In this document: positions 1 through 64,000 of the stretch, piece after piece | How the letters are laid out: each line of letters begins with the position of its first letter | How positions within the stretch are numbered: the stretch's first letter is position 1 | Assembly (NCBI GenBank): GCA_934130085.1 | Contig: CAKOXK010000003.1 | Coordinates: forward strand, 3,070 to 67,069 | Source of the DNA: an uncultured Clostridia bacterium | GTDB lineage: Bacteria > Bacillota > Clostridia > TANB77 > CAG-508 | Direction of reading: 5' to 3' | Length of the DNA: 64,000 nucleotides | The notes under the pieces: model-generated | Told to the model about the DNA's origin: nothing | Seen by the model: the letters and a program-made list of their open reading frames with translations, nothing else | The model's database searches: none | Made by a program: the position numbers and the translations under genes

Positions 1-401
1 TGTGAAATCTCATGTCGAATTGCATTTTTTACAAATTCGTTATATGGAATACACATATGTTTGTCAACAGTTCCTGCTTTTATATCCATCACTGGATCAG
101 CAATAACTTTATCTCCTTTCTCATTAAAGTACAACACACTGCAATGATTTCCACCATCTTCTTCAGGCGTTATTGTAAAATAACATTCAATTCCTGCTTC
201 GTGTAATAAAGAAACAAGATACATGCTATAATGCAAACAACAGCCCACATGATTGGCTTCAACATACATTCTCTCAGTTTCTGGCATTTCGTTTGCCTTG
301 ATGCCTGAGTATATGATGCTCATTGTATGTTCTCCAGCCTTGAATAAATCGTACTTGTTACCAGTTGTCACTATCTCGTACTGCTTTCTAATATCTTTCA
401 T
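1..401 (-). CDS. hypothetical protein; its 3' end runs off the window edge
   Basis: Minus-strand open frame with ATG at 401..399 and GGAGG (rc of 411-415) 9 nt upstream. It translates as MKDIRKQYEIVTTGNKYDLFKAGEHTMSIIYSGIKANEMPETERMYVEANHVGCCLHYSMYL... It is absent from the ORF track because there is no stop inside the window. No family recognised. Confidence 0.5.
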   Translation of the reverse strand, partial: MKDIRKQYEIVTTGNKYDLFKAGEHTMSIIYSGIKANEMPETERMYVEANHVGCCLHYSMYLVSLLHEAGIECYFTITPEEDGGNHCSVLYFNEKGDKVIADPVMDIKAGTVDKHMCIPYNEFVKNAIRHEIS

Positions 402-743
402 AAGATATATCCTCCGTTAATTTGTATTTGATGTTATGTTACTGCTAACTGAATAAAGCTTTCTTCTCCTTTCTAATTGTTAGCACTTATTTGTCCAAAA
501 ATATTTGGATTTTGTTTTTCAAAAGAAAAGCCTTCTAATCTTTCCTGTGTAACTTTGCTTCCCTCCTTTATTTTTTCTTCAAAGTATTTTATTGCTTCTT
601 CAGAAACAATGCTAGGTTACAATATTACACTTGCCTTTCTCCAAGTGCTTATTCTAAGTTTACGTTAACATTTATATTTTATCATAAAATATGGGAAAAG
701 TCAATTTTTATGTAAAGTAGATGCTTAATTATAATTATTCGTC

Positions 744-798
744 AAGTAAAAAGTTAAATGCAATTCTGTAAAGTAAATGCAACTTGTAAGAAAAAAAG
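744..798. promoter_or_regulatory. Conserved 56-nt intergenic motif, copy 1, containing two TAAATGCAA direct repeats
   Basis: AAGTAAAAAGTTAAATGCAATTCTGTAAAGTAAATGCAACTTGTAAGAAAAAAAG is nearly identical to the reverse complement of 57546-57601. Confidence 0.5.
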
Positions 799-1089
799 CA
801 AGTTTTAAGCAATATATTTGCTTAAAAACCTGTCAATAGTTTTTGATTAGTTCACCCTAAAAATAATATTTTGGTCAATTGAAAAAGATATATTAAGATT
901 TATTAATGATAGAGGTGAAGCCGGTACATCAGACTTAATGAATTACACTGGTAGATCTAAAAATACTTTTATTTGAATGTAAAATACAATTTACAATAGA
1001 CATAATATCAATCTCTTTAAGTTGTAAAATGTAATAAAATATGATAATATACTTGCTGATAATTAGTAATTTGTTTAAATGGAGAATTT

Positions 1090-1743
1090 ATGAAAAAGAA
1101 AATATTAATGATCGTGGCAATTTTTTTAATAGTATTAATAATTGTTGTTTTATATGCGTTATATCGTTTTAATTATATTCTACATAAAAAATATACTAAT
1201 GAAGATTTTAATATTAAGACTTATATAAGTAAAACTGATAAAGATAATGATGGTATAGATGATCAAACTGATATATTAAATAATGTAAGGAATTATATAA
1301 AAACAAATCCTAAATATAAAAGTAAATATTATGCTACAGGTTATCCAAATGATGAATATGGTGTATGTACCGATGTTGTTGCATTTGGATTAAAAGGCGC
1401 AGGTTATGATTTAATGAATTTAGTAAATGAACATATAAAATCAAATAGAAATTTATATGATATTGATGTTATAGATAAAAATATTGATTTTAGAAGAGTA
1501 CAAAATTTAAAAGTATATTTAGACAATAATGCAATTGTTTTAACAAATGATATTAATAAAATAAAAGAATGGCAAGGTGGAGATATTGTTGTATTTAAAA
1601 ATCATATTGGTATAGTATCTGATAAGAGGAATAAAAAAGGTATTTCTTTTATAATTCATCATGCTAATCCTTATCAAAGATATTATGAAGAAGATATTTT
1701 AGAATATCGTAATGATATTATCGGTCATTATAGAATTATTTAA
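1090..1743 (+). CDS. DUF1287-family protein with an N-terminal membrane anchor
   Basis: N-terminal hydrophobic helix. Motifs GYPNDEYGVCTDVV, NIDFRRVQNL, GDIVVF and HIGIVSD match my recollection of DUF1287. GGAG SD lies before the ATG. Confidence 0.7.
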   Translation: MKKKILMIVAIFLIVLIIVVLYALYRFNYILHKKYTNEDFNIKTYISKTDKDNDGIDDQTDILNNVRNYIKTNPKYKSKYYATGYPNDEYGVCTDVVAFGLKGAGYDLMNLVNEHIKSNRNLYDIDVIDKNIDFRRVQNLKVYLDNNAIVLTNDINKIKEWQGGDIVVFKNHIGIVSDKRNKKGISFIIHHANPYQRYYEEDILEYRNDIIGHYRII

Positions 1744-1864
1744 TTAAATCAATTTTAACACCTCCAGGTAGTCTTTTTTGTGTATATTTTTTTGCTACCA
1801 TTTTTGTTAAACTTTTATAGTACTAATATTAGATAATAGAATTTTTCTTGTATAAAATTTCTAA

Positions 1865-1981
1865 AAATGTGAAACAATATTTGTAAATATTTCAAAAAGA
1901 GTTTCACATTTCTTAAATTTTATGTTATAATATAAATGTGAAACAAAAATCATAATTATATATTAAAAAAGTTTCACATTT
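1865..1981. promoter_or_regulatory. Promoter/operator region with four copies of an 11-nt motif arranged as two inverted pairs around an extended -10
   Basis: AAATGTGAAAC at 1865-1875 and 1934-1944. Its complement GTTTCACATTT at 1901-1911 and 1971-1981. TGTTATAAT extended -10 at 1923-1931 lies between the pairs, directly upstream of the Fic-like gene. Confidence 0.55.
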
Positions 1982-1997
1982 ATAAAGGAGTGATCTT

Positions 1998-2930
1998 ATG
2001 GAAGAAAAGTATGAAATTATGAATCTTCTTCAAAACAAACAAACATTAACTAAAGAATTGAATAATTTGATATATGGCTCTGTTGAAATTAGAGAAAAAG
2101 ATTCTAATAAATATATATATGTACATTACAGAGAAGATGGAATATTACTTACAAAATATGTTGGAGAATATTCTGATAATTTATATAATTTAATATTGAA
2201 TAATAGTATTAAAGCAAAAGAATTGAAAAAAGAAATTAAGAAAATTGAAAAAAAATTAAAACAATTTAATTATATTGATGAGGAACTTAGTCCACAAGTA
2301 GAAATAAATATAGATTTTGCTAAAAGACATTTAGTAGATACTATTTATAAACAAGCGATTTTAGAAGGTGTTGCAACAACTTTTGCAGATACAGAAAGTA
2401 TTATAGAGGGTGGAAAAATTAATAATATGTCTTCAGAAGATGTTTTGAAAATTGTTAATTTGAAACATGCTTGGGAATTTATATTAAATAAAAATGTAAT
2501 ATTGTCAGACACAAATTTTCCATTATTATGCGAAATAAATAAATTGGTTCAAGAAGGATTTTACTATAGTGCAGGAAAAATTAGAACTGTTCCAGTAAGT
2601 ATTGGTGGAACAAAATGGACTCCTGAATTGCCAATAGAAAGTATAATAAAAGAAGAATTAGATGATATATTTAATAAAAAAATAAGTGATATAGATAAAG
2701 CTATTGAAATTTTATTATATATTATGAAAAAACAAATATTTATAGATGGAAATAAAAGAACATCTATAATATTTGCAAATCATTATTTAATATCAAAGGG
2801 AAAAGGAATTATTGTAATTCCAGCAGAATTAACAGATGAATATAAAGATTTATTAATTAGTTATTATGAGGGAAAAGATAAAACAAAAATTAAAAAGTTT
2901 TTAAAAGAAAAATGTTTTATGAAAATATAG
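1998..2930 (+). CDS. Fic/DOC-fold protein with a degenerate active-site motif
   Basis: C-terminal segment KKQIFIDGNKRTSIIFANHYL aligns to the Fic motif HxFx(D/E)GNGRxxR, but with Q in place of the catalytic H and K in place of the second G. SD AAGGAG precedes the ATG. Confidence 0.55.
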   Translation: MEEKYEIMNLLQNKQTLTKELNNLIYGSVEIREKDSNKYIYVHYREDGILLTKYVGEYSDNLYNLILNNSIKAKELKKEIKKIEKKLKQFNYIDEELSPQVEINIDFAKRHLVDTIYKQAILEGVATTFADTESIIEGGKINNMSSEDVLKIVNLKHAWEFILNKNVILSDTNFPLLCEINKLVQEGFYYSAGKIRTVPVSIGGTKWTPELPIESIIKEELDDIFNKKISDIDKAIEILLYIMKKQIFIDGNKRTSIIFANHYLISKGKGIIVIPAELTDEYKDLLISYYEGKDKTKIKKFLKEKCFMKI

Positions 2931-3091
2931 GAATTCATATATGCAGTCAAAGTACAGTCACAAAGTTTCAATATATTGATATTACTTCACTTTGAAAAGA
3001 TATAAGAGTAGTCACCTCGACAATATTTTATTAAAAAGCAGGCATTTTTTAATGTCCGCTTTTTGTTACACAATCTTAATACCAGTATGAA

Positions 3092-3481
3092 CTAATATAT
3101 ATTTTCTTTTAAGTATTTTCTAATGTTCTCTATATCTTTTTGATCTTTTGGAGCGTTTCTTTTTTCTTTAAATGCTAAAATTGTCCTCAAATCTTCTACG
3201 GGATATCCATCTTGATATTTCATTTTAAATTTCGTTTTGTCATTTGGAATTATTTCAATATCTTTTGAAATGTGATAAAATCCGCACTCGTTTTTATCAT
3301 TATCAGTTAGATTATATTTTATTTTTAATTCATTAAACAACTGATACGAAACACATAAATCTAGGTCTCCTGCCAATTCTCTTAATCCATATAATAGCAA
3401 TGATCCACTTGATAAAATATAATATTCTGTTTTCGGTAGTTCTAAAGAGTTTAATAAATTCAATAATTCTTCTTTATTCAT
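3092..3481 (-). CDS. small Pol-beta-like nucleotidyltransferase-fold protein (tentative)
   Basis: SSGSLLLYGLRELAGDLDL fits the minimal NTase pattern G[GS]-x(9-13)-DxD. No further assignment possible. Confidence 0.4.
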   Translation of the reverse strand: MNKEELLNLLNSLELPKTEYYILSSGSLLLYGLRELAGDLDLCVSYQLFNELKIKYNLTDNDKNECGFYHISKDIEIIPNDKTKFKMKYQDGYPVEDLRTILAFKEKRNAPKDQKDIENIRKYLKENIY

Positions 3482-3712
3482 ACAACTTTCCTTCTTTTTT
3501 ATTCATTTATAATTTAATAATTAATACCATATTTTCAAGTATATCACAAAATTACATTCATTTTTAAGTGTTTTTTCACAAAATTGCATTGTCTTTTGCC
3601 CTCTTTTTCACAAAATTTCATCAGTTATATTGCTTTATTCCAAATATTTATAATTTTTTTGTTAAATTTATGTTTAGTATAATCTATTTTAGTTTTGTCT
3701 TTTAAAATGCAA

Positions 3713-3742
3713 CATCACAGTTCCCAATCGGAAACTGTGATG
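3713..3742 (-). terminator. hairpin terminator downstream of 3763..4749
   Basis: CATCACAGTT / AACTGTGATG 10-bp stem with a 9-nt loop, about 20 nt after the stop. The T-tract on the minus strand is weak. Confidence 0.45.
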
Positions 3743-3762
3743 CAAAATTCATACATTATTTT

Positions 3763-4749
3763 TTAATAAAGTGTATTTATTTCAATCATATTGTTAACAA
3801 TCCTATTCTTTATTTCCTTGATGCTCTTTTTCAAGTACTTAATCATTACTTCAATTTGATCGTCAGTTACAGGTTTTGCCTCCTCTTTTTTGTCATTAGA
3901 CCACGTCAGCCCCGTTTTTAAGCTGATATTTAAGTTGATATCTTTAGAACTATGTCTATAGCTTTTGCTATTTTCTTTGTAATAAAGATAAACCACTTCG
4001 TCAGTTTTATTGCCATTATTATCCTTTCCATCTTCATAATAATGCAATATTTCAATATAGCACTTTGTTTTATTTCTTGGAATCTTCATAGATGTCTTGT
4101 ACCACCAACTATTTCCCCTTTTTTCTAGCGACAAAATCGCCGAATCATTAGTCAGCTGCAAATATGTATAATGTTCTTTTTCCCAATCTACTGGCTCACT
4201 TGCCAGGTGCCTCCGAATACGATTAGGGTCATCTACCAGGTTAATGTCTATAACATCCACATACTGGTTAGGTTCTTTGAATTTAAATTTCGGATTACCA
4301 AATGGATTTACAATATTGCTATATTCAGTAAGCAATTCATAAAGTATTTCCATTTTTGTTAAATGAATGTTATGAAAAATAAAACCAACATTACTCTTAA
4401 GAGCTTCACATTCAGTGAGTTCTTTGTAGGTTTTATTTGTCAGTTTCTCAACCATCCTTTTGTTATAATTTTCGTCAAGCATTGATACTAACGTCATCAA
4501 CCCTTTTACTGAGTGTATTTCCCCATGCAGAAAATGATCTTTTTCAGGGCTTCTCTCTCCAAGTTCTGCAATCGCACGGTTCATGATTTCTTCAGGTACT
4601 CTTTTTTCTCTCAGAAGAACATAATCATTATCAACATAAACAAAGTAAGTTCCCTTAATTTCAAAGCATGTGTCAAAAAATCGATCATATAAACTTTTTA
4701 CTCCATATGCCTCCATTGCTACCATAAATTCCCGATATCCAATTTTCAT
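3763..4749 (-). CDS. hypothetical protein
   Basis: Long ORF with GGAGG SD (rc of cctcc at 4758-4762). No motif recognised. Confidence 0.55.
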   Translation of the reverse strand: MKIGYREFMVAMEAYGVKSLYDRFFDTCFEIKGTYFVYVDNDYVLLREKRVPEEIMNRAIAELGERSPEKDHFLHGEIHSVKGLMTLVSMLDENYNKRMVEKLTNKTYKELTECEALKSNVGFIFHNIHLTKMEILYELLTEYSNIVNPFGNPKFKFKEPNQYVDVIDINLVDDPNRIRRHLASEPVDWEKEHYTYLQLTNDSAILSLEKRGNSWWYKTSMKIPRNKTKCYIEILHYYEDGKDNNGNKTDEVVYLYYKENSKSYRHSSKDINLNISLKTGLTWSNDKKEEAKPVTDDQIEVMIKYLKKSIKEIKNRIVNNMIEINTLY

Positions 4750-4951
4750 ATAAAGTCCTCCTTGTATGATGTAATTAATTGTATGAATTTTTCATGTACT
4801 TCATGAATACCTTAATTATACATTGTTTTACATAAAATTTCAAGTATTCTAGTAGTAGAAAACTCCTGCTATATCTACAACTAGAGAACTATGCCCAAAC
4901 CATTACTACAAGATTCACCTTAATTTGTATGTTATTTCATTTTATATTGAT

Positions 4952-5647
4952 TTATTTATTAAAAAATTGGCTTAAAATTTCTGCACATCTTTTTGATGCT
5001 GTTTCTAAATACTGTTCAAATGTTATGTTGTTGTTTCCATTTGGTGAGTCTGATATGCTTCTTATTACTAAGACTGGCACGTTATCTAGCTTGCACACCT
5101 GTGCTATTGCAGCTCCTTCCATTTCTATTGCATCTGCATTGAATTTATCTCTTATTTTCTCTTTCATTTTTGGTTCTGTGCAAAAGATATCTCCTGATGC
5201 AATTGTTCCAATTTTTATTTTGAATTCTTTGTTTTGTAAGTTTTCTATAGTTTGTTCCATGCTCTTTATTAAATTTTCGTCACTTTTTATTTTTTCCCCC
5301 ACATTACTTATGTACCCCTTTGGATGGCCAAAGGCTGTTATGTCAAAATCATGCTGTACTAGTGTTTTTCCAATTACTATGTCTCCTATTTGTAGCTCTT
5401 GGTTTGCACTTCCTGCTGATCCTACGTTTATTACTGCATCTATTTCATAGTTATCAATTAATACTTGAGTTGTTCTTGCAGCGTTTACTTTTCCAACTCC
5501 CGATTCAACTAAAACAATGTTTTTATTGTTTATTGTTCCTTCATAAAATTTTAGCTCATAAATATTTTTTTCTTGTACATTGTTCATTATTTTTTTGATT
5601 TCATTCATTTCTTCTTGCATTGCTGCAATTATTCCAATTGTATTCAT
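4952..5647 (-). CDS. mtnN: 5'-methylthioadenosine/S-adenosylhomocysteine nucleosidase
   Basis: MNTIGIIAAMQEE N-terminus, GVGKVNAA, VINVGSAGS and EMEGAAIAQVC are typical of Pfs/MtnN. Confidence 0.9.
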   Translation of the reverse strand: MNTIGIIAAMQEEMNEIKKIMNNVQEKNIYELKFYEGTINNKNIVLVESGVGKVNAARTTQVLIDNYEIDAVINVGSAGSANQELQIGDIVIGKTLVQHDFDITAFGHPKGYISNVGEKIKSDENLIKSMEQTIENLQNKEFKIKIGTIASGDIFCTEPKMKEKIRDKFNADAIEMEGAAIAQVCKLDNVPVLVIRSISDSPNGNNNITFEQYLETASKRCAEILSQFFNK

Positions 5648-6063
5648 TTTTTCCTCTATTCTAATCTTTTTACAGATTGCCTAAAATACATAATTCTTTG
5701 TACTCATAACGCAATAATATTGTTTTGTGATATATAAATTATAAGTTATTAGTAAATGAAATATGTAGGAACAAATATTAAATATATTATTTATATATTA
5801 TATATTTAATATTATGTATTTAATATTATATATTAGTTATATATTATATTTCATTTTATATATTATATATTATTTATTGTATGTTATTTATGTAAATAAT
5901 TATTTTTATCATGTTTTTAACATTTTACCGCACGTTCCCTATATTATTCAATATTTTTCTTGCTTTTTTCTTATTATTGTTGTAATATGTTTTATATTGT
6001 TTATAGGTTTTCTAAACCTAAATTTTAAGGAGTTTATGATATTTTTTATCATATAAATTTATT

Positions 6064-6357
6064 ATGACTAGTAAACAACGTGCTTATTTAAGAGGCTTGG
6101 CACACCATATTGATCCTATTTTTCAAATTGGGAAAGGTGGAATTTCTGATAATTTGATTAATCAACTTTCTGATGCTTTAGAGGCTAGAGAGCTTATTAA
6201 AATTTCTGTTCTTGATAATGCTCCTGATGTTGCAAAATCATTTGGCTCTTGCGTTGCTGAAGCTACTCATTCTGAATTAGTTCAAGTTATTGGAAATAAG
6301 ATTACTCTTTATAGACCACGCAAAAAAGATTCAAAAATTGTTTTACCTAATGTTTAG
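6064..6357 (+). CDS. yhbY: YhbY-like CRM-domain RNA-binding protein (ribosome assembly)
   Basis: 97 aa. LTSKQRAYLRGLAHHIDPIFQIGKGGI and ELIKISVL match the YhbY family pattern. Confidence 0.85.
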   Translation: MTSKQRAYLRGLAHHIDPIFQIGKGGISDNLINQLSDALEARELIKISVLDNAPDVAKSFGSCVAEATHSELVQVIGNKITLYRPRKKDSKIVLPNV

Positions 6358-6401
6358 TCAAAATTTTCATTAGGTAAAACATAAGTAAATAGGAGCTTTT
6401 C

Positions 6402-7424
6402 ATGAATTATTTATCTAGAAAATCAAATATCGAATTATTGCGTTTGTTTTGCATTTTTGGCATTCTTGTAATGCATATCCTTGGCAGATCTATGAGCAAT
6501 TTATCTTTTGCAAATAGAGAGATTGATTTATTGTTTAATAGTTTTTTTAATTGCGGAGTTACAATCTTTGTATTGATTTCTGGCTATTTTGGTATACATT
6601 TTAGTTGGAAAAAGATATTTAAGTTGCATACTATGGTTCTTGTTTATTCCATTATTTATACATTAGTTTCCATTCTTCCTACAGGTTTGGCTATTCAAGA
6701 TGTTTTTATTACCGTCTTTCCTATTTTATCTAATAGGTTTTGGTTTATGACATCTTACTTTATTTTGAGCTTTTTATCCCCATATATAAATAAGTTTATT
6801 AATATGGTTAACAAAAAGGAATGCTTATCTTTAACACTTACTTTACTGTTTTTCTTTTCAATTATACCTACTGTAACTAATCTTGATTTTACATTTGATA
6901 ATGGCAAAGGAATTGTTAATATGATTTTAATTTACATTATTGGCAGATGTATTAAACTAGGCTATATCCACCTTTCTAAAAAGCAGAGTGTTATTTTGGG
7001 ACTTGCCTCAATTTTAATTACCTTTGTTTTAATGAGTTTTATATCATATTTTCAAGATAGGGTTGTTCTAGGTTACTTTTTTAATGATTACAGTATTTTG
7101 GTTATTGTTTCTTCTGTTTGTATTTTTAATATTTTCAGAAGTTTCGATATTACAAGTCCCTTCATTAATAAACTTTCTAAGCATGTTCTTGCTGTATATA
7201 TTCTTGAATGGCCTGTCATGGATTTACTTAATAAATTTATTAATTTGAATGATTTTGGGCAGAGCCCTTGTTTCTTCTTGGCATTCTTTGCTTATGCTTT
7301 CTTGGTTTTTGCAGGTTGCATTTTGGTAGACAAGGTAAGAGTTTTGCTATTCGATAAGTTAGAAGATAAGGTTATTGATAAAATAATTGCAGCCTTGAAG
7401 CTTCAAAATAACGCAAAAATATAA
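6402..7424 (+). CDS. acyltransferase family 3 integral membrane protein
   Basis: 340 aa and multi-span hydrophobic. N-terminal NIELLRLFCIFGILVMH is typical of acyltransferase_3 proteins. Confidence 0.7.
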   Translation: MNYLSRKSNIELLRLFCIFGILVMHILGRSMSNLSFANREIDLLFNSFFNCGVTIFVLISGYFGIHFSWKKIFKLHTMVLVYSIIYTLVSILPTGLAIQDVFITVFPILSNRFWFMTSYFILSFLSPYINKFINMVNKKECLSLTLTLLFFFSIIPTVTNLDFTFDNGKGIVNMILIYIIGRCIKLGYIHLSKKQSVILGLASILITFVLMSFISYFQDRVVLGYFFNDYSILVIVSSVCIFNIFRSFDITSPFINKLSKHVLAVYILEWPVMDLLNKFINLNDFGQSPCFFLAFFAYAFLVFAGCILVDKVRVLLFDKLEDKVIDKIIAALKLQNNAKI

Positions 7425-7502
7425 GTTATACTTTGTTCAAAATAGTGCAAAAATAAGTTATACTTTATTCAAAATAGCGCAAAAATATGAATTAAGTTTA
7501 TT
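7404..7502. repeat. tandem repeat of about 33 bp x3, beginning in the last codons of the acyltransferase gene
   Basis: CAAAATAACGCAAAAATATAAGTTATACTTTGTT / CAAAATAGTGCAAAAATAAGTTATACTTTATT / CAAAATAGCGCAAAAATATGAATTAAGTTTATT. Confidence 0.8.
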
Positions 7503-7518
7503 TAAATAATTTAAATAT

Positions 7519-7665
7519 AAAAAAGATTTAATATTATATTGTTCGAGAAAGCCGCGTTAGCGATCAAGCGCAGCGCGAATGTTTTTTTCTTCCGCAAGTA
7601 CATTTTGACTAACGAAGAAAAAAACGAACAAGGCTTCAAGAACAATATACTATTAAATCTTTTTT
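7519..7665 (+). repeat. palindromic intergenic element, copy A (about 145 bp, MITE-like or structured RNA)
   Basis: Outer arms AAGATTTAATATTATATTGTTC / GAACAATATACTATTAAATCTT. Inner hairpin GTTTTTTTCTTCG...CGAAGAAAAAAAC. Conserved core GCCGCGTTAGCGATCAAGCGCAGCGCGAATG. About 90 percent identical to the reverse complement of 57685-57825. Confidence 0.8.
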
Positions 7666-7747
7666 GTTGATTTTTATTGATTTTTTATTCATTTCTATTT
7701 ACTAGTTATAGCCCAATTTTTACTTTTTTATAACAGAGTATATCAAT

Positions 7748-8656
7748 TTAGCAATCAAGCTCATACCCTAATTTTTGTAATGTTTCTTTTGTTCTTAGTA
7801 TGTTTTTTGGTGTGCCCAAATAGTCTTCTTCTGCAACTTCTATTGTGATTTCACAGTCTGTATATTTCTGATAGGCTTTCATTATTTTATCTAATTTTTC
7901 TAAATCACCTTCATGATCTATGTAAAATGGTCTGCCATGGTCTTGTTTTAGACCGTTATCCCACATATTATTAAGATGGATTAATCCTAGTTTTTCTCCA
8001 TCCGTTGCCATTTTGAATGTTCTATCAAAATCTAGCAAATCTTCTTGTGACATTCTTCTCCATGCTTCATAAGACATCATTAAGTGACAGGTATCAAGCA
8101 AAGTATATACTCTATTTTTTTCCGTGATGGCTTCGTTTAGCTGTTTTACTGCAAATGTGACATCATCCATATCAAATACTGTTTTAAATCTTCCAAAGTC
8201 TGTTGCACAACTGTTTTCTATGGCTAGGTCTACGTTTTTGTATTTTTCAAGAGTATTTTTTATTTTTGGTCCAATTTTTTCTGGTATTATTCTGGTTTCT
8301 TCTAAGTCTAGCTTTGAATTGTTATTATGTACTACAACTTTTATTCTTCTATTTTCAAGTTCTGATATGTATTCAGCATATTTACATGTATCCTCAAACA
8401 TATTGTAAATTTCATCTGATACCAGATGATTTAGGGCTATATCTCCAGTTATTTTATTTCCTTTTATCAATGGTGTATGTACAACTGATATGTCAACATT
8501 TAATTCATCAATTGCTTTTTTTGTATCATTGTATTCACTTTCTGTTAAAAAACTGTGAATAAGTTGTATTTCGATATGTTTAAATCCGTTATTTACTTTT
8601 GGAAGAAATTCTTCAAATACGGGTATTGTTTTTGCATTAATTCTTATTTTTTCCAT
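7748..8656 (-). CDS. xylose-isomerase-like TIM-barrel protein (sugar phosphate isomerase/epimerase or AP-endonuclease-2 superfamily)
   Basis: Strand-end motifs VVHTP, LAIEN, LLDTCHL and IHLNN...DHG fit the AP_endonuc_2 / xylose isomerase-like barrel. Confidence 0.6.
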   Translation of the reverse strand: MEKIRINAKTIPVFEEFLPKVNNGFKHIEIQLIHSFLTESEYNDTKKAIDELNVDISVVHTPLIKGNKITGDIALNHLVSDEIYNMFEDTCKYAEYISELENRRIKVVVHNNNSKLDLEETRIIPEKIGPKIKNTLEKYKNVDLAIENSCATDFGRFKTVFDMDDVTFAVKQLNEAITEKNRVYTLLDTCHLMMSYEAWRRMSQEDLLDFDRTFKMATDGEKLGLIHLNNMWDNGLKQDHGRPFYIDHEGDLEKLDKIMKAYQKYTDCEITIEVAEEDYLGTPKNILRTKETLQKLGYELDC

Positions 8657-9027
8657 ATACTTTTCACTTTCTACACTTTTTTCGTTTTGTTTCGATTATA
8701 TTTATATTTTAAGCTATAACCTTAAAATTTATTTAATCATTATTGTAGTTTAAAATTATGTTTAAGTTTTTCTTTGTCAAAAGAGTTTGGCCTATTTTCA
8801 TATTTTTTCATTCTAATTTCTCGTGAAAAGAGCTATTAGTGCTTAACGTTAAATCAGGTTTATTGTTTCGCACAAATAGCTCATTTTCAATTCTAATATA
8901 CAGTTCTTTCTAATACATTTTCTATCAAACATATATTTTGGTAAATATATATTTCGCTATATTAGTTTTGGAACACTTCTTTAGTTAAAAGTGATTATCA
9001 ATTTTTAAAAGCTTAGCTAATGCTTAA

Positions 9028-9222
9028 CTATCTATTTGATAATTGTGATTCGGCTTGTTGAATCATCTTCTTAACCATGTTTCCACCAACTTTACCAGCA
9101 TCTTTTGCAGCTATATCTCCGTTGTATCCATCTTTTAATGATACTCCAACTTCGTTTGCTACTTCATATTTAAATTTGTTTAATGCTTCTGGTACATTTT
9201 TTGTACTTTTTGAGTTTGCCAT
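9028..9222 (-). CDS. alpha/beta-type small acid-soluble spore protein
   Basis: 64 aa. KFKYEVANEVGVSL...GYNGDIAAKDAGKVGGNMVKKMI matches the SASP alpha/beta signature. Confidence 0.9.
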   Translation of the reverse strand: MANSKSTKNVPEALNKFKYEVANEVGVSLKDGYNGDIAAKDAGKVGGNMVKKMIQQAESQLSNR

Positions 9223-9441
9223 TATAGTTCACCTCCATATATTATTGAAAAAGTCTTCAAACAAATTAAACAATATCTTTATAAAACTTAATTTGAATGT
9301 TCTATCTTTTTCACTATATATGATGTACAAATTCTTTTTATTTACTCTGGTAATTTTTTCATTTTTAATTTGCTTTTTACTTGTGCTTGATTGTTCCCTT
9401 ATTGCTATTTGCTATTTGCTGTTTGCGATTTACTATTTACT

Positions 9442-9636
9442 ATTTAATTAATTCTCTTATTAACGTTCTTTGCATGTTTTATTTGTTTAATTCTTTTATG
9501 AACGTTCTTTTTATATTTTATTTGTTTAATTCTCTCATGAACGTTCTTTTTATGTTTTATTTGTTTAATTCTCTTATTAACGTTCTTTTTATGTTTCATT
9601 TGTTTAATTCTTTTAAGAACATTTCATTTAGCATTT
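9442..9636. repeat. 39-bp tandem repeat x5; the last unit is the coding 3' end of gatB
   Basis: Units start at 9442, 9481, 9520, 9559 and 9598 with consensus ATTTGTTTAATTCTCTTATTAACGTTCTTTTTATGTTTT. Period is exactly 39 bp, or 13 codons. Confidence 0.9.
9444..9599 (-). CDS. candidate 51-codon basic repeat peptide, ATGA-overlapped with the gatB stop (speculative)
   Basis: ATG at 9599..9597 overlaps the gatB TGA at 9598..9596. Translation is MKHKKNVNKRIKQIKHKKNVHERIKQIKYKKNVHKRIKQIKHAKNVNKRIN. The frame is open only because the repeat unit is 13 codons, and the opposite strand is also open. Confidence 0.2.
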   Translation of the reverse strand: MKHKKNVNKRIKQIKHKKNVHERIKQIKYKKNVHKRIKQIKHAKNVNKRIN

Positions 9637-11035
9637 TTGGATTTGCTTTTCCTTTTGTTTGCTTCATTGCTTGGCCTACTAAGAATCCTAAAGCTCTATC
9701 TTTTCCTGCTTTATAGTCGGCTACTGATTGGCTGTTATTTGCAAGTATTTCTTCCACAACTTTTTTAATCTGATTTTCATCTGATATTTGTACTAGCCCT
9801 TTTTCTTCTATTATTTGTTTTGGTGAACGTGGGTTTTCGAATAGCTCTTCTAGTACTTTTTTACCAATACTCGTGCTTATTGTTCCTTTATCAATTAGTT
9901 CAACAAGTTCTGCTAAGTTCTCTGCTGTAAATGGTATTTGATCTGGTTCCATTTCTTTCTCATTTAGTATTCTTGCTATATCTGATGTTAACCAGTTGCA
10001 AACTGCTTTGTAGTTTTTGCATAATGCTCCTGCTTTTTCAAAAATATCAGAATATGCTTTTGACGATGTTAGAGCATTTGCATCTTTTTCTGACAATTTT
10101 AATTCTTCCATGTAGCGTTTTTTTCTGACTTCTGGCATCTCTGGCAAGTTCTTCTTGATGTTTTCTATGTATTCATCTGATAACTTTATTGCTACCAAGT
10201 CTGGTTCCGGAAAATACCTGTAATCTTGAGCATCTTCCTTGTTTCTCATTGAGTATGTTCTGCCTTGTAAATCATCCCATCTCATTGTTTCTTGTACTAC
10301 TTCTTCGCCATTTTCATTTGCTTCAATTTGAGTTTCTTTCTCATATTCTATTGCTCTTTGAATTGATTTAAATGAGTTCATGTTTTTCATTTCATGTCTT
10401 GTGCCGAATGGTTCATTCTTTTTGTGAACTGATACGTTTACATCTGCTCTTAAAGATCCCTCTTCCATTTTACAGTCTGATACATTGATGTATTGCAAAA
10501 TTGATTTTAATTTTTTTAGGTATCTATCAGCTTCGCCACTTGAACGAATATCGGGTTCAGATACAATTTCAATTAATGGAACCCCTGCTCTATTTAGGTC
10601 TACTAAGCTTCCTCCTGAAAATTCGTTGTGGTTTAATTTTCCTGCATCTTCTTCTATGTGTATTCTAAGTATTCTAACTTTTTTTAGATTTCCATTATCA
10701 TCTTCTATTTCAATGTAGCCATTATTGCATAGTGGTTTATCAAATTGAGATATCTGATACGATTTTGGTAAGTCAGGATAGAAATAATTTTTTCTATCAT
10801 TTTTACTATCTTTTGAAATTGTGCAGTTTGTTGCCAGTCCGGCCTTTACAGCATATTCAACAACCTTTTCATTTAACTTTGGTAATGCTCCTGGTAATGC
10901 CATGCAGACTGGACAAATATGGGTATTTTCTTTTTCTCCAAAGCTTGTTTTACATGAACAGAAAATTTTTGTTTTTGTTGAAAGCTCTGCGTGAACCTCA
11001 AGACCAACTACTAATTCATAGTCTTCTTTTGCCAT
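9596..11035 (-). CDS. gatB: Asp/Glu-tRNA(Asn/Gln) amidotransferase subunit B
   Basis: 479 aa. N-terminus YELVVGLEVHAEL and a C-terminal YqeY-like tail. Lies immediately downstream of gatA. Confidence 0.95.
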   Translation of the reverse strand: MAKEDYELVVGLEVHAELSTKTKIFCSCKTSFGEKENTHICPVCMALPGALPKLNEKVVEYAVKAGLATNCTISKDSKNDRKNYFYPDLPKSYQISQFDKPLCNNGYIEIEDDNGNLKKVRILRIHIEEDAGKLNHNEFSGGSLVDLNRAGVPLIEIVSEPDIRSSGEADRYLKKLKSILQYINVSDCKMEEGSLRADVNVSVHKKNEPFGTRHEMKNMNSFKSIQRAIEYEKETQIEANENGEEVVQETMRWDDLQGRTYSMRNKEDAQDYRYFPEPDLVAIKLSDEYIENIKKNLPEMPEVRKKRYMEELKLSEKDANALTSSKAYSDIFEKAGALCKNYKAVCNWLTSDIARILNEKEMEPDQIPFTAENLAELVELIDKGTISTSIGKKVLEELFENPRSPKQIIEEKGLVQISDENQIKKVVEEILANNSQSVADYKAGKDRALGFLVGQAMKQTKGKANPKMLNEMFLKELNK

Positions 11036-11068
11036 TATTATATTTCCTTTCTAATTTTTTATACTTTC

Positions 11069-12526
11069 TTATTTTTTGAATTCTGGTTGATATTTTTCTC
11101 TAAATTTTGTTTTTTGTTCAAATGCATAAGCTGCATTTAGAATTGTTTGTTCCTGGAATCTGTTGCCGATTAATTGCATTCCTATTGGCATTCCTTGTTT
11201 ATCAACTCCTGCTGGAATTGATATTGCTGGAACACTTGCTATGTTTATTGAAACTGTACATATATCAGCTAAATACATCTCCATTGGGTTTGATGATTTT
11301 TGTCCTATATCAAATGCAGTTGTTGGTGCGACTGGTGTTAATAATACATCATATTTTTTAAAAGCATTATCAAATTGATTTTTCACAAAAGTACGAACCT
11401 TCTGAGCTTTTTTGTAATATGCATCATAATAACCAGATGATAATACATAAGTACCAAGTATGATTCTTCTTTTTACTTCTTCTCCAAATCCCTCTGTTCT
11501 TGTGTTTTTGTATAGTTCTTTTAAGTTTGTATAATTCTTTGTTCTGTAACCATATCTGATTCCATCAAATCTTCCTAAGTTTGATGATGCTTCAGCACAT
11601 GCGATTATGTAATATGTTGCCAACGCATATTTAGCAACATCAAGTGAGAACTCTTCAACCTCTGCGCCCATGCTTTTATATGTTTCTATTGCCTCTTTTA
11701 GTTTTGATTTTACTTCTTCATTTATTCCGTCTCCGAAGAATTCTTTTGGAACTCCAATTTTTAATCCTTTTACATCATCTTTCAAAGATTTTTCATAATT
11801 AATCTTTTCAACCTTAGCTGACGTTGAATCTTTCTCGTCATACCCTGCAATTACATTTAGTAGAATTGCTGCATCTCTTACGTCTTTGGTGATTGGGCCT
11901 ATTTGGTCAAGTGATGAAGCAAATGCTACTAAGCCATATCTTGAAACAAGTCCATAAGTTGGTTTTAGACCAACTACCCCGCAAAATGATGCTGGTTCTC
12001 TTATTGATCCTCCTGTGTCAGATCCAAGGGCCCAAGGAACTAAGTTTGCCGCAACGGCTGCAGCAGATCCCCCTGATGAGCCCCCTGGAACTTTATTTAA
12101 ATTCCATGGATTCTTTGTAATTTTCATTGCTGAATTTTCAGTTGATGAACCCATCGCAAATTCATCCATATTAAGTTTGCCAAGACTAATTATTTGATTC
12201 TCATTTAATTTTTCTACAGCTGTTGCATCATAAGGTGATACAAAGTTCTCAAGCATTTTTGATGCGCATGTTGTTTTTACATTTTTTTCGCAAATATTAT
12301 CTTTTATACCTATTGGTATTCCCGATAGTCTACCTGTTCTTGATTCATCTATTTTTTCTGCTTGTTTTTTTGCTTCATCAAGTGTTAAAGTAATAAAGCT
12401 TTCAACATCTTTTTCTTTCTCATTTATTCTTTTTTCATAAGCTTCAACAATCTCTTTTGATGTTAACTCATTTTTATCTAACTTTTCTATTAGTTCATGC
12501 ACGGTTAAGTTTGTTATATCACTCAT
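11069..12526 (-). CDS. gatA: Glu-tRNA(Gln) amidotransferase subunit A
   Basis: 485 aa. Amidase signature [12 protein letters not shown] and IKDNI. Confidence 0.95.
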
Positions 12527-12629
12527 AGTTTTAATTTGATTATTTTGTAATCAATCTCCTTAAATTATTTAGGTTTTTTAGGTGCCTATAAACCTTAAAT
12601 TTTCAATATTTATATTTGGTCATTGATAG

Positions 12630-12775
12630 TTTTTCAATATTTTCTATTTATTTCTTAATACTTTTTAATATTTTTTCTATTTAGGCCTTAATAATTTTCT
12701 TATATTTTCTATTTAGCTTTTAAGAATTTTCTTATATTTTCTATTTAGCTTTTAAAAATTTTCAATCATATTTAA
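12630..12775. repeat. degenerate tandem repeat of about 32 bp in the gatA upstream spacer
   Basis: Recurring TTTTCTTATATTTTCTATTTAGCTTTTAA units, about 4 copies, two of them nearly identical. Confidence 0.6.
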
Positions 12776-12813
12776 CTTTGTTTTTTCATCTTATGCGTTA
12801 TTTCTTTTATTTT

Positions 12814-13395
12814 TTAGTCTTTCCAATCTAGTATATCTAATATTTCTTTTTTTACTACATCTTCTTTACGAGAATTATCGATTTTCAAAACATTTATTGA
12901 AGGATATTTAGTCTTTATTTCATCTGCTAACTTTAAATACTCGTTTTGCTGTTTAACACTATTTTCTTTGTTAAACTCTGCATTTTTAAAACTTGCCTTT
13001 CCTGGTCTATCAAGCCTTTTAATATAATCATCTTCGTTTCTTAAATATAAAGCTATGTAATAAATATTAAAATCCATTTTTGAAAGTCTATCAAGTAGCT
13101 TGTTATATTCATCTGTAAATGAATATTCTTTCAAACCAAGTCTGCAATAAACCTCTTCTGTAAAAAATGTTCTATCAAACAATAAATTCACACTTGTATT
13201 TTCAAGATTTTTAATATAATCAAGAAGTGTTTCATACATTTTAACAGATTTGTTTTTCCCTTCAATGCTTAAATCTTTAGTTCCGCATAATCTATAAAGA
13301 TTTGTGTATGATATTGAATTTCTGATAAAATCAGTAATCGTAGTTTTTCCAACTCCTTGAGGTCCTTCAACAATAATTATTTTAGAATTTGCCAT
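12814..13395 (-). CDS. P-loop kinase of the deoxynucleoside kinase / dTMP kinase-like fold, inserted between gatC and gatA
   Basis: Walker A GPQGVGKTT, DR-type motif LFDRTFFTEEVY and a LID-like RLDRPGK. Preferred start is ATG 13395, preceded by AAGGAAAG. The ORF track start is 13419. Confidence 0.55.
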   Translation of the reverse strand: MANSKIIIVEGPQGVGKTTITDFIRNSISYTNLYRLCGTKDLSIEGKNKSVKMYETLLDYIKNLENTSVNLLFDRTFFTEEVYCRLGLKEYSFTDEYNKLLDRLSKMDFNIYYIALYLRNEDDYIKRLDRPGKASFKNAEFNKENSVKQQNEYLKLADEIKTKYPSINVLKIDNSRKEDVVKKEILDILDWKD

Positions 13396-13433
13396 ATTTC
13401 TTTCCTTACTCTTTATCAATTGTTTTTTTACTT

Positions 13434-13727
13434 TTAGTTTATAACCTTTGGTATTTTGAACATATTGTTTTCAAGCTCTGGTGCATTATTCATTATGCCT
13501 TCTTTATTTTCAAAATCTATAACCTCATCTTTTCTGAATGCATTGGCACTTTCATTTGCCATAAATGTCTCACTTAAATCATCAATAGGAGCTTTTTGAA
13601 TTACTTCTACATAATTTAATATATCATCAAGATTTTTTAAGTACTTATCAACTTCATCATCAGCAATATTTAAGTCAGCAAGATTTGCTATGTGTAAAAG
13701 TTCTTCTTTACTTACTTTTTTTTGCAT
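13434..13727 (-). CDS. gatC: Asp/Glu-tRNA amidotransferase subunit C
   Basis: 97 aa. VSKEELLHIANLADLNI...E is typical of the GatC N-terminus. Located at the head of the gat cluster. Confidence 0.9.
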   Translation of the reverse strand: MQKKVSKEELLHIANLADLNIADDEVDKYLKNLDDILNYVEVIQKAPIDDLSETFMANESANAFRKDEVIDFENKEGIMNNAPELENNMFKIPKVIN

Positions 13728-13960
13728 ATCATTTTCCTCTTTTCTTTTTAGTATTTAGACCAAGTCTAAAAAAGTCACTTTATAATATAGCTTATTTTAC
13801 CTTTTTTTTGCCTATTTTTCAATAGTATAAGTCAAAAATATTGATAATCAAAATTTACTTTTTTATGTTTTTTCGACATTATTCTTTTCTTTTTCTATTT
13901 TTTGTGATATATGTATTTTTATATTGTAGGAAATAAATTTTTATAGAAATGGGTGATTTT

Positions 13961-14245
13961 ATGATTTTTAACAAATGTGAACGCTGTGGATGTTTCTTTG
14001 CTTCTAAGGATAATGTATGTCCTAATTGCATTACTAAAGATGAAGTAGATAAAGCTTCTTTAAAAAGCTATTTATCTTCTAACAATATTCCTAAAGATGC
14101 TGATACATTATCTTTTTATTCAGGCGTTTCTGTAAAGAATATTAATAGATTTATACAGACAAAAGAGTTTTCTTCTCTAAAAAAGGCTTTTAGTTTGAAG
14201 AGCAATACAAATAATGATGATAATAATTTAAAGGTGCAATTATAA
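13961..14245 (+). CDS. small zinc-ribbon protein (YvyF/TIGR03826-like, tentative)
   Basis: CERCG...CPNC four-Cys ribbon at the N-terminus. Preferred start is 13961; the ORF track start is 13949. Confidence 0.45.
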   Translation: MIFNKCERCGCFFASKDNVCPNCITKDEVDKASLKSYLSSNNIPKDADTLSFYSGVSVKNINRFIQTKEFSSLKKAFSLKSNTNNDDNNLKVQL

Positions 14246-14259
14246 TTGCACCTTTTTAT
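14231..14259 (+). terminator. rho-independent terminator
   Basis: AAGGTGCAATT / AATTGCACCTT stem followed by TTTTT. It overlaps the stop codon of 13961..14245. Confidence 0.75.
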
Positions 14260-14274
14260 TAAATAAGCTTTAAA

Positions 14275-14425
14275 AGAGAGGAACAAGAGTTAATATTATA
14301 TTGTTTAAAATGCCGCGCAGCGATCAAGCGAAGCGCGAATGGTGCAATCTTCCGAAAGTTTTGTTGACTAACGAAGATTGCAGTAAGCAAGGCGTTGAAA
14401 AACAATATAATATTAACTCTTGTTC
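14275..14425 (+). repeat. palindromic intergenic element, copy B (diverged, with compensatory stem changes)
   Basis: Outer arms GAACAAGAGTTAATATTATATTGTTT / AAACAATATAATATTAACTCTTGTTC. Inner hairpin TGCAATCTTCG...CGAAGATTGCA. Shares the same core as copy A: GCCGCGCAGCGATCAAGCGAAGCGCGAATG and TTGACTAACGAAG. Confidence 0.8.
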
Positions 14426-14461
14426 TTTATCTTTATATTATCTTTATTAAAATTTAAACCT

Positions 14462-16540
14462 TTAGTTTACTCTTGCAAAACCTATCTCACTCTTCTCCAT
14501 TTTTGCTATTAGTTCCATTAAATTTTCTTTGGTCAAGTTCTTTCCTTTTATTTTTATCATGTGTCCGCCGTTTGTTAACTCGTGAAATACTGCTTCATTT
14601 TTTATTTTTGTTTCTATATCAGTTTCTTCTGGTAGTTCAAATGATGAAGTATATTTTTCTTTGTCTGTTACATCTTTTATTTTTCCAAAGATTACTCTAT
14701 CAAACTCTAGAAATTCCTTGTCAATTTGCTCATTGTCATTGCCCGCTAGTATAAAATTCAAGTTATATTTTTGCGAAAATTCGTCTATCTTTTTTTTCAT
14801 TGTTTCTATGGTTTTGATTGCTATTTCTTTTGCTTTTTTATCATCTTGATAGCTTTTTTGGCTTAGTGCTATTATGCTTTCATTTAATCCTGTGAATGAT
14901 ATTTGCATTGCTCCTTGTTTTAGTACTTTTTTTATTTTATCATCCGGCTTTAATTTTTCTGAATCTATCCACACGTTTTGTCCCATTAAAAACGGAAAAT
15001 TGCATGCTTTTTTGTTACTTTGTACTTCTAATCTTTCTAATAATTGGTCTTTTACAAGCTCTGTTTTCTTTTCTAATTCATCTAAAAAACCTTCTATATC
15101 ATCTCTATGTTTTAATGCAATTCTTGGCAAATTTATTACAGTTGATGATATTATACCTCTTGAGGCTGAAACCATTTTGTCTTTATCTATTACATTATCA
15201 ATAACCCTACTTCCGTTTGAAAAGTATGCTACCTCTGTGTTAAAGTCTCCTTCTTTATATGCCTCTTCATTGTATGGTGCATCTAAAAATGAAAAACTGA
15301 TGTTATTTGTTTTTGTAGCTATTTCTGCTGCTCTTTCTAATAAATCAAAGTTCTTGTCTTTTTTGTTAAAATTCACACCATTTTTTACTTTAAATATAAC
15401 TTTAGGTGATGTTGCCTTTTGATTTTCGCCTATTCCTTTTTCAATTATTTTTAGAAGATTTTTTATTACCATTCTACCTTCTAGTGACTCATCAGTTCCT
15501 AAGTTAATTGATGTTATTCTGTTTGTGCATATACTGTTTAGGTCATGTACAAATGCTTCCATTGCCTGGTATACTTGCTTATTTGTCTTTTGCATTGCAT
15601 TTTTATACACTATTCTAAACATTCTTTTTAATTCTTCCGCTTCTCTAGTAAATTTGTAAAACTGCTCTATGTTAAAATCTATTGTTGATAATTTATCAAT
15701 TTCTCTATCAATTCCATTTAACGCAATAAATTTATTATAATCAGTATATTCTAGTATGTCATAAATCGTTTGTCTAAATTCTTTTTTAAATGTTTTTATT
15801 ACTCCTTGAGACATATAGTAATCAAAGTTTGGAATTGATTGTTCTGAATCTTGATCTTTTTGATTACTTGATATGGCAATTATTGCAAGCATTGTGTATG
15901 ATGATATGCTTTGAGGCTCTCTCATTGAGCAATTGCCTGTTTGAAATCCATCTGTAAAAAGCTTTTCTAAGTCGATTTGGCAAGATTCTGTTGCCCCCAT
16001 TGGGTAATATTCTAGTTTATTTATGTATATATCACCATTTTCATGTTCTTGAGAAAATTTTTTCTTCATTAAATATGATGTTGTAAATTCTTGAGATACT
16101 GTTTTTCCATAAGCTTGCATTGTTTCCATTGTGTTTTTATTATTTTCCAATACTTCTTGACTTGTTTTGGTGCTAAGGCCTAACTTTTCTAATGCTTTTA
16201 AAAATTTATGCTTTCTTTTTTCTTCAAAAAATATTTCACGTGATTGATTTCTCTTTTCTCTGTATTCTGAAAACGAATTATACACATCTTCATAATTATT
16301 TTTTTTAAGTTCTTCCTCGATCAAATCTTGAATCTCTTCAATTTTAATTTTTTCTTTATCAGCGTTTAAGATCTTTGATATAACTTTGTTGTATATTTTA
16401 TTTACATCATCTTCATTATACTTTTCATCAATACTATCAAATCCTTTTTTTATTGCTATTGCAATTTTTGTTCCATCAAAGTTAACTTTTTTGCCATCTC
16501 TTTTTACAACAATAATATTTGATAAATTTTCTTCATTCAT
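14462..16540 (-). CDS. ATP-cone-containing NrdD-like (class III ribonucleotide reductase family) protein without a recognisable glycyl-radical C-terminus
   Basis: N-terminal ATP-cone (VVKRDGKKVNFDGTKI). Internal INLPRIA, VTDKEKYTSSF and NGGH segments resemble NrdD as I recall it. The protein ends ...SEIGFARVN with no Cys4 ribbon and no RVxGY-type motif. Confidence 0.55.
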   Translation of the reverse strand: MNEENLSNIIVVKRDGKKVNFDGTKIAIAIKKGFDSIDEKYNEDDVNKIYNKVISKILNADKEKIKIEEIQDLIEEELKKNNYEDVYNSFSEYREKRNQSREIFFEEKRKHKFLKALEKLGLSTKTSQEVLENNKNTMETMQAYGKTVSQEFTTSYLMKKKFSQEHENGDIYINKLEYYPMGATESCQIDLEKLFTDGFQTGNCSMREPQSISSYTMLAIIAISSNQKDQDSEQSIPNFDYYMSQGVIKTFKKEFRQTIYDILEYTDYNKFIALNGIDREIDKLSTIDFNIEQFYKFTREAEELKRMFRIVYKNAMQKTNKQVYQAMEAFVHDLNSICTNRITSINLGTDESLEGRMVIKNLLKIIEKGIGENQKATSPKVIFKVKNGVNFNKKDKNFDLLERAAEIATKTNNISFSFLDAPYNEEAYKEGDFNTEVAYFSNGSRVIDNVIDKDKMVSASRGIISSTVINLPRIALKHRDDIEGFLDELEKKTELVKDQLLERLEVQSNKKACNFPFLMGQNVWIDSEKLKPDDKIKKVLKQGAMQISFTGLNESIIALSQKSYQDDKKAKEIAIKTIETMKKKIDEFSQKYNLNFILAGNDNEQIDKEFLEFDRVIFGKIKDVTDKEKYTSSFELPEETDIETKIKNEAVFHELTNGGHMIKIKGKNLTKENLMELIAKMEKSEIGFARVN

Positions 16541-16667
16541 ATTTTTTTACTTTCTCCTTTATTCAGTTTCAAGAAAATTATTTATCTGACTTTTGCTTAG
16601 TTTCCACTTAATTTTACAAATTGATTTTCATAACTTTAAAATATATTTGTATAATTTGTAAACATTT

Positions 16668-17927
16668 TTATACGATTTCAAGAAAGTCTCTTACTTTATT
16701 TTTTACATGTTTTAGTTTTTCTTCATCATCTGCATGAATGTAACCTATTACATCTCCCTCTGATACTTTATCTCCTACTTTTTTGTTAAATACAAATCCT
16801 ACCCTTGGGTCTATTGTATCTTCTTTCTTTAATCTTCCTGCTCCTAAGTAGTTTGCAAGTTTTCCAATCTCAAGTGCATCAAGTTTATTAATTGTGCCGT
16901 TTAAATTAGATATTATTGGCGAAATGTATTTTGCTTGTTCAAATTTTTCTGTATCTTCTATATATGAAACGTCTCCTCCTTGATTTTTAACAAGTTCTAA
17001 TAGTTTGTTATATGCTTTTTGGTTTCTTATATTTTCAAGTATAAGTTTTCTTCCTTCTTCTAGGCTCTTTACTTTATCTCCTAAAAGCAAAATATGAGAA
17101 CCAAGTTTAGTTATTATCTCTTCTACATCTTTTGGCATATATGCACCTTTTAATATATCAACAGCTTCTATTACTTCTAATGTATTTCCAACAGAATATC
17201 CTACTGGTTCATCCATATTTGTTATGATACACACGGTTTCTCTTCCAGCTAATTTTCCTATCTTTGTCATTATAATTGAAAGCTTTTCAGCATCTTCTCT
17301 TGTTTTCATAAACGCACCGCTTCCACACGTAACATCTATTACAATTTTGTTAGCACCTGATGCAATTTTTTTACTCATTATGCTTGAGGCAATTAGTGGA
17401 ATACTGTCAGTACAACTAATTGTGTCACGTAGTGCATATAGTTTCTTATCAGCTGGAGCTAAGTTCATTGTTTGCCCAATCAAACTAATGCCAATTTTTT
17501 TAACATTCTGTTTAAATTCATCTATACTTATATTGGTCTTATAACCTGGGATTGATTCAAGTTTATCAACTGTACCACCTGTAAATCCTAGTCCTCTTCC
17601 AGACATTTTGGCAACGGGAAGACCTAAAGATGCAATTATTGGCATTAGAATTAATGTAATTTTATCTCCTACTCCTCCTGTTGAGTGTTTATCAATTACA
17701 CATCCTAAATCAGATAAATCAAGCACATCTCCTGAATGACACATTGCAAGAGTTAAATCAGTTGTTTCTCTCTCATTCATCCCATTTATATATATTGCCA
17801 TAACAAGCGCAGCTGCTTGATAATCAGTAATATATCCGTTTGAATATTCTTTAATAAAATAATTTATTTCTTCAGTTGATAGTTCTTTATTATCTCTTTT
17901 ATTAGCTATTATATTTAATATGTTCAT
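16668..17927 (-). CDS. pdp: pyrimidine-nucleoside phosphorylase
   Basis: DYQAAALVMAIYINGM and DKHSTGGVGDK motifs. Preferred start is ATG 17927, after GGAG. The ORF track start is 17948. Confidence 0.9.
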   Translation of the reverse strand: MNILNIIANKRDNKELSTEEINYFIKEYSNGYITDYQAAALVMAIYINGMNERETTDLTLAMCHSGDVLDLSDLGCVIDKHSTGGVGDKITLILMPIIASLGLPVAKMSGRGLGFTGGTVDKLESIPGYKTNISIDEFKQNVKKIGISLIGQTMNLAPADKKLYALRDTISCTDSIPLIASSIMSKKIASGANKIVIDVTCGSGAFMKTREDAEKLSIIMTKIGKLAGRETVCIITNMDEPVGYSVGNTLEVIEAVDILKGAYMPKDVEEIITKLGSHILLLGDKVKSLEEGRKLILENIRNQKAYNKLLELVKNQGGDVSYIEDTEKFEQAKYISPIISNLNGTINKLDALEIGKLANYLGAGRLKKEDTIDPRVGFVFNKKVGDKVSEGDVIGYIHADDEEKLKHVKNKVRDFLEIV

Positions 17928-18114
17928 TTGTTCTCCATTTCTTTCCACAATTAATGCATTATTTGTGGATTATTTTATGTGTTTGTGCGGATTATTTTTA
18001 TTTTATGTATTTATATTTAAATTTATATATATAATCCATATATAATCATAAGTATAAAATATAAGCACATATCTATTTAAGAATTTTTTTATTGGTATTA
18101 CATACGTTACTTAT

Positions 18115-18198
18115 GGCTTCAGATATTTATTATACTTATATAAAGTTATAAAGTGTTTTAATTTACGGCTTCAGATATTTATTATACTTATATAAAGT
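18115..18198. repeat. 32-bp direct repeat x2 (52-bp period); the second copy overlaps the rnhB stop
   Basis: GGCTTCAGATATTTATTATACTTATATAAAGT occurs at 18115-18146 and 18167-18198. Confidence 0.8.
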
Positions 18199-18826
18199 GT
18201 TTTATAAATGTTTTTCTGTGAATTGGGCATGGACCATATTTTTGAATTGCTTCTATGTGCATTTTAGTTCCATACCCCTTATGTTTTGCGAAACCATATT
18301 CAGGATAAACTTTATCCCATTCATCCATTATTCTATCCCTCGTTACTTTTGCTAAAATTGATGCGCATGAGATTGAATAGCAAGTTGCATCTCCTTTTAT
18401 AATTGATTCGTAAGGAATTCCCATTGTATTAATTTCTCTTAATGCATCTACTATAACTAGGCTTGGCTTTTCATCAACCTGCGAAAATATATCTTGAATT
18501 GCAAGTGTTAAACCTTCTTTTGTTGCTTGTAAAATATTTTTTTCATCGATCTCTTTTTCTGATACTAGCTGCACACTCCAAGCAATACTATCTTCAATAA
18601 TTTTATCATACAAAATTTCTCTACGTTTTGCTGTAACTTTTTTTGAATCATTCACCCATTCAAGCATTGAATCAGGCTTCATTATAACCGCTCCAACAGC
18701 CACTGGACCTGCTAGAGGACCGCGTCCTGCCTCATCTATGCCAATTATTAATTTGTTTCCTTCTTTCCTTAAATTATCTTCAAAACTTTTTAAAGCTTTT
18801 AATCTTTCAATCTCTTGTTCTTTCAT
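18188..18826 (-). CDS. rnhB: ribonuclease HII
   Basis: IGIDEAGRGPLAGPV and the DSK catalytic motifs. Confidence 0.9.
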   Translation of the reverse strand: MKEQEIERLKALKSFEDNLRKEGNKLIIGIDEAGRGPLAGPVAVGAVIMKPDSMLEWVNDSKKVTAKRREILYDKIIEDSIAWSVQLVSEKEIDEKNILQATKEGLTLAIQDIFSQVDEKPSLVIVDALREINTMGIPYESIIKGDATCYSISCASILAKVTRDRIMDEWDKVYPEYGFAKHKGYGTKMHIEAIQKYGPCPIHRKTFIKHFI

Positions 18827-19055
18827 ATATTCACTACTTCTTTCACTTTTTTACTTATTTCTTTTGCTTAATTCTGTTGTTTAATTCTGTTATATGTTTC
18901 CGTTGTTTACTTCCTCTGTTTAATTCAACTGTATCATTATGTTGTTTTTTTCCGCCATTTATTTTTCTTATTTTTTTATTTGTTTATTTTACTTATTGCC
19001 TGTATTCATTCCTTTTGAATGTTTTTTAATATTTTGCATTCTATAATAGTAATTT

Positions 19056-19619
19056 TTATAGTTTATATTTTCCGTCGAACTCTTTTGTTATATAAACCTC
19101 ACTATTTTCATAGTTTACGATATAATACGCATCTTTCTCATTAACTACTTTTATTTTTAATTTTTCTAAGTCTTTATCTGTTAACACATAAAACTTATCA
19201 AAGTTTTCATGTATAATCTCTTTTGATAAAAAAACTTGTATAATTTCTCTGTCGATATCTTTGTCAATTTTCTCCTCCGAGTCCTTTTCTTCTTCTGACT
19301 TATTTTCATCTTTTAATTCTTTTTCGTCTTTTAAGGTGTTTTCTTCTTCAGAATCATTCTCTCCTTTTGAATTGCTTTCCTCTGAGCCTCTGAATTCTGA
19401 TAGCTTTGTTCCGATTAGTTTTGTATCTTTTAATACACTTGCAGTATTGCTTAGCTTTTTGCAGGCTCCTTGAATTAGAAGCATATTTGATTCAATGCTT
19501 CCTTCCTTAGATTTAGATATTTGATTTTTTATATTCTTGTATATTAAAATTCCACTTACAATTATAAAAGCAATTAGAATAATAACACCTAACATTCCTA
19601 CAGCTTTTTCTCTTTTCAT
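19056..19619 (-). CDS. membrane-anchored protein with an acidic low-complexity region
   Basis: N-terminal TM helix (VGMLGVIILIAFIIVSGILI) and an E/K/D/S-rich middle. No family recognised. Confidence 0.45.
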   Translation of the reverse strand: MKREKAVGMLGVIILIAFIIVSGILIYKNIKNQISKSKEGSIESNMLLIQGACKKLSNTASVLKDTKLIGTKLSEFRGSEESNSKGENDSEEENTLKDEKELKDENKSEEEKDSEEKIDKDIDREIIQVFLSKEIIHENFDKFYVLTDKDLEKLKIKVVNEKDAYYIVNYENSEVYITKEFDGKYKL

Positions 19620-19799
19620 CTTACCCTCTTTTAAATTTTTTCAGAGTATATCATTAAAAGTTCCATAAGTAAAGAAATTCTTGTTATAAAACTGTAACAC
19701 TTCGGTCACATTTTTATCACATATAAGTTATATTATATAGTTACTTTAAATGGTTTATAGGTTACCTTAAAATCTAAATTTATTTATCGAGGAATAATT

Positions 19800-21068
19800 A
19801 TGGAAAACAATAATTCAAATAACTCAGAAAACGTAAAGAACACTACTAATGTTGTAAATGCCAAATCTAATTTTACAAATTCTACTAAAACAAATGTAAA
19901 AGGTAATGCTGGCTTTGGGAAAACTGTTATTCTTCCATTTGTTAGTGGAATTTTAGGTGCTTCATTAATTGTTGGTACTTGTTTTAGTGTTCCAGCTATA
20001 AGAAACAAATTAATGGGTCAAAATTCAAGTTCATATCAATCTAATCAAGCAAGTATTGATTACAATAATATTAATACAAATCTTGTTTCTCTATCAAGTT
20101 ACTCAGATACAGGCATTGCTGTCGCTCAAAAGGTTCTTCCTTCCGTAGTTGGTATAAAGGTTACCTATTCTGTAAATACTATTTTTTCTCAAAATACTTC
20201 TACTGCCACTGCTGAGGGATCTGGAGTAATAATAAGTTCTGATGGATATATATTAACAAACAATCACGTTATCAATTCAACATCATCTTCATCAGGCTCG
20301 TATTACTCAATTGGAGAAGCAACAAATTTAACTGTCACACTTTATAATGACTCAACAGAATATAAAGCTAAAATTATAGGAACCGATTCTCAAACTGATT
20401 TAGCTGTTATTAAAATTGATAAAACAGACCTTTCTGCTGCAACTTTAGGTGATTCTGATTCAGTTCAAGTCGGTGAATGGTGCATGGCTATTGGAAATCC
20501 TCTAGGAATGAAGAGTAGTGTTACAACAGGATCTATTAGTGCTTTAAATAGAAGTATCACTGATAGTGAAGGAAAAACATATACTGTAATTCAAACTGAT
20601 GCCGCAATTAATTCAGGTAACAGTGGTGGTGCTCTTGTAAATAGCAAAGGTGAAGTTATAGGCATCAATACTATTAAAGCCTCAGGTACTGGAGTTGAAG
20701 GTCTTGGCTTTTCAATACCTATTAATTCAACAAAATCAATTTACAGCGATTTGATTCAATATAACAAGGTTATTCGCCCTTATATTGGTATTAGCGGAAC
20801 TGATATTACCGATGATACAATAAAAGCATATCCTGCTGCTAAATTAGTAAAAGGTGCTTATGTAAGGAATGTTATAGAATATTCTCCTGCAGAGAAAGCT
20901 GGAATTAAGGTTGGAGATATTATTGTAAAAGCAGATGGTAAAACAGTATCATCTTATAATGAGTTAAACACTATTAAAAACAGTCACAAAATTGGCGATA
21001 CAATTGAAATTGTAGTAAATAGAAATGGCGAAGAGAAAACATTTACATTAACATTAGTTGAACAATAG
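19800..21068 (+). CDS. htrA: HtrA/DegP-family serine protease with a PDZ domain
   Basis: TNNHV (His), DLAVIK (Asp) and GNSGGALVN (Ser) form the catalytic triad. A C-terminal PDZ-like segment contains GIKVGDIIV. Confidence 0.9.
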   Translation: MENNNSNNSENVKNTTNVVNAKSNFTNSTKTNVKGNAGFGKTVILPFVSGILGASLIVGTCFSVPAIRNKLMGQNSSSYQSNQASIDYNNINTNLVSLSSYSDTGIAVAQKVLPSVVGIKVTYSVNTIFSQNTSTATAEGSGVIISSDGYILTNNHVINSTSSSSGSYYSIGEATNLTVTLYNDSTEYKAKIIGTDSQTDLAVIKIDKTDLSAATLGDSDSVQVGEWCMAIGNPLGMKSSVTTGSISALNRSITDSEGKTYTVIQTDAAINSGNSGGALVNSKGEVIGINTIKASGTGVEGLGFSIPINSTKSIYSDLIQYNKVIRPYIGISGTDITDDTIKAYPAAKLVKGAYVRNVIEYSPAEKAGIKVGDIIVKADGKTVSSYNELNTIKNSHKIGDTIEIVVNRNGEEKTFTLTLVEQ

Positions 21069-21094
21069 GTTGAAACTAACTAGATTAATTTATA

Positions 21095-21127
21095 GGCAAG
21101 TCTTAATTTAGGCTTGTCTTTATTTTA
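21095..21127 (+). terminator. possible terminator after htrA
   Basis: GGCAAGTC / GGCTTGTC 8-bp stem, including two G-U pairs, followed by TTTATTTT. Confidence 0.35.
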
Positions 21128-21250
21128 ATTTTAGTCTTAGTTCTAGGTTTAGGTTTAATTCTAGTTATAGTTATAGTTATAGTTATAGTTATAGTTTTAG
21201 TTTTAGGTTTGGTTTTAGTTCTAGTTTAGTTTTAGGTCTAGGTTTAATTT
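21128..21250. repeat. hexanucleotide microsatellite, (TAGTTA)n core with degenerate TAGKTT flanks
   Basis: AGTTATAGTTATAGTTATAGTTATAGTT at about 21163-21195, flanked by related TTAGTT/TAGGTT units. Confidence 0.8.
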
Positions 21251-21454
21251 TATTTGTGAGCTCTTATTATTTAAATATTAATTTCTAAAATTCGCCCAAT
21301 TAATGGTAAATACATTAATTAGTGAATCAGCATATTTCACTCCCAGTTCACACAATGGACAAAAACGGTATGTATAATATAAACATAATCAGTAATTACT
21401 TTACTCCTATTACTGGTTATAACAAGAAAACATCCCCTTTTATTTTCGAAAAAG

Positions 21455-21484
21455 CCTCACTTTTTAAAGTGAGGTTGTTTTTTA
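21455..21484 (+). terminator. orphan rho-independent terminator on the plus strand
   Basis: CCTCACTTT / AAAGTGAGG stem followed by TTGTTTTTT. No annotated plus-strand gene lies within about 380 nt upstream. Confidence 0.6.
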
Positions 21485-21511
21485 ATTAGTTTTTTCATTT
21501 AACTAAAAAAA

Positions 21512-21546
21512 TTAGTATTATATTGTAAAAAACAATATAATACTAA
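21512..21546 (-). terminator. hairpin terminator after the M23 peptidase gene; it resembles the outer arms of the palindromic element family
   Basis: TTAGTATTATATTGT / ACAATATAATACTAA 15-bp stem with an AAAAA loop, 10 nt downstream of the stop at 21556. Confidence 0.6.
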
Positions 21547-21555
21547 AACTTCTAA

Positions 21556-22515
21556 TTAATTGTAGATGTATTTTTGTGGATTTACATACGATCCATTAAT
21601 TCTAATTTCGAAATGTAAATGGTTCCCTGTTGAGTTACCTGTTGATCCAACCTTTGCAATTACATCTCCTGCCTTAACATTAGCCCCTGTTGAAACTAAA
21701 AGCTTACTGCAGTGACCATAATATGTTGTAACAGAATTTCCGTGATCAATCTTTATCAAATTGCCATATCCACTTTCTGTTCCTGAAAATATTACTGTCC
21801 CATCAGCAACCGCTTTAATTGGTGTACCATAGCTTGCCGCAATATCAAGACCTTTGTGCGTATGGTTTCTTACACTCTCATTTGCACCATATCTTGATGA
21901 TATTGTTCCACCAGTTACTGGTAAAACAGCTAAATATATACCATGAACCGTTCTAGATTCTATTTTTTCTTTCTCCTCTTGCTTTGCTTTTAGCTCTTCA
22001 TTAATTTTAGCCTTTGCAAGCTCAATAGCTTCTTCAGAAACCTCTTCCTCAAGATACAATGTAGTTATTGATAAATCATCTGTAACCTTGTTATATTCAG
22101 ATTTTAATTTATCAACTATCTCTTGAGCTTCTTCTTCAGTATTAACATATACTGCGTCATCTTCATTTCCATTTGAAACTTCGTATACCTTATAAATGCT
22201 TTTTGAATTTTCTTTTAATGTGTTAATTACAAATCCTTCATTTATAGCATTTGTGTTAACAAATTCATATTTGTAATTTACATTATCAAGTGCAACAAAT
22301 GCAACATTTTCATTAGATGAAGTTAAAACCTCATTTTGTACTTTTTGTTCAAAACTCTCCTTGTTAGAAACATAGCCAATTAACTCATCATTTAGAGTAA
22401 CCGCGTATGCAGGAGTATATTTTGTAAAAATAAATATAGTTGAAAGTATAGTCACAATTAATGTGATTTTGGTTATATTAATAATAACTTCACATACATT
22501 TTTATGAATGTACAT
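21556..22515 (-). CDS. M23 (LytM-type) peptidoglycan metallopeptidase
   Basis: HKGLDIAASYGTPIKA, GYGNLIKIDHG and GNHLHFEIRING. The frame stays open upstream to an ATT at 22777 that follows AAAGGAGAG, so an N-terminal K/N-rich extension is possible. Confidence 0.85.
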   Translation of the reverse strand: MYIHKNVCEVIINITKITLIVTILSTIFIFTKYTPAYAVTLNDELIGYVSNKESFEQKVQNEVLTSSNENVAFVALDNVNYKYEFVNTNAINEGFVINTLKENSKSIYKVYEVSNGNEDDAVYVNTEEEAQEIVDKLKSEYNKVTDDLSITTLYLEEEVSEEAIELAKAKINEELKAKQEEKEKIESRTVHGIYLAVLPVTGGTISSRYGANESVRNHTHKGLDIAASYGTPIKAVADGTVIFSGTESGYGNLIKIDHGNSVTTYYGHCSKLLVSTGANVKAGDVIAKVGSTGNSTGNHLHFEIRINGSYVNPQKYIYN

Positions 22516-22954
22516 ATATTTATTCTTTAAACTTAGGTCTGGTTGACCTTTATATTTTCCTTGATTGTTTTTAATTTTTTTAATATTCTCTTTATTTTTA
22601 TGGTCGCTAGTAGTGGCATTCTTGCTTTTTTTATTATTTTGCTTTTCAGTATTGTTATTTCTATTCTTTTTGCTATCGCCACTATTATTGCTATCTTCTT
22701 TATAATTTTTACTGCTGTCTTTTGTTATTTTATTGATTAGTTTTACACTATTCAGTTCGCTTAAAATAAAAAATCACTCTCCTTTATATTGCGCAGCAAG
22801 TTTTATTATAGCATATATTCTGCGTAAAATCAAGAAAAATATACATTTTAAGCGAATTCAGCAATCTATTTGGAATTTAGACCTTACTTTTCCAACTAAA
22901 AATTACTTTGCAGATTAAGTAATTTGGTGATGTTGGTTACATAATTATCGCTAA

Positions 22955-23060
22955 TTTTAATATATTGAATTCTAATATAATAAGTTTTAATATAATAAAT
23001 TTAAATATAATAAATTCTAATATAATAAGCTTTAATATCGCATGTTTTAATATAATCTAA
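22955..23060. repeat. 15-bp tandem repeat, about 7 copies
   Basis: TYTAATATAATAARY units: TCTAATATAATAAGT, TTTAATATAATAAAT, TTAAATATAATAAAT, TCTAATATAATAAGC and so on. Confidence 0.75.
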
Positions 23061-23079
23061 TCTTAAGAAGATACAAATT

Positions 23080-23415
23080 TTAAGTTAAATTTTCAAGAAT
23101 CTTTTTTGCATAAGAACAATCTGCTTTTATCTTCTTTCCATTTTTATTTGCATTATCTATTACAGCCTCTACAAGCCTTTTTGCAATTCCTTGGCCCTGA
23201 TAATCCTTACTTACTTCAGTATGAACAATGTTCCAATATTCACCCTCATCTACAAAATTACACTCTCCTACTTCTTTTAAAGGATATTTTTGCATATCAT
23301 AAGAATAATTATTTTCTTTATTCTTCTTTAGATTAATTTTTTCACATTCTTTAGCACTGCCCTGATCTAAAGCAACAGCTCTATTATTTTCAATTTCAAA
23401 TTTAATTGTTATCAT
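23080..23415 (-). CDS. small GNAT-like N-acetyltransferase (YjdJ type)
   Basis: 111 aa. HTEVSKDYQGQGIAKRLVEAVIDNA...CSYA resembles the single-domain GNAT_2/YjdJ pattern. Confidence 0.65.
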   Translation of the reverse strand: MITIKFEIENNRAVALDQGSAKECEKINLKKNKENNYSYDMQKYPLKEVGECNFVDEGEYWNIVHTEVSKDYQGQGIAKRLVEAVIDNANKNGKKIKADCSYAKKILENLT

Positions 23416-23547
23416 ATTATCCGTTTAGCCTATAAAATTAGCTAATCCTTTCTATCATATTATATTATTTAGACACATAAGATTCTCTAGAATATATTTT
23501 ATTTCTTCTAATTATCTTTTGAATTCAATAAATCCAGTATCTATTTT

Positions 23548-24096
23548 TTACCCTGTAGTAATCATTAAAAAAACGTCATCTTTTAGTGGGTTGTCTATTG
23601 CATTACGAATTTTATCTCTTAAATATTTAAGCATGTCATTATAACATTCTAAAAAGACCTTATATGCCATGTTGTAAACTATCATTTCAGCATATACTGT
23701 GAGTCCCCTTGAACTTATATATGATATTGTTTCGAAATAGTTACCGCTCATTATATGAAAAAATGGTACCCCTTCTGTTCTTATAGTATTCTCTATTTTT
23801 TCCGTGCTATCGTTAGACTTTATTTTTTCGAGTATTTGATTAAGTTTGCTTCTTTCATCATTACGCATTTTTTCGCTCTTTGTCTCCGACAATAACAAAT
23901 TATATATATTTTTTACTAGAACATCCTCTTTTATATAAAAAATAACGCTTCTTTCATCTTCTTCAACATCATACAAATTAAAATTTAATTCGTCTTTTAA
24001 ATCTCTTAATATTTCTTCTTTTGTACAATATTTATAGTCATCCTCTTTTTCTACTACAATTTTTGTTGCAACTCCAACAACTAGTGCTAGTCCCAT
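23548..24096 (-). CDS. hypothetical protein
   Basis: 182-aa ORF with AGGAGG SD. No motif recognised. Confidence 0.45.
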   Translation of the reverse strand: MGLALVVGVATKIVVEKEDDYKYCTKEEILRDLKDELNFNLYDVEEDERSVIFYIKEDVLVKNIYNLLLSETKSEKMRNDERSKLNQILEKIKSNDSTEKIENTIRTEGVPFFHIMSGNYFETISYISSRGLTVYAEMIVYNMAYKVFLECYNDMLKYLRDKIRNAIDNPLKDDVFLMITTG

Positions 24097-24221
24097 AATT
24101 ATTCCTCCTTTTTTTATATCATAGCATCTGTGTTTCTAATTTAGGTCGCTTTCAAAGCGACTTTTTTAGTAAAATACTACCAATTCCAAATTATTATGTT
24201 ATAATGTTAATGGAGGTCATT

Positions 24222-24728
24222 ATGACTTATTTATTTAATAACAAAAATATTCCAGAAGATTTATTGTTTTTATTTAGTTGTCATCAGGATGAAATCCTTG
24301 ATAAACATTTAATTTCTTCTGACGATTTGATTCAAGAGCCTTCCGAAGATTATATTTTAGAATCTATTAAAGGCAAAAAACTTACAGAAAAAACTTTTAG
24401 CGAGTCTCTTCTTTATTATATTGATTCGTCTAGTCTATCTGACGTTCAAGTATATAAAAGAGCTTTTATTGATAAACGTATGTTTTCAAAAATACGTTCT
24501 AATAAAAGCTATCATCCTTCCTTTGGTACTGTTGTTGCGCTTTCTCTTGCATTAAAGTTATCTACTTTTGATTTCAAAGAACTATTACATTCAGCAGGTT
24601 ATTCTCTACCTCAAAATTCTTATATTAATATAACTTTGCAATATTGTTTTGATAATGAAATTTATGATATTCTTAGAGTTAATGAGCTAATTTACACTAT
24701 TTCAAATAAGGAAATTAGAGATTTATGA
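24222..24728 (+). CDS. HTH-like (XRE-related) domain protein
   Basis: The segment VYKRAFIDKRMFSKIRSN..YHPSFGTVVALSLALKLS...LLHSAGYSL resembles a Firmicute HTH family I recall. Preferred start is 24222, after GGAGG. Confidence 0.45.
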   Translation: MTYLFNNKNIPEDLLFLFSCHQDEILDKHLISSDDLIQEPSEDYILESIKGKKLTEKTFSESLLYYIDSSSLSDVQVYKRAFIDKRMFSKIRSNKSYHPSFGTVVALSLALKLSTFDFKELLHSAGYSLPQNSYINITLQYCFDNEIYDILRVNELIYTISNKEIRDL

Positions 24729-25030
24729 TGTTTTTTAAATATTTCTTTTATTACTTCCTTTATTAGCTTATATTTGCTATTTTCTTTTTATCTCCCCAAA
24801 AAAAATTCTTTTCACCTATTCCATAAAAAATCTCGATTTTTTATGTTTAATTCAGTTGGATTTTTGTAAAATTTAAAAGCTCTTCTTGCATAAGCATACT
24901 TCTTTTCTGACCTTTTATATTTTATATGTTATTTGTTATTTTCATAGCTCATAATATCGTCAGTTTTATCTTCATCTTTTATAATTACTAAATATTTATA
25001 TCTCCAACTGGGTAGTTTTAAAATTTTATT

Positions 25031-26023
25031 TTAACTATTTTTATAACAATCAAGTACTTTCTTAAATAATTCCCTCGTATTATCATACGTAATTTTCTTA
25101 AGTGCCTCATTAAAATCCAACCATTTTATATCTGATATTTCGCTTTCTTGTCTCTCTATGTCTCCTCCTACACATTTGGCAATAAATAATACTACTTCTT
25201 TTAGCTTTCCCTTGTCTGTTACATACTTCATTGTATATCTCTTATTTTCATCAATGGCTACATCTAAATTTGTTTCTTCTTTTACTTCTCTAGTTGCAGT
25301 TTCTATTTCCGTTTCGTCTTTTTCAACATGACCTTTTGGAAATCCCCAATGACCTTTAGTTTGTTTGATTAATAATACTTTATCATCATTTATAATGATG
25401 CATCCACAAGACTTCTCCATCGGTTTATTGTGAACATTACTTAATAACTTTTCCAACTCTATTTCCGCTTTCTTTACAAAATAATTGTCTGTATAAACTG
25501 GTATCCCTATTTTATTTACTTGCTGAATTAGTTTTTCTACAGTATCTAACTCTCCTCTTTCCTCAGTTTCTATTTCGACCAAATTATCTCCATTTTTTAT
25601 TTCTTTAATAGCCATTTGAAGTCCGTCTTTTTCATACACTATATCATTTTCTTTGATGTTCATAATTTCTTTATATCCTATTGCTGTTAATATTTCTTTA
25701 GCTTCTTCAGTGTTTAAAATTTTACAATTAATTGATTTTTGATTTAATATATTTCCCTCTTTATCAAAATTTTTAATTTTAAATGTAATAAATTTCTCTC
25801 TGCCTTTAGTCATCTTTTCTATAATTTCTCTTACCAACACCGCTTTAGATAAAATATTTCTCACATTAGTCTTATCTAAATTTACATTTGCAGGTATAAA
25901 ATATGTATCATCCAGAGAAAATTTGTCAACAATTTTAAATCCTTTTTCTTCTACTATCCTATAAAATTCGTTCAATTGACATTTAATTTTTAGCGTTATC
26001 TCATTGCTCTGTTTCGAACTCAT
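25031..26023 (-). CDS. CYTH-domain / Nudix hydrolase fusion protein
   Basis: N-terminal half resembles CyaB/CYTH: EITLKIK in place of ExExK, then DDTYFIP, VLVREI and LVEIE. C-terminal half has the Nudix box GFPKGHVEKDETEIETATREVKEETNL. Confidence 0.7.
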   Translation of the reverse strand: MSSKQSNEITLKIKCQLNEFYRIVEEKGFKIVDKFSLDDTYFIPANVNLDKTNVRNILSKAVLVREIIEKMTKGREKFITFKIKNFDKEGNILNQKSINCKILNTEEAKEILTAIGYKEIMNIKENDIVYEKDGLQMAIKEIKNGDNLVEIETEERGELDTVEKLIQQVNKIGIPVYTDNYFVKKAEIELEKLLSNVHNKPMEKSCGCIIINDDKVLLIKQTKGHWGFPKGHVEKDETEIETATREVKEETNLDVAIDENKRYTMKYVTDKGKLKEVVLFIAKCVGGDIERQESEISDIKWLDFNEALKKITYDNTRELFKKVLDCYKNS

Positions 26024-26299
26024 AATTATTCTTTCCTCCTTTTTGATACATTATATCACTTATAATAAAACATTGGAATGAATTTAAAGTACAAGTAGTA
26101 ATTTTTATAGTGTTTTATACCATTAGCGTTTATTGTTCTGTTTTTACTTACATTTTTCATTTTATTCACAAGGTCTATACAACTTAATATGTCATTTAAA
26201 AAGTGTTTAACAATACACCACTTCATTCTAATCTTTATTTATTAAAGACTTCCTTGGATACTTAATGTTATCTTAGTTGATTTAAATAGTTCTAAACCT

Positions 26300-26323
26300 A
26301 TAACCTTCGGGGTATGAGAATTT
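26300..26323 (-). other. degenerate remnant of the tRNA(fMet) anticodon-arm region (leftmost att-like scar)
   Basis: The rc reads AAATTCTCATACCCCGAAGGTTAT. Compare AAATTCTCATAACCCGAAGGTCGT at 35343-35366. The T-arm and acceptor part are decayed. Confidence 0.4.
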
Positions 26324-26475
26324 GATTGTGATTTTCGAGAATTTTTGTTCACTTGAGTTTTTATTAGTTTAGATAGGGTTAGAGCAAATTTGTAAGATTA
26401 TGAAATAGGTTAAATTTGGTTGTTTTTTGCAACGATTGTCACCAATAATTTTTAATAAAAATGGAGGTTTTAACA

Positions 26476-26778
26476 ATGAAATTTTGTGATATTTTAAATA
26501 ATAATGAAAGTGAAAATTTATTAAAAGACTGGTTAGATCTTAGAGAAGAAGAATTATCTCATATGGATGAAAACGATAAGAAACATCTAATTAATTTCGA
26601 TGATTGTTCTGAAAATATTTTAAATAATGTTACTGGAGAAAGTTATAACTATGTTTCTAAAAAATTAGAATTAATGTATGATGATTTTATTGATTATTGT
26701 TCATATTGGAATAATAAATATTATATGAGTGGCTTCAGTGATGCAATTAAACTGATTTTAAGTGGATTAAAATTATAA
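26476..26778 (+). CDS. small conserved island-border protein, paralogue of 35589..35879
   Basis: Shares KDWLDLREEE / KEWLEFREE, YWNNKYYMSGFSD / YWNEKYYRNGFVD, and the same position just inside the left tRNA remnant. Preferred start is 26476, after GGAGG. Confidence 0.55.
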   Translation: MKFCDILNNNESENLLKDWLDLREEELSHMDENDKKHLINFDDCSENILNNVTGESYNYVSKKLELMYDDFIDYCSYWNNKYYMSGFSDAIKLILSGLKL

Positions 26779-26786
26779 CATCAAAA

Positions 26787-26806
26787 GGCGAGTTAATTCT
26801 CGCCTC
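26787..26806. terminator. bidirectional hairpin between convergent genes
   Basis: GGCGAG / CTCGCC stem with a 6-nt loop, lying between stops at 26778 (+) and 26807 (-). Confidence 0.45.
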
Positions 26807-27448
26807 TTAATCATTTTGATTTATCCAATTAATATGAATACACATTTTTTCATTATCAGTAATTGTATCTTCGTTTATTATTAATTCTTTATCATTATAT
26901 ATAATACCATATACATTCATTAATATAAATTTAACAAATTGTAAAAATGACATATTACTTTTTATTGGAATTCTGCATTTCTCAATATTACTAATTGTCA
27001 TATGTGCAGCTGGATGTTCAACATCTTTATGATTTTTTATATCATAATCAACCCTAATTAATAATGGAATTCCCCCAATTTCATCACTATCTGCAAAATT
27101 TGTGCTTGCTTCACTATTATCATCCTCTATTTCATCTGATAATTTCATATAAAGCATTCTTTGCTTTATAATCATATTATTTTCTATTTTATATTCTATT
27201 TGAAATATGCTTTTATCTTTTAATAGAATACTATATTGTTTTTCTCTTCTTAAAGTTTCTATTACTTCTTGTGCATTTATATTTTTATCATATAGTATAT
27301 TGGAAATAGTATTGTTTTTACCACTCCATGTTAAACTATTACTATCTTCTTTAAATTCTATATTATCTATTATCAAATTATTTTCTATAAGAAATGTAAT
27401 TATATTATGATATTCTTTTATAATTCTTTTTTTTATATCACTCTTCAT
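26807..27448 (-). CDS. hypothetical 213-aa protein, translationally coupled to the upstream helicase
   Basis: Its start ATG 27448 overlaps the helicase 3' end by 11 nt (AATGAAGAGTGA). Contains HPAAHMTISN...CRIPI. No family assigned. Confidence 0.55.
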   Translation of the reverse strand: MKSDIKKRIIKEYHNIITFLIENNLIIDNIEFKEDSNSLTWSGKNNTISNILYDKNINAQEVIETLRREKQYSILLKDKSIFQIEYKIENNMIIKQRMLYMKLSDEIEDDNSEASTNFADSDEIGGIPLLIRVDYDIKNHKDVEHPAAHMTISNIEKCRIPIKSNMSFLQFVKFILMNVYGIIYNDKELIINEDTITDNEKMCIHINWINQND

Positions 27449-29561
27449 TTTTCTTCTCTTCTATCATTTTTATAAATTCTTCTTTTTGTTCTGGAGTATT
27501 TAAATCAAATATTTCTTTTACTATTTCATTCATTATATTGGTTTCGCCACTTTTTTTCATCTCTAATATAATTTTTCTTACATCTTCAATTTTAGCTTTA
27601 TCTTTATCTCCTATATCTTTATTATTCATTACTATATTTTTCAAATCATCCTTAGTAGGATATTTATCAAAAACTAATTTATAATCATTCTGTTTTATGA
27701 TATTATATTCATTACAAAGTTTATCCATTCCTTCACCATATCCCAAAACTTTAACCCATCCTTTGCTTCTAGTAATTGCTGTAAACAAAGAATTTCTATC
27801 CTTAGTACCGGTTAAAGAATTTACACATTTTTGAGCATTTAGAATAACAACATAATATGCCTCATTTCCCTTTGCTCTAAATATACTAGAATATACAACA
27901 GAATCATTTCTAAAAAAATCTTCTCTATATGCTGAACCTGCTAAATGTATATTTATATTTAGTTCTGGAGTTTCTTCATTTTCAACAAGTTGCTTAGCAT
28001 ATAATTCTCCTTTGTTTTCTGCATGAGCTAATGTATCCATATCTATTATTATTATTTCATTATATGGAATTCCATCATCAATTGCTTGTTTAATAATTTT
28101 TATTGTTTTACTTTCTTGTTCAGACTTATCATTACAATTTATAAAATCTATTATTTGTTCATCTTCATCGTCTAGAAAGTCTGGACTGGTCTCTTTATCT
28201 CTGTATAATGTAGTCTTTTCTCCTTCAATTATACTACCACTCTCTACTTTATATCCTATTGCATCCCATACATCTTTTGAACTAGGAAATTGCACTAATC
28301 CTTCTTCTCTATATATTCCACAGCCTATTGCATGAGCAGTAACTATAACTTTACTTTGGTTTCTATAGCAAACTTTTAATGGAGTATCAGATTTTATATC
28401 AGTTTCAAATAATTCCTTTGGTTCTTTCATAGATACATCATTTAAGTTCTGTAATTCATCATATGCATATACTAATCTTTTTTCATTAGTTAATGAATTT
28501 AAACATATTTTATAAAAGTTTTCTTTAAAATCTTGTGCCTCATCAATAATGATACAATCATATATTTTTTTAAATTCTTTTATTTCTTTTAATGCTTCTT
28601 CACAAACGCCTTCAAATGCATTTTTATTTCCGTATCTCATTTTACCATAATTAAATGTTTGAGGATTTATTTCGTTTGCTATACATATCTCATAATATAC
28701 ACCCTTGTTTGTACTTGATCCCCATGCATTCATTATTTTTAATTTTTTATAATCGGGTGATTTACCATCATTCTTTAATTTATAAAATTTATCTATAAAA
28801 TTATATATTTGGCCACTTAATGATCTAGTTTGAAATGTAACTACTATATTCCAGTCGGGATGCTTTGTATGTAATTCAACTGCTTTTCTTGCAAGTACTA
28901 TGGTCTTACCACTTCCTGCCATTCCTCTAATTCTTTGAATTCCTATAGGATCTGTTAATATGGCTTCCATTTGATTTTCATCATATCTTTCTATTTTATC
29001 ATTCATTTCAAGAATTTTCTTAGCTTTTTTCTTATTAACATTTAAATCATCTAATAAGACTCTTTTTCTGATTCCATATGCCTCTTGTATCCCGGAGATA
29101 ATTTTATTAATTTGATCTTCTGAAAATATGCTATCATTTCCTTTTTTTAATATATTTATAAATTCTTCTACACTATTAATTATAGGATATCCTTCTTGTG
29201 CGAGAATAGGATTATCAGAATTATTATATGTTATTATATTCATATTAAAAAATAGATTTCTTCTGTTTAATAAAAATTTGTATTTTTTTAATTTACTTTC
29301 CAACTTTGTATATATTTCATCTTGTATATCGGCATAATCTATTACACTTTGATTCAAAACATTTATAACAAATACACCTTTATTACATATAATTATTGAA
29401 TCAATTATAATATTTCTATTACTAATTTGATCTATAAAAATAGGATACCCTATATACATTTCACCTGAAATATCATCAAATTCTTCTTTTATTTTTTCTG
29501 TGATTTTCTGCATAATTTCCATCTTGCATGTTTCTAAATTATTTCCTATAACTTTTAACAT
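27438..29561 (-). CDS. superfamily 1 (UvrD/COG3972-like) helicase with an N-terminal nuclease-like (NERD/PD-(D/E)xK-related) region
   Basis: Walker A GMAGSGKT, motif II IIIDEAQDF, YDELQNL, and C-terminal FRAKGNEAYYVVIL and LFTAITRSKGWV. The N-terminal segment IDSIIICNKGVFVINV resembles a NERD core. GGGAGG SD. Confidence 0.75.
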   Translation of the reverse strand: MLKVIGNNLETCKMEIMQKITEKIKEEFDDISGEMYIGYPIFIDQISNRNIIIDSIIICNKGVFVINVLNQSVIDYADIQDEIYTKLESKLKKYKFLLNRRNLFFNMNIITYNNSDNPILAQEGYPIINSVEEFINILKKGNDSIFSEDQINKIISGIQEAYGIRKRVLLDDLNVNKKKAKKILEMNDKIERYDENQMEAILTDPIGIQRIRGMAGSGKTIVLARKAVELHTKHPDWNIVVTFQTRSLSGQIYNFIDKFYKLKNDGKSPDYKKLKIMNAWGSSTNKGVYYEICIANEINPQTFNYGKMRYGNKNAFEGVCEEALKEIKEFKKIYDCIIIDEAQDFKENFYKICLNSLTNEKRLVYAYDELQNLNDVSMKEPKELFETDIKSDTPLKVCYRNQSKVIVTAHAIGCGIYREEGLVQFPSSKDVWDAIGYKVESGSIIEGEKTTLYRDKETSPDFLDDEDEQIIDFINCNDKSEQESKTIKIIKQAIDDGIPYNEIIIIDMDTLAHAENKGELYAKQLVENEETPELNINIHLAGSAYREDFFRNDSVVYSSIFRAKGNEAYYVVILNAQKCVNSLTGTKDRNSLFTAITRSKGWVKVLGYGEGMDKLCNEYNIIKQNDYKLVFDKYPTKDDLKNIVMNNKDIGDKDKAKIEDVRKIILEMKKSGETNIMNEIVKEIFDLNTPEQKEEFIKMIEEKKNEE

Positions 29562-29587
29562 AATTTGCCTCCCATCTATTATTTATA

Positions 29588-30529
29588 TTAATTTTTATTT
29601 GGTTTTAAAAAATGCTCTATCATACTTGCATATTGATCTTGTGCATTTAAGCAAGTGTCTATTAAATAGCCTTTTTCTTTATTAGTTTGATATTGATTTA
29701 ATCCCCTATAGTAGAATAATTTATCTTTATCTAAAATAATAAATGGTACAATATTATTTTTTAAACATTCTTTAAATGCGATTATTCTACCAACTCTTCC
29801 GTTGCCATCTTGAAATGGATGTATCTTTTCAAATTTAGCATGAAATTCTATTATTTCATTTATTGTTTTTTGTTTTAAAGATTCATACCATTCTAATAAT
29901 TTTTTCATATCTCTTTCAACATTTTTCGGTTCCGTAGTTTTAAGTCCTCCTACTTCATTAGATAACTTTTTATAATCTCCAACTATAAACCAATCTTTCC
30001 TGCTATCTGACGTTCCCTCTTTTAATATTTTGTGAAATTCTTTTATCATTTTTTCTGTTAATTTTTTATATGCTATCTCTAACATATAATCAACTAATTT
30101 AAAATGATTAGCTGTTTCTATAACATCATCTAAATCTGTTATCGTATCTTTTTCTGCTAATAATGTATTAGTCTCATAAATATACCTAGTCTGATCTTCT
30201 GTAAGTTTGCTTCCTTCAATGTGATTTGTATTATATGCAAATGTAATTTGAGTATTGTGATATAAATTCCCCTTTAACTTCATATTTTTTTGTTCTCTTA
30301 ACACTTCTAAAATATTTATTTTAGATATATCAAAATCATCTTCTTTAATCAATTCATCAATAGAAACATTAAATATTTCCGCTAATCTTTTTAATGATTC
30401 AATATTAGGTTCCAATGTCCCAGATTCATATTTAGAAACCGTTGCTGGTTTTACTCCTAATATCTCTGCAATCTCGTTTTGAGTCATATTCTTATTTTCT
30501 CTATATATTTTTATTTTTTCTCCTAACAT
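29588..30529 (-). CDS. XRE-type HTH / Fic (AMPylase-type) fusion protein
   Basis: The N-terminal HTH_3 pattern is NMTQNEIAEILGVKPATVSKYESG. The Fic motif is canonical, HPFQDGNGRVGR. Preferred start is ATG 30529, after AAAGGAGAG. There is only a 26-nt gap to the helicase gene. Confidence 0.8.
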   Translation of the reverse strand: MLGEKIKIYRENKNMTQNEIAEILGVKPATVSKYESGTLEPNIESLKRLAEIFNVSIDELIKEDDFDISKINILEVLREQKNMKLKGNLYHNTQITFAYNTNHIEGSKLTEDQTRYIYETNTLLAEKDTITDLDDVIETANHFKLVDYMLEIAYKKLTEKMIKEFHKILKEGTSDSRKDWFIVGDYKKLSNEVGGLKTTEPKNVERDMKKLLEWYESLKQKTINEIIEFHAKFEKIHPFQDGNGRVGRIIAFKECLKNNIVPFIILDKDKLFYYRGLNQYQTNKEKGYLIDTCLNAQDQYASMIEHFLKPNKN

Positions 30530-30657
30530 AAAAAACTCTCCTTTTTGATTATAATAATATAATATCATATTATTTCCAAAGAAGAAAGTTTTTATTTAAT
30601 TTTTATTTATTTTTTCTAAAATAGAATTTGCTTTTTAATTAATTAATGATTACAATT

Positions 30658-32930
30658 TTATTCATTTTTATATTCTTCGCTATCTCCCGCAACAATTAAT
30701 TGATTTTCTTCATTGTCCTCATCTTTTTTATACTCAATCTCTTTTTTAATAAATAGTGATTTATTTGTAATACTAAAGAATTTATCGAAAAAGTCTAATA
30801 ATTTATCTATTACAACATTCTTTTTCTTTAGTCTAGATCTGTCTTTTGCAAACATATCCATTGGTGGCAATACAGATGATATTCCTGTTCCATCTGTTTC
30901 TATACTTCCTTTATCAAAAGATTTCTTAATAAATTTGTATGTTTCTTCTGAATTCAGATTCTCCTCCTTAATTATTTTGTCTAATTCTTCTCTCTTTCTA
31001 CTATTCATAAAAATCTCAAAATCAGTATATACATCTTAACTCACATTTAGTGAATCTATAAATTCTAGAATTAAATCTTTTTTATTTCTTAAGTCTGGAC
31101 TTGACATGATTGCTTTGTTAATTGTTACTAGCACCTCTTTATCTTGCATATTGCTATCATGATATTTTTTTACTAAAGCTAAAATATAATCTATATTTAC
31201 TTCTATTTGCTTTATAAGGTCCATTTCAAAAACTATATCTTCTATTATATCTGTTGAATCCACCTTTGATTTTTTTCTAAAATCATCATAAATATCTTGA
31301 TATACACTATGGTAATCTTGAGTATCTCGTTCATTTAGCAATTGTTCATCTTTAAATTGATCAAATGAATTTAAAATATTAGTTACTTTTAAAATTCCAC
31401 CATACAGTTTTATAAATTCCTTTTGTTTTTGTTCTCCAATAATTGGTTGCCCTATTGGCAATTTTTCTTTTAATTCTTCAACAAGTTCTTTATAACCTTT
31501 AAAATCCTTTCCTTTGTAATCTTCATAACCATAATAATAATCTTTATATGGCTTTAATAAAGCTATTCCTGAAGCATTACTATCTCCAAATAAAGCTAAT
31601 GCATCATTTAATTCTTTTTCTAAATTTCTAAATGAAACAATGTTACCGTAAGTTTTAACAGAATTTAATATTCTGTTTGTTCTTGAAAATGCTTGTATCA
31701 GTCCATGATATTTCAAATTTTTGTCCACCCATAGTGTATTAAGTGTTACAGCATCAAAACCAGTTAAAAACTTATTTGCAACTATTAAAATATCAATTTC
31801 TTTGTTCTTCATTCTTAGTGAAACATCTTTATAATAATTCTGAAATTTTTCTCCTGTTGTGTCATAACTTGTTCCAAACATTTTATTGTAATCTTTGATT
31901 GCTAACTCAAGAAAATCTCTATCACTCTTATTTAGCCCTTCTGTAGTTTCAGAATTTTCATCGTAAACTCCATCTACAACTTCATCATTTGCTCCATAGC
32001 TATAAATAAGAGCAATTTTCAAGTTATGGCTTTTATTATTTTTAAATTCACTATAATATTTTTTAGCCATATTTATATTAGCCACAGCAAAAATTGAATT
32101 AAGTCCTTTTATATTTGATTTACTCTTTATTTGTTTAGCATCTCTATTTTTAGCTACTTCCACAACATTTTCTAATGTATTATATACATATGACTCATCA
32201 TTTTTAGTTTTAGAAAAAAATGTTCAATTATATATTTTGTAATTGCTGATATTCTTGTTTTGTTATCATAAGCTTTTTCAATATCAATTTTATATACTTT
32301 TTCATCCTTTACATCTTCTTTAATATCAACCCTACCAATATATTCATATCTAAATGGTAATACATTTTTATCACTTATAGCATTTGCTATTGTGTATGTA
32401 TGAAGTCTTTCTCCAAATAATTGACCTGTAGTTTGCATTATTCCTTTTTTTGTTTTGGCATTCCCTGTAAATATGGGAGTTCCTGTGAATCCAAATATTA
32501 TCCATTTTTTAAATTTGGGGGTTATATTTTTGTGCATATCTCCCAACTGACTTCTATGGCATTCATCAAATATAAAAACTATTTTTTTGTTATATGCTTT
32601 TGAGTGGTTATTTTTCTTTATAAAACTATCTAACTTTTGAATTGTTGTAATAATTATTTTAGATTTGCTATCTTCTAGTTGTCCTTCTAATATTTTAGTA
32701 TTAACATTTGAATTAGCACATCCTTTTTTGAATCTATCATATTCTTTCATTGTTTGATAATCCAAATCTTTTCTATCTACTACAAATATAACCTTATCTA
32801 TATATTCAAGCTTACTTGCTATTTGAGCTGTTTTAAAAGAAGTCAATGTTTTTCCTGATCCAGTTGTATGCCATATATAGTCACCAGCTTCAATTGTTCC
32901 ATTTATTATTTGTATTAATTTTATTCATAT
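30658..32930 (-). pseudogene. hsdR: type I restriction enzyme R subunit (hsdR), 5'-truncated and split into three frames
   Basis: Fragments carry GSGKT (upstream of ORF 32172..32846, with no start codon), DECH (FIFDECHRSQ), GFTGTP, and QAFSRTNR (motif VI, in 31036..32163). A typical HsdR C-terminal tail lies in 30658..31008. The nuclease domain is missing, and no hsdM or hsdS is in the window. Confidence 0.8.
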
Positions 32931-32949
32931 TTATTATATTGGCAACTCT

Positions 32950-35172
32950 TTACTTTAATAAGCAACATTGCTTATATTTCTTGCCACTACCACATGGGCA
33001 CAATTCATTTCTTCCTATTTTTTTGCTTTCTAACTTTATTCCTCGTTTACATCTCAAAGCTTCTGCTAAATTTAAAATTTCTGTTGTTCTTGCACCATAA
33101 TCAAGTGGAGATAAAATCCTTAAAAAGACCTTAACAATTTCATCTTTTTTATCATAATATAAAAATACAACTAAAACCTTATTGTTTTTAGCAAGATACA
33201 TATTTGCATATGCATCTTTAAATAAAACATCTTTATCTATATCTTGTTCGTCATAAATAGATGATATACATACACCATCTATGTCATTTTCATCCTTTTT
33301 AGTTAACGTCATATATCCATATTTAGGTCTTCTGTTATTTTTGTAAAATTCTTTTGATTGTAAAATTATTTTTTCTATTTGATTTTGTGTGTCAAAATTT
33401 AGGTTTAATAAAAATGTAGTTAAATATGTATGGTTTTCAAGTTCTATATTTTCTTCACAAAATTCTATAACTTTTTTTATTTCTTTTGGAGTTTTCCTAA
33501 ATGGTTTACTTACTTTTGACTTCTTAAACCATAAACTATTATAATAAGTATCTAACTCTTCCATCCAATCTTCTCCACTAATAGCTACTATTCCTAATTC
33601 TCCCATTATGTCATTTTCTTCTTCAAAGTCTTTTATTCTCTTATTTATATACTCATTATAAAAGTTATATTCAATCCACATTCCTAAATGATATAATTCG
33701 TCTACTAAGTCAATATTTTTATTACCAATAGCCTTTTTTCTTTGTAATAAATATTGTATAAAATAACAAGGATGCTGTCTGAAATATTCACTATATACTC
33801 TTAAATCATCTAAACAAAAAACAAGTGTATTTTCGCTTAATGATAATATTTTCACTTTATCTATTCTTGCTTCAATATCATTAAATGCCTCTGCTGTTAT
33901 TATAATTTTAAATATCTTTGTGTCGTCGTTTATTTTTATTTCAGCTTTTTTATTTCTTGTTTTTTTATTATTACTATCAAATATAGTAACACTCTTCTTA
34001 TCAATTAAGCATTTTTCAAGAGAGTCTTGTTGCTGATTCGCTTTTACTATTAAATTGTTTAATGTTTCTTTATGTGAATCCAAATCACTACTTGCTAATT
34101 CCGGAGTAAAATTTCCGGCTTTTACTTCAATAATGAAAACATTATTATCATATATTAGAAGAATATCATTTTCTATAATTTTTTGACTATATTCATAATA
34201 ATTTCCAATATAACTCTGTTTAGTATTAAATATATTTTTGAAATAATTTAATACTACTTGTTCCACATTAGAAGTATATCTTGCTCTAATTTCTTCTCTT
34301 TTATTTTTTAACTTTTGGCACATTCCTAGTATTGCTATTCTGTCAAAATTATCATAAAATTGTTGTTCCAATAGTATATAGTAATTATCATCAATTTTTA
34401 TTAATGGTCTATACTTTATTTTATTTATTAATCTATCCCAATTTTCTATACTTATATTATCCCAAAACTCTTTATATTCTTCTTTATCAACAATAAATTG
34501 CTCTATAAAAAAAGTAGTCCATTTAGTATTTTCCTGAATATTTGCCAATTCCAAACTAAATATATTATTTGAATATTCTTCTATTTTTTCTTTCTTTACT
34601 ATACTTCTTAACTCGTTTGCACTATTTTCAAATTTAAAATAAAAATTCTTCTTTAATTCTAATATTCCATTATACAAATCATTTAATGAGAAATTATATG
34701 TATCTAAAAATTCTTCTTTTAAACACTCTAACAAGTCCTTATGATGCTGCACTTCAAAAACATCATACCTTTTACCACTCCAGTCTTTAAAAGAATCTGA
34801 ATGCATTATATAATCTGCCTCATCTTTTGTTAATTTTTTAGAAAATCTTTGTACTAATTTATATCTATAAGTGCATATTTGTAACTCATCTAATATTTTT
34901 TCAATTTTATCAAAATCTTTTTGTTGTATTTTTTTTGACCTAAAATCACTCTCATTTATACAAGAAAACAATATCTGCAAATGCAATATTTTTTTACTTT
35001 TTAACCATCGTTCATCTCTATTTACATCTTCTCCATAGCTACTTTTATATTCAAAATAGAAATATGAAAAAATATCATACATTGAAAATTGCTTAATATA
35101 ATTTATAATCTCATTAATTTTATTTTTAAATTCTACCTGAAGTTCTTCTGCTGTTGAAAATGTATTTTTCAA
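32950..35172 (-). CDS. 740-aa protein with a PD-(D/E)xK (NERD-like) core and a C-terminal SEC-C motif
   Basis: DILLIYDNNVFIIEVKAG gives the D...ExK arrangement. The C-terminus is CPCGSGKKYKQCC. The start is TTG at 35172, after GAAGGTG. Confidence 0.7.
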   Translation of the reverse strand: MKNTFSTAEELQVEFKNKINEIINYIKQFSMYDIFSYFYFEYKSSYGEDVNRDERWLKSKKILHLQILFSCINESDFRSKKIQQKDFDKIEKILDELQICTYRYKLVQRFSKKLTKDEADYIMHSDSFKDWSGKRYDVFEVQHHKDLLECLKEEFLDTYNFSLNDLYNGILELKKNFYFKFENSANELRSIVKKEKIEEYSNNIFSLELANIQENTKWTTFFIEQFIVDKEEYKEFWDNISIENWDRLINKIKYRPLIKIDDNYYILLEQQFYDNFDRIAILGMCQKLKNKREEIRARYTSNVEQVVLNYFKNIFNTKQSYIGNYYEYSQKIIENDILLIYDNNVFIIEVKAGNFTPELASSDLDSHKETLNNLIVKANQQQDSLEKCLIDKKSVTIFDSNNKKTRNKKAEIKINDDTKIFKIIITAEAFNDIEARIDKVKILSLSENTLVFCLDDLRVYSEYFRQHPCYFIQYLLQRKKAIGNKNIDLVDELYHLGMWIEYNFYNEYINKRIKDFEEENDIMGELGIVAISGEDWMEELDTYYNSLWFKKSKVSKPFRKTPKEIKKVIEFCEENIELENHTYLTTFLLNLNFDTQNQIEKIILQSKEFYKNNRRPKYGYMTLTKKDENDIDGVCISSIYDEQDIDKDVLFKDAYANMYLAKNNKVLVVFLYYDKKDEIVKVFLRILSPLDYGARTTEILNLAEALRCKRGIKLESKKIGRNELCPCGSGKKYKQCCLLK

Positions 35173-35285
35173 ATTTATTCACCTTCTTTATTTTTTTAAA
35201 TTCTCCTTATTTCGTATTGTATCACAATTTCTTTATTTTTTCAGTAAGTTTCAAAATTTCCGCCGTTTTTTTCGTGCATAAAAAA

Positions 35286-35310
35286 ATCAAGGAATGTTTA
35301 ATTCCTTGAT
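35286..35310 (-). terminator. terminator immediately downstream of the tRNA(fMet) remnant
   Basis: ATCAAGGAAT / ATTCCTTGAT stem followed on the minus strand by TTTTTTT. Confidence 0.55.
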
Positions 35311-35316
35311 AAATTT

Positions 35317-35366
35317 GGTTGCGGGAGTAAGACTCGAACTTACGACCTTCGGGTTATGAGAATTTA
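35317..35366 (-). other. 3' half of an initiator tRNA(fMet) gene (att remnant, not a functional tRNA)
   Basis: The rc reads CTCATAACCCGAAGGTCGTAAGTTCGAGTCTTACTCCCGCAACCA: anticodon loop with CAT, variable loop, T-arm and acceptor 3' strand plus CCA. It is close to the canonical bacterial initiator tRNA 3' half. No D-arm or 5' acceptor strand lies upstream. Confidence 0.75.
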
Positions 35367-35490
35367 ATTAGCCATTTTTGAAGTTTATTGAAATGTTTAG
35401 TTTTTATTGAAATATAAGTGTTTATATCACTTTTCTTTTACTGAACTCTTGTTTGATTTTTGGACAGTTTTGAGAGCTTTTTTCCCCTTT

Positions 35491-35557
35491 CTGTCCCCAA
35501 GATTTTAAAAGTCTTGTCACACAAGATGTTCAAATATACTTTTGCAAATTGGGGACA
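35491..35557. promoter_or_regulatory. inverted TGTCCCCAA / TTGGGGACA pair plus a TCTTGTCACACAAGA palindrome at the island 2 left end
   Basis: CTGTCCCCAA at 35491-35500 and TTGGGGACA at 35549-35557. CTGTCCCCAAA recurs at 45237-45247, next to the palindrome AGCTTGTGTCACCAAGCT. Confidence 0.4.
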
Positions 35558-35588
35558 TTTGAATTTTATATAATTTGTAGGTTTATTT

Positions 35589-35879
35589 ATGAATAATTTT
35601 AAAGAAGTTAATGATGATATTATCAAGGAATGGTTAGAATTTAGGGAAGAAACCGCATTCTGCAATATGACTCCTCAAGATAAAAAATATTGTATATATT
35701 TTGATGAATTGGCTGAAAAAATAATGAATAATGTACCAAAACAAAATAAGAAATATGTTCAAAAACAACTAGATCAGCTTGATAAAAATTTTATGGATTA
35801 TCTTTGCTACTGGAATGAGAAATATTATAGAAACGGATTTGTAGATGGTTCTCAGTTAGTTATGGGGTGTTTTGATTAA
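35589..35879 (+). CDS. small conserved island-border protein, paralogue of 26476..26778
   Basis: See 26476..26778. It has the same size class, the same motifs and the same position relative to the tRNA remnant. Confidence 0.55.
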   Translation: MNNFKEVNDDIIKEWLEFREETAFCNMTPQDKKYCIYFDELAEKIMNNVPKQNKKYVQKQLDQLDKNFMDYLCYWNEKYYRNGFVDGSQLVMGCFD

Positions 35880-35892
35880 TAAGCATAATAAT

Positions 35893-35936
35893 AAAGAATG
35901 CTATGCTATTAAAAATCATGTAAAGCATTCTTTTAT
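35893..35936 (+). terminator. rho-independent terminator
   Basis: AAAGAATGC / GCATTCTTT stem followed by TTTTATT, 14 nt after the stop at 35879. Confidence 0.6.
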
Positions 35937-35960
35937 TAATCTTATAAATGTATATATATC

Positions 35961-36176
35961 TTATATTCTTCTATTATATAAGTACCATATTAGTATTTCC
36001 TTTTCATCATAGTCTTCTACTTCTATTGCAAATCTTCTCTTAAGACCAACTACATTAACATATCCATTTATTTTCAAATTGTACATACGTTGTTCAAAAT
36101 TTTCGCTACCTGTTTTTCCTATTTTTACTAGCCCTGGAACAATTGTAATCATACAATATATTATTCCCTTAGCCAT
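35961..36176 (-). CDS. short T5orf172 / GIY-YIG-like domain fragment
   Basis: GIIYCMITIVPGLVKIGKTGS...R resembles the N-terminal part of the T5orf172 domain. At 71 aa it is probably truncated. Confidence 0.35.
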   Translation of the reverse strand: MAKGIIYCMITIVPGLVKIGKTGSENFEQRMYNLKINGYVNVVGLKRRFAIEVEDYDEKEILIWYLYNRRI

Positions 36177-36249
36177 ATATATTCACCCTTTCATTATTAT
36201 TTAACTTATATAACTAGATATTACCATTGTTTACATTATTATTCAATAT

Positions 36250-36714
36250 TTAGGTTTCGCTTCTTTTTAATATCAATGTTATATGTTGTGAAATCTCATC
36301 ATTAATAAAACCAAATTTTTTCCAAAACCAATTTCCGTCGCCGTCAGGTTGTAAAATAATATCTTTATCTTTATATACTTCATTAACAATATACTTTTCT
36401 AAATATTTTCCCAACCCCTGATTGCGATATGGCAAATCTATCATAAAGTCAGAAATAAAAATAATTTTGGAGTCACCATCATATCTTTGACTTACGTCAT
36501 TTGCATAACAGATTACATGTAAATCTTCATAAATTATTGCATAGCCTATTATTACTTTTTTTTGAAAAAAATTTTTATCCATTAATAAATATATATTTTT
36601 CCCTTTTGAAAATGTTTGAATATTCAATGTAGACATATATTTTGATTTATTATATTTTCTTATAAATCTTGAATATTCAATTTTTGAATTATAATCATAT
36701 TTACAAATTTCCAT
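36250..36714 (-). CDS. GNAT-family N-acetyltransferase
   Basis: The acetyl-CoA binding pattern is RNQGLGKYLEKYIV. 154 aa. Confidence 0.7.
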   Translation of the reverse strand: MEICKYDYNSKIEYSRFIRKYNKSKYMSTLNIQTFSKGKNIYLLMDKNFFQKKVIIGYAIIYEDLHVICYANDVSQRYDGDSKIIFISDFMIDLPYRNQGLGKYLEKYIVNEVYKDKDIILQPDGDGNWFWKKFGFINDEISQHITLILKRSET

Positions 36715-36805
36715 ATTTTTTCTTTCCTAATAATTTTATTTAACTCTCTCTATATATAAAGACAAGATTATTGTTTATTATCTTGTCTTTTATAAAAAAT
36801 TATAT

Positions 36806-37627
36806 TTATTTTAAGTTATTTATATCATGTCTTGATGCATATATATCTAATATATCTTTTGCAAATGAATCAAATGCTAATGTTGAATATTCAATATCAA
36901 AACTGTCAGAAATTAAACCATCTGCTTTTAATTCTTGACTATTTTTATATAATTTAGGTACATCTCTGTTAAAATCAACAATTAATAAAGTACATCTCTC
37001 ATATGAATAACTTTCATCAGTTAATTGTCTGTTATTTATTGAATTAAAGAAACTTATATATTTTTCAATATTAGTACTATTGTTTTTAAAAGCTACTATC
37101 TTTTCTTTTACTAAAATGTCATCATATTCATGTGTTGGTATAAGATAAACTTCTCCAAGTACAATATCATTATATCTCTTATGTAAATTTTCTGCTTCAG
37201 CAAACGTTCTCTCAAATAATGTATCTGCATTCTTTGCTAAACTACTCATTTGGCTACGAACATTTATTACAAGAGAATTTTTAGAAAATTCATATCCATA
37301 TGGATCTAATTTATTTTCAAATTTCAAAGGTCCCCAATTAATAATAATTGGTTTCTTATCTAAATTAGTTGGTAGAACACAAACATCTTGATCTTTTTGT
37401 TTTAAAAATCCTGCAAATTTTATCTCTGGTTTTCTCTTATTTAAAGGAGGAAAAATCTTCTCTGGATTTACTCCATTTTTTATCAATTCATACTTTACTG
37501 CATCATGAATTAAATTTATTAATTCAGAAGATCTGATCATTGATTCCTTACCTTTTGTTCCATTTTCTTCTATTGATTTTTCAATCATTTTCTTAAATAA
37601 AACTAATTTTTCATCTATATATTCCAT
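36806..37627 (-). CDS. putative type II restriction endonuclease (assigned by context)
   Basis: Lies on the same strand as, and downstream of, the N6-adenine methyltransferase. No motif is assigned with confidence. Preferred start is ATG 37627, after GGGGGA. Confidence 0.4.
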   Translation of the reverse strand: MEYIDEKLVLFKKMIEKSIEENGTKGKESMIRSSELINLIHDAVKYELIKNGVNPEKIFPPLNKRKPEIKFAGFLKQKDQDVCVLPTNLDKKPIIINWGPLKFENKLDPYGYEFSKNSLVINVRSQMSSLAKNADTLFERTFAEAENLHKRYNDIVLGEVYLIPTHEYDDILVKEKIVAFKNNSTNIEKYISFFNSINNRQLTDESYSYERCTLLIVDFNRDVPKLYKNSQELKADGLISDSFDIEYSTLAFDSFAKDILDIYASRHDINNLK

Positions 37628-37739
37628 AATTCCCCCTAATATCCTATTTTTTGACATTCTATCATAAATATAAAAAAAAATCTATAAATTGTATTAAAAA
37701 TTCCTTTTCTATGTTATAATTTGCCTAGGAGGAATTATT

Positions 37740-38200
37740 ATGAATTTAAAAAAAGACTCTTCTTATTTATTAATAAAAATGAATAGCCCTGAAAATATAA
37801 ATTTCTTAAAATAACATTGTAATATTATAAACAAAAAGGCTATGTTTGGTTTTGTAGATTTGGAAAAAGCAATGTTTCAGCATCAAAAATAAAATCTCAA
37901 GATAATTATATATTTTTAAAAGATTCAAAAAGAAATGATAACAATATTTATATTGCTAAATATGAAACAATTGCATCATCACCTGATAATGAAGTTTTTC
38001 CTAAATATTATGATAATATTTTATTAGAAAAATCTTTATGGTTTAAAATTACACAATTACAAGAATTTAACTATAATTATTTAACAGATAATTTTGTAAC
38101 TAAATCTACAAATGCAAATTTAGAAAAAGTTTTTTGCTCAATGTGCAGTTCATTTTATATAACATGTAAAAACAATTTAAATATAAAAACAGGAAAATAA
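37740..38200 (+). pseudogene. disrupted small gene between the methyltransferase and the endonuclease candidate
   Basis: ATG at 37740 after AGGAGG is followed by a stop after 24 codons. A second frame continues as QKGYVWFCRFGKSNV...LWFKITQLQEF...CSMCSSFYI to 38200. At least one frameshift or stop is present. Confidence 0.45.
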
Positions 38201-38215
38201 ATTTTTCCTGTTTTT
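38186..38215. terminator. bidirectional terminator
   Basis: AAAACAGGAAAA / TTTTCCTGTTTT 12-bp stem with A and T tracts on both sides. Confidence 0.6.
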
Positions 38216-40031
38216 ATATTTTTATATTATATTTTTCAAAAAGCATTTCATCTATTCTCATTTTATTGTCACTATTTAAAATTTCTAATTCTTCTTTATT
38301 AAAATCTGGAATAGAAAACTTCTCAATATATTTTTTTTGATAACAATAATATCCACCTTCTATTGCATAGCTTGTATTGCTAATGTAATATTTCATAATT
38401 GCTGAATTTAAAATTTTACCTAAAATATTTAATGAAATCTTATCATTTTCAAATATAGCATATCCATTACAAAACAATGCATTTTCATTGTCTATGTATT
38501 TAAATTTAGGACTCTTAGCAAAAGTTGGGAAAAGCATCTTTTTACCATATTTGTTTAGACCTTGCGTTCTCCCATACGCATACCACCCATATGGATTTCC
38601 TTTTCCTTTATCTCTTTTATCTAATTCGCTTTTCATTTCCTCAAGATATATATATGCTTTTGGAAATTTTTCTTCTAAATCTTTTTCTTCTATCAATTTG
38701 TATGTTCCATTATCTTTAAAATATGGAAATATAATATATTGCATTGCTTCATTTTCATTTTGACATTTCTTTAATTCTGGAACTTTGTATATTGGCTTAA
38801 CAATATCATCTTCTATTTCAAATCTTATGCCATTTATATTTTTGTAAAATCCAAATTCATCTTTATCAACTAAATACACGCCATCTTTTAATGTAGCTAT
38901 ACCTGTTCTTATGAATTCCTTAATTGGCATTTTTTGTTTTTCTATTTTTCTTATATTGTCAAGTGTATTCTTGTTAACTAATTTCCATCCATTTTTATCT
39001 AATAATTCTATATTCATTGATTCATATTTCATACTACTAAGCATGTTTTCAATATCATCACACTTATCTATAACACAATAATTAAACGTTTCATTACATT
39101 TTTTATTTAATTTGATTATACAATTATATGTTCTAACAGGTTTAAATATCATATTATCTGAAAAGTCTATTATAGATTCTATACTTTTTTCATTTTGTAA
39201 AACCTCTCTTAACGTATTAGCTGATTTTATAGTTAATACATTATTGGGAATAATAAATTCTAAATCTCCTTCATCTTTCAAATATTTTAAACCATTTTCA
39301 ATAAATGCATAAAATATATTAAATACACCTTCTTGCGTTGTTTTAAATTTATCTTTTAAGAACTTTATAGTTTCTTTTTTCATATCATGTGGATTTACAT
39401 ATGGTGGATTACCAATTATATAATCAAATTTTTTTACATCAAAAATAGTATTCCAATTTTCTTTTAAGCTATCTTCACTAACTATATTATATTTTATATC
39501 TTTTTTAAGATCTAGATTATTTATTATACAGTATAATTCAATTGCTAATTGACATCTTCTTGCATTTTCCTCCATAATATCTATTCCATAGATATTATTT
39601 TCAATTATTGTATTTATATCAATATTATATTTTTTATGAATATATTCTATTGCAGATATTAAAAATATGCCACAACCACACCCTGGATCAATAATTTTTA
39701 TATTAGAACTCCAATTTTCAATATCATTTAGACTATCTTGTACAATAAAATCAGATATATATTTAGGAGTAAAAACAATTCCATTTTCATTTTTTTGATC
39801 TTTATCTAATAGATATTCAAAAAACTCTATTATATATTCTATATCTATTGGAAAATTATCATCTAATAAAGTTTTATATATTTCTATATTTTCTTTATTA
39901 TCAACATCAACATCTGATTTCACTTGTTCTCTTATATATTCAATTAATCCTTCCTCAATTTCAGTAATTTCTTTATGAGCTATTTTTTTATATAAATTCT
40001 CAAAATATATTAATCGTTTTTCTCTTTCCAT
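38214..40031 (-). CDS. N6-adenine DNA methyltransferase (gamma class, Eco57I-family-like)
   Basis: Motif I IIDPGCGCGIFL and motif IV IIGNPPYV. A long C-terminal region is consistent with a target-recognition domain. Confidence 0.85.
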   Translation of the reverse strand: MEREKRLIYFENLYKKIAHKEITEIEEGLIEYIREQVKSDVDVDNKENIEIYKTLLDDNFPIDIEYIIEFFEYLLDKDQKNENGIVFTPKYISDFIVQDSLNDIENWSSNIKIIDPGCGCGIFLISAIEYIHKKYNIDINTIIENNIYGIDIMEENARRCQLAIELYCIINNLDLKKDIKYNIVSEDSLKENWNTIFDVKKFDYIIGNPPYVNPHDMKKETIKFLKDKFKTTQEGVFNIFYAFIENGLKYLKDEGDLEFIIPNNVLTIKSANTLREVLQNEKSIESIIDFSDNMIFKPVRTYNCIIKLNKKCNETFNYCVIDKCDDIENMLSSMKYESMNIELLDKNGWKLVNKNTLDNIRKIEKQKMPIKEFIRTGIATLKDGVYLVDKDEFGFYKNINGIRFEIEDDIVKPIYKVPELKKCQNENEAMQYIIFPYFKDNGTYKLIEEKDLEEKFPKAYIYLEEMKSELDKRDKGKGNPYGWYAYGRTQGLNKYGKKMLFPTFAKSPKFKYIDNENALFCNGYAIFENDKISLNILGKILNSAIMKYYISNTSYAIEGGYYCYQKKYIEKFSIPDFNKEELEILNSDNKMRIDEMLFEKYNIKI

Positions 40032-40192
40032 AATTGCTCCTTGTCTATATTATTTTATATCATAAATATAATTTTTTACCAATTCGCTTTCATAAAATTT
40101 ATTTTGTTATATATTATCAAACATTTGTTTCTTTTGCAATAGTTTTTATGAAATTTTACAAAAATTTTCATAGGCACATTTCTGTGCCTAAT

Positions 40193-40660
40193 TTATAATT
40201 CATAGCTTCTCTTTTTCTTGTGTTGTATCTCTTTTTCCTGTTCCTTATCCTCCACCTCTTTAATCTGTTGTTTCATTTCTGGAACATTATTATAAATCAC
40301 ATCACAAAGTTTTATTTCTTTTTTTACTTTCTTCAGCATATCTGTAACAGGAATAATACCTTTTGTAATAGAATCTTTATCATCCTCATTATTGCACTTA
40401 TTTCTGTGATAATATAATTTGTTTCTTTTATTAAGTATTATTTGCTTTTCTCTGAGTTTCATAGTTTTTAATTCATCTACTGCATCTGTTGTTTTCAATT
40501 TATATTTACACATAAATCTAATCTGTTCTGAATAGAATTCCATTTTCTTCACTTCTTTTTGCATTTCTGGTGTTAGCTTGTATTTTATGTTATTCTTTTT
40601 ATGAAAGCCTAATAAAAACTTATAGTAATAATATAATGCAATTATTCCTTTAGGCTTATA
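40193..40660 (-). CDS. hypothetical coiled-coil protein, probably the 5'-truncated remnant of a mobile-element gene
   Basis: K/E-rich. The N-terminal about 50 codons of ORF 40193..40804 overlap a plus-strand gene and look non-coding. I have only a weak recollection of similar YYxxLLG...TPEM...YSEQIRF segments in mobilisation proteins. Confidence 0.25.
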   Translation of the reverse strand, partial: YKPKGIIALYYYYKFLLGFHKKNNIKYKLTPEMQKEVKKMEFYSEQIRFMCKYKLKTTDAVDELKTMKLREKQIILNKRNKLYYHRNKCNNEDDKDSITKGIIPVTDMLKKVKKEIKLCDVIYNNVPEMKQQIKEVEDKEQEKEIQHKKKRSYEL

Positions 40661-40670
40661 TCTTTTCTTT

Positions 40671-41419
40671 ATGCTAGAAATTGATTTAGAAGAAGATTTC
40701 ACATTAAATGCTCTTGTCGATTTATTAAATATAGGAAAATCAGCAGTTACTAGCAAAGATTCTTTAAATAACAAAGTACTTGAATTTGTTAATAAATATA
40801 GCACATTAGGTTTAATGAATGATTTATCTATTAATAAATACTTTTTTTAGATGAAAAAGTTATTTTAAAAGACTTTAATTATGTAGGAAATAATGATTTT
40901 ACTACTACTATTAATTGTATTAATTATTTTAAAATATTCTTTCATAAATGTATTGAAAAACAAATTGAAAAATTAATAAAAGACACAAAAAAAATTGCAG
41001 AAACTCCTGCAATTGAAAAATATATTACTGAAGATATAAATAAACATTTAATAGGTTCTCATTGGTATTGTGAGCCTTTAGATATATTTATTAAATATGT
41101 TACATATATGTATAATTTATTAAATGCAATTATAAATAAAGACGATACAGTTGAAACAAAATATAATACTTTTGAAGTTAATAATATAAATATGTTCTTA
41201 ACTCAAAAAGAAAATGTAAATATAGAAACTCCTATTACATCTTTAAAACAATTTGTAGATTTTTATTTTGCTAAAACAGTTTCTCAAGATGTTAATTTAT
41301 TAAAAATTTGTAAGTTCTGCAATAAGGCTTTTATTGCTAATAATCCTAAAGCAGAATATGATACACCCCAATGTAAAAATAAAGCTAATGTATATAAAAG
41401 TAGAGCCAAAAATAAATAG
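40671..41419 (+). pseudogene. frameshifted gene encoding a protein with a C-terminal Cys cluster
   Basis: The frame from ATG 40671 (MLEIDLEEDF...NKYFF) stops at a T7 run near 40843-40849. It continues in another frame to ...CKFCNKAFIANNPKAEYDTPQCKNKANVYKSRAKNK at 41419. Confidence 0.45.
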
Positions 41420-41435
41420 AGAGCTATAGCTCTCT
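41418..41435. terminator. perfect palindrome between convergent genes
   Basis: AGAGAGCTATAGCTCTCT overlaps both stop codons, at 41419 (+) and 41434 (-). Confidence 0.5.
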
Positions 41436-41835
41436 ATTGTTTTGCAAAAGCATCCATTGCTTTTGTGTATAACTCTTTTGAAAAAGGCTCCTTTTCTTCA
41501 GGCTCATAATATATTTCAATCTTTTCATTTGAAACACCTGCTAATCCTATATTAAATTTTTTAAATTCTTTAATATTTTCCAAAGGTGCATCGATATAAT
41601 CATTATCCATAAATACATAAGCTTTTTTTGAAAAAGATCTATATCTATACGCTTGTATTAAAGCTCTTTTCCAATTTTTTAATTTTGCTTCAATACTAAT
41701 AATTTCTTTATTATTTATCATAATATCTGGGATTCCAAATAATCCAATCGGCTCTAAAAGTATTTCATCTTTTTTATATTCGTTCAATAATTCATTTACA
41801 CATGTATCAACCATTTTTTCTTCTGTTCTAAACAT
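41434..41835 (-). CDS. small PD-(D/E)xK (Hjc/restriction-endonuclease-fold-like) protein; third gene of the kinase operon
   Basis: GIPDIMI ... ISIEAKLKNWKRALIQAYRY gives the D-(x)n-ExK arrangement. GGAGGG SD. There is a 12-nt gap to the upstream gene. Confidence 0.55.
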   Translation of the reverse strand: MFRTEEKMVDTCVNELLNEYKKDEILLEPIGLFGIPDIMINNKEIISIEAKLKNWKRALIQAYRYRSFSKKAYVFMDNDYIDAPLENIKEFKKFNIGLAGVSNEKIEIYYEPEEKEPFSKELYTKAMDAFAKQ

Positions 41836-41847
41836 ATTATCCCTCCA

Positions 41848-43032
41848 TTATTTACTTAGTTTATATTTATTGTACATATTAATTGCATTTGTCCAATGTA
41901 TTAAATGATCTCCGTTGCTTCTCTCATCTAACAATACTCCACTATCATTAATCTCTTTGTAATATATCATACTTTCCTTAATTTTTTCAAGTATAAATTG
42001 ATATCTTGCATCATATTCTCCAGGTAATTCTTGTAATAATTTGCTATATTCACAAAAGTAATATTTATAAATTTCTGGCTTTGTAAAGTGCCATTGGAAA
42101 GTTGGTTCAAACAATTTTATTTTATATTCATTATCTTCAAATAATTCATCGTATTTATCATATAAAGTTTCTAATGGTGCTAAATATGTATATTCTACAT
42201 TCTGTAAAAGTTTCGCACTAAATACCCTTGGATTTGGTCCCTGTCTTTTACCAACATTTGATTTAAATTTCTCAATGCTAAAACATCTAGTATTTTCATA
42301 TGCTCCGATAGAAATAGACGTTATATCAGATAAAGATAATATAAATCCTTCTATATCTGTATACCCCAAATGTACTAGCAATTCGTTTTCTCTCAGTTTA
42401 TCTATAAACTTCATTAGTTCAAATAAATATTTTTCATCTCTTACTCTTTTATATGTTTCTACATGTTCAGGAATAATATAAATTCCATCTATTGCCTGAA
42501 AACTTGTAGCAAAGCTTAATATCTCTTCTCTTATTTCTTTATCAAATAAATAATTATCCTTTAAAATTAATGTTAAAAATACTGGTTTATTAACATTTAA
42601 TTTTTCTATGGCACTTACAAAAGGAATTATATATAACTCTTTTTGTATTGCTAAATATTTATCTGTAAAATTTTCTTTATAAACACATGGAATAATTATT
42701 CTATTAAAAGAATTATTTTTTTGAAATTCTACACATTTATAAGCATCATCATATGCTTTTTCTTCATAGTTAACAGTTGAATAATCATTATTCATAAAAG
42801 TATTTGGGAAAAAATTATATGTTTGAAGTTTTTTCTTATCGCTTTTGGGTAAGTAATATTGTGGATCAAAAAAAGAGGATTCTTTTATTTTTAAGTCTAA
42901 TTTTTCTACTTTTTCTTTTTCAAAATCAGATGGAGAAAAAATCAACCCGTCTCCAATTTTATCTTTGCAAAAACTATCTATATTCCAAATAGTATTATGT
43001 CCACATTGATGATAAATTTCGATATTATTCAT
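41848..43032 (-). CDS. 394-aa protein of unknown function; second gene of the kinase operon
   Basis: The AAGGAGG SD is embedded in the kinase 3' end, with a 1-nt gap after the kinase stop. Recurrent strand-end motifs (YHQCGHN, FFDPQYY, RIIIPCVY, GIYIIPEH, HLGYTD, SIGAYEN) hint at an alpha/beta-barrel fold. No family assigned. Confidence 0.6.
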   Translation of the reverse strand: MNNIEIYHQCGHNTIWNIDSFCKDKIGDGLIFSPSDFEKEKVEKLDLKIKESSFFDPQYYLPKSDKKKLQTYNFFPNTFMNNDYSTVNYEEKAYDDAYKCVEFQKNNSFNRIIIPCVYKENFTDKYLAIQKELYIIPFVSAIEKLNVNKPVFLTLILKDNYLFDKEIREEILSFATSFQAIDGIYIIPEHVETYKRVRDEKYLFELMKFIDKLRENELLVHLGYTDIEGFILSLSDITSISIGAYENTRCFSIEKFKSNVGKRQGPNPRVFSAKLLQNVEYTYLAPLETLYDKYDELFEDNEYKIKLFEPTFQWHFTKPEIYKYYFCEYSKLLQELPGEYDARYQFILEKIKESMIYYKEINDSGVLLDERSNGDHLIHWTNAINMYNKYKLSK

Positions 43033-43033
43033 T

Positions 43034-43849
43034 TTATAATTCCTCCTTTAAAAAGTTTTCTAATGCTTCTTTGAAACTTGTGTATTTTCTATAGCGATTA
43101 AATGGTTGTACTTCTAATGTTTTTAAAAAAATATTCACAAACTTTCTACTTTCCTTGGTATTCTTTATATCAATTCTCTTGTTTCCTCCTATAATATTAT
43201 CTTTAATTCCTAATCCGTTTCCCACCCAAGTAGGATCAAATGGATTATGCTTGTAATACAATTCCATTGCTATTATTCCTAAAGAAAAGAAATCACTTCT
43301 AGGACCAATTAGATTTTTCTGATTTAATAATTGTTCTGGTGATGCATATGGAATTGTACATGGACCAATTGGCATAATAGTTTTGGTAAGACTTTCGTCT
43401 AATAAGTTTCTTGCAATTCCTAAATCTATTATGACTGGCTTTCTTGTTATCTTTGAAATAATTATATTGTCTGGCTTTAAATCTCGATGTACAATTTCCT
43501 TTTTCCAAAGTATTTGCATTCCATTTATAATATCTAAAATTAGTTGTGAAATATCTTTTTCACTCTCATAGTCATTCATACAATTGCTTAATGTATTTCC
43601 GTCAATATATTCTTCTAAAATATCGAATTCACCATTCGCTTCGTCATATGAAAAAAAATAATTTTTAGGAAAAAATTCTGATTCAATTGTTTTTAATATA
43701 TTAACTTCTCTAATTATTCTTTTTAATCCATTAGCAGTCTTACATTTACCTTTTTTATAAATCATAATTTTACCATTATGCTCAACCAGATATACACTTT
43801 TTTGTCCACCAGGTTTAAGCTCTTTTATAACATTTAACTCCATTTTCAA
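43034..43849 (-). CDS. Hanks-type (eukaryotic-like) Ser/Thr protein kinase; first gene of the operon
   Basis: Glycine loop PGGQKSVY, catalytic loop HRDLKPDN, DLG (the DFG equivalent) and YASPEQ (the APE equivalent). It is a single kinase domain of 271 aa. The start is TTG 43849 or ATG 43843, after GGAGGG. Confidence 0.85.
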   Translation of the reverse strand: MKMELNVIKELKPGGQKSVYLVEHNGKIMIYKKGKCKTANGLKRIIREVNILKTIESEFFPKNYFFSYDEANGEFDILEEYIDGNTLSNCMNDYESEKDISQLILDIINGMQILWKKEIVHRDLKPDNIIISKITRKPVIIDLGIARNLLDESLTKTIMPIGPCTIPYASPEQLLNQKNLIGPRSDFFSLGIIAMELYYKHNPFDPTWVGNGLGIKDNIIGGNKRIDIKNTKESRKFVNIFLKTLEVQPFNRYRKYTSFKEALENFLKEEL

Positions 43850-43872
43850 ATTAATATCCCTCCATATTTTTC

Positions 43873-43881
43873 ATTATAACA
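43873..43881 (-). promoter_or_regulatory. extended -10 element (TGTTATAAT) for the kinase operon
   Basis: The rc of 43873-43881 reads TGTTATAAT, about 24 nt upstream of the start and before the GGAGGG SD. Confidence 0.4.
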
Positions 43882-44152
43882 TCTTTTACTACAAAATACT
43901 AGGATTGCTTACTTATTATTATTACTTTTATTCGTATTTTTCGACTTTTTTTGACAAAAAGTTTATATTACATTTTATAAAGTATTTTATTGTCCTATAT
44001 ATTTTCTTTTATGAATTTTTGTGTAATCTTTGTAACACTTGAAAAATAAAGAAAAACTACTAGAATTGGCATTAAAATTGTAGTATAATCATGACAATTA
44101 AATATTAACAAACTTCCACCCATAATTATGCTGAAAGGAGATGAAAAAAGCA

Positions 44153-45138
44153 ATGGCTGGAAGTATTGAAAAAAGAGGTGAAAATACTTATAGGTTAGTC
44201 GTTTCAGGTGGTAAAAATCTTGATGGTACTAGATGTAAAAAAACAAAAACTATACATGGTACAAGAAAAGATGCTAAAATAGCTTTAGCAGAATTCATTA
44301 CAGAAGTAAATCGTGGATTAGTTCCAGAAGGAAAGTCAATTACCTTTGAAGAACTCTTTTATATTTGGGATGAAAAATATGCTTCAAAAGAATTAGCACC
44401 AAAAACTTATTCAAGATATATTGGAATATTAAAATCTCGAATTCTTCCATATTTAGGTTCATTTACTTTAGGCAAAATCAAACCAACAGATTTAATGAAC
44501 TTTTATGATATATTAGAAAATGATACCCAGATAAAGAGAATAGCAAAAAATAATGGTCAAAGAACTTTAAAACCATTATCTCCAAAAACAATTCTAGAGC
44601 ACCATAGACTAATAAGCGCCATGTTACAAAATGCAGTATACTGGCAGTTGTTACCTTCTAATCCTGCTAGAAGAGTTAAACCACCAAAGACTAAGAAACC
44701 TAAAATGGAATTTTTGATAAAGATACTAAAACCGAAAGTTCTAATAGAGTTGTTCCAATACCAAATTATATTACAAATGCTCTTCTTGAATATAAAGAAT
44801 AGTATGACGAGCAAAAGACATATGTGGAAATAAATGGATTAATTCTAATAAACTATTTGTACAAGATGACGGAAAACCTATGCATCCAGATACAATTGGA
44901 AAATGGTTTAAGCCTTATATTGAAAAATTAGGACTACCTATAATTAAATTTCACGGTATTAGATAGTCATACAAATGCTACGCTCATGATTGCTAATACT
45001 GTTGATATAGCAACAGTATCTGCAAGACTTGGACATGCAAGTATTAACACTACTATAAAATACTATGTGCACCCACTAGAAAAAAATATGAGAAAAGCAG
45101 CGTATGTATTACAAGACCTATTAATAGGTGACAACTAA
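44153..45138 (+). pseudogene. tyrosine recombinase/integrase, multiply frameshifted
   Basis: The N-terminal SAM-like/arm-binding part is intact (SIEKRGENTYRLVV..., KTYSRYIGILKS). The catalytic part is scattered over three frames with stops (...HGIR*, then ARLGHASINTTIKYYVHP). Confidence 0.8.
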
Positions 45139-45186
45139 TAATCTTCTTTCAATAAAATTACAAAATTGCTTTTTTTAAGTCTTATT

Positions 45187-45270
45187 GTGAAATTTTAGGC
45201 TATTTATAGCTATTTAAAGTAGCTTGTGTCACCAAGCTGTCCCCAAAATAGCCTAAAATCCACTTTCACA
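45187..45270. repeat. large imperfect inverted repeat between the integrase and the right tRNA remnant
   Basis: TGTGAAATTTTAGGCTATT ... AATAGCCTAAAATCCACTTTCACA encloses AGCTTGTGTCACCAAGCT and CTGTCCCCAAA. Confidence 0.5.
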
Positions 45271-45316
45271 AAAAAATAAAGAGTCCACAATCTCTTGCGG
45301 CTCTAAGTTTAAATCT

Positions 45317-45361
45317 TGGTTGCGGGGGTAAGACTCGAACTATCTACCTTCGCTTTATGAG
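45317..45361 (-). other. tRNA(fMet) 3'-half remnant (rightmost, partly degenerate)
   Basis: The rc reads CTCATAAAGCGAAGGTAGATAGTTCGAGTCTTACCCCCGCAACCA. The acceptor end CCCCCGCAACCA is canonical for initiator tRNA. The anticodon stem and T-stem are mutated, and there is no 5' half. Confidence 0.65.
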
Positions 45362-45495
45362 TGTTTTTTGTTCTATCAAATATTTTATAGAATTTATTGT
45401 TTTCTATACTTTCACTCTGAAAAAATTTCATTGTTTAATTTTTGTACTGAAAAGTTCTTTACATTTCTTAATAATTTGTAATTTCAGGTGGCTTT

Positions 45496-45900
45496 TTATT
45501 TTTCATGAGAATATTTCTCTATATTATACTCCCAGAGGCTCAAATGACCTTTCGCCTCTATTGGCTCTTTAAAAGCTTGTACATTATCCATTTGCCAACC
45601 AAAATTTTCTTTAAAAGAACTTTTGGTGTATATATCTTTATTTTCTTTTAATAAACTTTCTTTAAACTCTGGTGATATTTTTATGCAGTCTACTAATGTT
45701 ACTTTTCCTAATATTTTTCCGAATGGCAATTCTTCTGGTAGATATTCTTTCAATCTTTTTATTGCCTCTTTGTCAATTCCTTTTCCAGCATGTATTAATA
45801 AATCTCCTCTGTATTTTGTTTGCCAACTTCTGAATTCAAATCTTTTATCTCCCTGCATTATCAACGTTGCCCATGGCTGTTTTATTGTTAAAACTTTCAT
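45496..45900 (-). CDS. ASCH (PUA-like) domain protein
   Basis: MKVLTIKQPWATLIMQGDKRFEFRSW is the typical ASCH N-terminus. Confidence 0.75.
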   Translation of the reverse strand: MKVLTIKQPWATLIMQGDKRFEFRSWQTKYRGDLLIHAGKGIDKEAIKRLKEYLPEELPFGKILGKVTLVDCIKISPEFKESLLKENKDIYTKSSFKENFGWQMDNVQAFKEPIEAKGHLSLWEYNIEKYSHEK

Positions 45901-45914
45901 TGTTCCATTGCCCC

Positions 45915-46095
45915 TTATGCAATTTTTTTGTTGGTTACTCCCTTTACATTTACAACAAAGATTCTACTATTAGTAAATATAATCTGGTCTCTAATAAGCT
46001 TAAATGCGCATCTCATTTTCTCTGCATCTATCATTAGCTTTTCAACCTCTGGTCGTACTTCTTCTGTTTCTATTTTTTTTAATTTAGAAAATTAG
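45915..46095 (-). pseudogene. remnant of a bacterial PH-domain (YvbH-like) gene
   Basis: The frame reads ...EVEKLMIDAEKMRCAFKLIRDQIIFTNSRIFVVNVKGVTNKKIA*. It has no in-frame start and is 3'-truncated compared with the bPH proteins I recall (...TGKKVEYHSIPY...). Confidence 0.35.
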
Positions 46096-46168
46096 AATTT
46101 AAATTTATTCTTGTAGATATCTTTGACATAAAAGTTTTTTTAACTCCATAGTATATGGTATTTCTTCT

Positions 46169-46402
46169 TTATACCTCTTTTTCTTTTTCTTCTATTTGTT
46201 TTTTGTTTATCATGTTGCCTGCGTCGTCGTATTGTATTGTTTTATCGTAAAAGTCGTTGTAGCCTTTTTCTCTTGCTTCGTTGTTTAGAGAAATCATTAC
46301 GTAACTTATGACCGTTATTGTTCCGATTACTATTATTAATATTAAGTATCTGAATTTGTATATTAACCATCCCTTAAATATGTCGTCTGATAAGTTGCTC
46401 AT
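46169..46402 (-). CDS. small single-pass membrane protein
   Basis: 77 aa with one TM helix (YLILIIVIGTITVISYVMI). AGGAG SD. Confidence 0.4.
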   Translation of the reverse strand: MSNLSDDIFKGWLIYKFRYLILIIVIGTITVISYVMISLNNEAREKGYNDFYDKTIQYDDAGNMINKKQIEEKEKEV

Positions 46403-46445
46403 TTTTCTTTTTTCTCCTTCTTTCTGTTTTCTTCTATTTGCACAA

Positions 46446-46547
46446 ATTGCTCCTATCTCTCCTATTGCTCCTATCTCTCCTATTGCTCCTATTGCTCTTA
46501 TTTCTCTTATTGCTCCTATTGCTTCTGTTTCTGCTATTTTGTATCTA
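46446..46547. repeat. 9-bp tandem repeat, about 11 copies
   Basis: ATTGCTCCT / ATCTCTCCT units in the intergenic spacer. Confidence 0.8.
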
Positions 46548-46660
46548 TTCAGTTTTTGTGTTTTGTTCTCTTTTATTTTTCTCTCAATCTCTGTGTTTTT
46601 CTTTCTCCTTTTTTCTATTTTGCTTTTATTCTTGTTGTTTTCGCTGACTAGTTTTAATTT

Positions 46661-48815
46661 CTATCTTTCTTGTTCTGGTTCTTTTCCTCTTTTCATAGTA
46701 TCTTTTTTGTTTTTTAAAATATCCTGCTTTTTACTGCTTTTTTCTGTTCCAGCTTCATTCCTACAATTACTGTTTTCAGGCTCGTTTTCTTTGTTTTTTT
46801 TATTTTCTCCTGGGTTTTGATCGTATTCGCTCTTGATTTCGAGCATTGCTTGCACTTGTTTTTCTAGTAATTTTTTTGCTTCTTGTGAGTTCATTGGGTC
46901 TTTTTTATGTTTTTCATAGTATTTTGTTACTGTGCTTGTTAGACATTGTTTTAGTAGTTTTGTTAGTGTTTTGTCATCGTTAAACAGTTTTCTTTTATAG
47001 TTATCCTTTTGATTTTTTGCGCGTTCTATCGTTTTTTTGATTGTGCTTTGAATTTTGTCTTTTTCTACTTGTTTGTTTTCTCTTATTACTGCGTATTTTA
47101 GAATTTCTTCTTTGTTGTTGTTTTCTTCAAATTTTGGGTTGATTTTTAGTTTTTGATTTTCTGGTTGTATATATGCTATGTCTCCTCCACCTATATAAAT
47201 TTTGTATCCTTTGCTTTGGTCAAAGCTGAATATTTTGTTGTTAAGCTGGTTTTCGCAGTCGATATTTTGGTAGATATTTTTGAAGACTTTTTGTTCTAGA
47301 TATTGATCTGTTGCATTATGTCCGCTTATTAGGTTTGATAGTTTTAGTCCTGATAGTGATAAGATTGTTATGTGGTATTTTGTGTCATCTTTTAGGTTTG
47401 GGATTAGTATTTTTTCTAGGTATTGTTTGTTGTATGATTTGGTTCTGTACGAGTATAGCAAGTTTTTTCTTATGTGTTCTAAGTGTGCTTTTTTTATTTC
47501 TTTTAGTTGACTTCGCTCTTCTTGTGTACTTTTGTCTAACTCGTTTTGTTTATTTCTTTTATTTTGTTTTGATTGACTTTGTTCAGTTAGTTCACATGTT
47601 GCTATCTTTTTTGAATTGTCTTGGTACGTTTTTTCTTCCCCAGTTAACATTTTATTTATTATTTTTGCTTCTTCTTCTCCCAATTTGTCAATCTCTATTT
47701 CATTTAATTTTTCTGCACTTGAAAAGGTAGAATTACGCTCTGCTCCATATTTTGTTGGCGTCTCAATTTTGGGGTGATTTATAGGTGTATTCTTTTTCTC
47801 GTTTTCTTTTTTAGTTTCATAATCATTTTTTATTTCTGCTTTTTCTTGTTTTTTTACTTCCTTGATAGATTGTTCCTTTTCTAACTTTTCTTGTTCTTTT
47901 AGTATTTGGTATGTTGCTTCGATTGAGGCGATTATTATTTTTTTCATATCATTTGGTGTGATTTTGAATTGCGATGAGAGTCTTAGTGCATCAAAGAATG
48001 TTTTGTAGCCATTATAGTAACTGATTTCGCCGTTTTTTGCTTTTAGCTTGTCTTGAGTTATTTTTTTATCAATGTGTTCATAGTTTTCTTCTAGCGAGTT
48101 TGCTTGATCAGAGAATTCATAGTTTAGTGTCATTTTTAGTTTGTGTATGTTTTCTTCTTTTTTTAATAGTTCTTTTTGTATTTCGTTTATTTTGTTTTGT
48201 ATTTTTTCTTCATTTTGTTGGTTGTGCTCGATTCCGTCTATTAAGAATACAAACTCGTCTCCGTCCTATTCTGCAAGCTAGTAGTTTTTGTTTTTCGCCC
48301 AAGTCTTTCTCTAGTACTTTTATTATTTTTTCAAGTACTTTTTTCATGCTTTTGCTTCCTTCTTCGAAGCCATATTCTTCATTTAATTCGTTTAATTTAT
48401 CAAAATCTCCTGCTATTAACACATATTCATTTTTAACTTTTTCTTTTGTTGTTTCGTTTTCTGAACTATCATTTATTGTATTAATTTTATCTACCGCGTT
48501 TTCTATATTCTTTTTTTCTGTTTTACTATAGTCTTCTACATTGTGGCTATAGTTTTCTTTATTGTTTCTTTCGTTTTCTCTATACATGTCTATATTATGG
48601 TCGTAGTTTTCTATCTCTGTTTTTGTCTTTTTCTCGCTTAAGTTTTTTCCACTTGTATTTTCTTCTCCAAAGTTGTTTTCATATACTTTTTTTATAACGG
48701 AAATAAAGTATGGCTGAGCAATTATTTTCGTTTTGGTTTCGCTTGTTTCTATGCTCTCGTCATACATGTATTGTTTTATTGAGTTTATGATTTCTTCTTT
48801 GCTTTCTGTTTTCAT
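46661..48815 (-). pseudogene. GGDEF-domain protein gene interrupted by a 1-nt frameshift inside the GGDEF motif
   Basis: ORF 48210..48815 ends ...LLACRIGRRRVCIL. Deleting one base near 48263 gives RIGGDEFVFLIDGIEH, which runs in frame into ORF 46661..48133. Upstream, GDFDKLNELNEEYGFEEG fits the DxDxFKxxND..G pattern. Confidence 0.6.
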
Positions 48816-49004
48816 TTTCGCTCCCCTGCTTACTTATGAATTTTTGCTGAAATCTTTTTCTCCTTTTTCTTGTGTTTTCTTACTTTTTCTGAATGTTTGT
48901 GTTTTGTATTTTTTCATGTTATTCAGATTGTATGCGTTTTACTCATTTTCATGTTGTATTTTAGTTTTTTACGCATACTAATTGTTAATCTGGATTACTC
49001 TAAA

Positions 49005-49160
49005 TAATAATTAATAATTAATAATTAATAATTAATAATTAATAAATTATAAATTATAAATAATAAATTATAAATAATGAATTATAAATTATAAATTATA
49101 AATTATAAATTATAAATTACAAATAATAATTAATAAATAATAATTATTATTTTTTTATTT
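49005..49160. repeat. heptanucleotide microsatellites, (ATAATTA)n then (AATTATA)n
   Basis: About 6 and about 7 contiguous copies respectively, downstream of pflA. Confidence 0.85.
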
Positions 49161-49180
49161 ATTATAATTTTTATTGTTGT

Positions 49181-49900
49181 TTATTCTTCTCCTCTTAGTA
49201 TTTTTTCTGCTTTTTCTGTTTCTTCTTGTGTTGGAATTTTTACTCCTTCTAGTGGATATTTTAGTCCCATTTCGTACCATTTTGTTTTACCGAAGTCGTG
49301 ATATGGGAGTACTTCTATTTTTTTTACGGTTTTTAGTGTTTCTATGAAGGCTCTTGTTTTTCTTAGGTTTTCTTCGTTATCTGTGTAGCCTGGTACTAGT
49401 ACTTGTCTTATCCATATTTCTATGTTGTTTTCTGATAGATATTTTGCAAAGTTTAGTTCATTTTGGTTGCTGTGTCCTGTTAATTGTATACATTTTTGTT
49501 CGTCAATATGTTTGATGTCAAGTAATACGGTATCTGTTACTTTTAGTAAGTTTGCAATTTTTTCGTCTATCTCTAAGCTTCCTGCGGTATCTAGGCATGT
49601 TGTCATTCCATTTTGTTTAGCTTTTTTGAATAGTTCTTCTACAAATTCTGGTTGTAGAAGTGGCTCGCCACCTGATACTGTTATTCCTCCATTTTCTGAT
49701 GCGTCCATATATGGTTTGCATCTTAATGCTTTTTTGATTATTTCGTCTGTTTCGTATAATGTTCCGCCTTCTTTATTCCAGGTGTCTCTATTATGGCAGT
49801 ATTTGCATTGTAATGGGCAGCCTTGCAGGAATACGATGAATCGTATTCCTGGGCCGTCTACTGCACCGAAACTTTCGAATGAGTGCACTTTTCCTTTCAT
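49181..49900 (-). CDS. pflA: pyruvate formate-lyase activating enzyme (radical SAM)
   Basis: CPLQCKYCHN CX3CX2C cluster. 239 aa. Lies downstream of pflB. Confidence 0.95.
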   Translation of the reverse strand: MKGKVHSFESFGAVDGPGIRFIVFLQGCPLQCKYCHNRDTWNKEGGTLYETDEIIKKALRCKPYMDASENGGITVSGGEPLLQPEFVEELFKKAKQNGMTTCLDTAGSLEIDEKIANLLKVTDTVLLDIKHIDEQKCIQLTGHSNQNELNFAKYLSENNIEIWIRQVLVPGYTDNEENLRKTRAFIETLKTVKKIEVLPYHDFGKTKWYEMGLKYPLEGVKIPTQEETEKAEKILRGEE

Positions 49901-50030
49901 GTTTCTTCCTTTTCCTTTAACTAATATTTCAAGTATTGATCATTAATTAATGTGTTATACTGCAAGGTTTCATAAATTCTATCGTTGATTTACTCAAAGA
50001 CACTTATTTCTTAACTTTATGTTATATTTT

Positions 50031-50210
50031 TACTTAAATAGTCTTATTTTTATTTAATATATCTTTGCCTCTGCATAATTTTTATATTTTTACCTGAATA
50101 GTCTTATTCTTATTTAATATATCGTTGCCTCTGCATAATTTTTATATTTTTACTTAAATAGTCTTATTCTTATTTAATATATCGTTGCCTCTACATAATT
50201 TTTATATTTT
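50031..50210. repeat. 60-bp tandem repeat x3 in the pflB-pflA spacer
   Basis: Units at 50031-50090, 50091-50150 and 50151-50210: TACTTAAATAGTCTTATTCTTATTTAATATATCGTTGCCTCTGCATAATTTTTATATTTT, with a few substitutions. Confidence 0.9.
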
Positions 50211-50270
50211 AATTTTAATTTAAATATAAGTTATGTTACCTTTATCTAACGCTATATTTTTTTATTAGAC

Positions 50271-52514
50271 TTACATTTTTGCATGTATTGTTCTGTTTAC
50301 TACGTCTAGCTGTTGTTCTCTTGTTAGTTTAATGAAGTTTACTGCGTAACCTGATACTCTTATTGTTAGTTGTGGATATTTTTCTGGGTGGTCCATTGCG
50401 TCTAGTAATAGCTCTCTATTGAATACATTTACATTTAAGTGGTGTGCTAAGCGTGAGAAATATCCGTCTAATAGGGCTGTTAGGTTCTTTACTCTTGTGT
50501 CTTCATCGTTTCCTAGAGCTTGTGGCATGATTGCAAATGTGTATGAGATTCCGTCTTCTGAATCATCATAGTCAAGTTTTGATACTGAGTTTAGTGCTGA
50601 TATTGCTCCTTGTGTGTCTCTTCCATGCATTGGATTTGCTCCTGGTCCGAATGGCATTCCTGCTCTTCTTCCGTCTGGAGTGTTTCCTGTTGCTTTTCCG
50701 TATACTACATTTGATGTGATTGTTAGTATACTTGATGTTGGGACTGAGTTTCTGTAAGTTTTTTGCTTTCTTAGTCTATCCATGAATTCTTTTTGTATTC
50801 TTACTGCTATTTCATCAACTCTATCGTCATCGTTTCCGTATTTAGGGAAGTTTCCTTCTATTTGGTAGTCTACTACTATTCCATTTTCATCTCTTATTGT
50901 TTTTACTTTTGCGTATTTCATTGCTGAGAATGAGTCAGCAACTATTGATAATCCTGCCATTCCACATGCCATTGTTCTTAGTATATGACTGTCATGCATA
51001 CTCATTGCTAGGCTTTCATAAGCATATTTATCATGCATATAGTGGATGATGTTTAACGAGTCCATGTAGATTTTTGCTACATAGTCTAGCATTTGCATGT
51101 ATTTATTCCATACTTCATCATAGTCTAAGTATTCTGATGTTACTTTTGCAAGTTTTGGTCCTACTTGTACTTTTGTTACTTCGTCTATTCCTCCGTTTAT
51201 TGCATACGTTAGTGCTTTTGCTAGGTTAGCTCTTGCTCCAAAGAATTGCATTTGTTTTCCTATTTCCATTGCTGATACACAACATGCTATTCCATAATCA
51301 TCTCCCCAGTATTTTCTCATTAAATCATCGTTTTCATATTGGATTGATGATGTTTTGATTGATATTCCTGTGCAATATTTTTTGAATCCTTCTGGTAATC
51401 TTGTACTCCATAATATTGTTATGTTTGGTTCTGGTGCTGTTCCCATTGTTTCTAATGTATGTACTAGTCTAAATGAGTTTTTGGTTACTAAGGTTCTTCC
51501 GTCTATTCCCATTCCTCCAACGCTTTCTGTTACCCATACTGGGTCTCCTGAGAATAGTTCGTTGTATTCAGGTGTTCTTATAAATCTTACCATTCTTAAC
51601 TTCATTACAAAGTGATCCATTAGTTCTTGTGCTTCTTCTTCTGTTAATGTTCCTTCTTTTATGTCATGATCTATGTATATGTCAAGGAATGTTGATACCC
51701 TTCCTAAGCTCATTGCTGCTCCATTTTGTTGTTTTACTGTTCCTAGGTATGCAAAATATGTCCATTGTATTGCTTCTTTTGCATTTGTTGCTGGTTTTGA
51801 TATATCATATCCATAAGATTCTGCCATCTTCTTTAAGTCTTCTAGTGCTTTTATTTGTTCTGATAATTCTTCTCTTTCTTGAATTATTTCTGGGCTCATC
51901 CATGATGAAATGCAATTTGCAAAGTCTTGTTTCTTTTGTTCTATTAATTCATCAACTCCATATAGTGCAACTCTTCTGTAATCCCCTATTATTCTTCCTC
52001 TTCCATAACCATCTGGCAAGCCTGTTAATAGTTTGTTCCTTCTTGCAGCTCTTATTTCTGGTGTATATACTTCGAAAACTCCATCATTATGTGTTTTTCT
52101 GTAATGGTGATAAATGTCTTCTATTTTTTCTGATACTTTAAATCCATAACTTTCACATGATTTTTCAACTATTCTGATTCCACCTTCTGGCATAATGGCT
52201 CTTTTTAGAGGTTTATCTGTTTGAAGGCCTACTATGTCTTCTAAGTCTTTATCTATATAACCTGGAGCGTGACTTGTTATATTTGAGGCTACATCTGTTG
52301 AGCAGTCAAGTACTCCTCCATTTTCTCTTTCTTTTTGATATAAATCCAATACTTCATTCCATAATTTTTTAGTTTTTTCTGTTGGATCAGCTAAAAATGA
52401 GCTGTCACCTTCATAAGGTGTGTAATTATTTTGGATGAAATCTCTTACATCAATCTTCTTGTTCCATTTGCCTTCTTTAAATCCTAGTTTCTTCCATTCT
52501 TCTTTAAATTCCAT
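50271..52514 (-). CDS. pflB: formate C-acetyltransferase (pyruvate formate-lyase)
   Basis: Glycyl-radical motif RVSGYAVNF, the active-site Cys-Cys ([10 protein letters not shown]), and [17 protein letters not shown] at the N-terminus. Confidence 0.95.
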
Positions 52515-52758
52515 TTAATTATTTGCTATGTATATTAGTACATAACTCTCCTTTTTCTAAAATTTAAGATTTATAGTTTCTTATAAACTCTTCATACGTT
52601 TTTTGTTTGATTTTTAGTATTTGAGGTTTTCTAATTATACAAGTATCTTCCTACTAAGAATAATTATGATATATCTGCCTACAATAATTATCATGTTTAA
52701 ATTTCATTCTGTTTTTAATTATTACGTACATGCTATGAAAGCAGAAACTATAATATCT

Positions 52759-55362
52759 TTATTCTCCGTAGTATGCTCTCTTGTACATTTCTTTTAAGTC
52801 CTCAATTAATGGATATCTTGGATTTGATACTGTACATTGGTCATTAAATGCGTTTTCTGACATTTCATCTAATGTTTTTAAGAAGTCTTCTTCTGATACT
52901 CCATAGTCTTTTATTGTTTTCTTTATTCCAATGTGTTTTTTTAGTTCATCTAATTTTTTAATTAAGCCTTCCAGTTTTTCTTCGTCTGTGTTTCCTTGTA
53001 TTCCAAGATTTTCTGCAACCTCTGCGTATCTTCTAAGTGTTTTTGGATGGTCATATTGTGGGAATGTTCCCATCTTTTCAGGAACTTCTGCTGCATTGTA
53101 CCTTAATACTTCATCTAATAACAATGCGTTTGCAATTCCATGTGCTATGTGATGATATGCTCCTAGTTTGTGCGCCATTGAGTGACAAATTCCTAGGAAT
53201 GCGTTTGCAAATGCCATTCCTGCCATTGTTGCTGCATTTGCCATTTTTTCTCTGGCTTCTGGATCTTCTGCTCCATTGTCATAAGCTCTTGGTAGATATT
53301 TGAATATGTTTTTTAATGCTTCTATTGCTAGACCGTCTGTAAATTCTGTTGCCATCGTTGAGGCATAAGCTTCTAGGCTGTGTACTGCTGCATCAAATCC
53401 TGAAGCTGCTGTTAGTCCTTTTGGTGCGTTCATCATCATGTCTGCATCTACGATTGCCATTTTTGGTAATAGTTCATAATCTGCAAGTGGATATTTTATT
53501 CCGTTTGCTTCATCTGTAATAATTGCAAATGGTGTAACCTCAGATCCTGTTCCTGCTGATGTTGGTACTGCTATAAAATAAGCTTTTTCTCCCATTTTAG
53601 GGAATGTGTATATTCTTTTTCTAATGTCCATGAAATCCATTGCCATATCAGAGAAGTCTATATCTGGGTGCTCATACATTACCCACATAATCTTTGCTGC
53701 ATCCATTGCTGAACCGCCACCAATTGCTATTATTACGTCAGGTTCAAAATCGTCCATTAATTTTGTTCCGCGTTTTGCACAGCCAAGGGTTGGATCTGGT
53801 GTAACATCAAAATATGTTTCGTGTACTATTCCCATTTCATCTAGTTTATCAGTTACTTCTTTTGTGTAACCGTTTTTGTATAAAAATGTGTCTGTTACTA
53901 TGAATGCTCTTTTTTTGTTCATTACGCTTTTTAATTCTTCTAGCGCAACAGGTAAGCATCCTTTTTTAATATATACCTTTTCAGGGGCTCTAAACCATAG
54001 CATATTGTTTCTCCTTTCTGCTACTGTTTTTATATTTATTAAATGTTTTATTGATACGTTTTCTGATACTGAGTTTCCACCCCATGAGCCACATCCTAAT
54101 GTTAATGATGGTGCTAATTTGAAGTTATATATGTCACCAATTCCGCCTTGAGATGATGGTGTATTGATTAGAACTCTACAAGTTTTCATTGTGTTATAAA
54201 ATTTTTCTATTTTATCTTTTGCTTTGATTGTATCTGCATAAAGTGATGATGTATGTCCTATTCCACCATCCATTATTAATTTGTATGCTTTTTGAATTGC
54301 ATCATCAAAGTCTTTTGCTCTGTACATTGCAAGTACTGGCGATAATTTCTCATGAGCGAATTCTTCTGATGTTTCAACGCATTCAACCTCACCTATTAAT
54401 ATTTTTGTTTCTTTTGGTACTTCAACTCCTGCCATTTCTGCTATTGTGTGAGCTTTTTGACCTACTATTTTTGCATTAAGTGATCCATCGATTAATATTG
54501 TTTTTCTCACTTTGTCGATTTCATCCGGATTTAGAAAATAACATCCTCTTCTAGCAAATTCGGATTTCACTTTATCATAGACAGCATCTAATACAATTAC
54601 CGATTGTTCTGATGCACAAATCATTCCATTATCAAATGTTTTTGAATGGATTATGGAATTTACTGCAAGTAAAATATCTGCGCTATCATCTATTACTGCT
54701 GGAGTATTTCCTGCTCCTACTCCTATTGCTGGTTTTCCACTCGAATAAGCTGCTTTAACCATTCCTGGGCCACCAGTTGCTAAGATTATATCTGCCTGTT
54801 GCATTAACATATTTGTAAGTTCCAAAGATGGTTCATCAACCCATGATATTATGTTCTCAGGAGCTCCGGCTTCTACTGCTGCTTCAAGTACAACTTTTGC
54901 TGCTTCAATTGTACTTTTTTTAGCTCTAGGGTGTGGTGATATAATTATTCCATTTCTAGTTTTTAGTGCAAGTAAAGTTTTAAAAATAGCAGTTGAGGTT
55001 GGATTGGTTGTTGGAATTACGGCCGCAATTACGCCTATTGGCTCTGCAATTTTCTTAATGCCATAAGCATTATCTTCTTCTATAACGCCACAAGTTTTTG
55101 AATTTTTGTACTTGTTATAGATATATTCAGAGGCAAAATGGTTCTTTATGACCTTATCTTCAATTACTCCCATTCCAGTTTCTTCAACTGCTAATTTTGC
55201 AAGTGGTATTCTTTTTTTATTTGCCGCAATAGCTGCTGCTTTGAATATTTTATCAACCTGTTCTTGGCTAAATGTTGCATACTGCTTTTGTGCTTCTCTC
55301 ACCTTTTGTAATGTTTTTTCTAACTTTTCAGGGTTGTCGACAAAATTATATTGTTTACTCAT
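52759..55362 (-). CDS. adhE: bifunctional acetaldehyde-CoA / alcohol dehydrogenase
   Basis: About 867 aa, with an N-terminal ALDH domain and a C-terminal iron-ADH domain. Preferred start is ATG 55362, after AAAGGAG. The ORF track start is 55371. Confidence 0.95.
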   Translation of the reverse strand: MSKQYNFVDNPEKLEKTLQKVREAQKQYATFSQEQVDKIFKAAAIAANKKRIPLAKLAVEETGMGVIEDKVIKNHFASEYIYNKYKNSKTCGVIEEDNAYGIKKIAEPIGVIAAVIPTTNPTSTAIFKTLLALKTRNGIIISPHPRAKKSTIEAAKVVLEAAVEAGAPENIISWVDEPSLELTNMLMQQADIILATGGPGMVKAAYSSGKPAIGVGAGNTPAVIDDSADILLAVNSIIHSKTFDNGMICASEQSVIVLDAVYDKVKSEFARRGCYFLNPDEIDKVRKTILIDGSLNAKIVGQKAHTIAEMAGVEVPKETKILIGEVECVETSEEFAHEKLSPVLAMYRAKDFDDAIQKAYKLIMDGGIGHTSSLYADTIKAKDKIEKFYNTMKTCRVLINTPSSQGGIGDIYNFKLAPSLTLGCGSWGGNSVSENVSIKHLINIKTVAERRNNMLWFRAPEKVYIKKGCLPVALEELKSVMNKKRAFIVTDTFLYKNGYTKEVTDKLDEMGIVHETYFDVTPDPTLGCAKRGTKLMDDFEPDVIIAIGGGSAMDAAKIMWVMYEHPDIDFSDMAMDFMDIRKRIYTFPKMGEKAYFIAVPTSAGTGSEVTPFAIITDEANGIKYPLADYELLPKMAIVDADMMMNAPKGLTAASGFDAAVHSLEAYASTMATEFTDGLAIEALKNIFKYLPRAYDNGAEDPEAREKMANAATMAGMAFANAFLGICHSMAHKLGAYHHIAHGIANALLLDEVLRYNAAEVPEKMGTFPQYDHPKTLRRYAEVAENLGIQGNTDEEKLEGLIKKLDELKKHIGIKKTIKDYGVSEEDFLKTLDEMSENAFNDQCTVSNPRYPLIEDLKEMYKRAYYGE

Positions 55363-55458
55363 ATAGCACACTCCTTTATTGTTTATTTATTTAAATTTAT
55401 GTTTTATTTATTGAAAAAATTATAACATAAATATCTAAATAATTACAATGTTTCGTTG

Positions 55459-57387
55459 CTATATTTTTAGTGAATTTTTTGTGTGATCTTTTCCGATTTT
55501 TGTTTTCTTTTGTTTCAATGTTCTTGTAGCATTTAATACTGCAAGTACTGTTACTCCAACATCTGCAAATACAGCTAAATACATTGGAGCTAAACCTATT
55601 GCTGCTAATATTAGCACTAACAATTTTACTGCTAATGCAAAGTAAATATTTTCATAAGCTATTCTTTGCGTTTTCTTTGAAATCTTTATTGCTTCACATA
55701 TTTTTGAGATTTTGTCTTCCATTAACACTATATCTGCAGCCTCAATTGCTGCGTCAGAGCCGAATGCTCCCATCGCTATTCCTATATCTGCTCTAGCAAT
55801 TACTGGTGCATCATTTATGCCGTCCCCAACAAATGCTACTTTCTCATTATTCTTCATTTCTTTTTCTATTTGTTCTACTTTTATAACTTTTTCTTCTGGC
55901 ATAAGTTCTGCGTAGAACTTATCAAGTTTTAATTCATTTGCAACATTCTCTGCTATTTTTTTGCTATCGCCTGTAAGCATTGCTGTTTTAATTTTTTCTT
56001 TTTTAAGCTCCTGAATTGCTTTTTTTGAATCATCTTTTATTCTGTCAGATATTACAACGTGCCCTAGGTATTTATTTTTGGTTGCGATGTGCACTATCGT
56101 TCCAACTTTTTTGCATTCTTCTACATCAATTCCGATTTTATTCATTAACTTTTTGTTGCCAACATATATTTCGTCATCATTTACTTGTGCTTTTACACCT
56201 ATTCCTGCAATCTCTTCTATATCTTTTATTTTGCAACCATCATCTAAATTATCCATTTTACTGTATGCTCTTTTTAATGACATCGCAATTGGATGAGTTG
56301 AATAATTTTCAACATGTGACGCAAGATGTAACAGCTTTTTTTCATCATACATATTTGGGTGAATTGCTACTACCTCAAACACACCTTCTGTTAATGTCCC
56401 CGTTTTATCAAACACGATTGCTTTTGTTTTTGATAGAGCCTCTAGATAATTTGCTCCTTTTATAAGTATGCCTTTTTTAGCAGCTCCTCCTATTCCACCA
56501 AAGTATGATAGTGGAACAGATATAACAAGTGCACATGGACATGATACTACTAAAAATGTTAATGCTCTTGAAATCCATGTAGTAAAATCTTTAGTAATTA
56601 TTGATGGAACAATTACCAAAACAAGTGCTGCTATTACAACAATTGGGGTATAAATTTTTGCAAACTTTGTTATGAATTTGTCACTACTTGATTTATGTTC
56701 AGAAGCATTTTCAACTAAATTAATGATTTTTGACGCTGTTGATTCCTCAAATATTTTTGTAACTCTTACCTTTACACTTCCGGTTAGATTTACACAGCCA
56801 GAAATTATTTCTTCATTTTCTTTTGCACTTCTTGGAACGCTTTCTCCTGTTATTGCAACTGTATTTAAATTAGTTTTTCCTTCAATTATTACTCCATCCA
56901 TTGGAACTTTCTCTCCAGGATTTATTTGAATAATTTCACCTACCTTTACTGTTTTTGGATCAACCTTCTTTGTCTTGCCATTATCATTTTCAACAAGGTT
57001 TGCATAATCAGGTCTTATTTCCATTAACGAATTTATAGACTTTTTACTATTGCCTTCTGCTATCATTTCAAATAACTCACCAACTTGGAAAAATAGCATA
57101 ACAAATACCGCTTCTGTAAACTCACTCTTGCTGTTTGGCAAGAACCCAATAAGCATTGCTCCCATTGTTGCGATTGTCATTAGTAAATCTTCGCTGAAAA
57201 TTTCCTTTTCTTTTATGCCTTCAATCGCTTCTTTTATTACGTCAAAGCCAGCTATTGCATAAGGCACAGCATATATAATTAAATTTATCCACATTGGAAA
57301 ATTTGTTAATCTATCAATTATTACTGCTATAATTAACGTAATTGCGGATAATATAATTTGTAATTTTTTTTGTTTGATTTCTTCCAT
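55459..57387 (-). CDS. P1B-type heavy-metal (Cd/Zn/Co-type) translocating ATPase without an N-terminal HMA domain
   Basis: Motifs TGES, CPC (VSCPCALV), DKTGTLT and GDGINDAP. Preferred start is ATG 57387, after GGAAGGAG. Confidence 0.9.
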   Translation of the reverse strand: MEEIKQKKLQIILSAITLIIAVIIDRLTNFPMWINLIIYAVPYAIAGFDVIKEAIEGIKEKEIFSEDLLMTIATMGAMLIGFLPNSKSEFTEAVFVMLFFQVGELFEMIAEGNSKKSINSLMEIRPDYANLVENDNGKTKKVDPKTVKVGEIIQINPGEKVPMDGVIIEGKTNLNTVAITGESVPRSAKENEEIISGCVNLTGSVKVRVTKIFEESTASKIINLVENASEHKSSSDKFITKFAKIYTPIVVIAALVLVIVPSIITKDFTTWISRALTFLVVSCPCALVISVPLSYFGGIGGAAKKGILIKGANYLEALSKTKAIVFDKTGTLTEGVFEVVAIHPNMYDEKKLLHLASHVENYSTHPIAMSLKRAYSKMDNLDDGCKIKDIEEIAGIGVKAQVNDDEIYVGNKKLMNKIGIDVEECKKVGTIVHIATKNKYLGHVVISDRIKDDSKKAIQELKKEKIKTAMLTGDSKKIAENVANELKLDKFYAELMPEEKVIKVEQIEKEMKNNEKVAFVGDGINDAPVIARADIGIAMGAFGSDAAIEAADIVLMEDKISKICEAIKISKKTQRIAYENIYFALAVKLLVLILAAIGLAPMYLAVFADVGVTVLAVLNATRTLKQKKTKIGKDHTKNSLKI

Positions 57388-57545
57388 AAGACTTTCTCCT
57401 TCCGTAATTCTTATGTAATTCATTTTCCGATAAATTATATTATATAGAAATTTTAATTACAACCACTAATTTATATTTCTGCGAATAACTTGTGATAAGA
57501 TCCCCTTGTAAGATTAACTTATTTTTTACTTAATTTATTTTTTAA

Positions 57546-57601
57546 CTTTTTTCTCGTACAAGTTGCATTTACTTTGCAGAATTGCATTTAACTTTTTACT
57601 T
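57546..57601. promoter_or_regulatory. conserved 56-nt motif, copy 2 (inverted relative to 744-798), about 160 nt upstream of the ATPase gene
   Basis: The rc reads AAGTAAAAAGTTAAATGCAATTCTGCAAAGTAAATGCAACTTGTACGAGAAAAAAG. Confidence 0.5.
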
Positions 57602-57684
57602 AACAACATTGTATAATTTATAATAATGACTTTAAGGCAAATGAATTGTTATTTTTAAGTATATTTTATATTTTTATTTTTATT

Positions 57685-57825
57685 AAGATTTAATAATATA
57701 TTGTTTTTCGAAGCCTTGTTCGTTTTTTTCTTCGTTAGTCAAAATTAGACTTTCGGAAGAAAAAAACATTCGCGCTTCGCTTAATCGCTAACGCGGCTTT
57801 CTTAAACAATATATTATTAAATCTT
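57685..57825 (-). repeat. palindromic intergenic element, copy C (inverted relative to copy A)
   Basis: Arms AAGATTTAATAATATATTGTTT / AAACAATATATTATTAAATCTT. Inner hairpin GTTTTTTTCTTCG...CGGAAGAAAAAAAC. The same conserved core is present in reverse complement. Confidence 0.8.
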
Positions 57826-57832
57826 ATATATA

Positions 57833-57924
57833 AAAATGTGTAAAAAGAAAAAAACAATCTTTATTAGCATTTTACTATTAAAATGTGCAAAAAGAAAAAC
57901 AATCTTTATTAGCATTTTACTATT
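57833..57924. repeat. direct repeat of about 46 bp x2
   Basis: AAAATGTG(T/C)AAAAAGAAAAA(AA)CAATCTTTATTAGCATTTTACTATT occurs twice in tandem. Confidence 0.8.
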
Positions 57925-57940
57925 AATAAGATTGTTTTTC
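57894..57940 (-). terminator. terminator after the ABC transporter pair
   Basis: GAAAAACAATCTT / AAGATTGTTTTTC 13-bp stem with a T-tract on the minus strand, 16 nt after the stop at 57956. Confidence 0.6.
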
Positions 57941-57955
57941 TGATACTTAAGTGTT

Positions 57956-59782
57956 CTATAATTCAAATTGTGAATTATATAGTTTTGCATAGAACCCATT
58001 TTGCTTCATTAATTCTTCATGATTTCCTTGCTCTATTATGTTTCCTTCATTCATTACTAGTATTAGGTCTGCATTTTTAATTGTTGATAATCTGTGTGCT
58101 ATGATAAATGATGTTTTTCCTTCTGTTAGTTTGTCCATTGCTTTTTGTACTAGCTCTTCTGTTCTTGTATCAACATTACTTGTTGCTTCGTCTAGTATTA
58201 AGAATGGAGCTTTTTGTAGCATTCCTCTTGCTATTGTTAGTAATTGCTTTTGACCTGCTGATACATTCTCATTTTCTGATAGCTGTGTATCATATCCTTT
58301 GGGAAGTGTTTTTATGAAGTGATCTAGGCCCACAACTTTGCATACATTTTCAACATCTTCATCTGTTACATCCTTGTTATTGTATACTATATTTTCTTTT
58401 ATTGTTCCTTCAAATAACCATGTGTCTTGTAACACCATTGTAAATAGGTCGTGTATATTTGATCTCTTTAATTCTTTTTCTGATACTCCATCTAATTTAA
58501 TATCACCTGATGTTAGGTCATAAAATTTCATTAATAAATTTACTATTGTTGTTTTTCCTGCCCCTGTTGGTCCTACAATTGCTATTTTTTGTCCTGGATT
58601 TGCTACTGCACTAAAGTTAACAATTGTTGGTTTTGGATTATTATCATATTGAAATACTATGTTTTCAAATTCTATTTTTCCTTTAGCTTTTGATTTATCA
58701 AGTACCTTCTCTATACTTTCTTCTGATGGCATTTCTTTAGCATCTAATATATCAAATACTCTTTCAGAAGCTGCTGCTGTTGATTGAAGTGCTGTCATTG
58801 CTTGTGCCATTTGAGCTAATGGATTTGTAAATAGTCTTACATAGGTGATGAATGCTACTATTACACCAAATGATATACTACCATTCATTGTAAGTAGTGC
58901 ACCTACTATACATACTGCAACATATCCGAAGTTTCCAATAAATTGCATTATTGGGTTCATTAAACCTGATAGGAATTGGCTCTTTCTGTTTGCCTCATAT
59001 ACTTTTTTGTTTAATTCATCAAATTTTTTGTTTGCTTGTTCCTGACCATTATATACCTTTACTATACTTATTCCTGAATAGATTTCCTCAATATGGCCAT
59101 CTAGTTTTCCTAATTCTTCTTGTCTTGCTAAAAAGTATTTTTGTGATTTTCCTAATATTATAAACATTAGTATAAATCCTATTAATGTAGCGCCTATTGC
59201 AGTTAGTGCCATAATCCAGTTTGTTGTGAACATCATTATAATTGTACCTAAGAATAATACAATGTTGCTGATTAATGAGATCAATGATTGATTCATAGAT
59301 TGTGCTATTGTATCAACATCATTGGTTACTCTTGATAATACATCACCTATTGGATTTAGGTCAAAATACCTTAAAGGTAATTTGTTTATTTTTTCTGATA
59401 TTCTTGTTCTAAGACTTTTTGCAAACCAGTTTGATACGTTTGTCATTATAATACTTTGCATGAATGTTGATAAAGCACTCGTTATATACATAATTGCTAA
59501 TATAATTGCGATATGTTTTATTCCGTCAAAGTCCATATTTCCCATTAAGCCAGCCGATATTTTGTTTGTTAAATCTGATATTTTATTTGGTGCTTTTATT
59601 GAAAGTACTGCACCAACTACTGCTAGAATAATGGCTATAAATATTAATATTTTATATTTATTAAGTTCTTTAAATAGTCTAAGAACTGCCTTTTTAAAGT
59701 TCTTTGGCTTTTCTCCAGGAGTTCCTCTTCTTCCACCTGGTCCCATTCTTGGAGGTCTTGTTCTTTCTTGTTCATTACTCAT
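57956..59782 (-). CDS. ABC exporter, fused permease/ATPase (heterodimer partner B)
   Basis: Six-TM N-terminal domain. Walker A GPTGAGKTT, signature VSAGQKQLL and Walker B LILDEATS. Confidence 0.9.
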   Translation of the reverse strand: MSNEQERTRPPRMGPGGRRGTPGEKPKNFKKAVLRLFKELNKYKILIFIAIILAVVGAVLSIKAPNKISDLTNKISAGLMGNMDFDGIKHIAIILAIMYITSALSTFMQSIIMTNVSNWFAKSLRTRISEKINKLPLRYFDLNPIGDVLSRVTNDVDTIAQSMNQSLISLISNIVLFLGTIIMMFTTNWIMALTAIGATLIGFILMFIILGKSQKYFLARQEELGKLDGHIEEIYSGISIVKVYNGQEQANKKFDELNKKVYEANRKSQFLSGLMNPIMQFIGNFGYVAVCIVGALLTMNGSISFGVIVAFITYVRLFTNPLAQMAQAMTALQSTAAASERVFDILDAKEMPSEESIEKVLDKSKAKGKIEFENIVFQYDNNPKPTIVNFSAVANPGQKIAIVGPTGAGKTTIVNLLMKFYDLTSGDIKLDGVSEKELKRSNIHDLFTMVLQDTWLFEGTIKENIVYNNKDVTDEDVENVCKVVGLDHFIKTLPKGYDTQLSENENVSAGQKQLLTIARGMLQKAPFLILDEATSNVDTRTEELVQKAMDKLTEGKTSFIIAHRLSTIKNADLILVMNEGNIIEQGNHEELMKQNGFYAKLYNSQFEL

Positions 59783-61541
59783 TTTCTTCTAGTTCCTCCT
59801 TTGAAAGTTGTGATAGTGCTATTTGTTTATATACTTCGCAGTTTTCTAATAGTTCCTTGTGCTTGCCCATTCCTACAATCTTACCTTCATCTAAAACAAT
59901 TATTTTATCTGCATTCATAATTGTACCAATTCTTTGTGCTACTATTAGAATTGTTGCATTTTTAGTATATTCTCTAAGAGCTTTTCTTAATACACTATCT
60001 GTTTTATAGTCTAGTGCTGAGAATGTGTCATCAAAAATATATATTTCGGGTTTTCTTGAAATTGCTCTAGCTATTGATATTCTCTGCTTTTGTCCTCCTG
60101 AAACGTTAGTTCCACCCCTTGCCATATCAGTATCATAGCCATTTTCCATTTTCTCTACGAAATCTTTTGCTTGCGCAACTTCTATTGCCTTTTTTACACT
60201 GTCTTTAGAAATTTCGCCTTTTAAATCATCACCATAAGCAACATTATTTGAAACTGTATCATTAAAAATTACTGCTTTTTGTGATACATATCCAATTTTT
60301 GAATGTAAGTATTTTTGCGTGTAATCTTTTATATTTACCCCATCAACTAAAACTTCGCCCGATGTTGCATCATAAAATCTTGGAACTAAATTTATTAGGG
60401 TTGATTTTCCGCTTCCTGTTGAACCAATAAATGCAATTGTTTCTCCTTTATTTGCTTTAAAACTTATATTCTCTAATATATTTTCTTCCGCATCAGGATA
60501 CTTGAAACTTACGTTTTTGAATTCTACTTCTCCAATTTTTCCTGTTGTATCATGATCAATTTTTCCATCTTTTATAGTAATTTCTGTATCTAAAACCTCA
60601 TTTATACGCTTTGCAGAAACTTCTGCTCTTGGCCACATCATAAATATCATGGCAAGCATTAAGAATGACATTATAATTTGCATTGAGTATGAGCTAAACA
60701 CTATCATGTCACCAAATATGCTCACTTTATCTGCTAGTCCTGCTTGGCTTATTAGGTTTGCACCTATAACATAAATTGCTAATGTTAAAAAATACATTAT
60801 TAAATACATGACTGGTGACATTACAGAAAAAGCTCTTTGATTAAATAGCTGTTGGTTTGTCAACTTGGCGTTTGCTTCTTCGAATTTGTTTTCTTGATAC
60901 TTTTCCGCATTAAAAGCTCTTACAACTCTTATTCCTGTAAGATTCTCACGTGTAACTCCGTTAATTTTATCTGTTAATCTTTGAACTTTTTTAAATCTTG
61001 GTATAACAATTATCATTAAGGTAATTACTACAGCTAATAGAATTACAACACCTATTGCTGTTACCATACTCCATTGCCAACTCTTTCCCATTATTTTAGT
61101 AATTGCCCATACTGCTGTAATTGGAGCTTTTATAATCAATTGAAGTCCCATTGCCATAAACATTTGCACTTGAGTTATATCATTTGTGGTTCTTGTTACT
61201 AGGCTACTTGTTGAAAAACTCTTTATTTCACTTATAGCTATATCTTGTACCTTGGTAAATATATTTTTTCTTATTTTTAACGAAAGATTTGCAGCGAAAT
61301 TCGCTGTAATATAGCCCACAACTATGCTTGACAATAGACTTGCAAAAGCACAAGCTAGCATATATCCTCCATTTTTCAATATGTCTCCCATTTGACTTCC
61401 TGGAGTTTGAACTAATACTGTTATTTCAGACATATAGTCAGGCATTTTCAATTCTAAAAATACTTGTAAAACAACTAGCGCGGTTGCTATTATAAGAAAT
61501 AATATATCTTTTTTATTTAGATTTTTGAGTAATTTAAGCAC
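59775..61541 (-). CDS. ABC exporter, fused permease/ATPase (heterodimer partner A)
   Basis: Walker A GSTGSGKST, signature VSGGQKQRI and Walker B IFDDTFS. It overlaps the downstream partner by 8 nt. Confidence 0.9.
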   Translation of the reverse strand: MLKLLKNLNKKDILFLIIATALVVLQVFLELKMPDYMSEITVLVQTPGSQMGDILKNGGYMLACAFASLLSSIVVGYITANFAANLSLKIRKNIFTKVQDIAISEIKSFSTSSLVTRTTNDITQVQMFMAMGLQLIIKAPITAVWAITKIMGKSWQWSMVTAIGVVILLAVVITLMIIVIPRFKKVQRLTDKINGVTRENLTGIRVVRAFNAEKYQENKFEEANAKLTNQQLFNQRAFSVMSPVMYLIMYFLTLAIYVIGANLISQAGLADKVSIFGDMIVFSSYSMQIIMSFLMLAMIFMMWPRAEVSAKRINEVLDTEITIKDGKIDHDTTGKIGEVEFKNVSFKYPDAEENILENISFKANKGETIAFIGSTGSGKSTLINLVPRFYDATSGEVLVDGVNIKDYTQKYLHSKIGYVSQKAVIFNDTVSNNVAYGDDLKGEISKDSVKKAIEVAQAKDFVEKMENGYDTDMARGGTNVSGGQKQRISIARAISRKPEIYIFDDTFSALDYKTDSVLRKALREYTKNATILIVAQRIGTIMNADKIIVLDEGKIVGMGKHKELLENCEVYKQIALSQLSKEELEENE

Positions 61542-61726
61542 TATCTTTCTCCTTTACATTTTTGTTTGTTCTAAGTTTTAGTATTATATCATAATTTTTT
61601 ATTTGAGTAACATAATACCCAATATTTTCACAAAATATTTACATTTTTCAGTATATTTATAATGATTCTGCTACTTCTTTGCTCTTTTAATTTTTCTATT
61701 ATAATTCATTGTCTCTGCCACATATC

Positions 61727-61939
61727 TTAATCTACAAATTCTTCTAGACTTGACTTTTTGCTGCCATCTTTAAAGAATTGTTCTTGCAAACTATTGGCGG
61801 TTTCTTTTACTTTTTCATCATATCCAGTTAATGCTGCATAAGGTGCAAATTGTGCCGCTCTATCACTTATTGGTATATGTGGGCGTTTTTGTGATTTTTG
61901 ATATTTCATGTTTATAATATCATCATAATTATTATTCAT
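61727..61939 (-). CDS. YolD-like small protein (Y-family polymerase accessory)
   Basis: 70 aa. DRAAQFAPYAALTGYDE resembles the YolD-like pattern. It overlaps the polymerase stop by 8 nt. Confidence 0.55.
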   Translation of the reverse strand: MNNNYDDIINMKYQKSQKRPHIPISDRAAQFAPYAALTGYDEKVKETANSLQEQFFKDGSKKSSLEEFVD

Positions 61940-63426
61940 TATGTCCTCCTACCTGCCCATTTCTTTCTATAGTTGTTCCTCCATCAACAAAATTCATTCC
62001 TTTTAAAATTGCATTCTTTCCATATTTGTTTTTTATTTTTATTATAGTGTGTTGTAGATTATTTTCCTTTTTTTCTTTTTTCTGCTTTTCCACAGTTTCC
62101 TCACTATTTGTGAATAAGTTCAGTTGCTGAAACTTGTTCTCTTTTTTATCTTCTTCTTCATTTTTTAAATTATTTACTGATATATTTATTCTTCTAACAG
62201 ATAAGTTCTTATTTATGATTCTTTCAAAGAGTTCATCTGTTTTAGAAGTTATTATTTTGGAAGATGATGTTCTAAAATCAAGATTTATTGTACCATGTGC
62301 GTGTTTTGGCACACTTCTTCCGGTACCTATCTATAGTAATTTCTCCTTGATAATTTGAGTTTACATTTTCCACATCATATCCAACTGTTAATACAATTTG
62401 ATTAGTTACTAAGTGTTTATTTGACAAATCAAGAGCAACTAGGTCAGCCATTTCCCTTACTATTAATTTGGTTTTTTCATAATTATATGGGCAATGCAAA
62501 ACCTGACCCGAATTCAAACTTTTGCTCTCCGGTTTGTAATTTTTAACATCCTTTAATGTGCAAGGCTCGTATCCCCAAGCATGGTCAATTAATAATTCTG
62601 CATTTATTCCAAATAAATTGTATAATAAATCTTCATTATAATAATCATTACTTTTTCCTACTGAACATCTTGCAATATCTCCCATAGTATATAAGCCATG
62701 TTCTTCAAGCTTTTTACTATACCCTGCACCAACTCTCCAAAAATCTTTTATTGGTCTATGATTCCAAAGCAATCTCCTGTATAACATTTCATCAAGATAT
62801 GCTATTCTAACTCCATTTTTATCAGGCTCAACATGTTTAGCCCATACGTCCATTGCGATTTTCGCTAGATAAAGATTGGTGCCTATTCCACATGTTGCTG
62901 TTATTCCAGTTGTCTGAAACACATCTTGTATTATTTTAGTGGCTAGTTTTTTTGCTGACATATTATAGTATTTCAGGTAATTTGTTATATCAAAAAAAAC
63001 CTCATCTATTGAATATGGAAACATATCATCATTTGAAATATATTTTAAGTAGATATTATAGATTCTTGTGCTATATTTCATGTAAAGATTCATTCTTGGC
63101 TTCGCTATAATATAAGTTAATTCTAATGATTTATTATTTTTAAGGTCAAGTTTATTATATGAATTGCCTGTAAATTGATGATTTGGAGCTTGCATTTTTC
63201 TTGCATTATTTATTTGTTTGACCTTTTGAACTACCTCAAAAAGCCTTGCTCTTCCCGGAATGCCATATTCTTTTAATGAAGGAGTAACTGCAAGACATAT
63301 TGTTTTTTCAGTGCGACACGAATCCGCCACCACTAGGTTTGTAGTTATTGGATTTAAATTTCTTTCTTTGCATTCAACAGAAGCATAAAAGCTCTTTAGA
63401 TCAATGCACATATACAACTTTTCCAT
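61932..63426 (-). pseudogene. Y-family DNA polymerase (UvrX/YqjW/ImpB-like) with a 1-nt frameshift
   Basis: The N-terminus MCIDLKSFYASVEC is typical. ORF 62278..63426 ends ...ITIDRYRKKCAKTRTW, while ORF 61932..62312 begins (GR)SVPKHAHGTINLD. Removing one C in GGTACCGG near 62325 joins them. Confidence 0.7.
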
Positions 63427-63432
63427 GTTTTC

Positions 63433-63461
63433 ATTATAGAACGTTTGTTTGAGATTGTCAA
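63433..63461 (-). promoter_or_regulatory. consensus sigma-A promoter with an SOS (Cheo/LexA-type) box in the spacer; probably a leaderless transcript
   Basis: On the minus strand the sequence reads TTGACA (63461..63456), a 17-nt spacer, then TATAAT (63438..63433). The spacer contains AAACAAACGTTC, which reads GAACGTTTGTTT on the plus strand at 63439-63450, against the consensus GAAC-N4-GTTC. The ATG lies 6 nt after the -10 and there is no SD. Confidence 0.6.
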
Positions 63462-63550
63462 CATCTTTTTCTAATTACTTTTTAACTACCACTTGTTTTT
63501 TACAGGATTACTTTTCCAATTGACCATCAATATTTTTAGTAAAAATTATT

Positions 63551-63647
63551 CAATAAAAAAACATGCAATATTTAATTTGTACTGAACCCGCCTTATTAAA
63601 CTTTTTTGTCTAATAATTTGGGTTCACTTCAATTTAATAATTGCATG
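63551..63647 (-). terminator. long compound hairpin plus T7 tract after the partial gene at the window end
   Basis: The outer stem is CATGCAAT (63562-63569) / ATTGCATG (63640-63647). The inner stem is TGAACCC (63583-63589) / GGGTTCA (63620-63626). TTTTTTT follows on the minus strand. Confidence 0.5.
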
Positions 63648-63656
63648 CTTTTTTAT

Positions 63657-64000
63657 TTATGCTGGTAAATAGTACACAGTGATTCCAACGTTTCCTTGTG
63701 TATAATTATTTTTTGCACTTCCACTTAATGTTACCGTATTTCCACTTAAACTTACATTAAGATTTGTACCATAAGTTTCTCCTCCACCCCAACTTGTGAT
63801 TCCGCATCCTATTGGTGTGTATCCACTAACAGTAACATTAATTTGTAAGCTTCCTCCGCTTGCATACCAGTCTATCCATTTAGAGTAGCCTCTTGATATT
63901 ACCCCTGATTTTACTGATTGTGATGCGGCACTATAGCCGTTATTATACCCACTATTATAGTTATTGGTTTCTCCTGCACCATTTCCAACTATTTTCTTTC
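63657..64000 (-). CDS. hypothetical G/S/N/Y-rich protein; only the C-terminal part is in the window
   Basis: The open minus-strand frame ends ...NVGITVYYLPA with TAA at 63659..63657. The 5' end lies beyond the window. Confidence 0.5.
   Translation of the reverse strand, partial: KKIVGNGAGETNNYNSGYNNGYSAASQSVKSGVISRGYSKWIDWYASGGSLQINVTVSGYTPIGCGITSWGGGETYGTNLNVSLSGNTVTLSGSAKNNYTQGNVGITVYYLPA

Follow-up and report, generated by a model that had tools for sequence, protein, structure and literature searches.

The window examined here (a stretch of 64,000 nucleotides from an uncultured Clostridia bacterium) carries, all on the minus strand and in this order, a gene for an XRE-HTH/class-II-type Fic fusion protein (HTH-Fic; 29588..30529, 313 aa; Pfam HTH_3 at 3.9e-18 and Fic at 1.3e-18), a gene for an SF1 helicase (27438..29561, 707 aa) and a gene for a 213-aa protein (26807..27448) that is identified below as a DUF2290 protein. 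The Fic stop codon (TAA, 29590–29588) and the helicase start codon (ATG, 29561) enclose a 26-nt spacer (29562..29587, minus strand) with an RBS (GGGAGG, 29573–29568), in which neither a hairpin (fold energy of 0) nor a terminator-scan match was found. The helicase ORF overlaps the 213-aa ORF by 11 nt, and the latter is followed by an intrinsic terminator hairpin detected by terminator scan (26780..26811, minus strand), with GAGGCGAG-AATTAA-CTCGCCTTTT as its core (26787–26806) and a folding energy of –18.3 kcal/mol (z = –6.2; 0 of 200 shuffles folded as well). This hairpin lies between the DUF2290 ORF and a small convergent gene of 105 aa on the plus strand (26461..26778, referred to as small105), for which no Pfam, PADLOC or NCBIfam match was obtained. 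The gene order, motifs, 26-nt gap, 11-nt overlap and closing hairpin of the original prediction were all present on re-check, and a terminator between Fic and helicase, which would have spoken against its single three-gene module, was found by neither scan nor folding. Since the 26-nt gap holds only an RBS and no terminator, Fic, helicase and DUF2290 very probably form one transcription unit in this genome; that they form a dedicated module is contradicted by their distribution (see below). A promoter scan also returned a consensus-like match (29919–29890) towards the 3′ end of the Fic gene, so that an internal promoter there is possible, but such matches were no more numerous in this region than in shuffled sequence.

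The HTH-Fic ORF in full spans 30568..29588 (326 aa), and its true start is likely the ATG at 30529, giving 313 aa. This ATG is preceded by an RBS (AAAGGAGAG, 30544–30536) and is the start used by gene callers on identical contigs. In the 313-aa numbering, the HTH domain occupies approximately residues 6–60, the class-II-type inhibitory motif TNHIEG residues 101–106 (30229–30212), and the Fic motif HPFQDGNGRVGR residues 237–248 (29821–29786). Class II Fic proteins are recognized by HxFx(D/E)GNGRxxR with an (S/T)xxxE(G/N) motif ahead of it on the same polypeptide, and HTH-Fic, with its catalytic and inhibitory-type motifs intact, is by these sequence criteria a predicted class II Fic AMP-transferase. 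Its nearest solved structure was 4x2c/4x2e (1.8e-29), which we take to be Clostridium difficile CdFic. The profile of PDC-S04, a single-gene Fic defence candidate of PADLOC, matched at 2.8e-107 (residues 85–322 of the 326-aa ORF; profile positions 4–239 of 244), with the N-terminal XRE HTH outside the profile, while the PADLOC SoFic model matched only partially (8.3e-25) and the NCBIfam SoFic equivalog NF046030 scored 35.2 bits, below its cut-off of 550. The window protein shares with SoFic, PDC-S04 and CdFic the canonical Fic motif and the (S/T)xxxE(G/N) motif before it, but differs from them by its XRE HTH, its paired-palindrome promoter and the variable cargos it leads.

This Fic promoter region was located by promoter scan at 30551..30579 (minus strand; TTGGAA-17-TATTAT), with TGATATTAT as extended –10 (30567–30559; most relatives have TGATATAAT), and the promoter block varied hardly at all in 18 of 19 loci that differ in their upstream genes. 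Two operator-like palindromes of the form TTC-N7-GAA accompany it on the minus strand, 40 nt apart from centre to centre, i.e., a distal one (TTCTATTTTAGAA, 30614..30626, ca. 95–100 nt upstream of the Fic ATG) and a proximal one (TTCTTCTTTGGAA, 30574..30586) that overlaps the –35 region. Across 64 distinct Fic upstream regions, the distal site recurred at –95 to –110 in 48, the proximal site at –55 to –65 in 58 and both together in 44, with a background frequency of 0.70 per kb for TTC-N7-GAA. The Fic protein had been put forward as either a regulator or a toxin, and the conserved promoter and paired palindromes fit the former.

The helicase matched the PADLOC "Helicase" model PDLC03002 at 6.1e-176 (584.7 bits; residues 12–674, profile positions 10–684 of 707), and its motifs comprise GMAGSGKT (residues 213–220; the Walker A, 28925–28902), IIIDEAQDF (337–345), FRAKGNEAYYVV (561–572) and TAITRSKGW (594–602). 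Walker A, Walker B and the remaining helicase motifs were invariant in 14 homologues. An E. coli IncI plasmid homologue, 36% identical over 678 aa, reached 988 bits against PDLC03002 and likewise has a DUF2290 partner. Judging from its score against NCBIfam NF053713 (145 bits; equivalog cut-off of 550), the window helicase is related to the STM2767 family but lies outside the equivalog. Of the NERD-like N-terminal segment noticed earlier, a sub-threshold Pfam match was left (E = 0.0021; 19.0 bits vs. a cut-off of 22.1), which was present in 4 of the 14 homologues; D54 and N67 are conserved at what, placed by eye and without profile alignment, are presumably the positions of the NERD acidic and lysine catalytic residues. 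The comparison with Nhi found no support, as no Nhi model matched the helicase in the PADLOC profile search. GajB models gave weak matches to the helicase core (7.5e-4).

The 213-aa protein, initially regarded as an uncharacterised partner, was identified by profile search as a DUF2290 protein (Pfam PF10053 at 2e-25, 89.9 bits with a cut-off of 25, profile positions 14–204 of 204; PADLOC DUF2290 at 4.3e-29, 99.6 bits). Members of this family (1311 representatives) almost always stand alone at ca. 210–235 aa, and no DUF2290 match was found in the phage collection. Its AF2 model was confident (pLDDT of 84, pTM of 0.83), and neither a Foldseek search of this model against PDB and BFVD (nothing below E = 0.2; best E = 0.28) nor PDB sequence searches yielded a counterpart. 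Residues D78, R132, H145, H149 and R159, which are invariant family-wide (54 diverse representatives), are all kept in the window protein. Together with a confident model that matches no solved fold, these invariant residues offer concrete mutagenesis targets. By analogy, the presumed effector would most likely be a hydrolase or nuclease that depends on metal and has an unrecognised fold. The invariant positions D78 / R132 / D134 / H145 / H149 / C158 / R159 make up a candidate constellation. Chain 8tk0_A of the Gabija AB complex was among the Foldseek matches to the model, at E = 2 only.

By their sequences, the helicase gene and its 213-aa neighbour represent the already described two-gene Helicase+DUF2290 system (DefenseFinder label Rst_Helicase+DUF2290; PADLOC label helicase-DUF2290), reported by Rousset et al. 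(2022) to block T7 and found in a K. pneumoniae P4-like satellite hotspot (PMC9122126), and counted among defence systems since (PMC10952713, PMC12278908). The original prediction could not place the combination in a named system and held that recognition of the pair as a described system would count against it; as the pair carries the models of such a system, a new three-gene system does not stand, and PADLOC or DefenseFinder would label the pair automatically. The window copy resembles the described system in that a DUF2290 protein of ca. 220 aa comes directly after an SF1 helicase of ca. 700 aa, both proteins match the PADLOC models of the system full length, and the pair is cargo in a variable hotspot. 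It differs in that its sequence is divergent, its host is an uncultured gut Firmicute of low GC content, and it lacks its own promoter and is joined into an HTH-Fic operon. The system gains a divergent Firmicute member with it.

The proposed association of the 213-aa family with helicases was borne out, the helicase lying directly upstream of DUF2290 (overlap or ≤2 nt) in every one of the 15 lineages and five plasmids examined, which span Pseudomonadota, Actinomycetota, Cyanobacteriota and Bacillota. Its association with Fic was not: Fic preceded the pair in only three of the lineages, all closely related (helicase identity of at least 89%), and was missing from the other 12 and from all five plasmids. 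One of the Fic-less loci (L025) encodes a helicase that is 86.6% identical to that of the window between unrelated flanks, and homology to it covers exactly 26780..29579 (minus strand), i.e., the RBS, helicase, DUF2290 and terminator, beginning 18 nt ahead of the helicase ATG. Because only these 18 nt of conserved upstream sequence come along, the cassette appears to be without its own promoter, and the pair is here probably transcribed from the Fic promoter. This comparison is evidence for a swappable cassette that moves as a promoter-less RBS-to-terminator unit.

Conversely, the same Fic gene (76–94% identical) was found in 93 other loci, with at least 12 unrelated cargos behind it and helicase/DUF2290 in none of the 93; more than 120 Fic clusters (at 87–93% identity) compare with five DUF2290 clusters (at ≥80%). 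Rather than being a subunit of the helicase system, Fic is a gene in its own right, far more widespread and found at the head of many different cargos. Thirteen cargo architectures, all co-directional with Fic, were counted between it and the small gene; this co-orientation could partly mirror a general strand bias of the region. When the window was compared with Fic loci bearing other cargo, homology ended at the Fic stop codon and resumed at the small gene's 3′ end, this gene being the usual 3′ boundary of the variable slot. Of 84 Fic loci, 42 carried a homologue of small105 (42–70% aa identity) in convergent orientation behind the cargo, and none had one upstream apart from one window paralogue. 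Since the element had no match in viral contigs, it appears to be chromosomal rather than phage- or satellite-borne. The gene behind Fic begins 10–27 nt past the Fic stop, with no terminator between them, in the window and at least seven other cargo types. Three further cargo variants have a terminator dedicated to Fic, so that co-transcription with Fic is not general for the slot. The searched literature yielded no description of an HTH-Fic-led hypervariable slot. The slot resembles the P2/P4 hotspots (PMC9122126) in its conserved flanks around interchangeable defence cargo, but it is chromosomal, its flank encodes an HTH fusion with a catalytically intact Fic domain, and many of its cargos lack promoters and begin right behind the Fic stop codon.

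On these grounds, 26780–29579 is probably a Helicase+DUF2290 anti-phage cassette residing as promoter-less cargo in a Fic-led hypervariable slot, whose edges would be the conserved, self-promoted XRE-HTH/Fic gene (5′) and the small convergent gene (3′). The HTH-Fic protein would bind both TTC-N7-GAA palindromes and autoregulate its own promoter, and the helicase and DUF2290 genes would be read from the Fic transcript, as only an RBS separates Fic from the helicase, with translational coupling of the two possibly afforded by their 11-nt overlap. By analogy, the SF1 helicase may act on phage DNA as a sensor or motor powered by ATP, and the tightly coupled DUF2290 protein as the effector. The same logic of a helicase sensor with an adjacent small effector is seen in Hachiman (HamA nuclease plus HamB helicase) and Gabija (GajA plus the UvrD-like helicase GajB; PMC12278908), but no HamA (DUF1837), HamB or GajA model matched the window proteins, and searches among solved structures found nothing that resembles DUF2290 in sequence or fold. 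The resemblance is a working analogy and not membership.

It is possible, if doubtful, that Fic is instead an independent abortive-infection or defence toxin of the PDC-S04/SoFic type that has no influence on the cassette, with palindromes that serve autorepression only, as in a TA-like arrangement. The strong PDC-S04 match (SoFic models being weaker), the intact catalytic and inhibitory-type motifs, the Fic terminator in three cargo variants, and the defence that SoFic-type proteins exert via AMPylation-mediated abortive infection (PMC12249575) all agree with such a toxin. However, the start of the next gene 10–27 nt past Fic in the window and at least seven cargo types leaves no room for a promoter, the mere 18 nt that come with the cassette imply transcription through Fic, and PDC-S04 gave no defence in the sole native-host test on record (bioRxiv 10.1101/2024.12.20.629700).

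That the pair is not primarily anti-phage, and serves element maintenance, addiction or DNA repair or is an inactive relic in a decaying island, appears unlikely. The pair is frequent on plasmids beside TA and partition genes, the island shows signs of decay (HsdR is broken into three fragments and an integrase is truncated), and a Lactococcus Helicase/DUF2290 homologue gave no protection from the phages tested (PMC11381338). Nevertheless, both ORFs are full length with their helicase motifs and invariant DUF2290 residues intact, neighbours and alternative cargos are overwhelmingly defence genes, and the member studied by Rousset et al. protects against T7 (PMC9122126). Deletion of Helicase+DUF2290 in P. 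aeruginosa had phage-specific effects only (bioRxiv 10.64898/2026.09.16.752016). Finally, a dedicated three-component system with Fic as toxin/effector or specific regulator of the helicase pair is most improbable, for although the genes are co-directional and tightly spaced, and the block of Fic, helicase, DUF2290 and small gene recurs at 96% nucleotide identity in a different context (L010) and the three-gene linkage again at 89% helicase identity (L031/L032), the separate distributions of the pair and of Fic described above largely refute it, and the validated system is described as consisting of a helicase plus a DUF2290 protein only (PMC9122126).

Within the reading of the pair as cargo of the Fic-led slot, XRE-HTH/Fic might, more tentatively, be a general "plug-in" controller, whose promoter with paired operators drives any promoter-less cassette recombined behind it, and whose Fic domain could couple cargo expression or activity to an infection signal, e.g., by auto-AMPylation or target AMPylation. 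HTH regulators of the BrxR/CapW type sit upstream of diverse defence systems, in a position like that of HTH-Fic here. RptR (PMC12255303) is reported to be another HTH regulator of this kind. The slot makes the idea of a Fic-domain transcription factor heading immune genes open to test. If the controller reading is true, it would also be a ready source of new defence genes, including its unannotated cargos. As a chromosomal hypervariable slot of human-gut bacteria, it holds at least 13 alternative cargos, several of which carry annotations as defence genes, known or candidate (including AbiA, PDC-S28, PDC-S53, PDC-M49 and an Stk2-like kinase) and roughly half of which are without annotation. 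The latter, candidate new defence genes in their own right, include cargos of 473, 452, 379, 264 and 260 aa, next to a STAND-like cargo of 1306 aa.

The observation on which the original prediction was built was confirmed, in that ORF reading revealed three co-directional minus-strand ORFs within 26780-30630, i.e., an XRE-HTH/Fic fusion gene (HTH-Fic; 29588-30529), a 707-aa SF1 helicase gene and a 213-aa ORF, exactly as claimed. The HTH-Fic ORF is open from position 30568, with an ATG at 30529 that carries a strong RBS (AAAGGAGAG) and was chosen as the start (yielding 313 aa) by the gene callers on identical public contigs. The 26-nt gap between the Fic stop codon (29590-29588) and the helicase ATG (29561) was found as described, with GGGAGG as the sole content of the spacer and without foldable structure, as were the 11-nt overlap of the helicase stop with the start of the 213-aa ORF and all quoted sequence motifs. 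The closing hairpin is strong and followed by a T-run (-18.3 kcal/mol, z = -6.2, with no shuffle being equally stable). The proposed NERD-like N-terminus of the helicase is the one weak item, scoring 19.0 bits on the Pfam NERD profile (i.e., under the 22.1 threshold) and being present in 4 of 14 homologues, and a single-sequence structure model of the helicase was unusable (pLDDT 38).

The 213-aa protein had been regarded as an uncharacterised partner, but a Pfam profile search placed it in the DUF2290 family (PF10053, 89.9 bits), and it also matched the PADLOC model 'DUF2290' (4.3e-29), with the helicase matching the PADLOC model 'Helicase' over its full length (6.1e-176). The original prediction could not place the combination in a named system, yet the helicase and the 213-aa protein are the Helicase+DUF2290 system of the PADLOC models and the literature. 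The pair (26780-29579, minus strand) thus adds a new, divergent member to an already named system. A helicase encoded on an E. coli IncI plasmid scored 988 bits against PADLOC 'Helicase' and shares 36% identity with the window helicase over 678 residues and, judged from these comparisons, the latter can be considered part of a divergent but clear Helicase+DUF2290 pair; it falls under the NCBIfam STM2767 equivalog cut-off. According to the passages that mention it, Helicase+DUF2290 stems from a K. pneumoniae P4-like satellite hotspot and inhibited T7 (PMC9122126), is catalogued by both DefenseFinder and PADLOC (PMC10952713, PMC12278908), was inactive against the tested phages in the case of a Lactococcus homologue (PMC11381338), and yielded phage-specific effects upon its deletion from P. 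aeruginosa (bioRxiv 10.64898/2026.09.16.752016). No mechanism for the system is reported in the literature passages that were consulted.

An AF2 model of the DUF2290 protein, built from a 34-sequence alignment, was confident (pLDDT 84, pTM 0.83) and mainly beta, flanked by helices and interrupted by an acidic loop (residues 103-127) that is disordered. Foldseek comparison of this model with PDB and BFVD returned no match under E = 0.2, and sequence and profile searches of PDB returned nothing. The family counts 1311 representatives at 50% identity, nearly all of which stand alone, with a length of 210-235 aa. A comparison of 54 diverse representatives showed D78, R132, H145, H149 and R159 to be invariant and R97, D134, C158 and P161 near-invariant (motif IRxDYD...HPxxH...CRIP), a pattern that suggests a catalytic or metal-binding site. 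The lack of conservation of K87 led us to reject D78...E85-x-K87 as a PD-(D/E)xK motif. Purely by analogy with Hachiman and Gabija, DUF2290 might be a hydrolase or nuclease that is activated by the helicase.

Whether Fic belongs to the system was addressed with helicase-DUF2290 loci gathered from genomes, metagenomes and plasmids; a pattern-based DUF2290 scan of the genome collection gave only 7 loci and was supplemented with contig look-ups and plasmid records. The helicase lies directly upstream of DUF2290 (overlapping or at most 2 nt apart) in all 15 lineages examined (helicase identity 47-100%) and on five plasmids from Pseudomonadota, Actinomycetota, Cyanobacteriota and Bacillota. A window-type Fic, on the other hand, precedes the pair in only three of these lineages, i.e., that of the window itself, L010/L011 (98.6% helicase identity) and L031/L032 (89%). 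In L025-L030 (86.6%), a 172-aa PD-T4-1-like fragment is found upstream instead, and all 11 lineages near 50% helicase identity are without Fic. Conversely, the HTH-Fic protein falls into over 120 clusters with identities of 87-93% (vs. only 5 clusters at 80% identity or more for the DUF2290 protein), and none of 93 other Fic loci (76-94% identity; 80 from metagenomes and 13 from contig look-ups) carries the helicase or DUF2290. The three genes, originally predicted to form one module, are therefore not a conserved three-gene system. At locus L022, another helicase-DUF2290 pair is followed after 2.7 kb by a classical VbhA-Fic toxin-antitoxin pair (10387-11273), on the opposite strand and adjoining GmrSD. 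This Fic is unrelated, which shows that such islands repeatedly contain Fic genes that do not share an operon with the pair.

What had not been anticipated is that Fic heads a hypervariable slot of promoter-less cargos with a small gene at its end. The cargo located 3' of Fic occurs in at least 13 architectures, all co-directional with Fic. The slot is closed by a small convergent gene, a homologue of the one at 26461-26778 (plus strand) in the window, which lies downstream in 42 of 84 loci. Besides the helicase/DUF2290 cassette, these cargos include AbiA (RT + HEPN, 3e-164), the SF1 helicase PDC-S53, the DEAD/DinG-like PDC-S28, PDC-M49A with a 101-aa partner, an AbiJ_NTD3/Ser-Thr kinase (Stk2-like) with a 342-aa partner, a PDC-M36A-like protein and a 1306-aa STAND-like protein, while five further cargos (473, 452, 379, 264 and 260 aa) gave no match at all. 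The slot is of moderate interest as a source of candidate defence genes. Its homology breakpoints are sharp: loci carrying a different cargo match the window up to the Fic stop codon and again from the small gene's 3' end onward. Since homology with L025, which harbors the same cassette between different flanks, is limited to 26780-29579 (beginning 18 nt ahead of the helicase ATG and ending with the terminator), the cassette is an RBS-to-terminator unit without a promoter of its own.

In L025, the upstream 172-aa fragment resembles the PD-T4-1 N-terminus, and 3' of the cassette (4100-4464) a small ORF begins that, on visual inspection, resembles a transposase of the IS200/IS605 type, placing the cassette in an unrelated, mobile context. 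Because the phage collection contained no DUF2290 match, and viral contigs yielded one for DUF2290 and none for Fic, the slot is not obviously prophage-borne. Across 62 loci, the genes immediately upstream of Fic fall into 31 families; type I R-M was rejected as a fixed upstream partner, being detected in about one third of the loci. In Clostridium sp. CAG:389 (L002), a distant helicase-DUF2290 pair (51% helicase identity), without Fic in the 4.5 kb preceding it, is likewise followed by a homologue of the small gene (7466-7726, 45% aa identity).

The 75-110 nt or so that precede Fic are conserved independently of what lies further out. They contain a promoter that hardly varies and has an extended -10 element, as well as two TTC-N7-GAA palindromes, 40 nt apart, the TTC/GAA half-sites of which are invariant. 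Of 64 distinct upstream regions, 58 have the proximal palindrome, which overlaps the -35 region, 48 have the distal one and 44 have both, vs. a background of 0.70 sites per kb and one other site within 200 nt upstream in all regions together. XRE-type dimers that repress their own genes typically use such a paired layout, and an HTH-Fic dimer could hence repress its own promoter via these putative operators. The earlier suggestion that Fic might be a regulator fits the conserved promoter and palindromes, with autorepression itself being what we infer from them, and HTH-Fic is a possible Fic-based regulator of immunity.

Coupling of Fic to its cargo comes in two classes. In eight cargo types, including that of the window, the cargo starts 10-27 nt past the Fic stop codon without intervening hairpin, whereas in the PDC-M49, PDC-S28 and PDC-S53 types Fic ends in a terminator of its own, with roughly 120-150 nt after it. 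Co-transcription of Fic with helicase/DUF2290 is therefore very likely in the window, while not being universal in the slot. Just past the Fic stop codon in L035, L055 and L058, the terminator reads AAAGCAAAATAAT...ATTATTTTGCTTTTTT (about -17 kcal/mol) and precedes the cargo; it is lost in the tightly coupled variants, including the window.

The Fic domain appears catalytically intact from its sequence, and the protein carries a class-II-type inhibitory motif. Its nearest solved structure is 4x2c/4x2e, which we take to be CdFic. The 4.3-kb block shared with L010 is 96% identical at the nucleotide level overall, with the remainder of Fic, the helicase and DUF2290 at 96-100% and the HTH-coding 5' part of Fic (30280-30572) at only 73-83%, which points to recombination with a breakpoint within Fic or to diversification of this part. 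Among defence models, Fic matches PDC-S04 of PADLOC, an unvalidated single-gene candidate that gave no defence in one native-host test (bioRxiv 10.1101/2024.12.20.629700).

The 25-45 kb part of the window is a low-GC defence island, in which the Fic operon is embedded. Relatives come from human-gut metagenomes; no tRNA or Rfam features were found in the window. One gene of the island (25031-26023, minus strand) fuses NUDIX to an N-terminus that is CYTH-like (class IV adenylate cyclase-like). Its NUDIX part matches defence candidate PDC-S07 (5e-14), and L010, L025 and L036 likewise have NUDIX genes close to the cassette. Directly upstream of Fic is a decayed R-M system, i.e., a type I HsdR gene in three minus-strand ORFs of 224, 375 and 116 aa (30658-32846; SWI2_SNF2, T1R_D3 and EcoR124_C) that lacks its HSDR_N part and has no HsdM or HsdS nearby, while an intact HsdR (about 1055 aa) occupies this place in L055, L057 and L068. 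In the expected place of the HsdR N-terminus sits a 740-aa NERD/SEC-C protein (32950-35172, minus strand; weak NERD, E = 0.0033) without defence-model match apart from its C-terminal SEC-C zinc motif. The island further contains a GNAT acetyltransferase, a type II restriction enzyme (36806-37657; PADLOC REase_II, 1.1e-111) near an Eco57I/MmeI-like methyltransferase with TaqI_C specificity domain (38214-40031, both minus strand), and a PD-T4-6/mad6-like Ser/Thr kinase (1.7e-34) followed by unannotated 394-aa and 133-aa ORFs (41434-43849, minus strand). The kinase adjoins a truncated integrase (44141-44833, plus strand) that retains just the N-terminal SAM-like and arm-binding domains, and this spot is probably the island edge. 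Finally, a paralogue of the small slot-end gene (35589-35879, plus strand) ends the minus-strand run of GNAT, type II restriction enzyme and methylase genes, which has no Fic at its head. It shares 62-63% aa identity with slot-end genes elsewhere, compared to 44-46% for the small gene at 26461-26778, and may mark a second slot or slot remnant.

Follow-up and report, generated by a model that had tools for sequence, protein, structure and literature searches.

A mobile gene trio encoding a Hanks-type kinase, a modelled TIM barrel and a predicted nuclease is a credible candidate for a new microbial immune system

A compact minus-strand operon, encoding a small protein kinase, a 394-residue protein and a nuclease-like protein, raises the question of whether its three products form a functional unit and, if so, which process they serve. 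None of the databases searched names the whole unit, and the analysis presented here makes the trio a credible candidate for an immune system not previously recognized in microbes. Coordinates throughout are positions in the window, i.e. the complete 64-kb stretch of DNA analyzed, and homologous loci are given L numbers.

The three ORFs were read from the sequence with spacers of 1 nt (43033) and 12 nt (41836-41847) and with Shine-Dalgarno (SD) sequences embedded at the junctions, in agreement with the coordinates given in a sequence-only reading of this DNA (Table 1). The AAGGAGG motif of gene 2 falls within the final codons of the kinase gene, to which gene 2 appears to be translationally coupled via the 1-nt spacer. 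The motifs highlighted in the same reading (PGGQKSVY, HRDLKPDN, DLG, SPE, GIPDIMI and IEAKLKNW) were all found, as was its perfect 18-bp palindrome, which scores as terminator-like and lies in the sole terminator-like stem scored in the region. The proposed extended -10 box is likewise present, but -10-like matches are frequent (39 observed vs 24 expected in AT-rich DNA) and the -35 is poor; since such hexamers are common in AT-rich DNA and the -35 is weak, the promoter call has to be read as a consensus match only. The hairpin also overlaps the stop of a convergent ORF (41108-41419). Relative to a 70%-identical relative, dN/dS values of the trio genes lie between 0.12 and 0.17 (kinase gene, 0.13), and all three genes are thus under purifying selection.

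Table 1 Features of the three-gene locus and its surroundings in the window.
Feature	Position	Strand	Remarks
Extended -10-like box, TGTTATAAT	43873-43881	-	TGnTATAAT consensus match, upstream of kinase gene
Gene 1, kinase	43034-43849	-	271 aa; TTG start 8 nt past SD GGAGGG (43858-43863)
Gene 2, TIM barrel (modelled)	41848-43032	-	394 aa; SD AAGGAGG (43042-43048)
Gene 3, predicted nuclease	41434-41835	-	133 aa; SD GGAGGG (41841-41846) in 12-nt spacer
Intrinsic-terminator-like hairpin	41415-41438	-	Stem followed by T-run; holds perfect 18-bp palindrome (41418-41435)
Tyrosine integrase pseudogene	44141-45138	+	Divergent from kinase gene; internal deletion of ~190 bp
Integrase + trio cassette	41411-45350		4 kb; blastn vs L057 and L060
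Type II R-M pair	36806-40031	-	Context, outside cassette; Pfam Eco57I, TaqI_C

Judged by its sequence, gene 1 encodes a stand-alone, domain-only Hanks-type Ser/Thr protein kinase that looks active. Residues 13-252 match Pfam PF00069 (8e-29; 101.3 bits against a gathering cutoff of 31.7), and among 50 trio kinases the residues G15, Q16, K32, E48, H121-R122-D123, K125, N128, D142-[LF]-G144, P171-E172, D186 and R252 are invariant or conserved in at least 98%, while T155 of the activation loop is kept in 50 of 50. PADLOC models for mad6 (1.7e-34), PD-T4-6 (7.5e-32) and Stk2 (2.6e-16) match the protein across the kinase domain only. The two strongest of these matches would favor a PD-T4-6 or MADS-type defense kinase that happens to be followed by two unrelated passengers, a reading to which we give hardly any credence. 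MADS comprises eight genes and includes a methyltransferase, and although its MAD6 protein is the best PADLOC match of gene 1, only the kinase domain of the 659-position model aligns; the NCBIfam MAD6 score is 70.9 bits against a cutoff of 460, there is no other mad gene, neither gene 2 nor gene 3 is matched by a mad model, and assignment of the trio to MADS was rejected. In S. thermophilus, the PD-T4-6 models, for their part, also match the PknB/PASTA housekeeping kinases of every genome (PMC11514479).

The passenger explanation is contradicted by co-conservation, as this kinase family invariably comes with genes 2 and 3. Whereas the proposal of a functional trio would have suffered had the genes not been conserved together elsewhere, they were adjacent in 53 of 53 loci found via gene 2, wherever the contig end permits, and complete in the three loci (of three) found via the kinase. 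The kinase gene always precedes the gene for the ~390-aa barrel protein, usually with overlapping or 1-nt-spaced codons, and a gene 3-type nuclease accompanies every such pair. The range covers about 10 bacterial phyla, Bacillus plasmids and one haloarchaeal (Natribaculum) plasmid, in three gene orders; the Bacillus plasmids, the Natribaculum plasmid, L063 and the actinobacterial L053 form distant clades, and the GTDB species set yielded no relative above 44% identity. Some copies are decayed (L040, L052, L032, L048). Phage genomes gave no match in 50,697 records, and viral contigs a single one in 2.9 million. Moreover, some lineages encode a Ser/Thr phosphatase beside the trio, of the Metallophos family in four gammaproteobacterial loci, in Natribaculum and in L063, and of the PP2C family in Spirosoma; recruitment of two unrelated phosphatase families argues that reversible protein phosphorylation is central to the module.

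The product of gene 2 is confidently modelled as a TIM (beta/alpha)8 barrel: the AF2 model (pLDDT 89, pTM 0.90) has eight beta/alpha units followed by a C-terminal helical bundle, and most of the Foldseek matches listed are TIM barrels with a probability of about 1.0. These matches are generic, however (best E 3e-4, TM <=0.54, ~10% identity), and the best of them are pyruvate kinase, the PEP-binding domain of Enzyme I, HpcH aldolase and GH10 xylanases. The suggestion that the 394-aa protein fits no known family held up: Pfam, NCBIfam, PADLOC and PHROG gave no match, a Pfam search with 26 homologues was blank even at E<=5, no PDB sequence matched, and no mapping to a housekeeping family emerged. 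The family itself is large, comprising 1112 clusters at 50% identity, and its universal residues are Q9, S33-P34, D56-P57-Q58-x-Y60, P115, Y185, Y224, N247 and R249. Since this set includes one acidic residue and no metal site, gene 2 may encode a ligand binder rather than a catalyst. Several named TIM-barrel families (TGT/DpdA, TatD/QatD, amidohydrolases, GH-A glycosidases and PEP/pyruvate enzymes) were considered and rejected, as the conserved residues misfit their catalytic sets and neither a significant sequence or profile match nor a close structure was found.

The metabolic character of the best folds, together with the copies that lie amid housekeeping genes, could point to an ordinary signaling or metabolic operon, in which the kinase regulates a TIM-barrel enzyme acting on a sugar or phospho-metabolite and no genetic conflict is involved. 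We regard this as very improbable, given that fold matches of this quality are generic, that the pairing with an intact nuclease is obligate, that the distribution is patchy across phyla including archaea with nothing closer than 44% identity in the GTDB species set, and that the genes are carried by integrase elements and plasmids and occur as pseudogenized copies.

Gene 3 encodes a predicted PD-(D/E)xK nuclease with a restriction-endonuclease-like core fold, an assignment in which the modelled structure and the invariant residues bear out the D...ExK arrangement noted at the outset. In Foldseek, the AF2 model (pLDDT 96.8) matched 3dnx best (E 5e-5, TM 0.70), followed by SfsA, AF2093, HincII and HhaI. 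Among 24 diverse homologues G34, D37, E49, K51, W55, Q61 and Y65 are invariant, giving the signature D...ExK...QxxxY, and the nuclease motif is kept in the distant forms L053, L054, L055 and L063. Both fold and signature are shared with RecB/Cas4-like nucleases, sce7726 and 3dnx (SPO1766), of which the latter two are themselves uncharacterized. Assignment to Cas4 was rejected (PADLOC Cas4 at E 0.0095 and 14 bits; no conserved cysteine for an Fe-S cluster), as was membership of the NCBIfam sce7726 family (NF033832, 15.7 bits against a 70-bit cutoff); with sub-cutoff matches of sce7726_fam in 13 of 24 homologues (best E 1.9e-4), gene 3 is at most a distant sce7726 relative by sequence. The window carries a short form, whereas most lineages encode a longer nuclease with a winged helix-turn-helix (wHTH) insert between the D and ExK strands, a feature seen in none of the nearest matches of gene 3.

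A DNA-binding wHTH in the nuclease of most lineages, and a barrel whose single universal Asp (D56) is joined by Gln, Tyr, Asn and Arg, would suit a restriction-modification-like system of new chemistry, with the barrel modifying DNA or a nucleotide (cf. DpdA), the nuclease cutting unmodified or modified DNA and the kinase regulating one of the two. Weak matches of gene 2 to tRNA-guanine transglycosylases in BFVD (E 0.02-0.03) point the same way, but the 50 PDB matches listed include neither a TGT nor DpdA, no Zn site or TGT motif was recognized, precursor-biosynthesis genes are not linked, and a protein kinase is unexpected under simple R-M logic. Because no other modification gene is conserved nearby, self-marking would have to reside in the trio. 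On balance this explanation is distinctly improbable.

Beyond the operon, the three genes represent one example of a module that is widespread and horizontally mobile and that is found on integrase cassettes and plasmids. The divergent integrase pseudogene keeps the N-terminal SAM-like and arm-binding domains and a C-terminal fragment (Pfam PF14659, PF14657 and PF00589 fragments), and its deletion was mapped by blastn; an intact 396-aa orthologue occupies the equivalent position in L057-L062. Comparison with L057 and L060 gave 94-99% identity across 41411-45350 and nothing collinear beyond, and this segment is the sole one common to the window and 99%-identical relatives with different flanks. 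The trio is also found on plasmids and within a suf operon. In the window, the cassette sits inside a decaying R-M island. The adjoining R-M module of the sequence-only reading is real (PADLOC REase_II 1e-111 at 36806-37657; MTase_II 3.9e-186 at 38214-40031), and the pair is missing beside the trio in L057. The tRNAs that were said to flank the island had to be given up, as ARAGORN found no tRNA or tmRNA in the 64 kb and Rfam no RNA family at gathering score in the window; the integrase pseudogene serves as the island marker instead.

Links to defense were also seen among the neighbors. Defense genes of the window comprise the Type II R-M pair, a split Type I hsdR, NERD and a PDC-S57 fragment. 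Elsewhere, the trio is accompanied by Mrr, a ResIII helicase and a Type I MTase (L057), by RT, GmrSD, AAA_15/21, Fic and MT-A70 with MunI (L064), by a RES/Xre toxin-antitoxin pair (L066), or by Abi_alpha and an integrase (L070), and the two nearest neighbors per side across the 53 loci include Type IIG R-M, dCTPase, DRT, BrxH, DrmD, MzaA, AbiEii and PDC-S05. About half of the inspected contexts contain defense or mobile neighbors; in L067, L069 and L071-L074 the trio lies amid housekeeping genes with no defense neighbor. A defense-island context is thus frequent, not universal, and no neighbor family recurs across loci except the phosphatase and one Prevotellaceae/Paludibacteraceae cluster.

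Carriage by an integrase cassette and plasmids, adjoining toxin-antitoxin genes (RES/Xre in L066; RES twice among neighbors) and solitary copies amid housekeeping genes are features that an addiction or stabilization module would also display, in which a kinase or nuclease toxin is restrained by the TIM barrel or a phosphatase and serves the upkeep of islands or plasmids instead of blocking phages. The phosphatases added in some lineages recall the kinase-kinase-phosphatase system KKP (PMC11341870). Most copies, however, have neither a phosphatase nor a small labile antitoxin-like gene, and a make-up of three enzymes is atypical of toxin-antitoxin modules. We consider this explanation unlikely, and it overlaps with a defensive reading, since toxin-antitoxin action and abortive-infection defense are not mutually exclusive.

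Next to named systems, the trio stands apart in composition. TerY-P combines a vWA protein with a PP2C phosphatase. This triad shares with KKP of Pf prophages (PMC11341870) and CapK-CapS-VapC (PMC13373217) the logic proposed for the trio, in which an immune or toxic output is controlled by a kinase, sometimes together with a phosphatase. In KKP, lysogeny is governed by a pair of kinases and one phosphatase (PMC11341870); CapK belongs to the anti-sigma-factor-type kinases and acts on a STAS substrate, the output of CapK/CapS-like loci being a nuclease toxin (PMC13373217). The protein families of all three differ from those of the trio, and none of the three is known to include a TIM-barrel or PD-(D/E)xK partner. 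Gene 1 also matches the PADLOC models of the staphylococcal Stk2 and E. coli PD-T4-6 defense kinases, though these matches are domain-level and known to be non-specific (PMC11514479); each of the two systems consists of one gene, for a Ser/Thr kinase with additional domains, whereas the trio kinase is a bare 271-aa domain that comes with the TIM-barrel and nuclease genes in all loci found. PglW of Type 2 BREX/Pgl resembles the trio in pairing a kinase with a nuclease, its Ser/Thr/Tyr kinase being joined to an endonuclease domain in a defense context (PMC12839542), but it does so as one multidomain protein of 1400-1600 aa acting with PglX, PglY and PglZ. Identification of gene 1 with BREX PglW was rejected (NCBIfam BREX_PglW, 21.9 bits against a cutoff of 990); no BREX partner gene (PglX, PglZ, BrxC) is recurrent among trio neighbors, and BREX, in contrast to the trio, is not known to contain a TIM barrel.

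TIM-barrel proteins do occur inside defense operons, namely the DpdA transglycosylase, the TatD-like nuclease QatD (PMC13434339) and the RADAR deaminase. None of these matched gene 2 in PADLOC or appeared among the 50 PDB Foldseek matches listed, which include two poorly superposed adenosine-deaminase-family entries at a TM of about 0.3 and an rmsd of 17-18 A; the HxH/metal ligands of TatD and the Zn site of TGT are absent from gene 2. The search for named systems was made with PADLOC-DB v2.0.0 and covered the short and long architectures; none of its models covers gene 2, gene 3 or the phosphatase that accompanies some trios. As to the concern that existing tools might already classify the trio, PADLOC recognizes the kinase domain alone, through the mad6 and PD-T4-6 models.

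We give about an even chance to the reading of the trio as a phosphorylation-gated conflict module, directed against phages or plasmids and equipped with a nuclease effector; it is only by analogy that its components are cast as sensor, switch and effector. In favor of this reading are the co-conservation, the purifying selection on all three genes, the intact active sites, the recruited phosphatases, the mobility, the defense neighbors, the decayed copies and the near-absence from phage genomes, whereas the copies amid housekeeping genes speak against it. The RD-type kinase would be the switch, acting via its invariant activation-loop Thr155. The TIM barrel would be its obligate partner, either a sensor of a ligand or of infection that permits the kinase to act or an enzyme activated by the kinase, with the conserved S/T86 in a flexible loop of the barrel as a candidate phospho-site. 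The nuclease would then be a DNA-directed effector leading to restriction or abortive infection, and the phosphatase, where present, would reset the switch and limit self-damage. As no methyltransferase is conserved, no mechanism for distinguishing self from non-self is evident.

More tentatively, the trio might represent an undescribed immune system, common to bacteria and archaea, whose core is a new family of TIM-barrel enzymes directly controlled by a Hanks kinase. When phosphorylated, the barrel would synthesize, degrade or sense a small molecule, or else act as a modifier of nucleic acid; the Cas4-like nuclease, often fused to a wHTH, would execute the response, and phosphatases would have been acquired repeatedly as off-switches.

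Two of the three proteins belong to families that Pfam, NCBIfam, PADLOC and PHROGs leave unannotated, and yet the unit is conserved from Clostridia to Proteobacteria and has distant counterparts in Actinobacteria and on the haloarchaeal plasmid. Since the PADLOC matches obtained here are to kinase-domain models only (mad6, PD-T4-6), routine annotation risks labeling the kinase 'PD-T4-6' and thereby hiding the three-gene unit. Should the trio have no role in defense, a widely transferred module of three enzymes would still be left unexplained and deserve biochemical study. If it is a defense system, prokaryotic immunity would gain a kinase-controlled architecture of compact size (2.4 kb) as well as a new TIM-barrel activity, together with a tractable model of eukaryotic-like Ser/Thr phosphorylation gating a nuclease; should the more tentative reading hold, a new enzymatic activity and a new signaling logic for prokaryotic immunity would follow.

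The trio, comprising gene 1 (a kinase), gene 2 (a TIM barrel) and gene 3 (a PD-(D/E)xK nuclease), is a unit. One genome per GTDB species was scanned with gene 2 patterns (a 9-sequence set), yielding 53 loci from Bacillota, Bacteroidota and Balneolales, Ignavibacteria, Anaerolineaceae, Desulfobacterota, Gamma- and Betaproteobacteria, Verrucomicrobiota, Acidobacteriota, Bdellovibrio and one actinobacterial MAG. The kinase gene lies directly upstream of gene 2 in 53/53 loci, often with 4-nt overlaps, and a gene 3 homologue directly adjoins gene 2 in all of them save where the contig ends. The reverse search, starting from the kinase, identified a coherent family of bare kinases (~265-285 aa), and the trio was present in each of the three loci inspected, so that the co-conservation on which the sequence-only reading of a kinase plus nuclease defence module depended was found from both directions.

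Three arrangements of the trio were observed. In architecture A, found in the window, in Bacteroidota and in other groups, kinase, gene 2 and a short gene 3 are co-directional; in architecture B (Proteobacteria, Verrucomicrobia, Bdellovibrio) kinase and gene 2 are followed by a convergent long gene 3; and in architecture C (plasmids of Bacillus and of the haloarchaeon Natribaculum, the metagenomic locus L063, the actinobacterial MAG) a long gene 3, identified by hhalign (97-99.5%), precedes kinase and gene 2. Some copies have decayed: in three loci (L032, L040, L048) gene 2 carries a frameshift or is split, and in a Vicinamibacterales locus (L052, OY762226, 2775-8040) an insertion of ~5.3 kb interrupts it. 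No match to the Pseudescherichia copy was obtained by blastn in complete E. coli genomes. Phages essentially lack the trio: a search of 50,697 phage records gave no match, and among 2.9 million viral contigs a single one matched.

Features of the trio and its surroundings in the window
Feature	Position	Strand or orientation	Description	Evidence
Gene 1, kinase	43034-43849	minus	271 aa	ORF read from sequence
Gene 2	41848-43032	minus	394 aa	ORF read from sequence
Gene 3	41434-41835	minus	133 aa	ORF read from sequence
Tyrosine integrase pseudogene	44141-45138	divergent from kinase	~190 bp missing	missing stretch (8131-8321 of locus L057) kept in the intact 396-aa orthologue of related strains
REase	36806-37657		Type II R-M	PADLOC REase_II 1e-111
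MTase	38214-40031		Type II R-M	PADLOC MTase_II 4e-186
Split Type I hsdR-like	31036-32846		two adjoining ORFs, 375 + 224 aa	successive segments of a single PADLOC REase_I model, 3e-120 + 1e-84
PDC-S57 fragment	35961-36176		71-aa ORF	first 68 of 229 model positions, PADLOC PDC-S57 1.7e-34
740-aa protein	32950-35172		weak NERD match, clear C-terminal SEC-C motif	NERD E 0.0033, 18.4 bits (cutoff 22.1)

Reading of the sequence confirmed the three minus-strand ORFs with their 1-nt and 12-nt spacers. A single base separates the kinase stop codon (TAA, 43034-43036) from the gene 2 ATG, and Shine-Dalgarno sequences lie, as had been described, in or just after the end of the preceding gene: AAGGAGG (43042-43048) within the final kinase codons and GGAGGG in the spacer between genes 2 and 3 (41836-41847). 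Judging from the sequence, TTG 43849, 8 nt past a GGAGGG, is the most probable start codon of the kinase gene; the 271-aa length is also called by gene callers on related contigs. The proposed extended -10 (TGTTATAAT) is present at 43873-43881, as a consensus match only, with a poor -35 and in a region where promoter-like matches number 39 against 24 expected. The 18-bp palindrome (41418-41435) is likewise present and forms part of a hairpin (41415-41438) with a T-run, the sole terminator-like site of the region. All three trio genes are under purifying selection (dN/dS 0.13, 0.17 and 0.12, measured against a ~70%-identical relative).

Gene 1 scores 101 bits against Pfam PF00069 (cutoff 31.7) and is a genuine Hanks kinase, without sensor or anchoring domain. 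In an alignment of 50 trio-locus kinases, G15/Q16, K32, E48, H121-R122-D123, K125, N128, D142-x-G144, P171-E172, D186 and R252 are invariant, and the activation-loop T155 is kept in 50/50; this catalytic set, with H121-R122-D123 and T155, therefore marks gene 1 as an RD kinase. RD kinases are usually switched by activation-loop phosphorylation.

Among known systems, PADLOC covers the kinase domain of the trio only, with matches to mad6 (1.7e-34), PD-T4-6 (7.5e-32), MkoA and Stk2, all of them domain-level matches; no PADLOC model is matched by gene 2, gene 3 or an accessory phosphatase in any architecture, and the trio corresponds to no system named there. The kinase is far from the dedicated NCBIfam models of MADS (MAD6, 70.9 against a cutoff of 460) and PglW (21.9 against a cutoff of 990), and housekeeping PknB kinases, too, fall under the PADLOC PD-T4-6 models (PMC11514479). 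In the window, the ordinary Type II N6-methyltransferase at 38214-40031 matches the PADLOC mad2 model (PDLC04134) at 4e-23, and single-domain 'mad2' or 'mad6' calls should therefore not count as evidence of MADS. That gene 1 is a kinase of PD-T4-6 or MADS and genes 2 and 3 are its passengers, as its PADLOC matches might be read, is contradicted by the co-conservation of the trio and seems to us barely credible. The trio would work most like the kinase-gated immune modules Stk2, PD-T4-6, PglW, in which kinase and nuclease are combined in one protein (PMC12839542), KKP (PMC11341870) and the CapK/CapS-VapC locus (PMC13373217), and belongs to none of these. A full-text literature search found no description of the trio; as judged by PADLOC v2.0.0 and this literature it appears to have no prior name.

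The sequence-only reading matched gene 2 to no family, and this was borne out: no match was found in Pfam, NCBIfam, PADLOC or PHROGs, 26 diverse homologues scanned at E<=5 gave nothing consistent, and the gene 2 alignment, run as a profile against PDB sequences, returned noise only. An AlphaFold2 model built with 26 homologues (pLDDT 89, pTM 0.90) has eight beta/alpha units and, C-terminal to them, a helical bundle. Among the PDB matches listed by Foldseek were generic TIM barrels (pyruvate kinase, the Enzyme I PEP domain, HpcH aldolase, GH10 xylanases, DHDPS), with a best E of 3e-4, TM <=0.54 and ~10% identity, and generic TIM barrels were again obtained from BFVD. Because the matches listed were generic barrels, assignments to TGT/DpdA, TatD/QatD, deaminases or GH-A were rejected, and nothing beyond the generic fold places gene 2 in a housekeeping family.

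The universal residues of gene 2 across 173 non-redundant homologues (Q9, S33-P34, D56-P57-Q58-x-Y60, P115, Y185, Y224, N247 and R249) are located at the C-terminal ends of the strands and include one acidic residue and zero metal-binding sites, a set that suits a single-Asp catalyst or a pocket for a phosphate or sugar ligand. S/T86, kept in 149/173 homologues and located in the loop modelled with the lowest confidence, is a candidate phospho-acceptor. The family is of modest size, with 1112 clusters at 50% identity in 1.84 billion (698 at E<=1e-10); among the 150 clusters listed, members are ~380-415 aa long apart from shorter fragments, and no longer fused forms were seen.

For gene 3, the proposed PD-(D/E)xK fold was supported by both motif and structure. 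The model (pLDDT 96.8) best matches the uncharacterised SPO1766 (3dnx; TM 0.70, E 5e-5), followed by SfsA, AF2093, HincII and HhaI, and G34, D37, E49, K51, W55, Q61 and Y65 are invariant, forming a D...ExK...QxxxY motif, the signature of RecB/Cas4-type nucleases; the Cas4 cysteines are absent. Matches in profile libraries are weak and sub-threshold (Cas4, sce7726_fam, phrog_22231), with NCBIfam sce7726_fam matched far under its cutoff by 13/24 homologues. A match of the gene 3 profile to 865-aa PDB chains named 'protein kinase domain-containing protein' (8w7a and others) was judged spurious, since it spans 52 residues at E 0.22. In most lineages the protein reaches 220-290 aa through an insert of ~70 residues that separates the D strand from the ExK strand and that scored as a Crp-like wHTH in one of three long forms scanned (Variovorax, L035); the window encodes the short form, which lacks it. 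That the trio is R-M-like, with DNA modified by the barrel, we consider improbable.

A conserved fourth gene was ruled out by all-against-all clustering of three neighbours per side at the 53 loci, which gave only a metallophosphatase (4 loci) and one cluster confined to Prevotellaceae/Paludibacteraceae. The sole recurrent extra gene of the trio is a phosphatase: a ~255-aa metallophosphatase adjoins gene 3 in 4 gammaproteobacterial loci and follows gene 2 in Natribaculum and L063, and in Spirosoma jeollabukense (L070, 6092-6817) a divergent PP2C-type phosphatase adjoins the kinase, a second, independent recruitment. That phosphatases of two different folds were recruited separately speaks for reversible protein phosphorylation as the heart of the module. 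Neighbours labelled 'mad2' were rejected as phosphatases, the mad2 model matching ordinary N6-methyltransferases and not the trio-linked metallophosphatases. In four Bacteroidales metagenome contigs (L071-L074, 9756-14804) the trio is followed by conserved unannotated genes of 549 and 302 aa and an 855-aa HSP70/MreB-like gene, perhaps a further uncharacterised module.

With strains that carry a 99%-identical gene 2, the window shares only positions 41411-45350, the flanks being wholly different; this 4-kb cassette of integrase and trio is therefore the mobile or recombining unit. Having lost ~190 bp of its integrase, it is probably immobilised in the window's strain. The island had been called tRNA-flanked, which proved wrong: there is no tRNA, tmRNA or Rfam family anywhere in the 64 kb, and the marker of mobility is the tyrosine integrase. 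The R-M module noted beside the trio was recovered as a Type II pair. An imperfect 23-nt direct repeat (87%; 41295-41317 and 45463-45485) lies ~100 nt beyond each cassette end; it is the only att-like repeat there, is probably due to chance in AT-rich DNA, and could less probably be an old att remnant. The hsdR-like gene is split and probably a pseudogene, which points to a decaying island, and the 71-aa PDC-S57 ORF is a shortened remnant of a candidate defence gene. The 740-aa NERD/SEC-C protein has the Type I remnants on one side and the Type II pair on the other. At 46661-48815, two highly Lys/Glu-rich ORFs (490 and 201 aa) lie in a stretch whose AT skew is extreme (-0.5), the longer one without a Pfam match.

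Elsewhere, the trio frequently has defence or mobility genes nearby. Among the 150 immediate neighbours of the 53 loci, strong PADLOC matches include Type IIG R-M, dCTPase, DRT, BrxH, DrmD/DrmMI, MzaA, AbiEii, HmaA and PDC-S05, and integrases, transposases, RES, RhuM and Psu were also found. Individual surroundings comprise ResIII helicase, Mrr, IS200, a group II intron RT, a second integrase and a Type I MTase (L057, one of the 99%-identical strains); RT, GmrSD, AAA_15/21, ADP-ribosylglycohydrolase, HTH-Fic and MT-A70 with MunI (L064); RES/Xre and other TA genes (L066); Abi_alpha and an integrase (L070); and a recombinase and integrase on the Bacillus plasmid. A TA-like addiction module, a reading on which the mobility and such TA neighbours bear and which overlaps with abortive-infection defence, is possible and in our estimate unlikely. 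Other copies are solitary among housekeeping genes. In Flavobacterium pectinovorum (L069, CP130042, 7001-9426) the trio is an insertion into a housekeeping locus of Fe-S assembly (suf-type) genes, with an Aminotran_5/SufE stretch and a beta-lactamase-family gene upstream and SufBD-family genes directly downstream; the cluster also holds a PDDEXK_3 gene and a 23S_rRNA_IVP gene. We consider an ordinary signalling or metabolic operon very unlikely.

The intact kinase, the intact nuclease active site, the obligatory, translationally coupled TIM-barrel partner, the optional phosphatases, the horizontal mobility and the frequent defence neighbours form the basis on which a phosphorylation-gated conflict system is proposed, a reading to which we give about an even chance. 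In such a system the kinase would be the switch, the TIM barrel either its sensor or an enzyme regulated by it, and the PD-(D/E)xK protein the effector, long forms of which would bind DNA via the wHTH; the phosphatase, where present, would provide the reset. The module recognised by the sequence-only reading is real and, its tRNA statement aside, came through every computational attempt at refutation that this reading had proposed. As far as sequence comparison and modelling can tell, the trio, with its new TIM-barrel family, makes a well-supported candidate for a kinase-associated defence system of a new kind.
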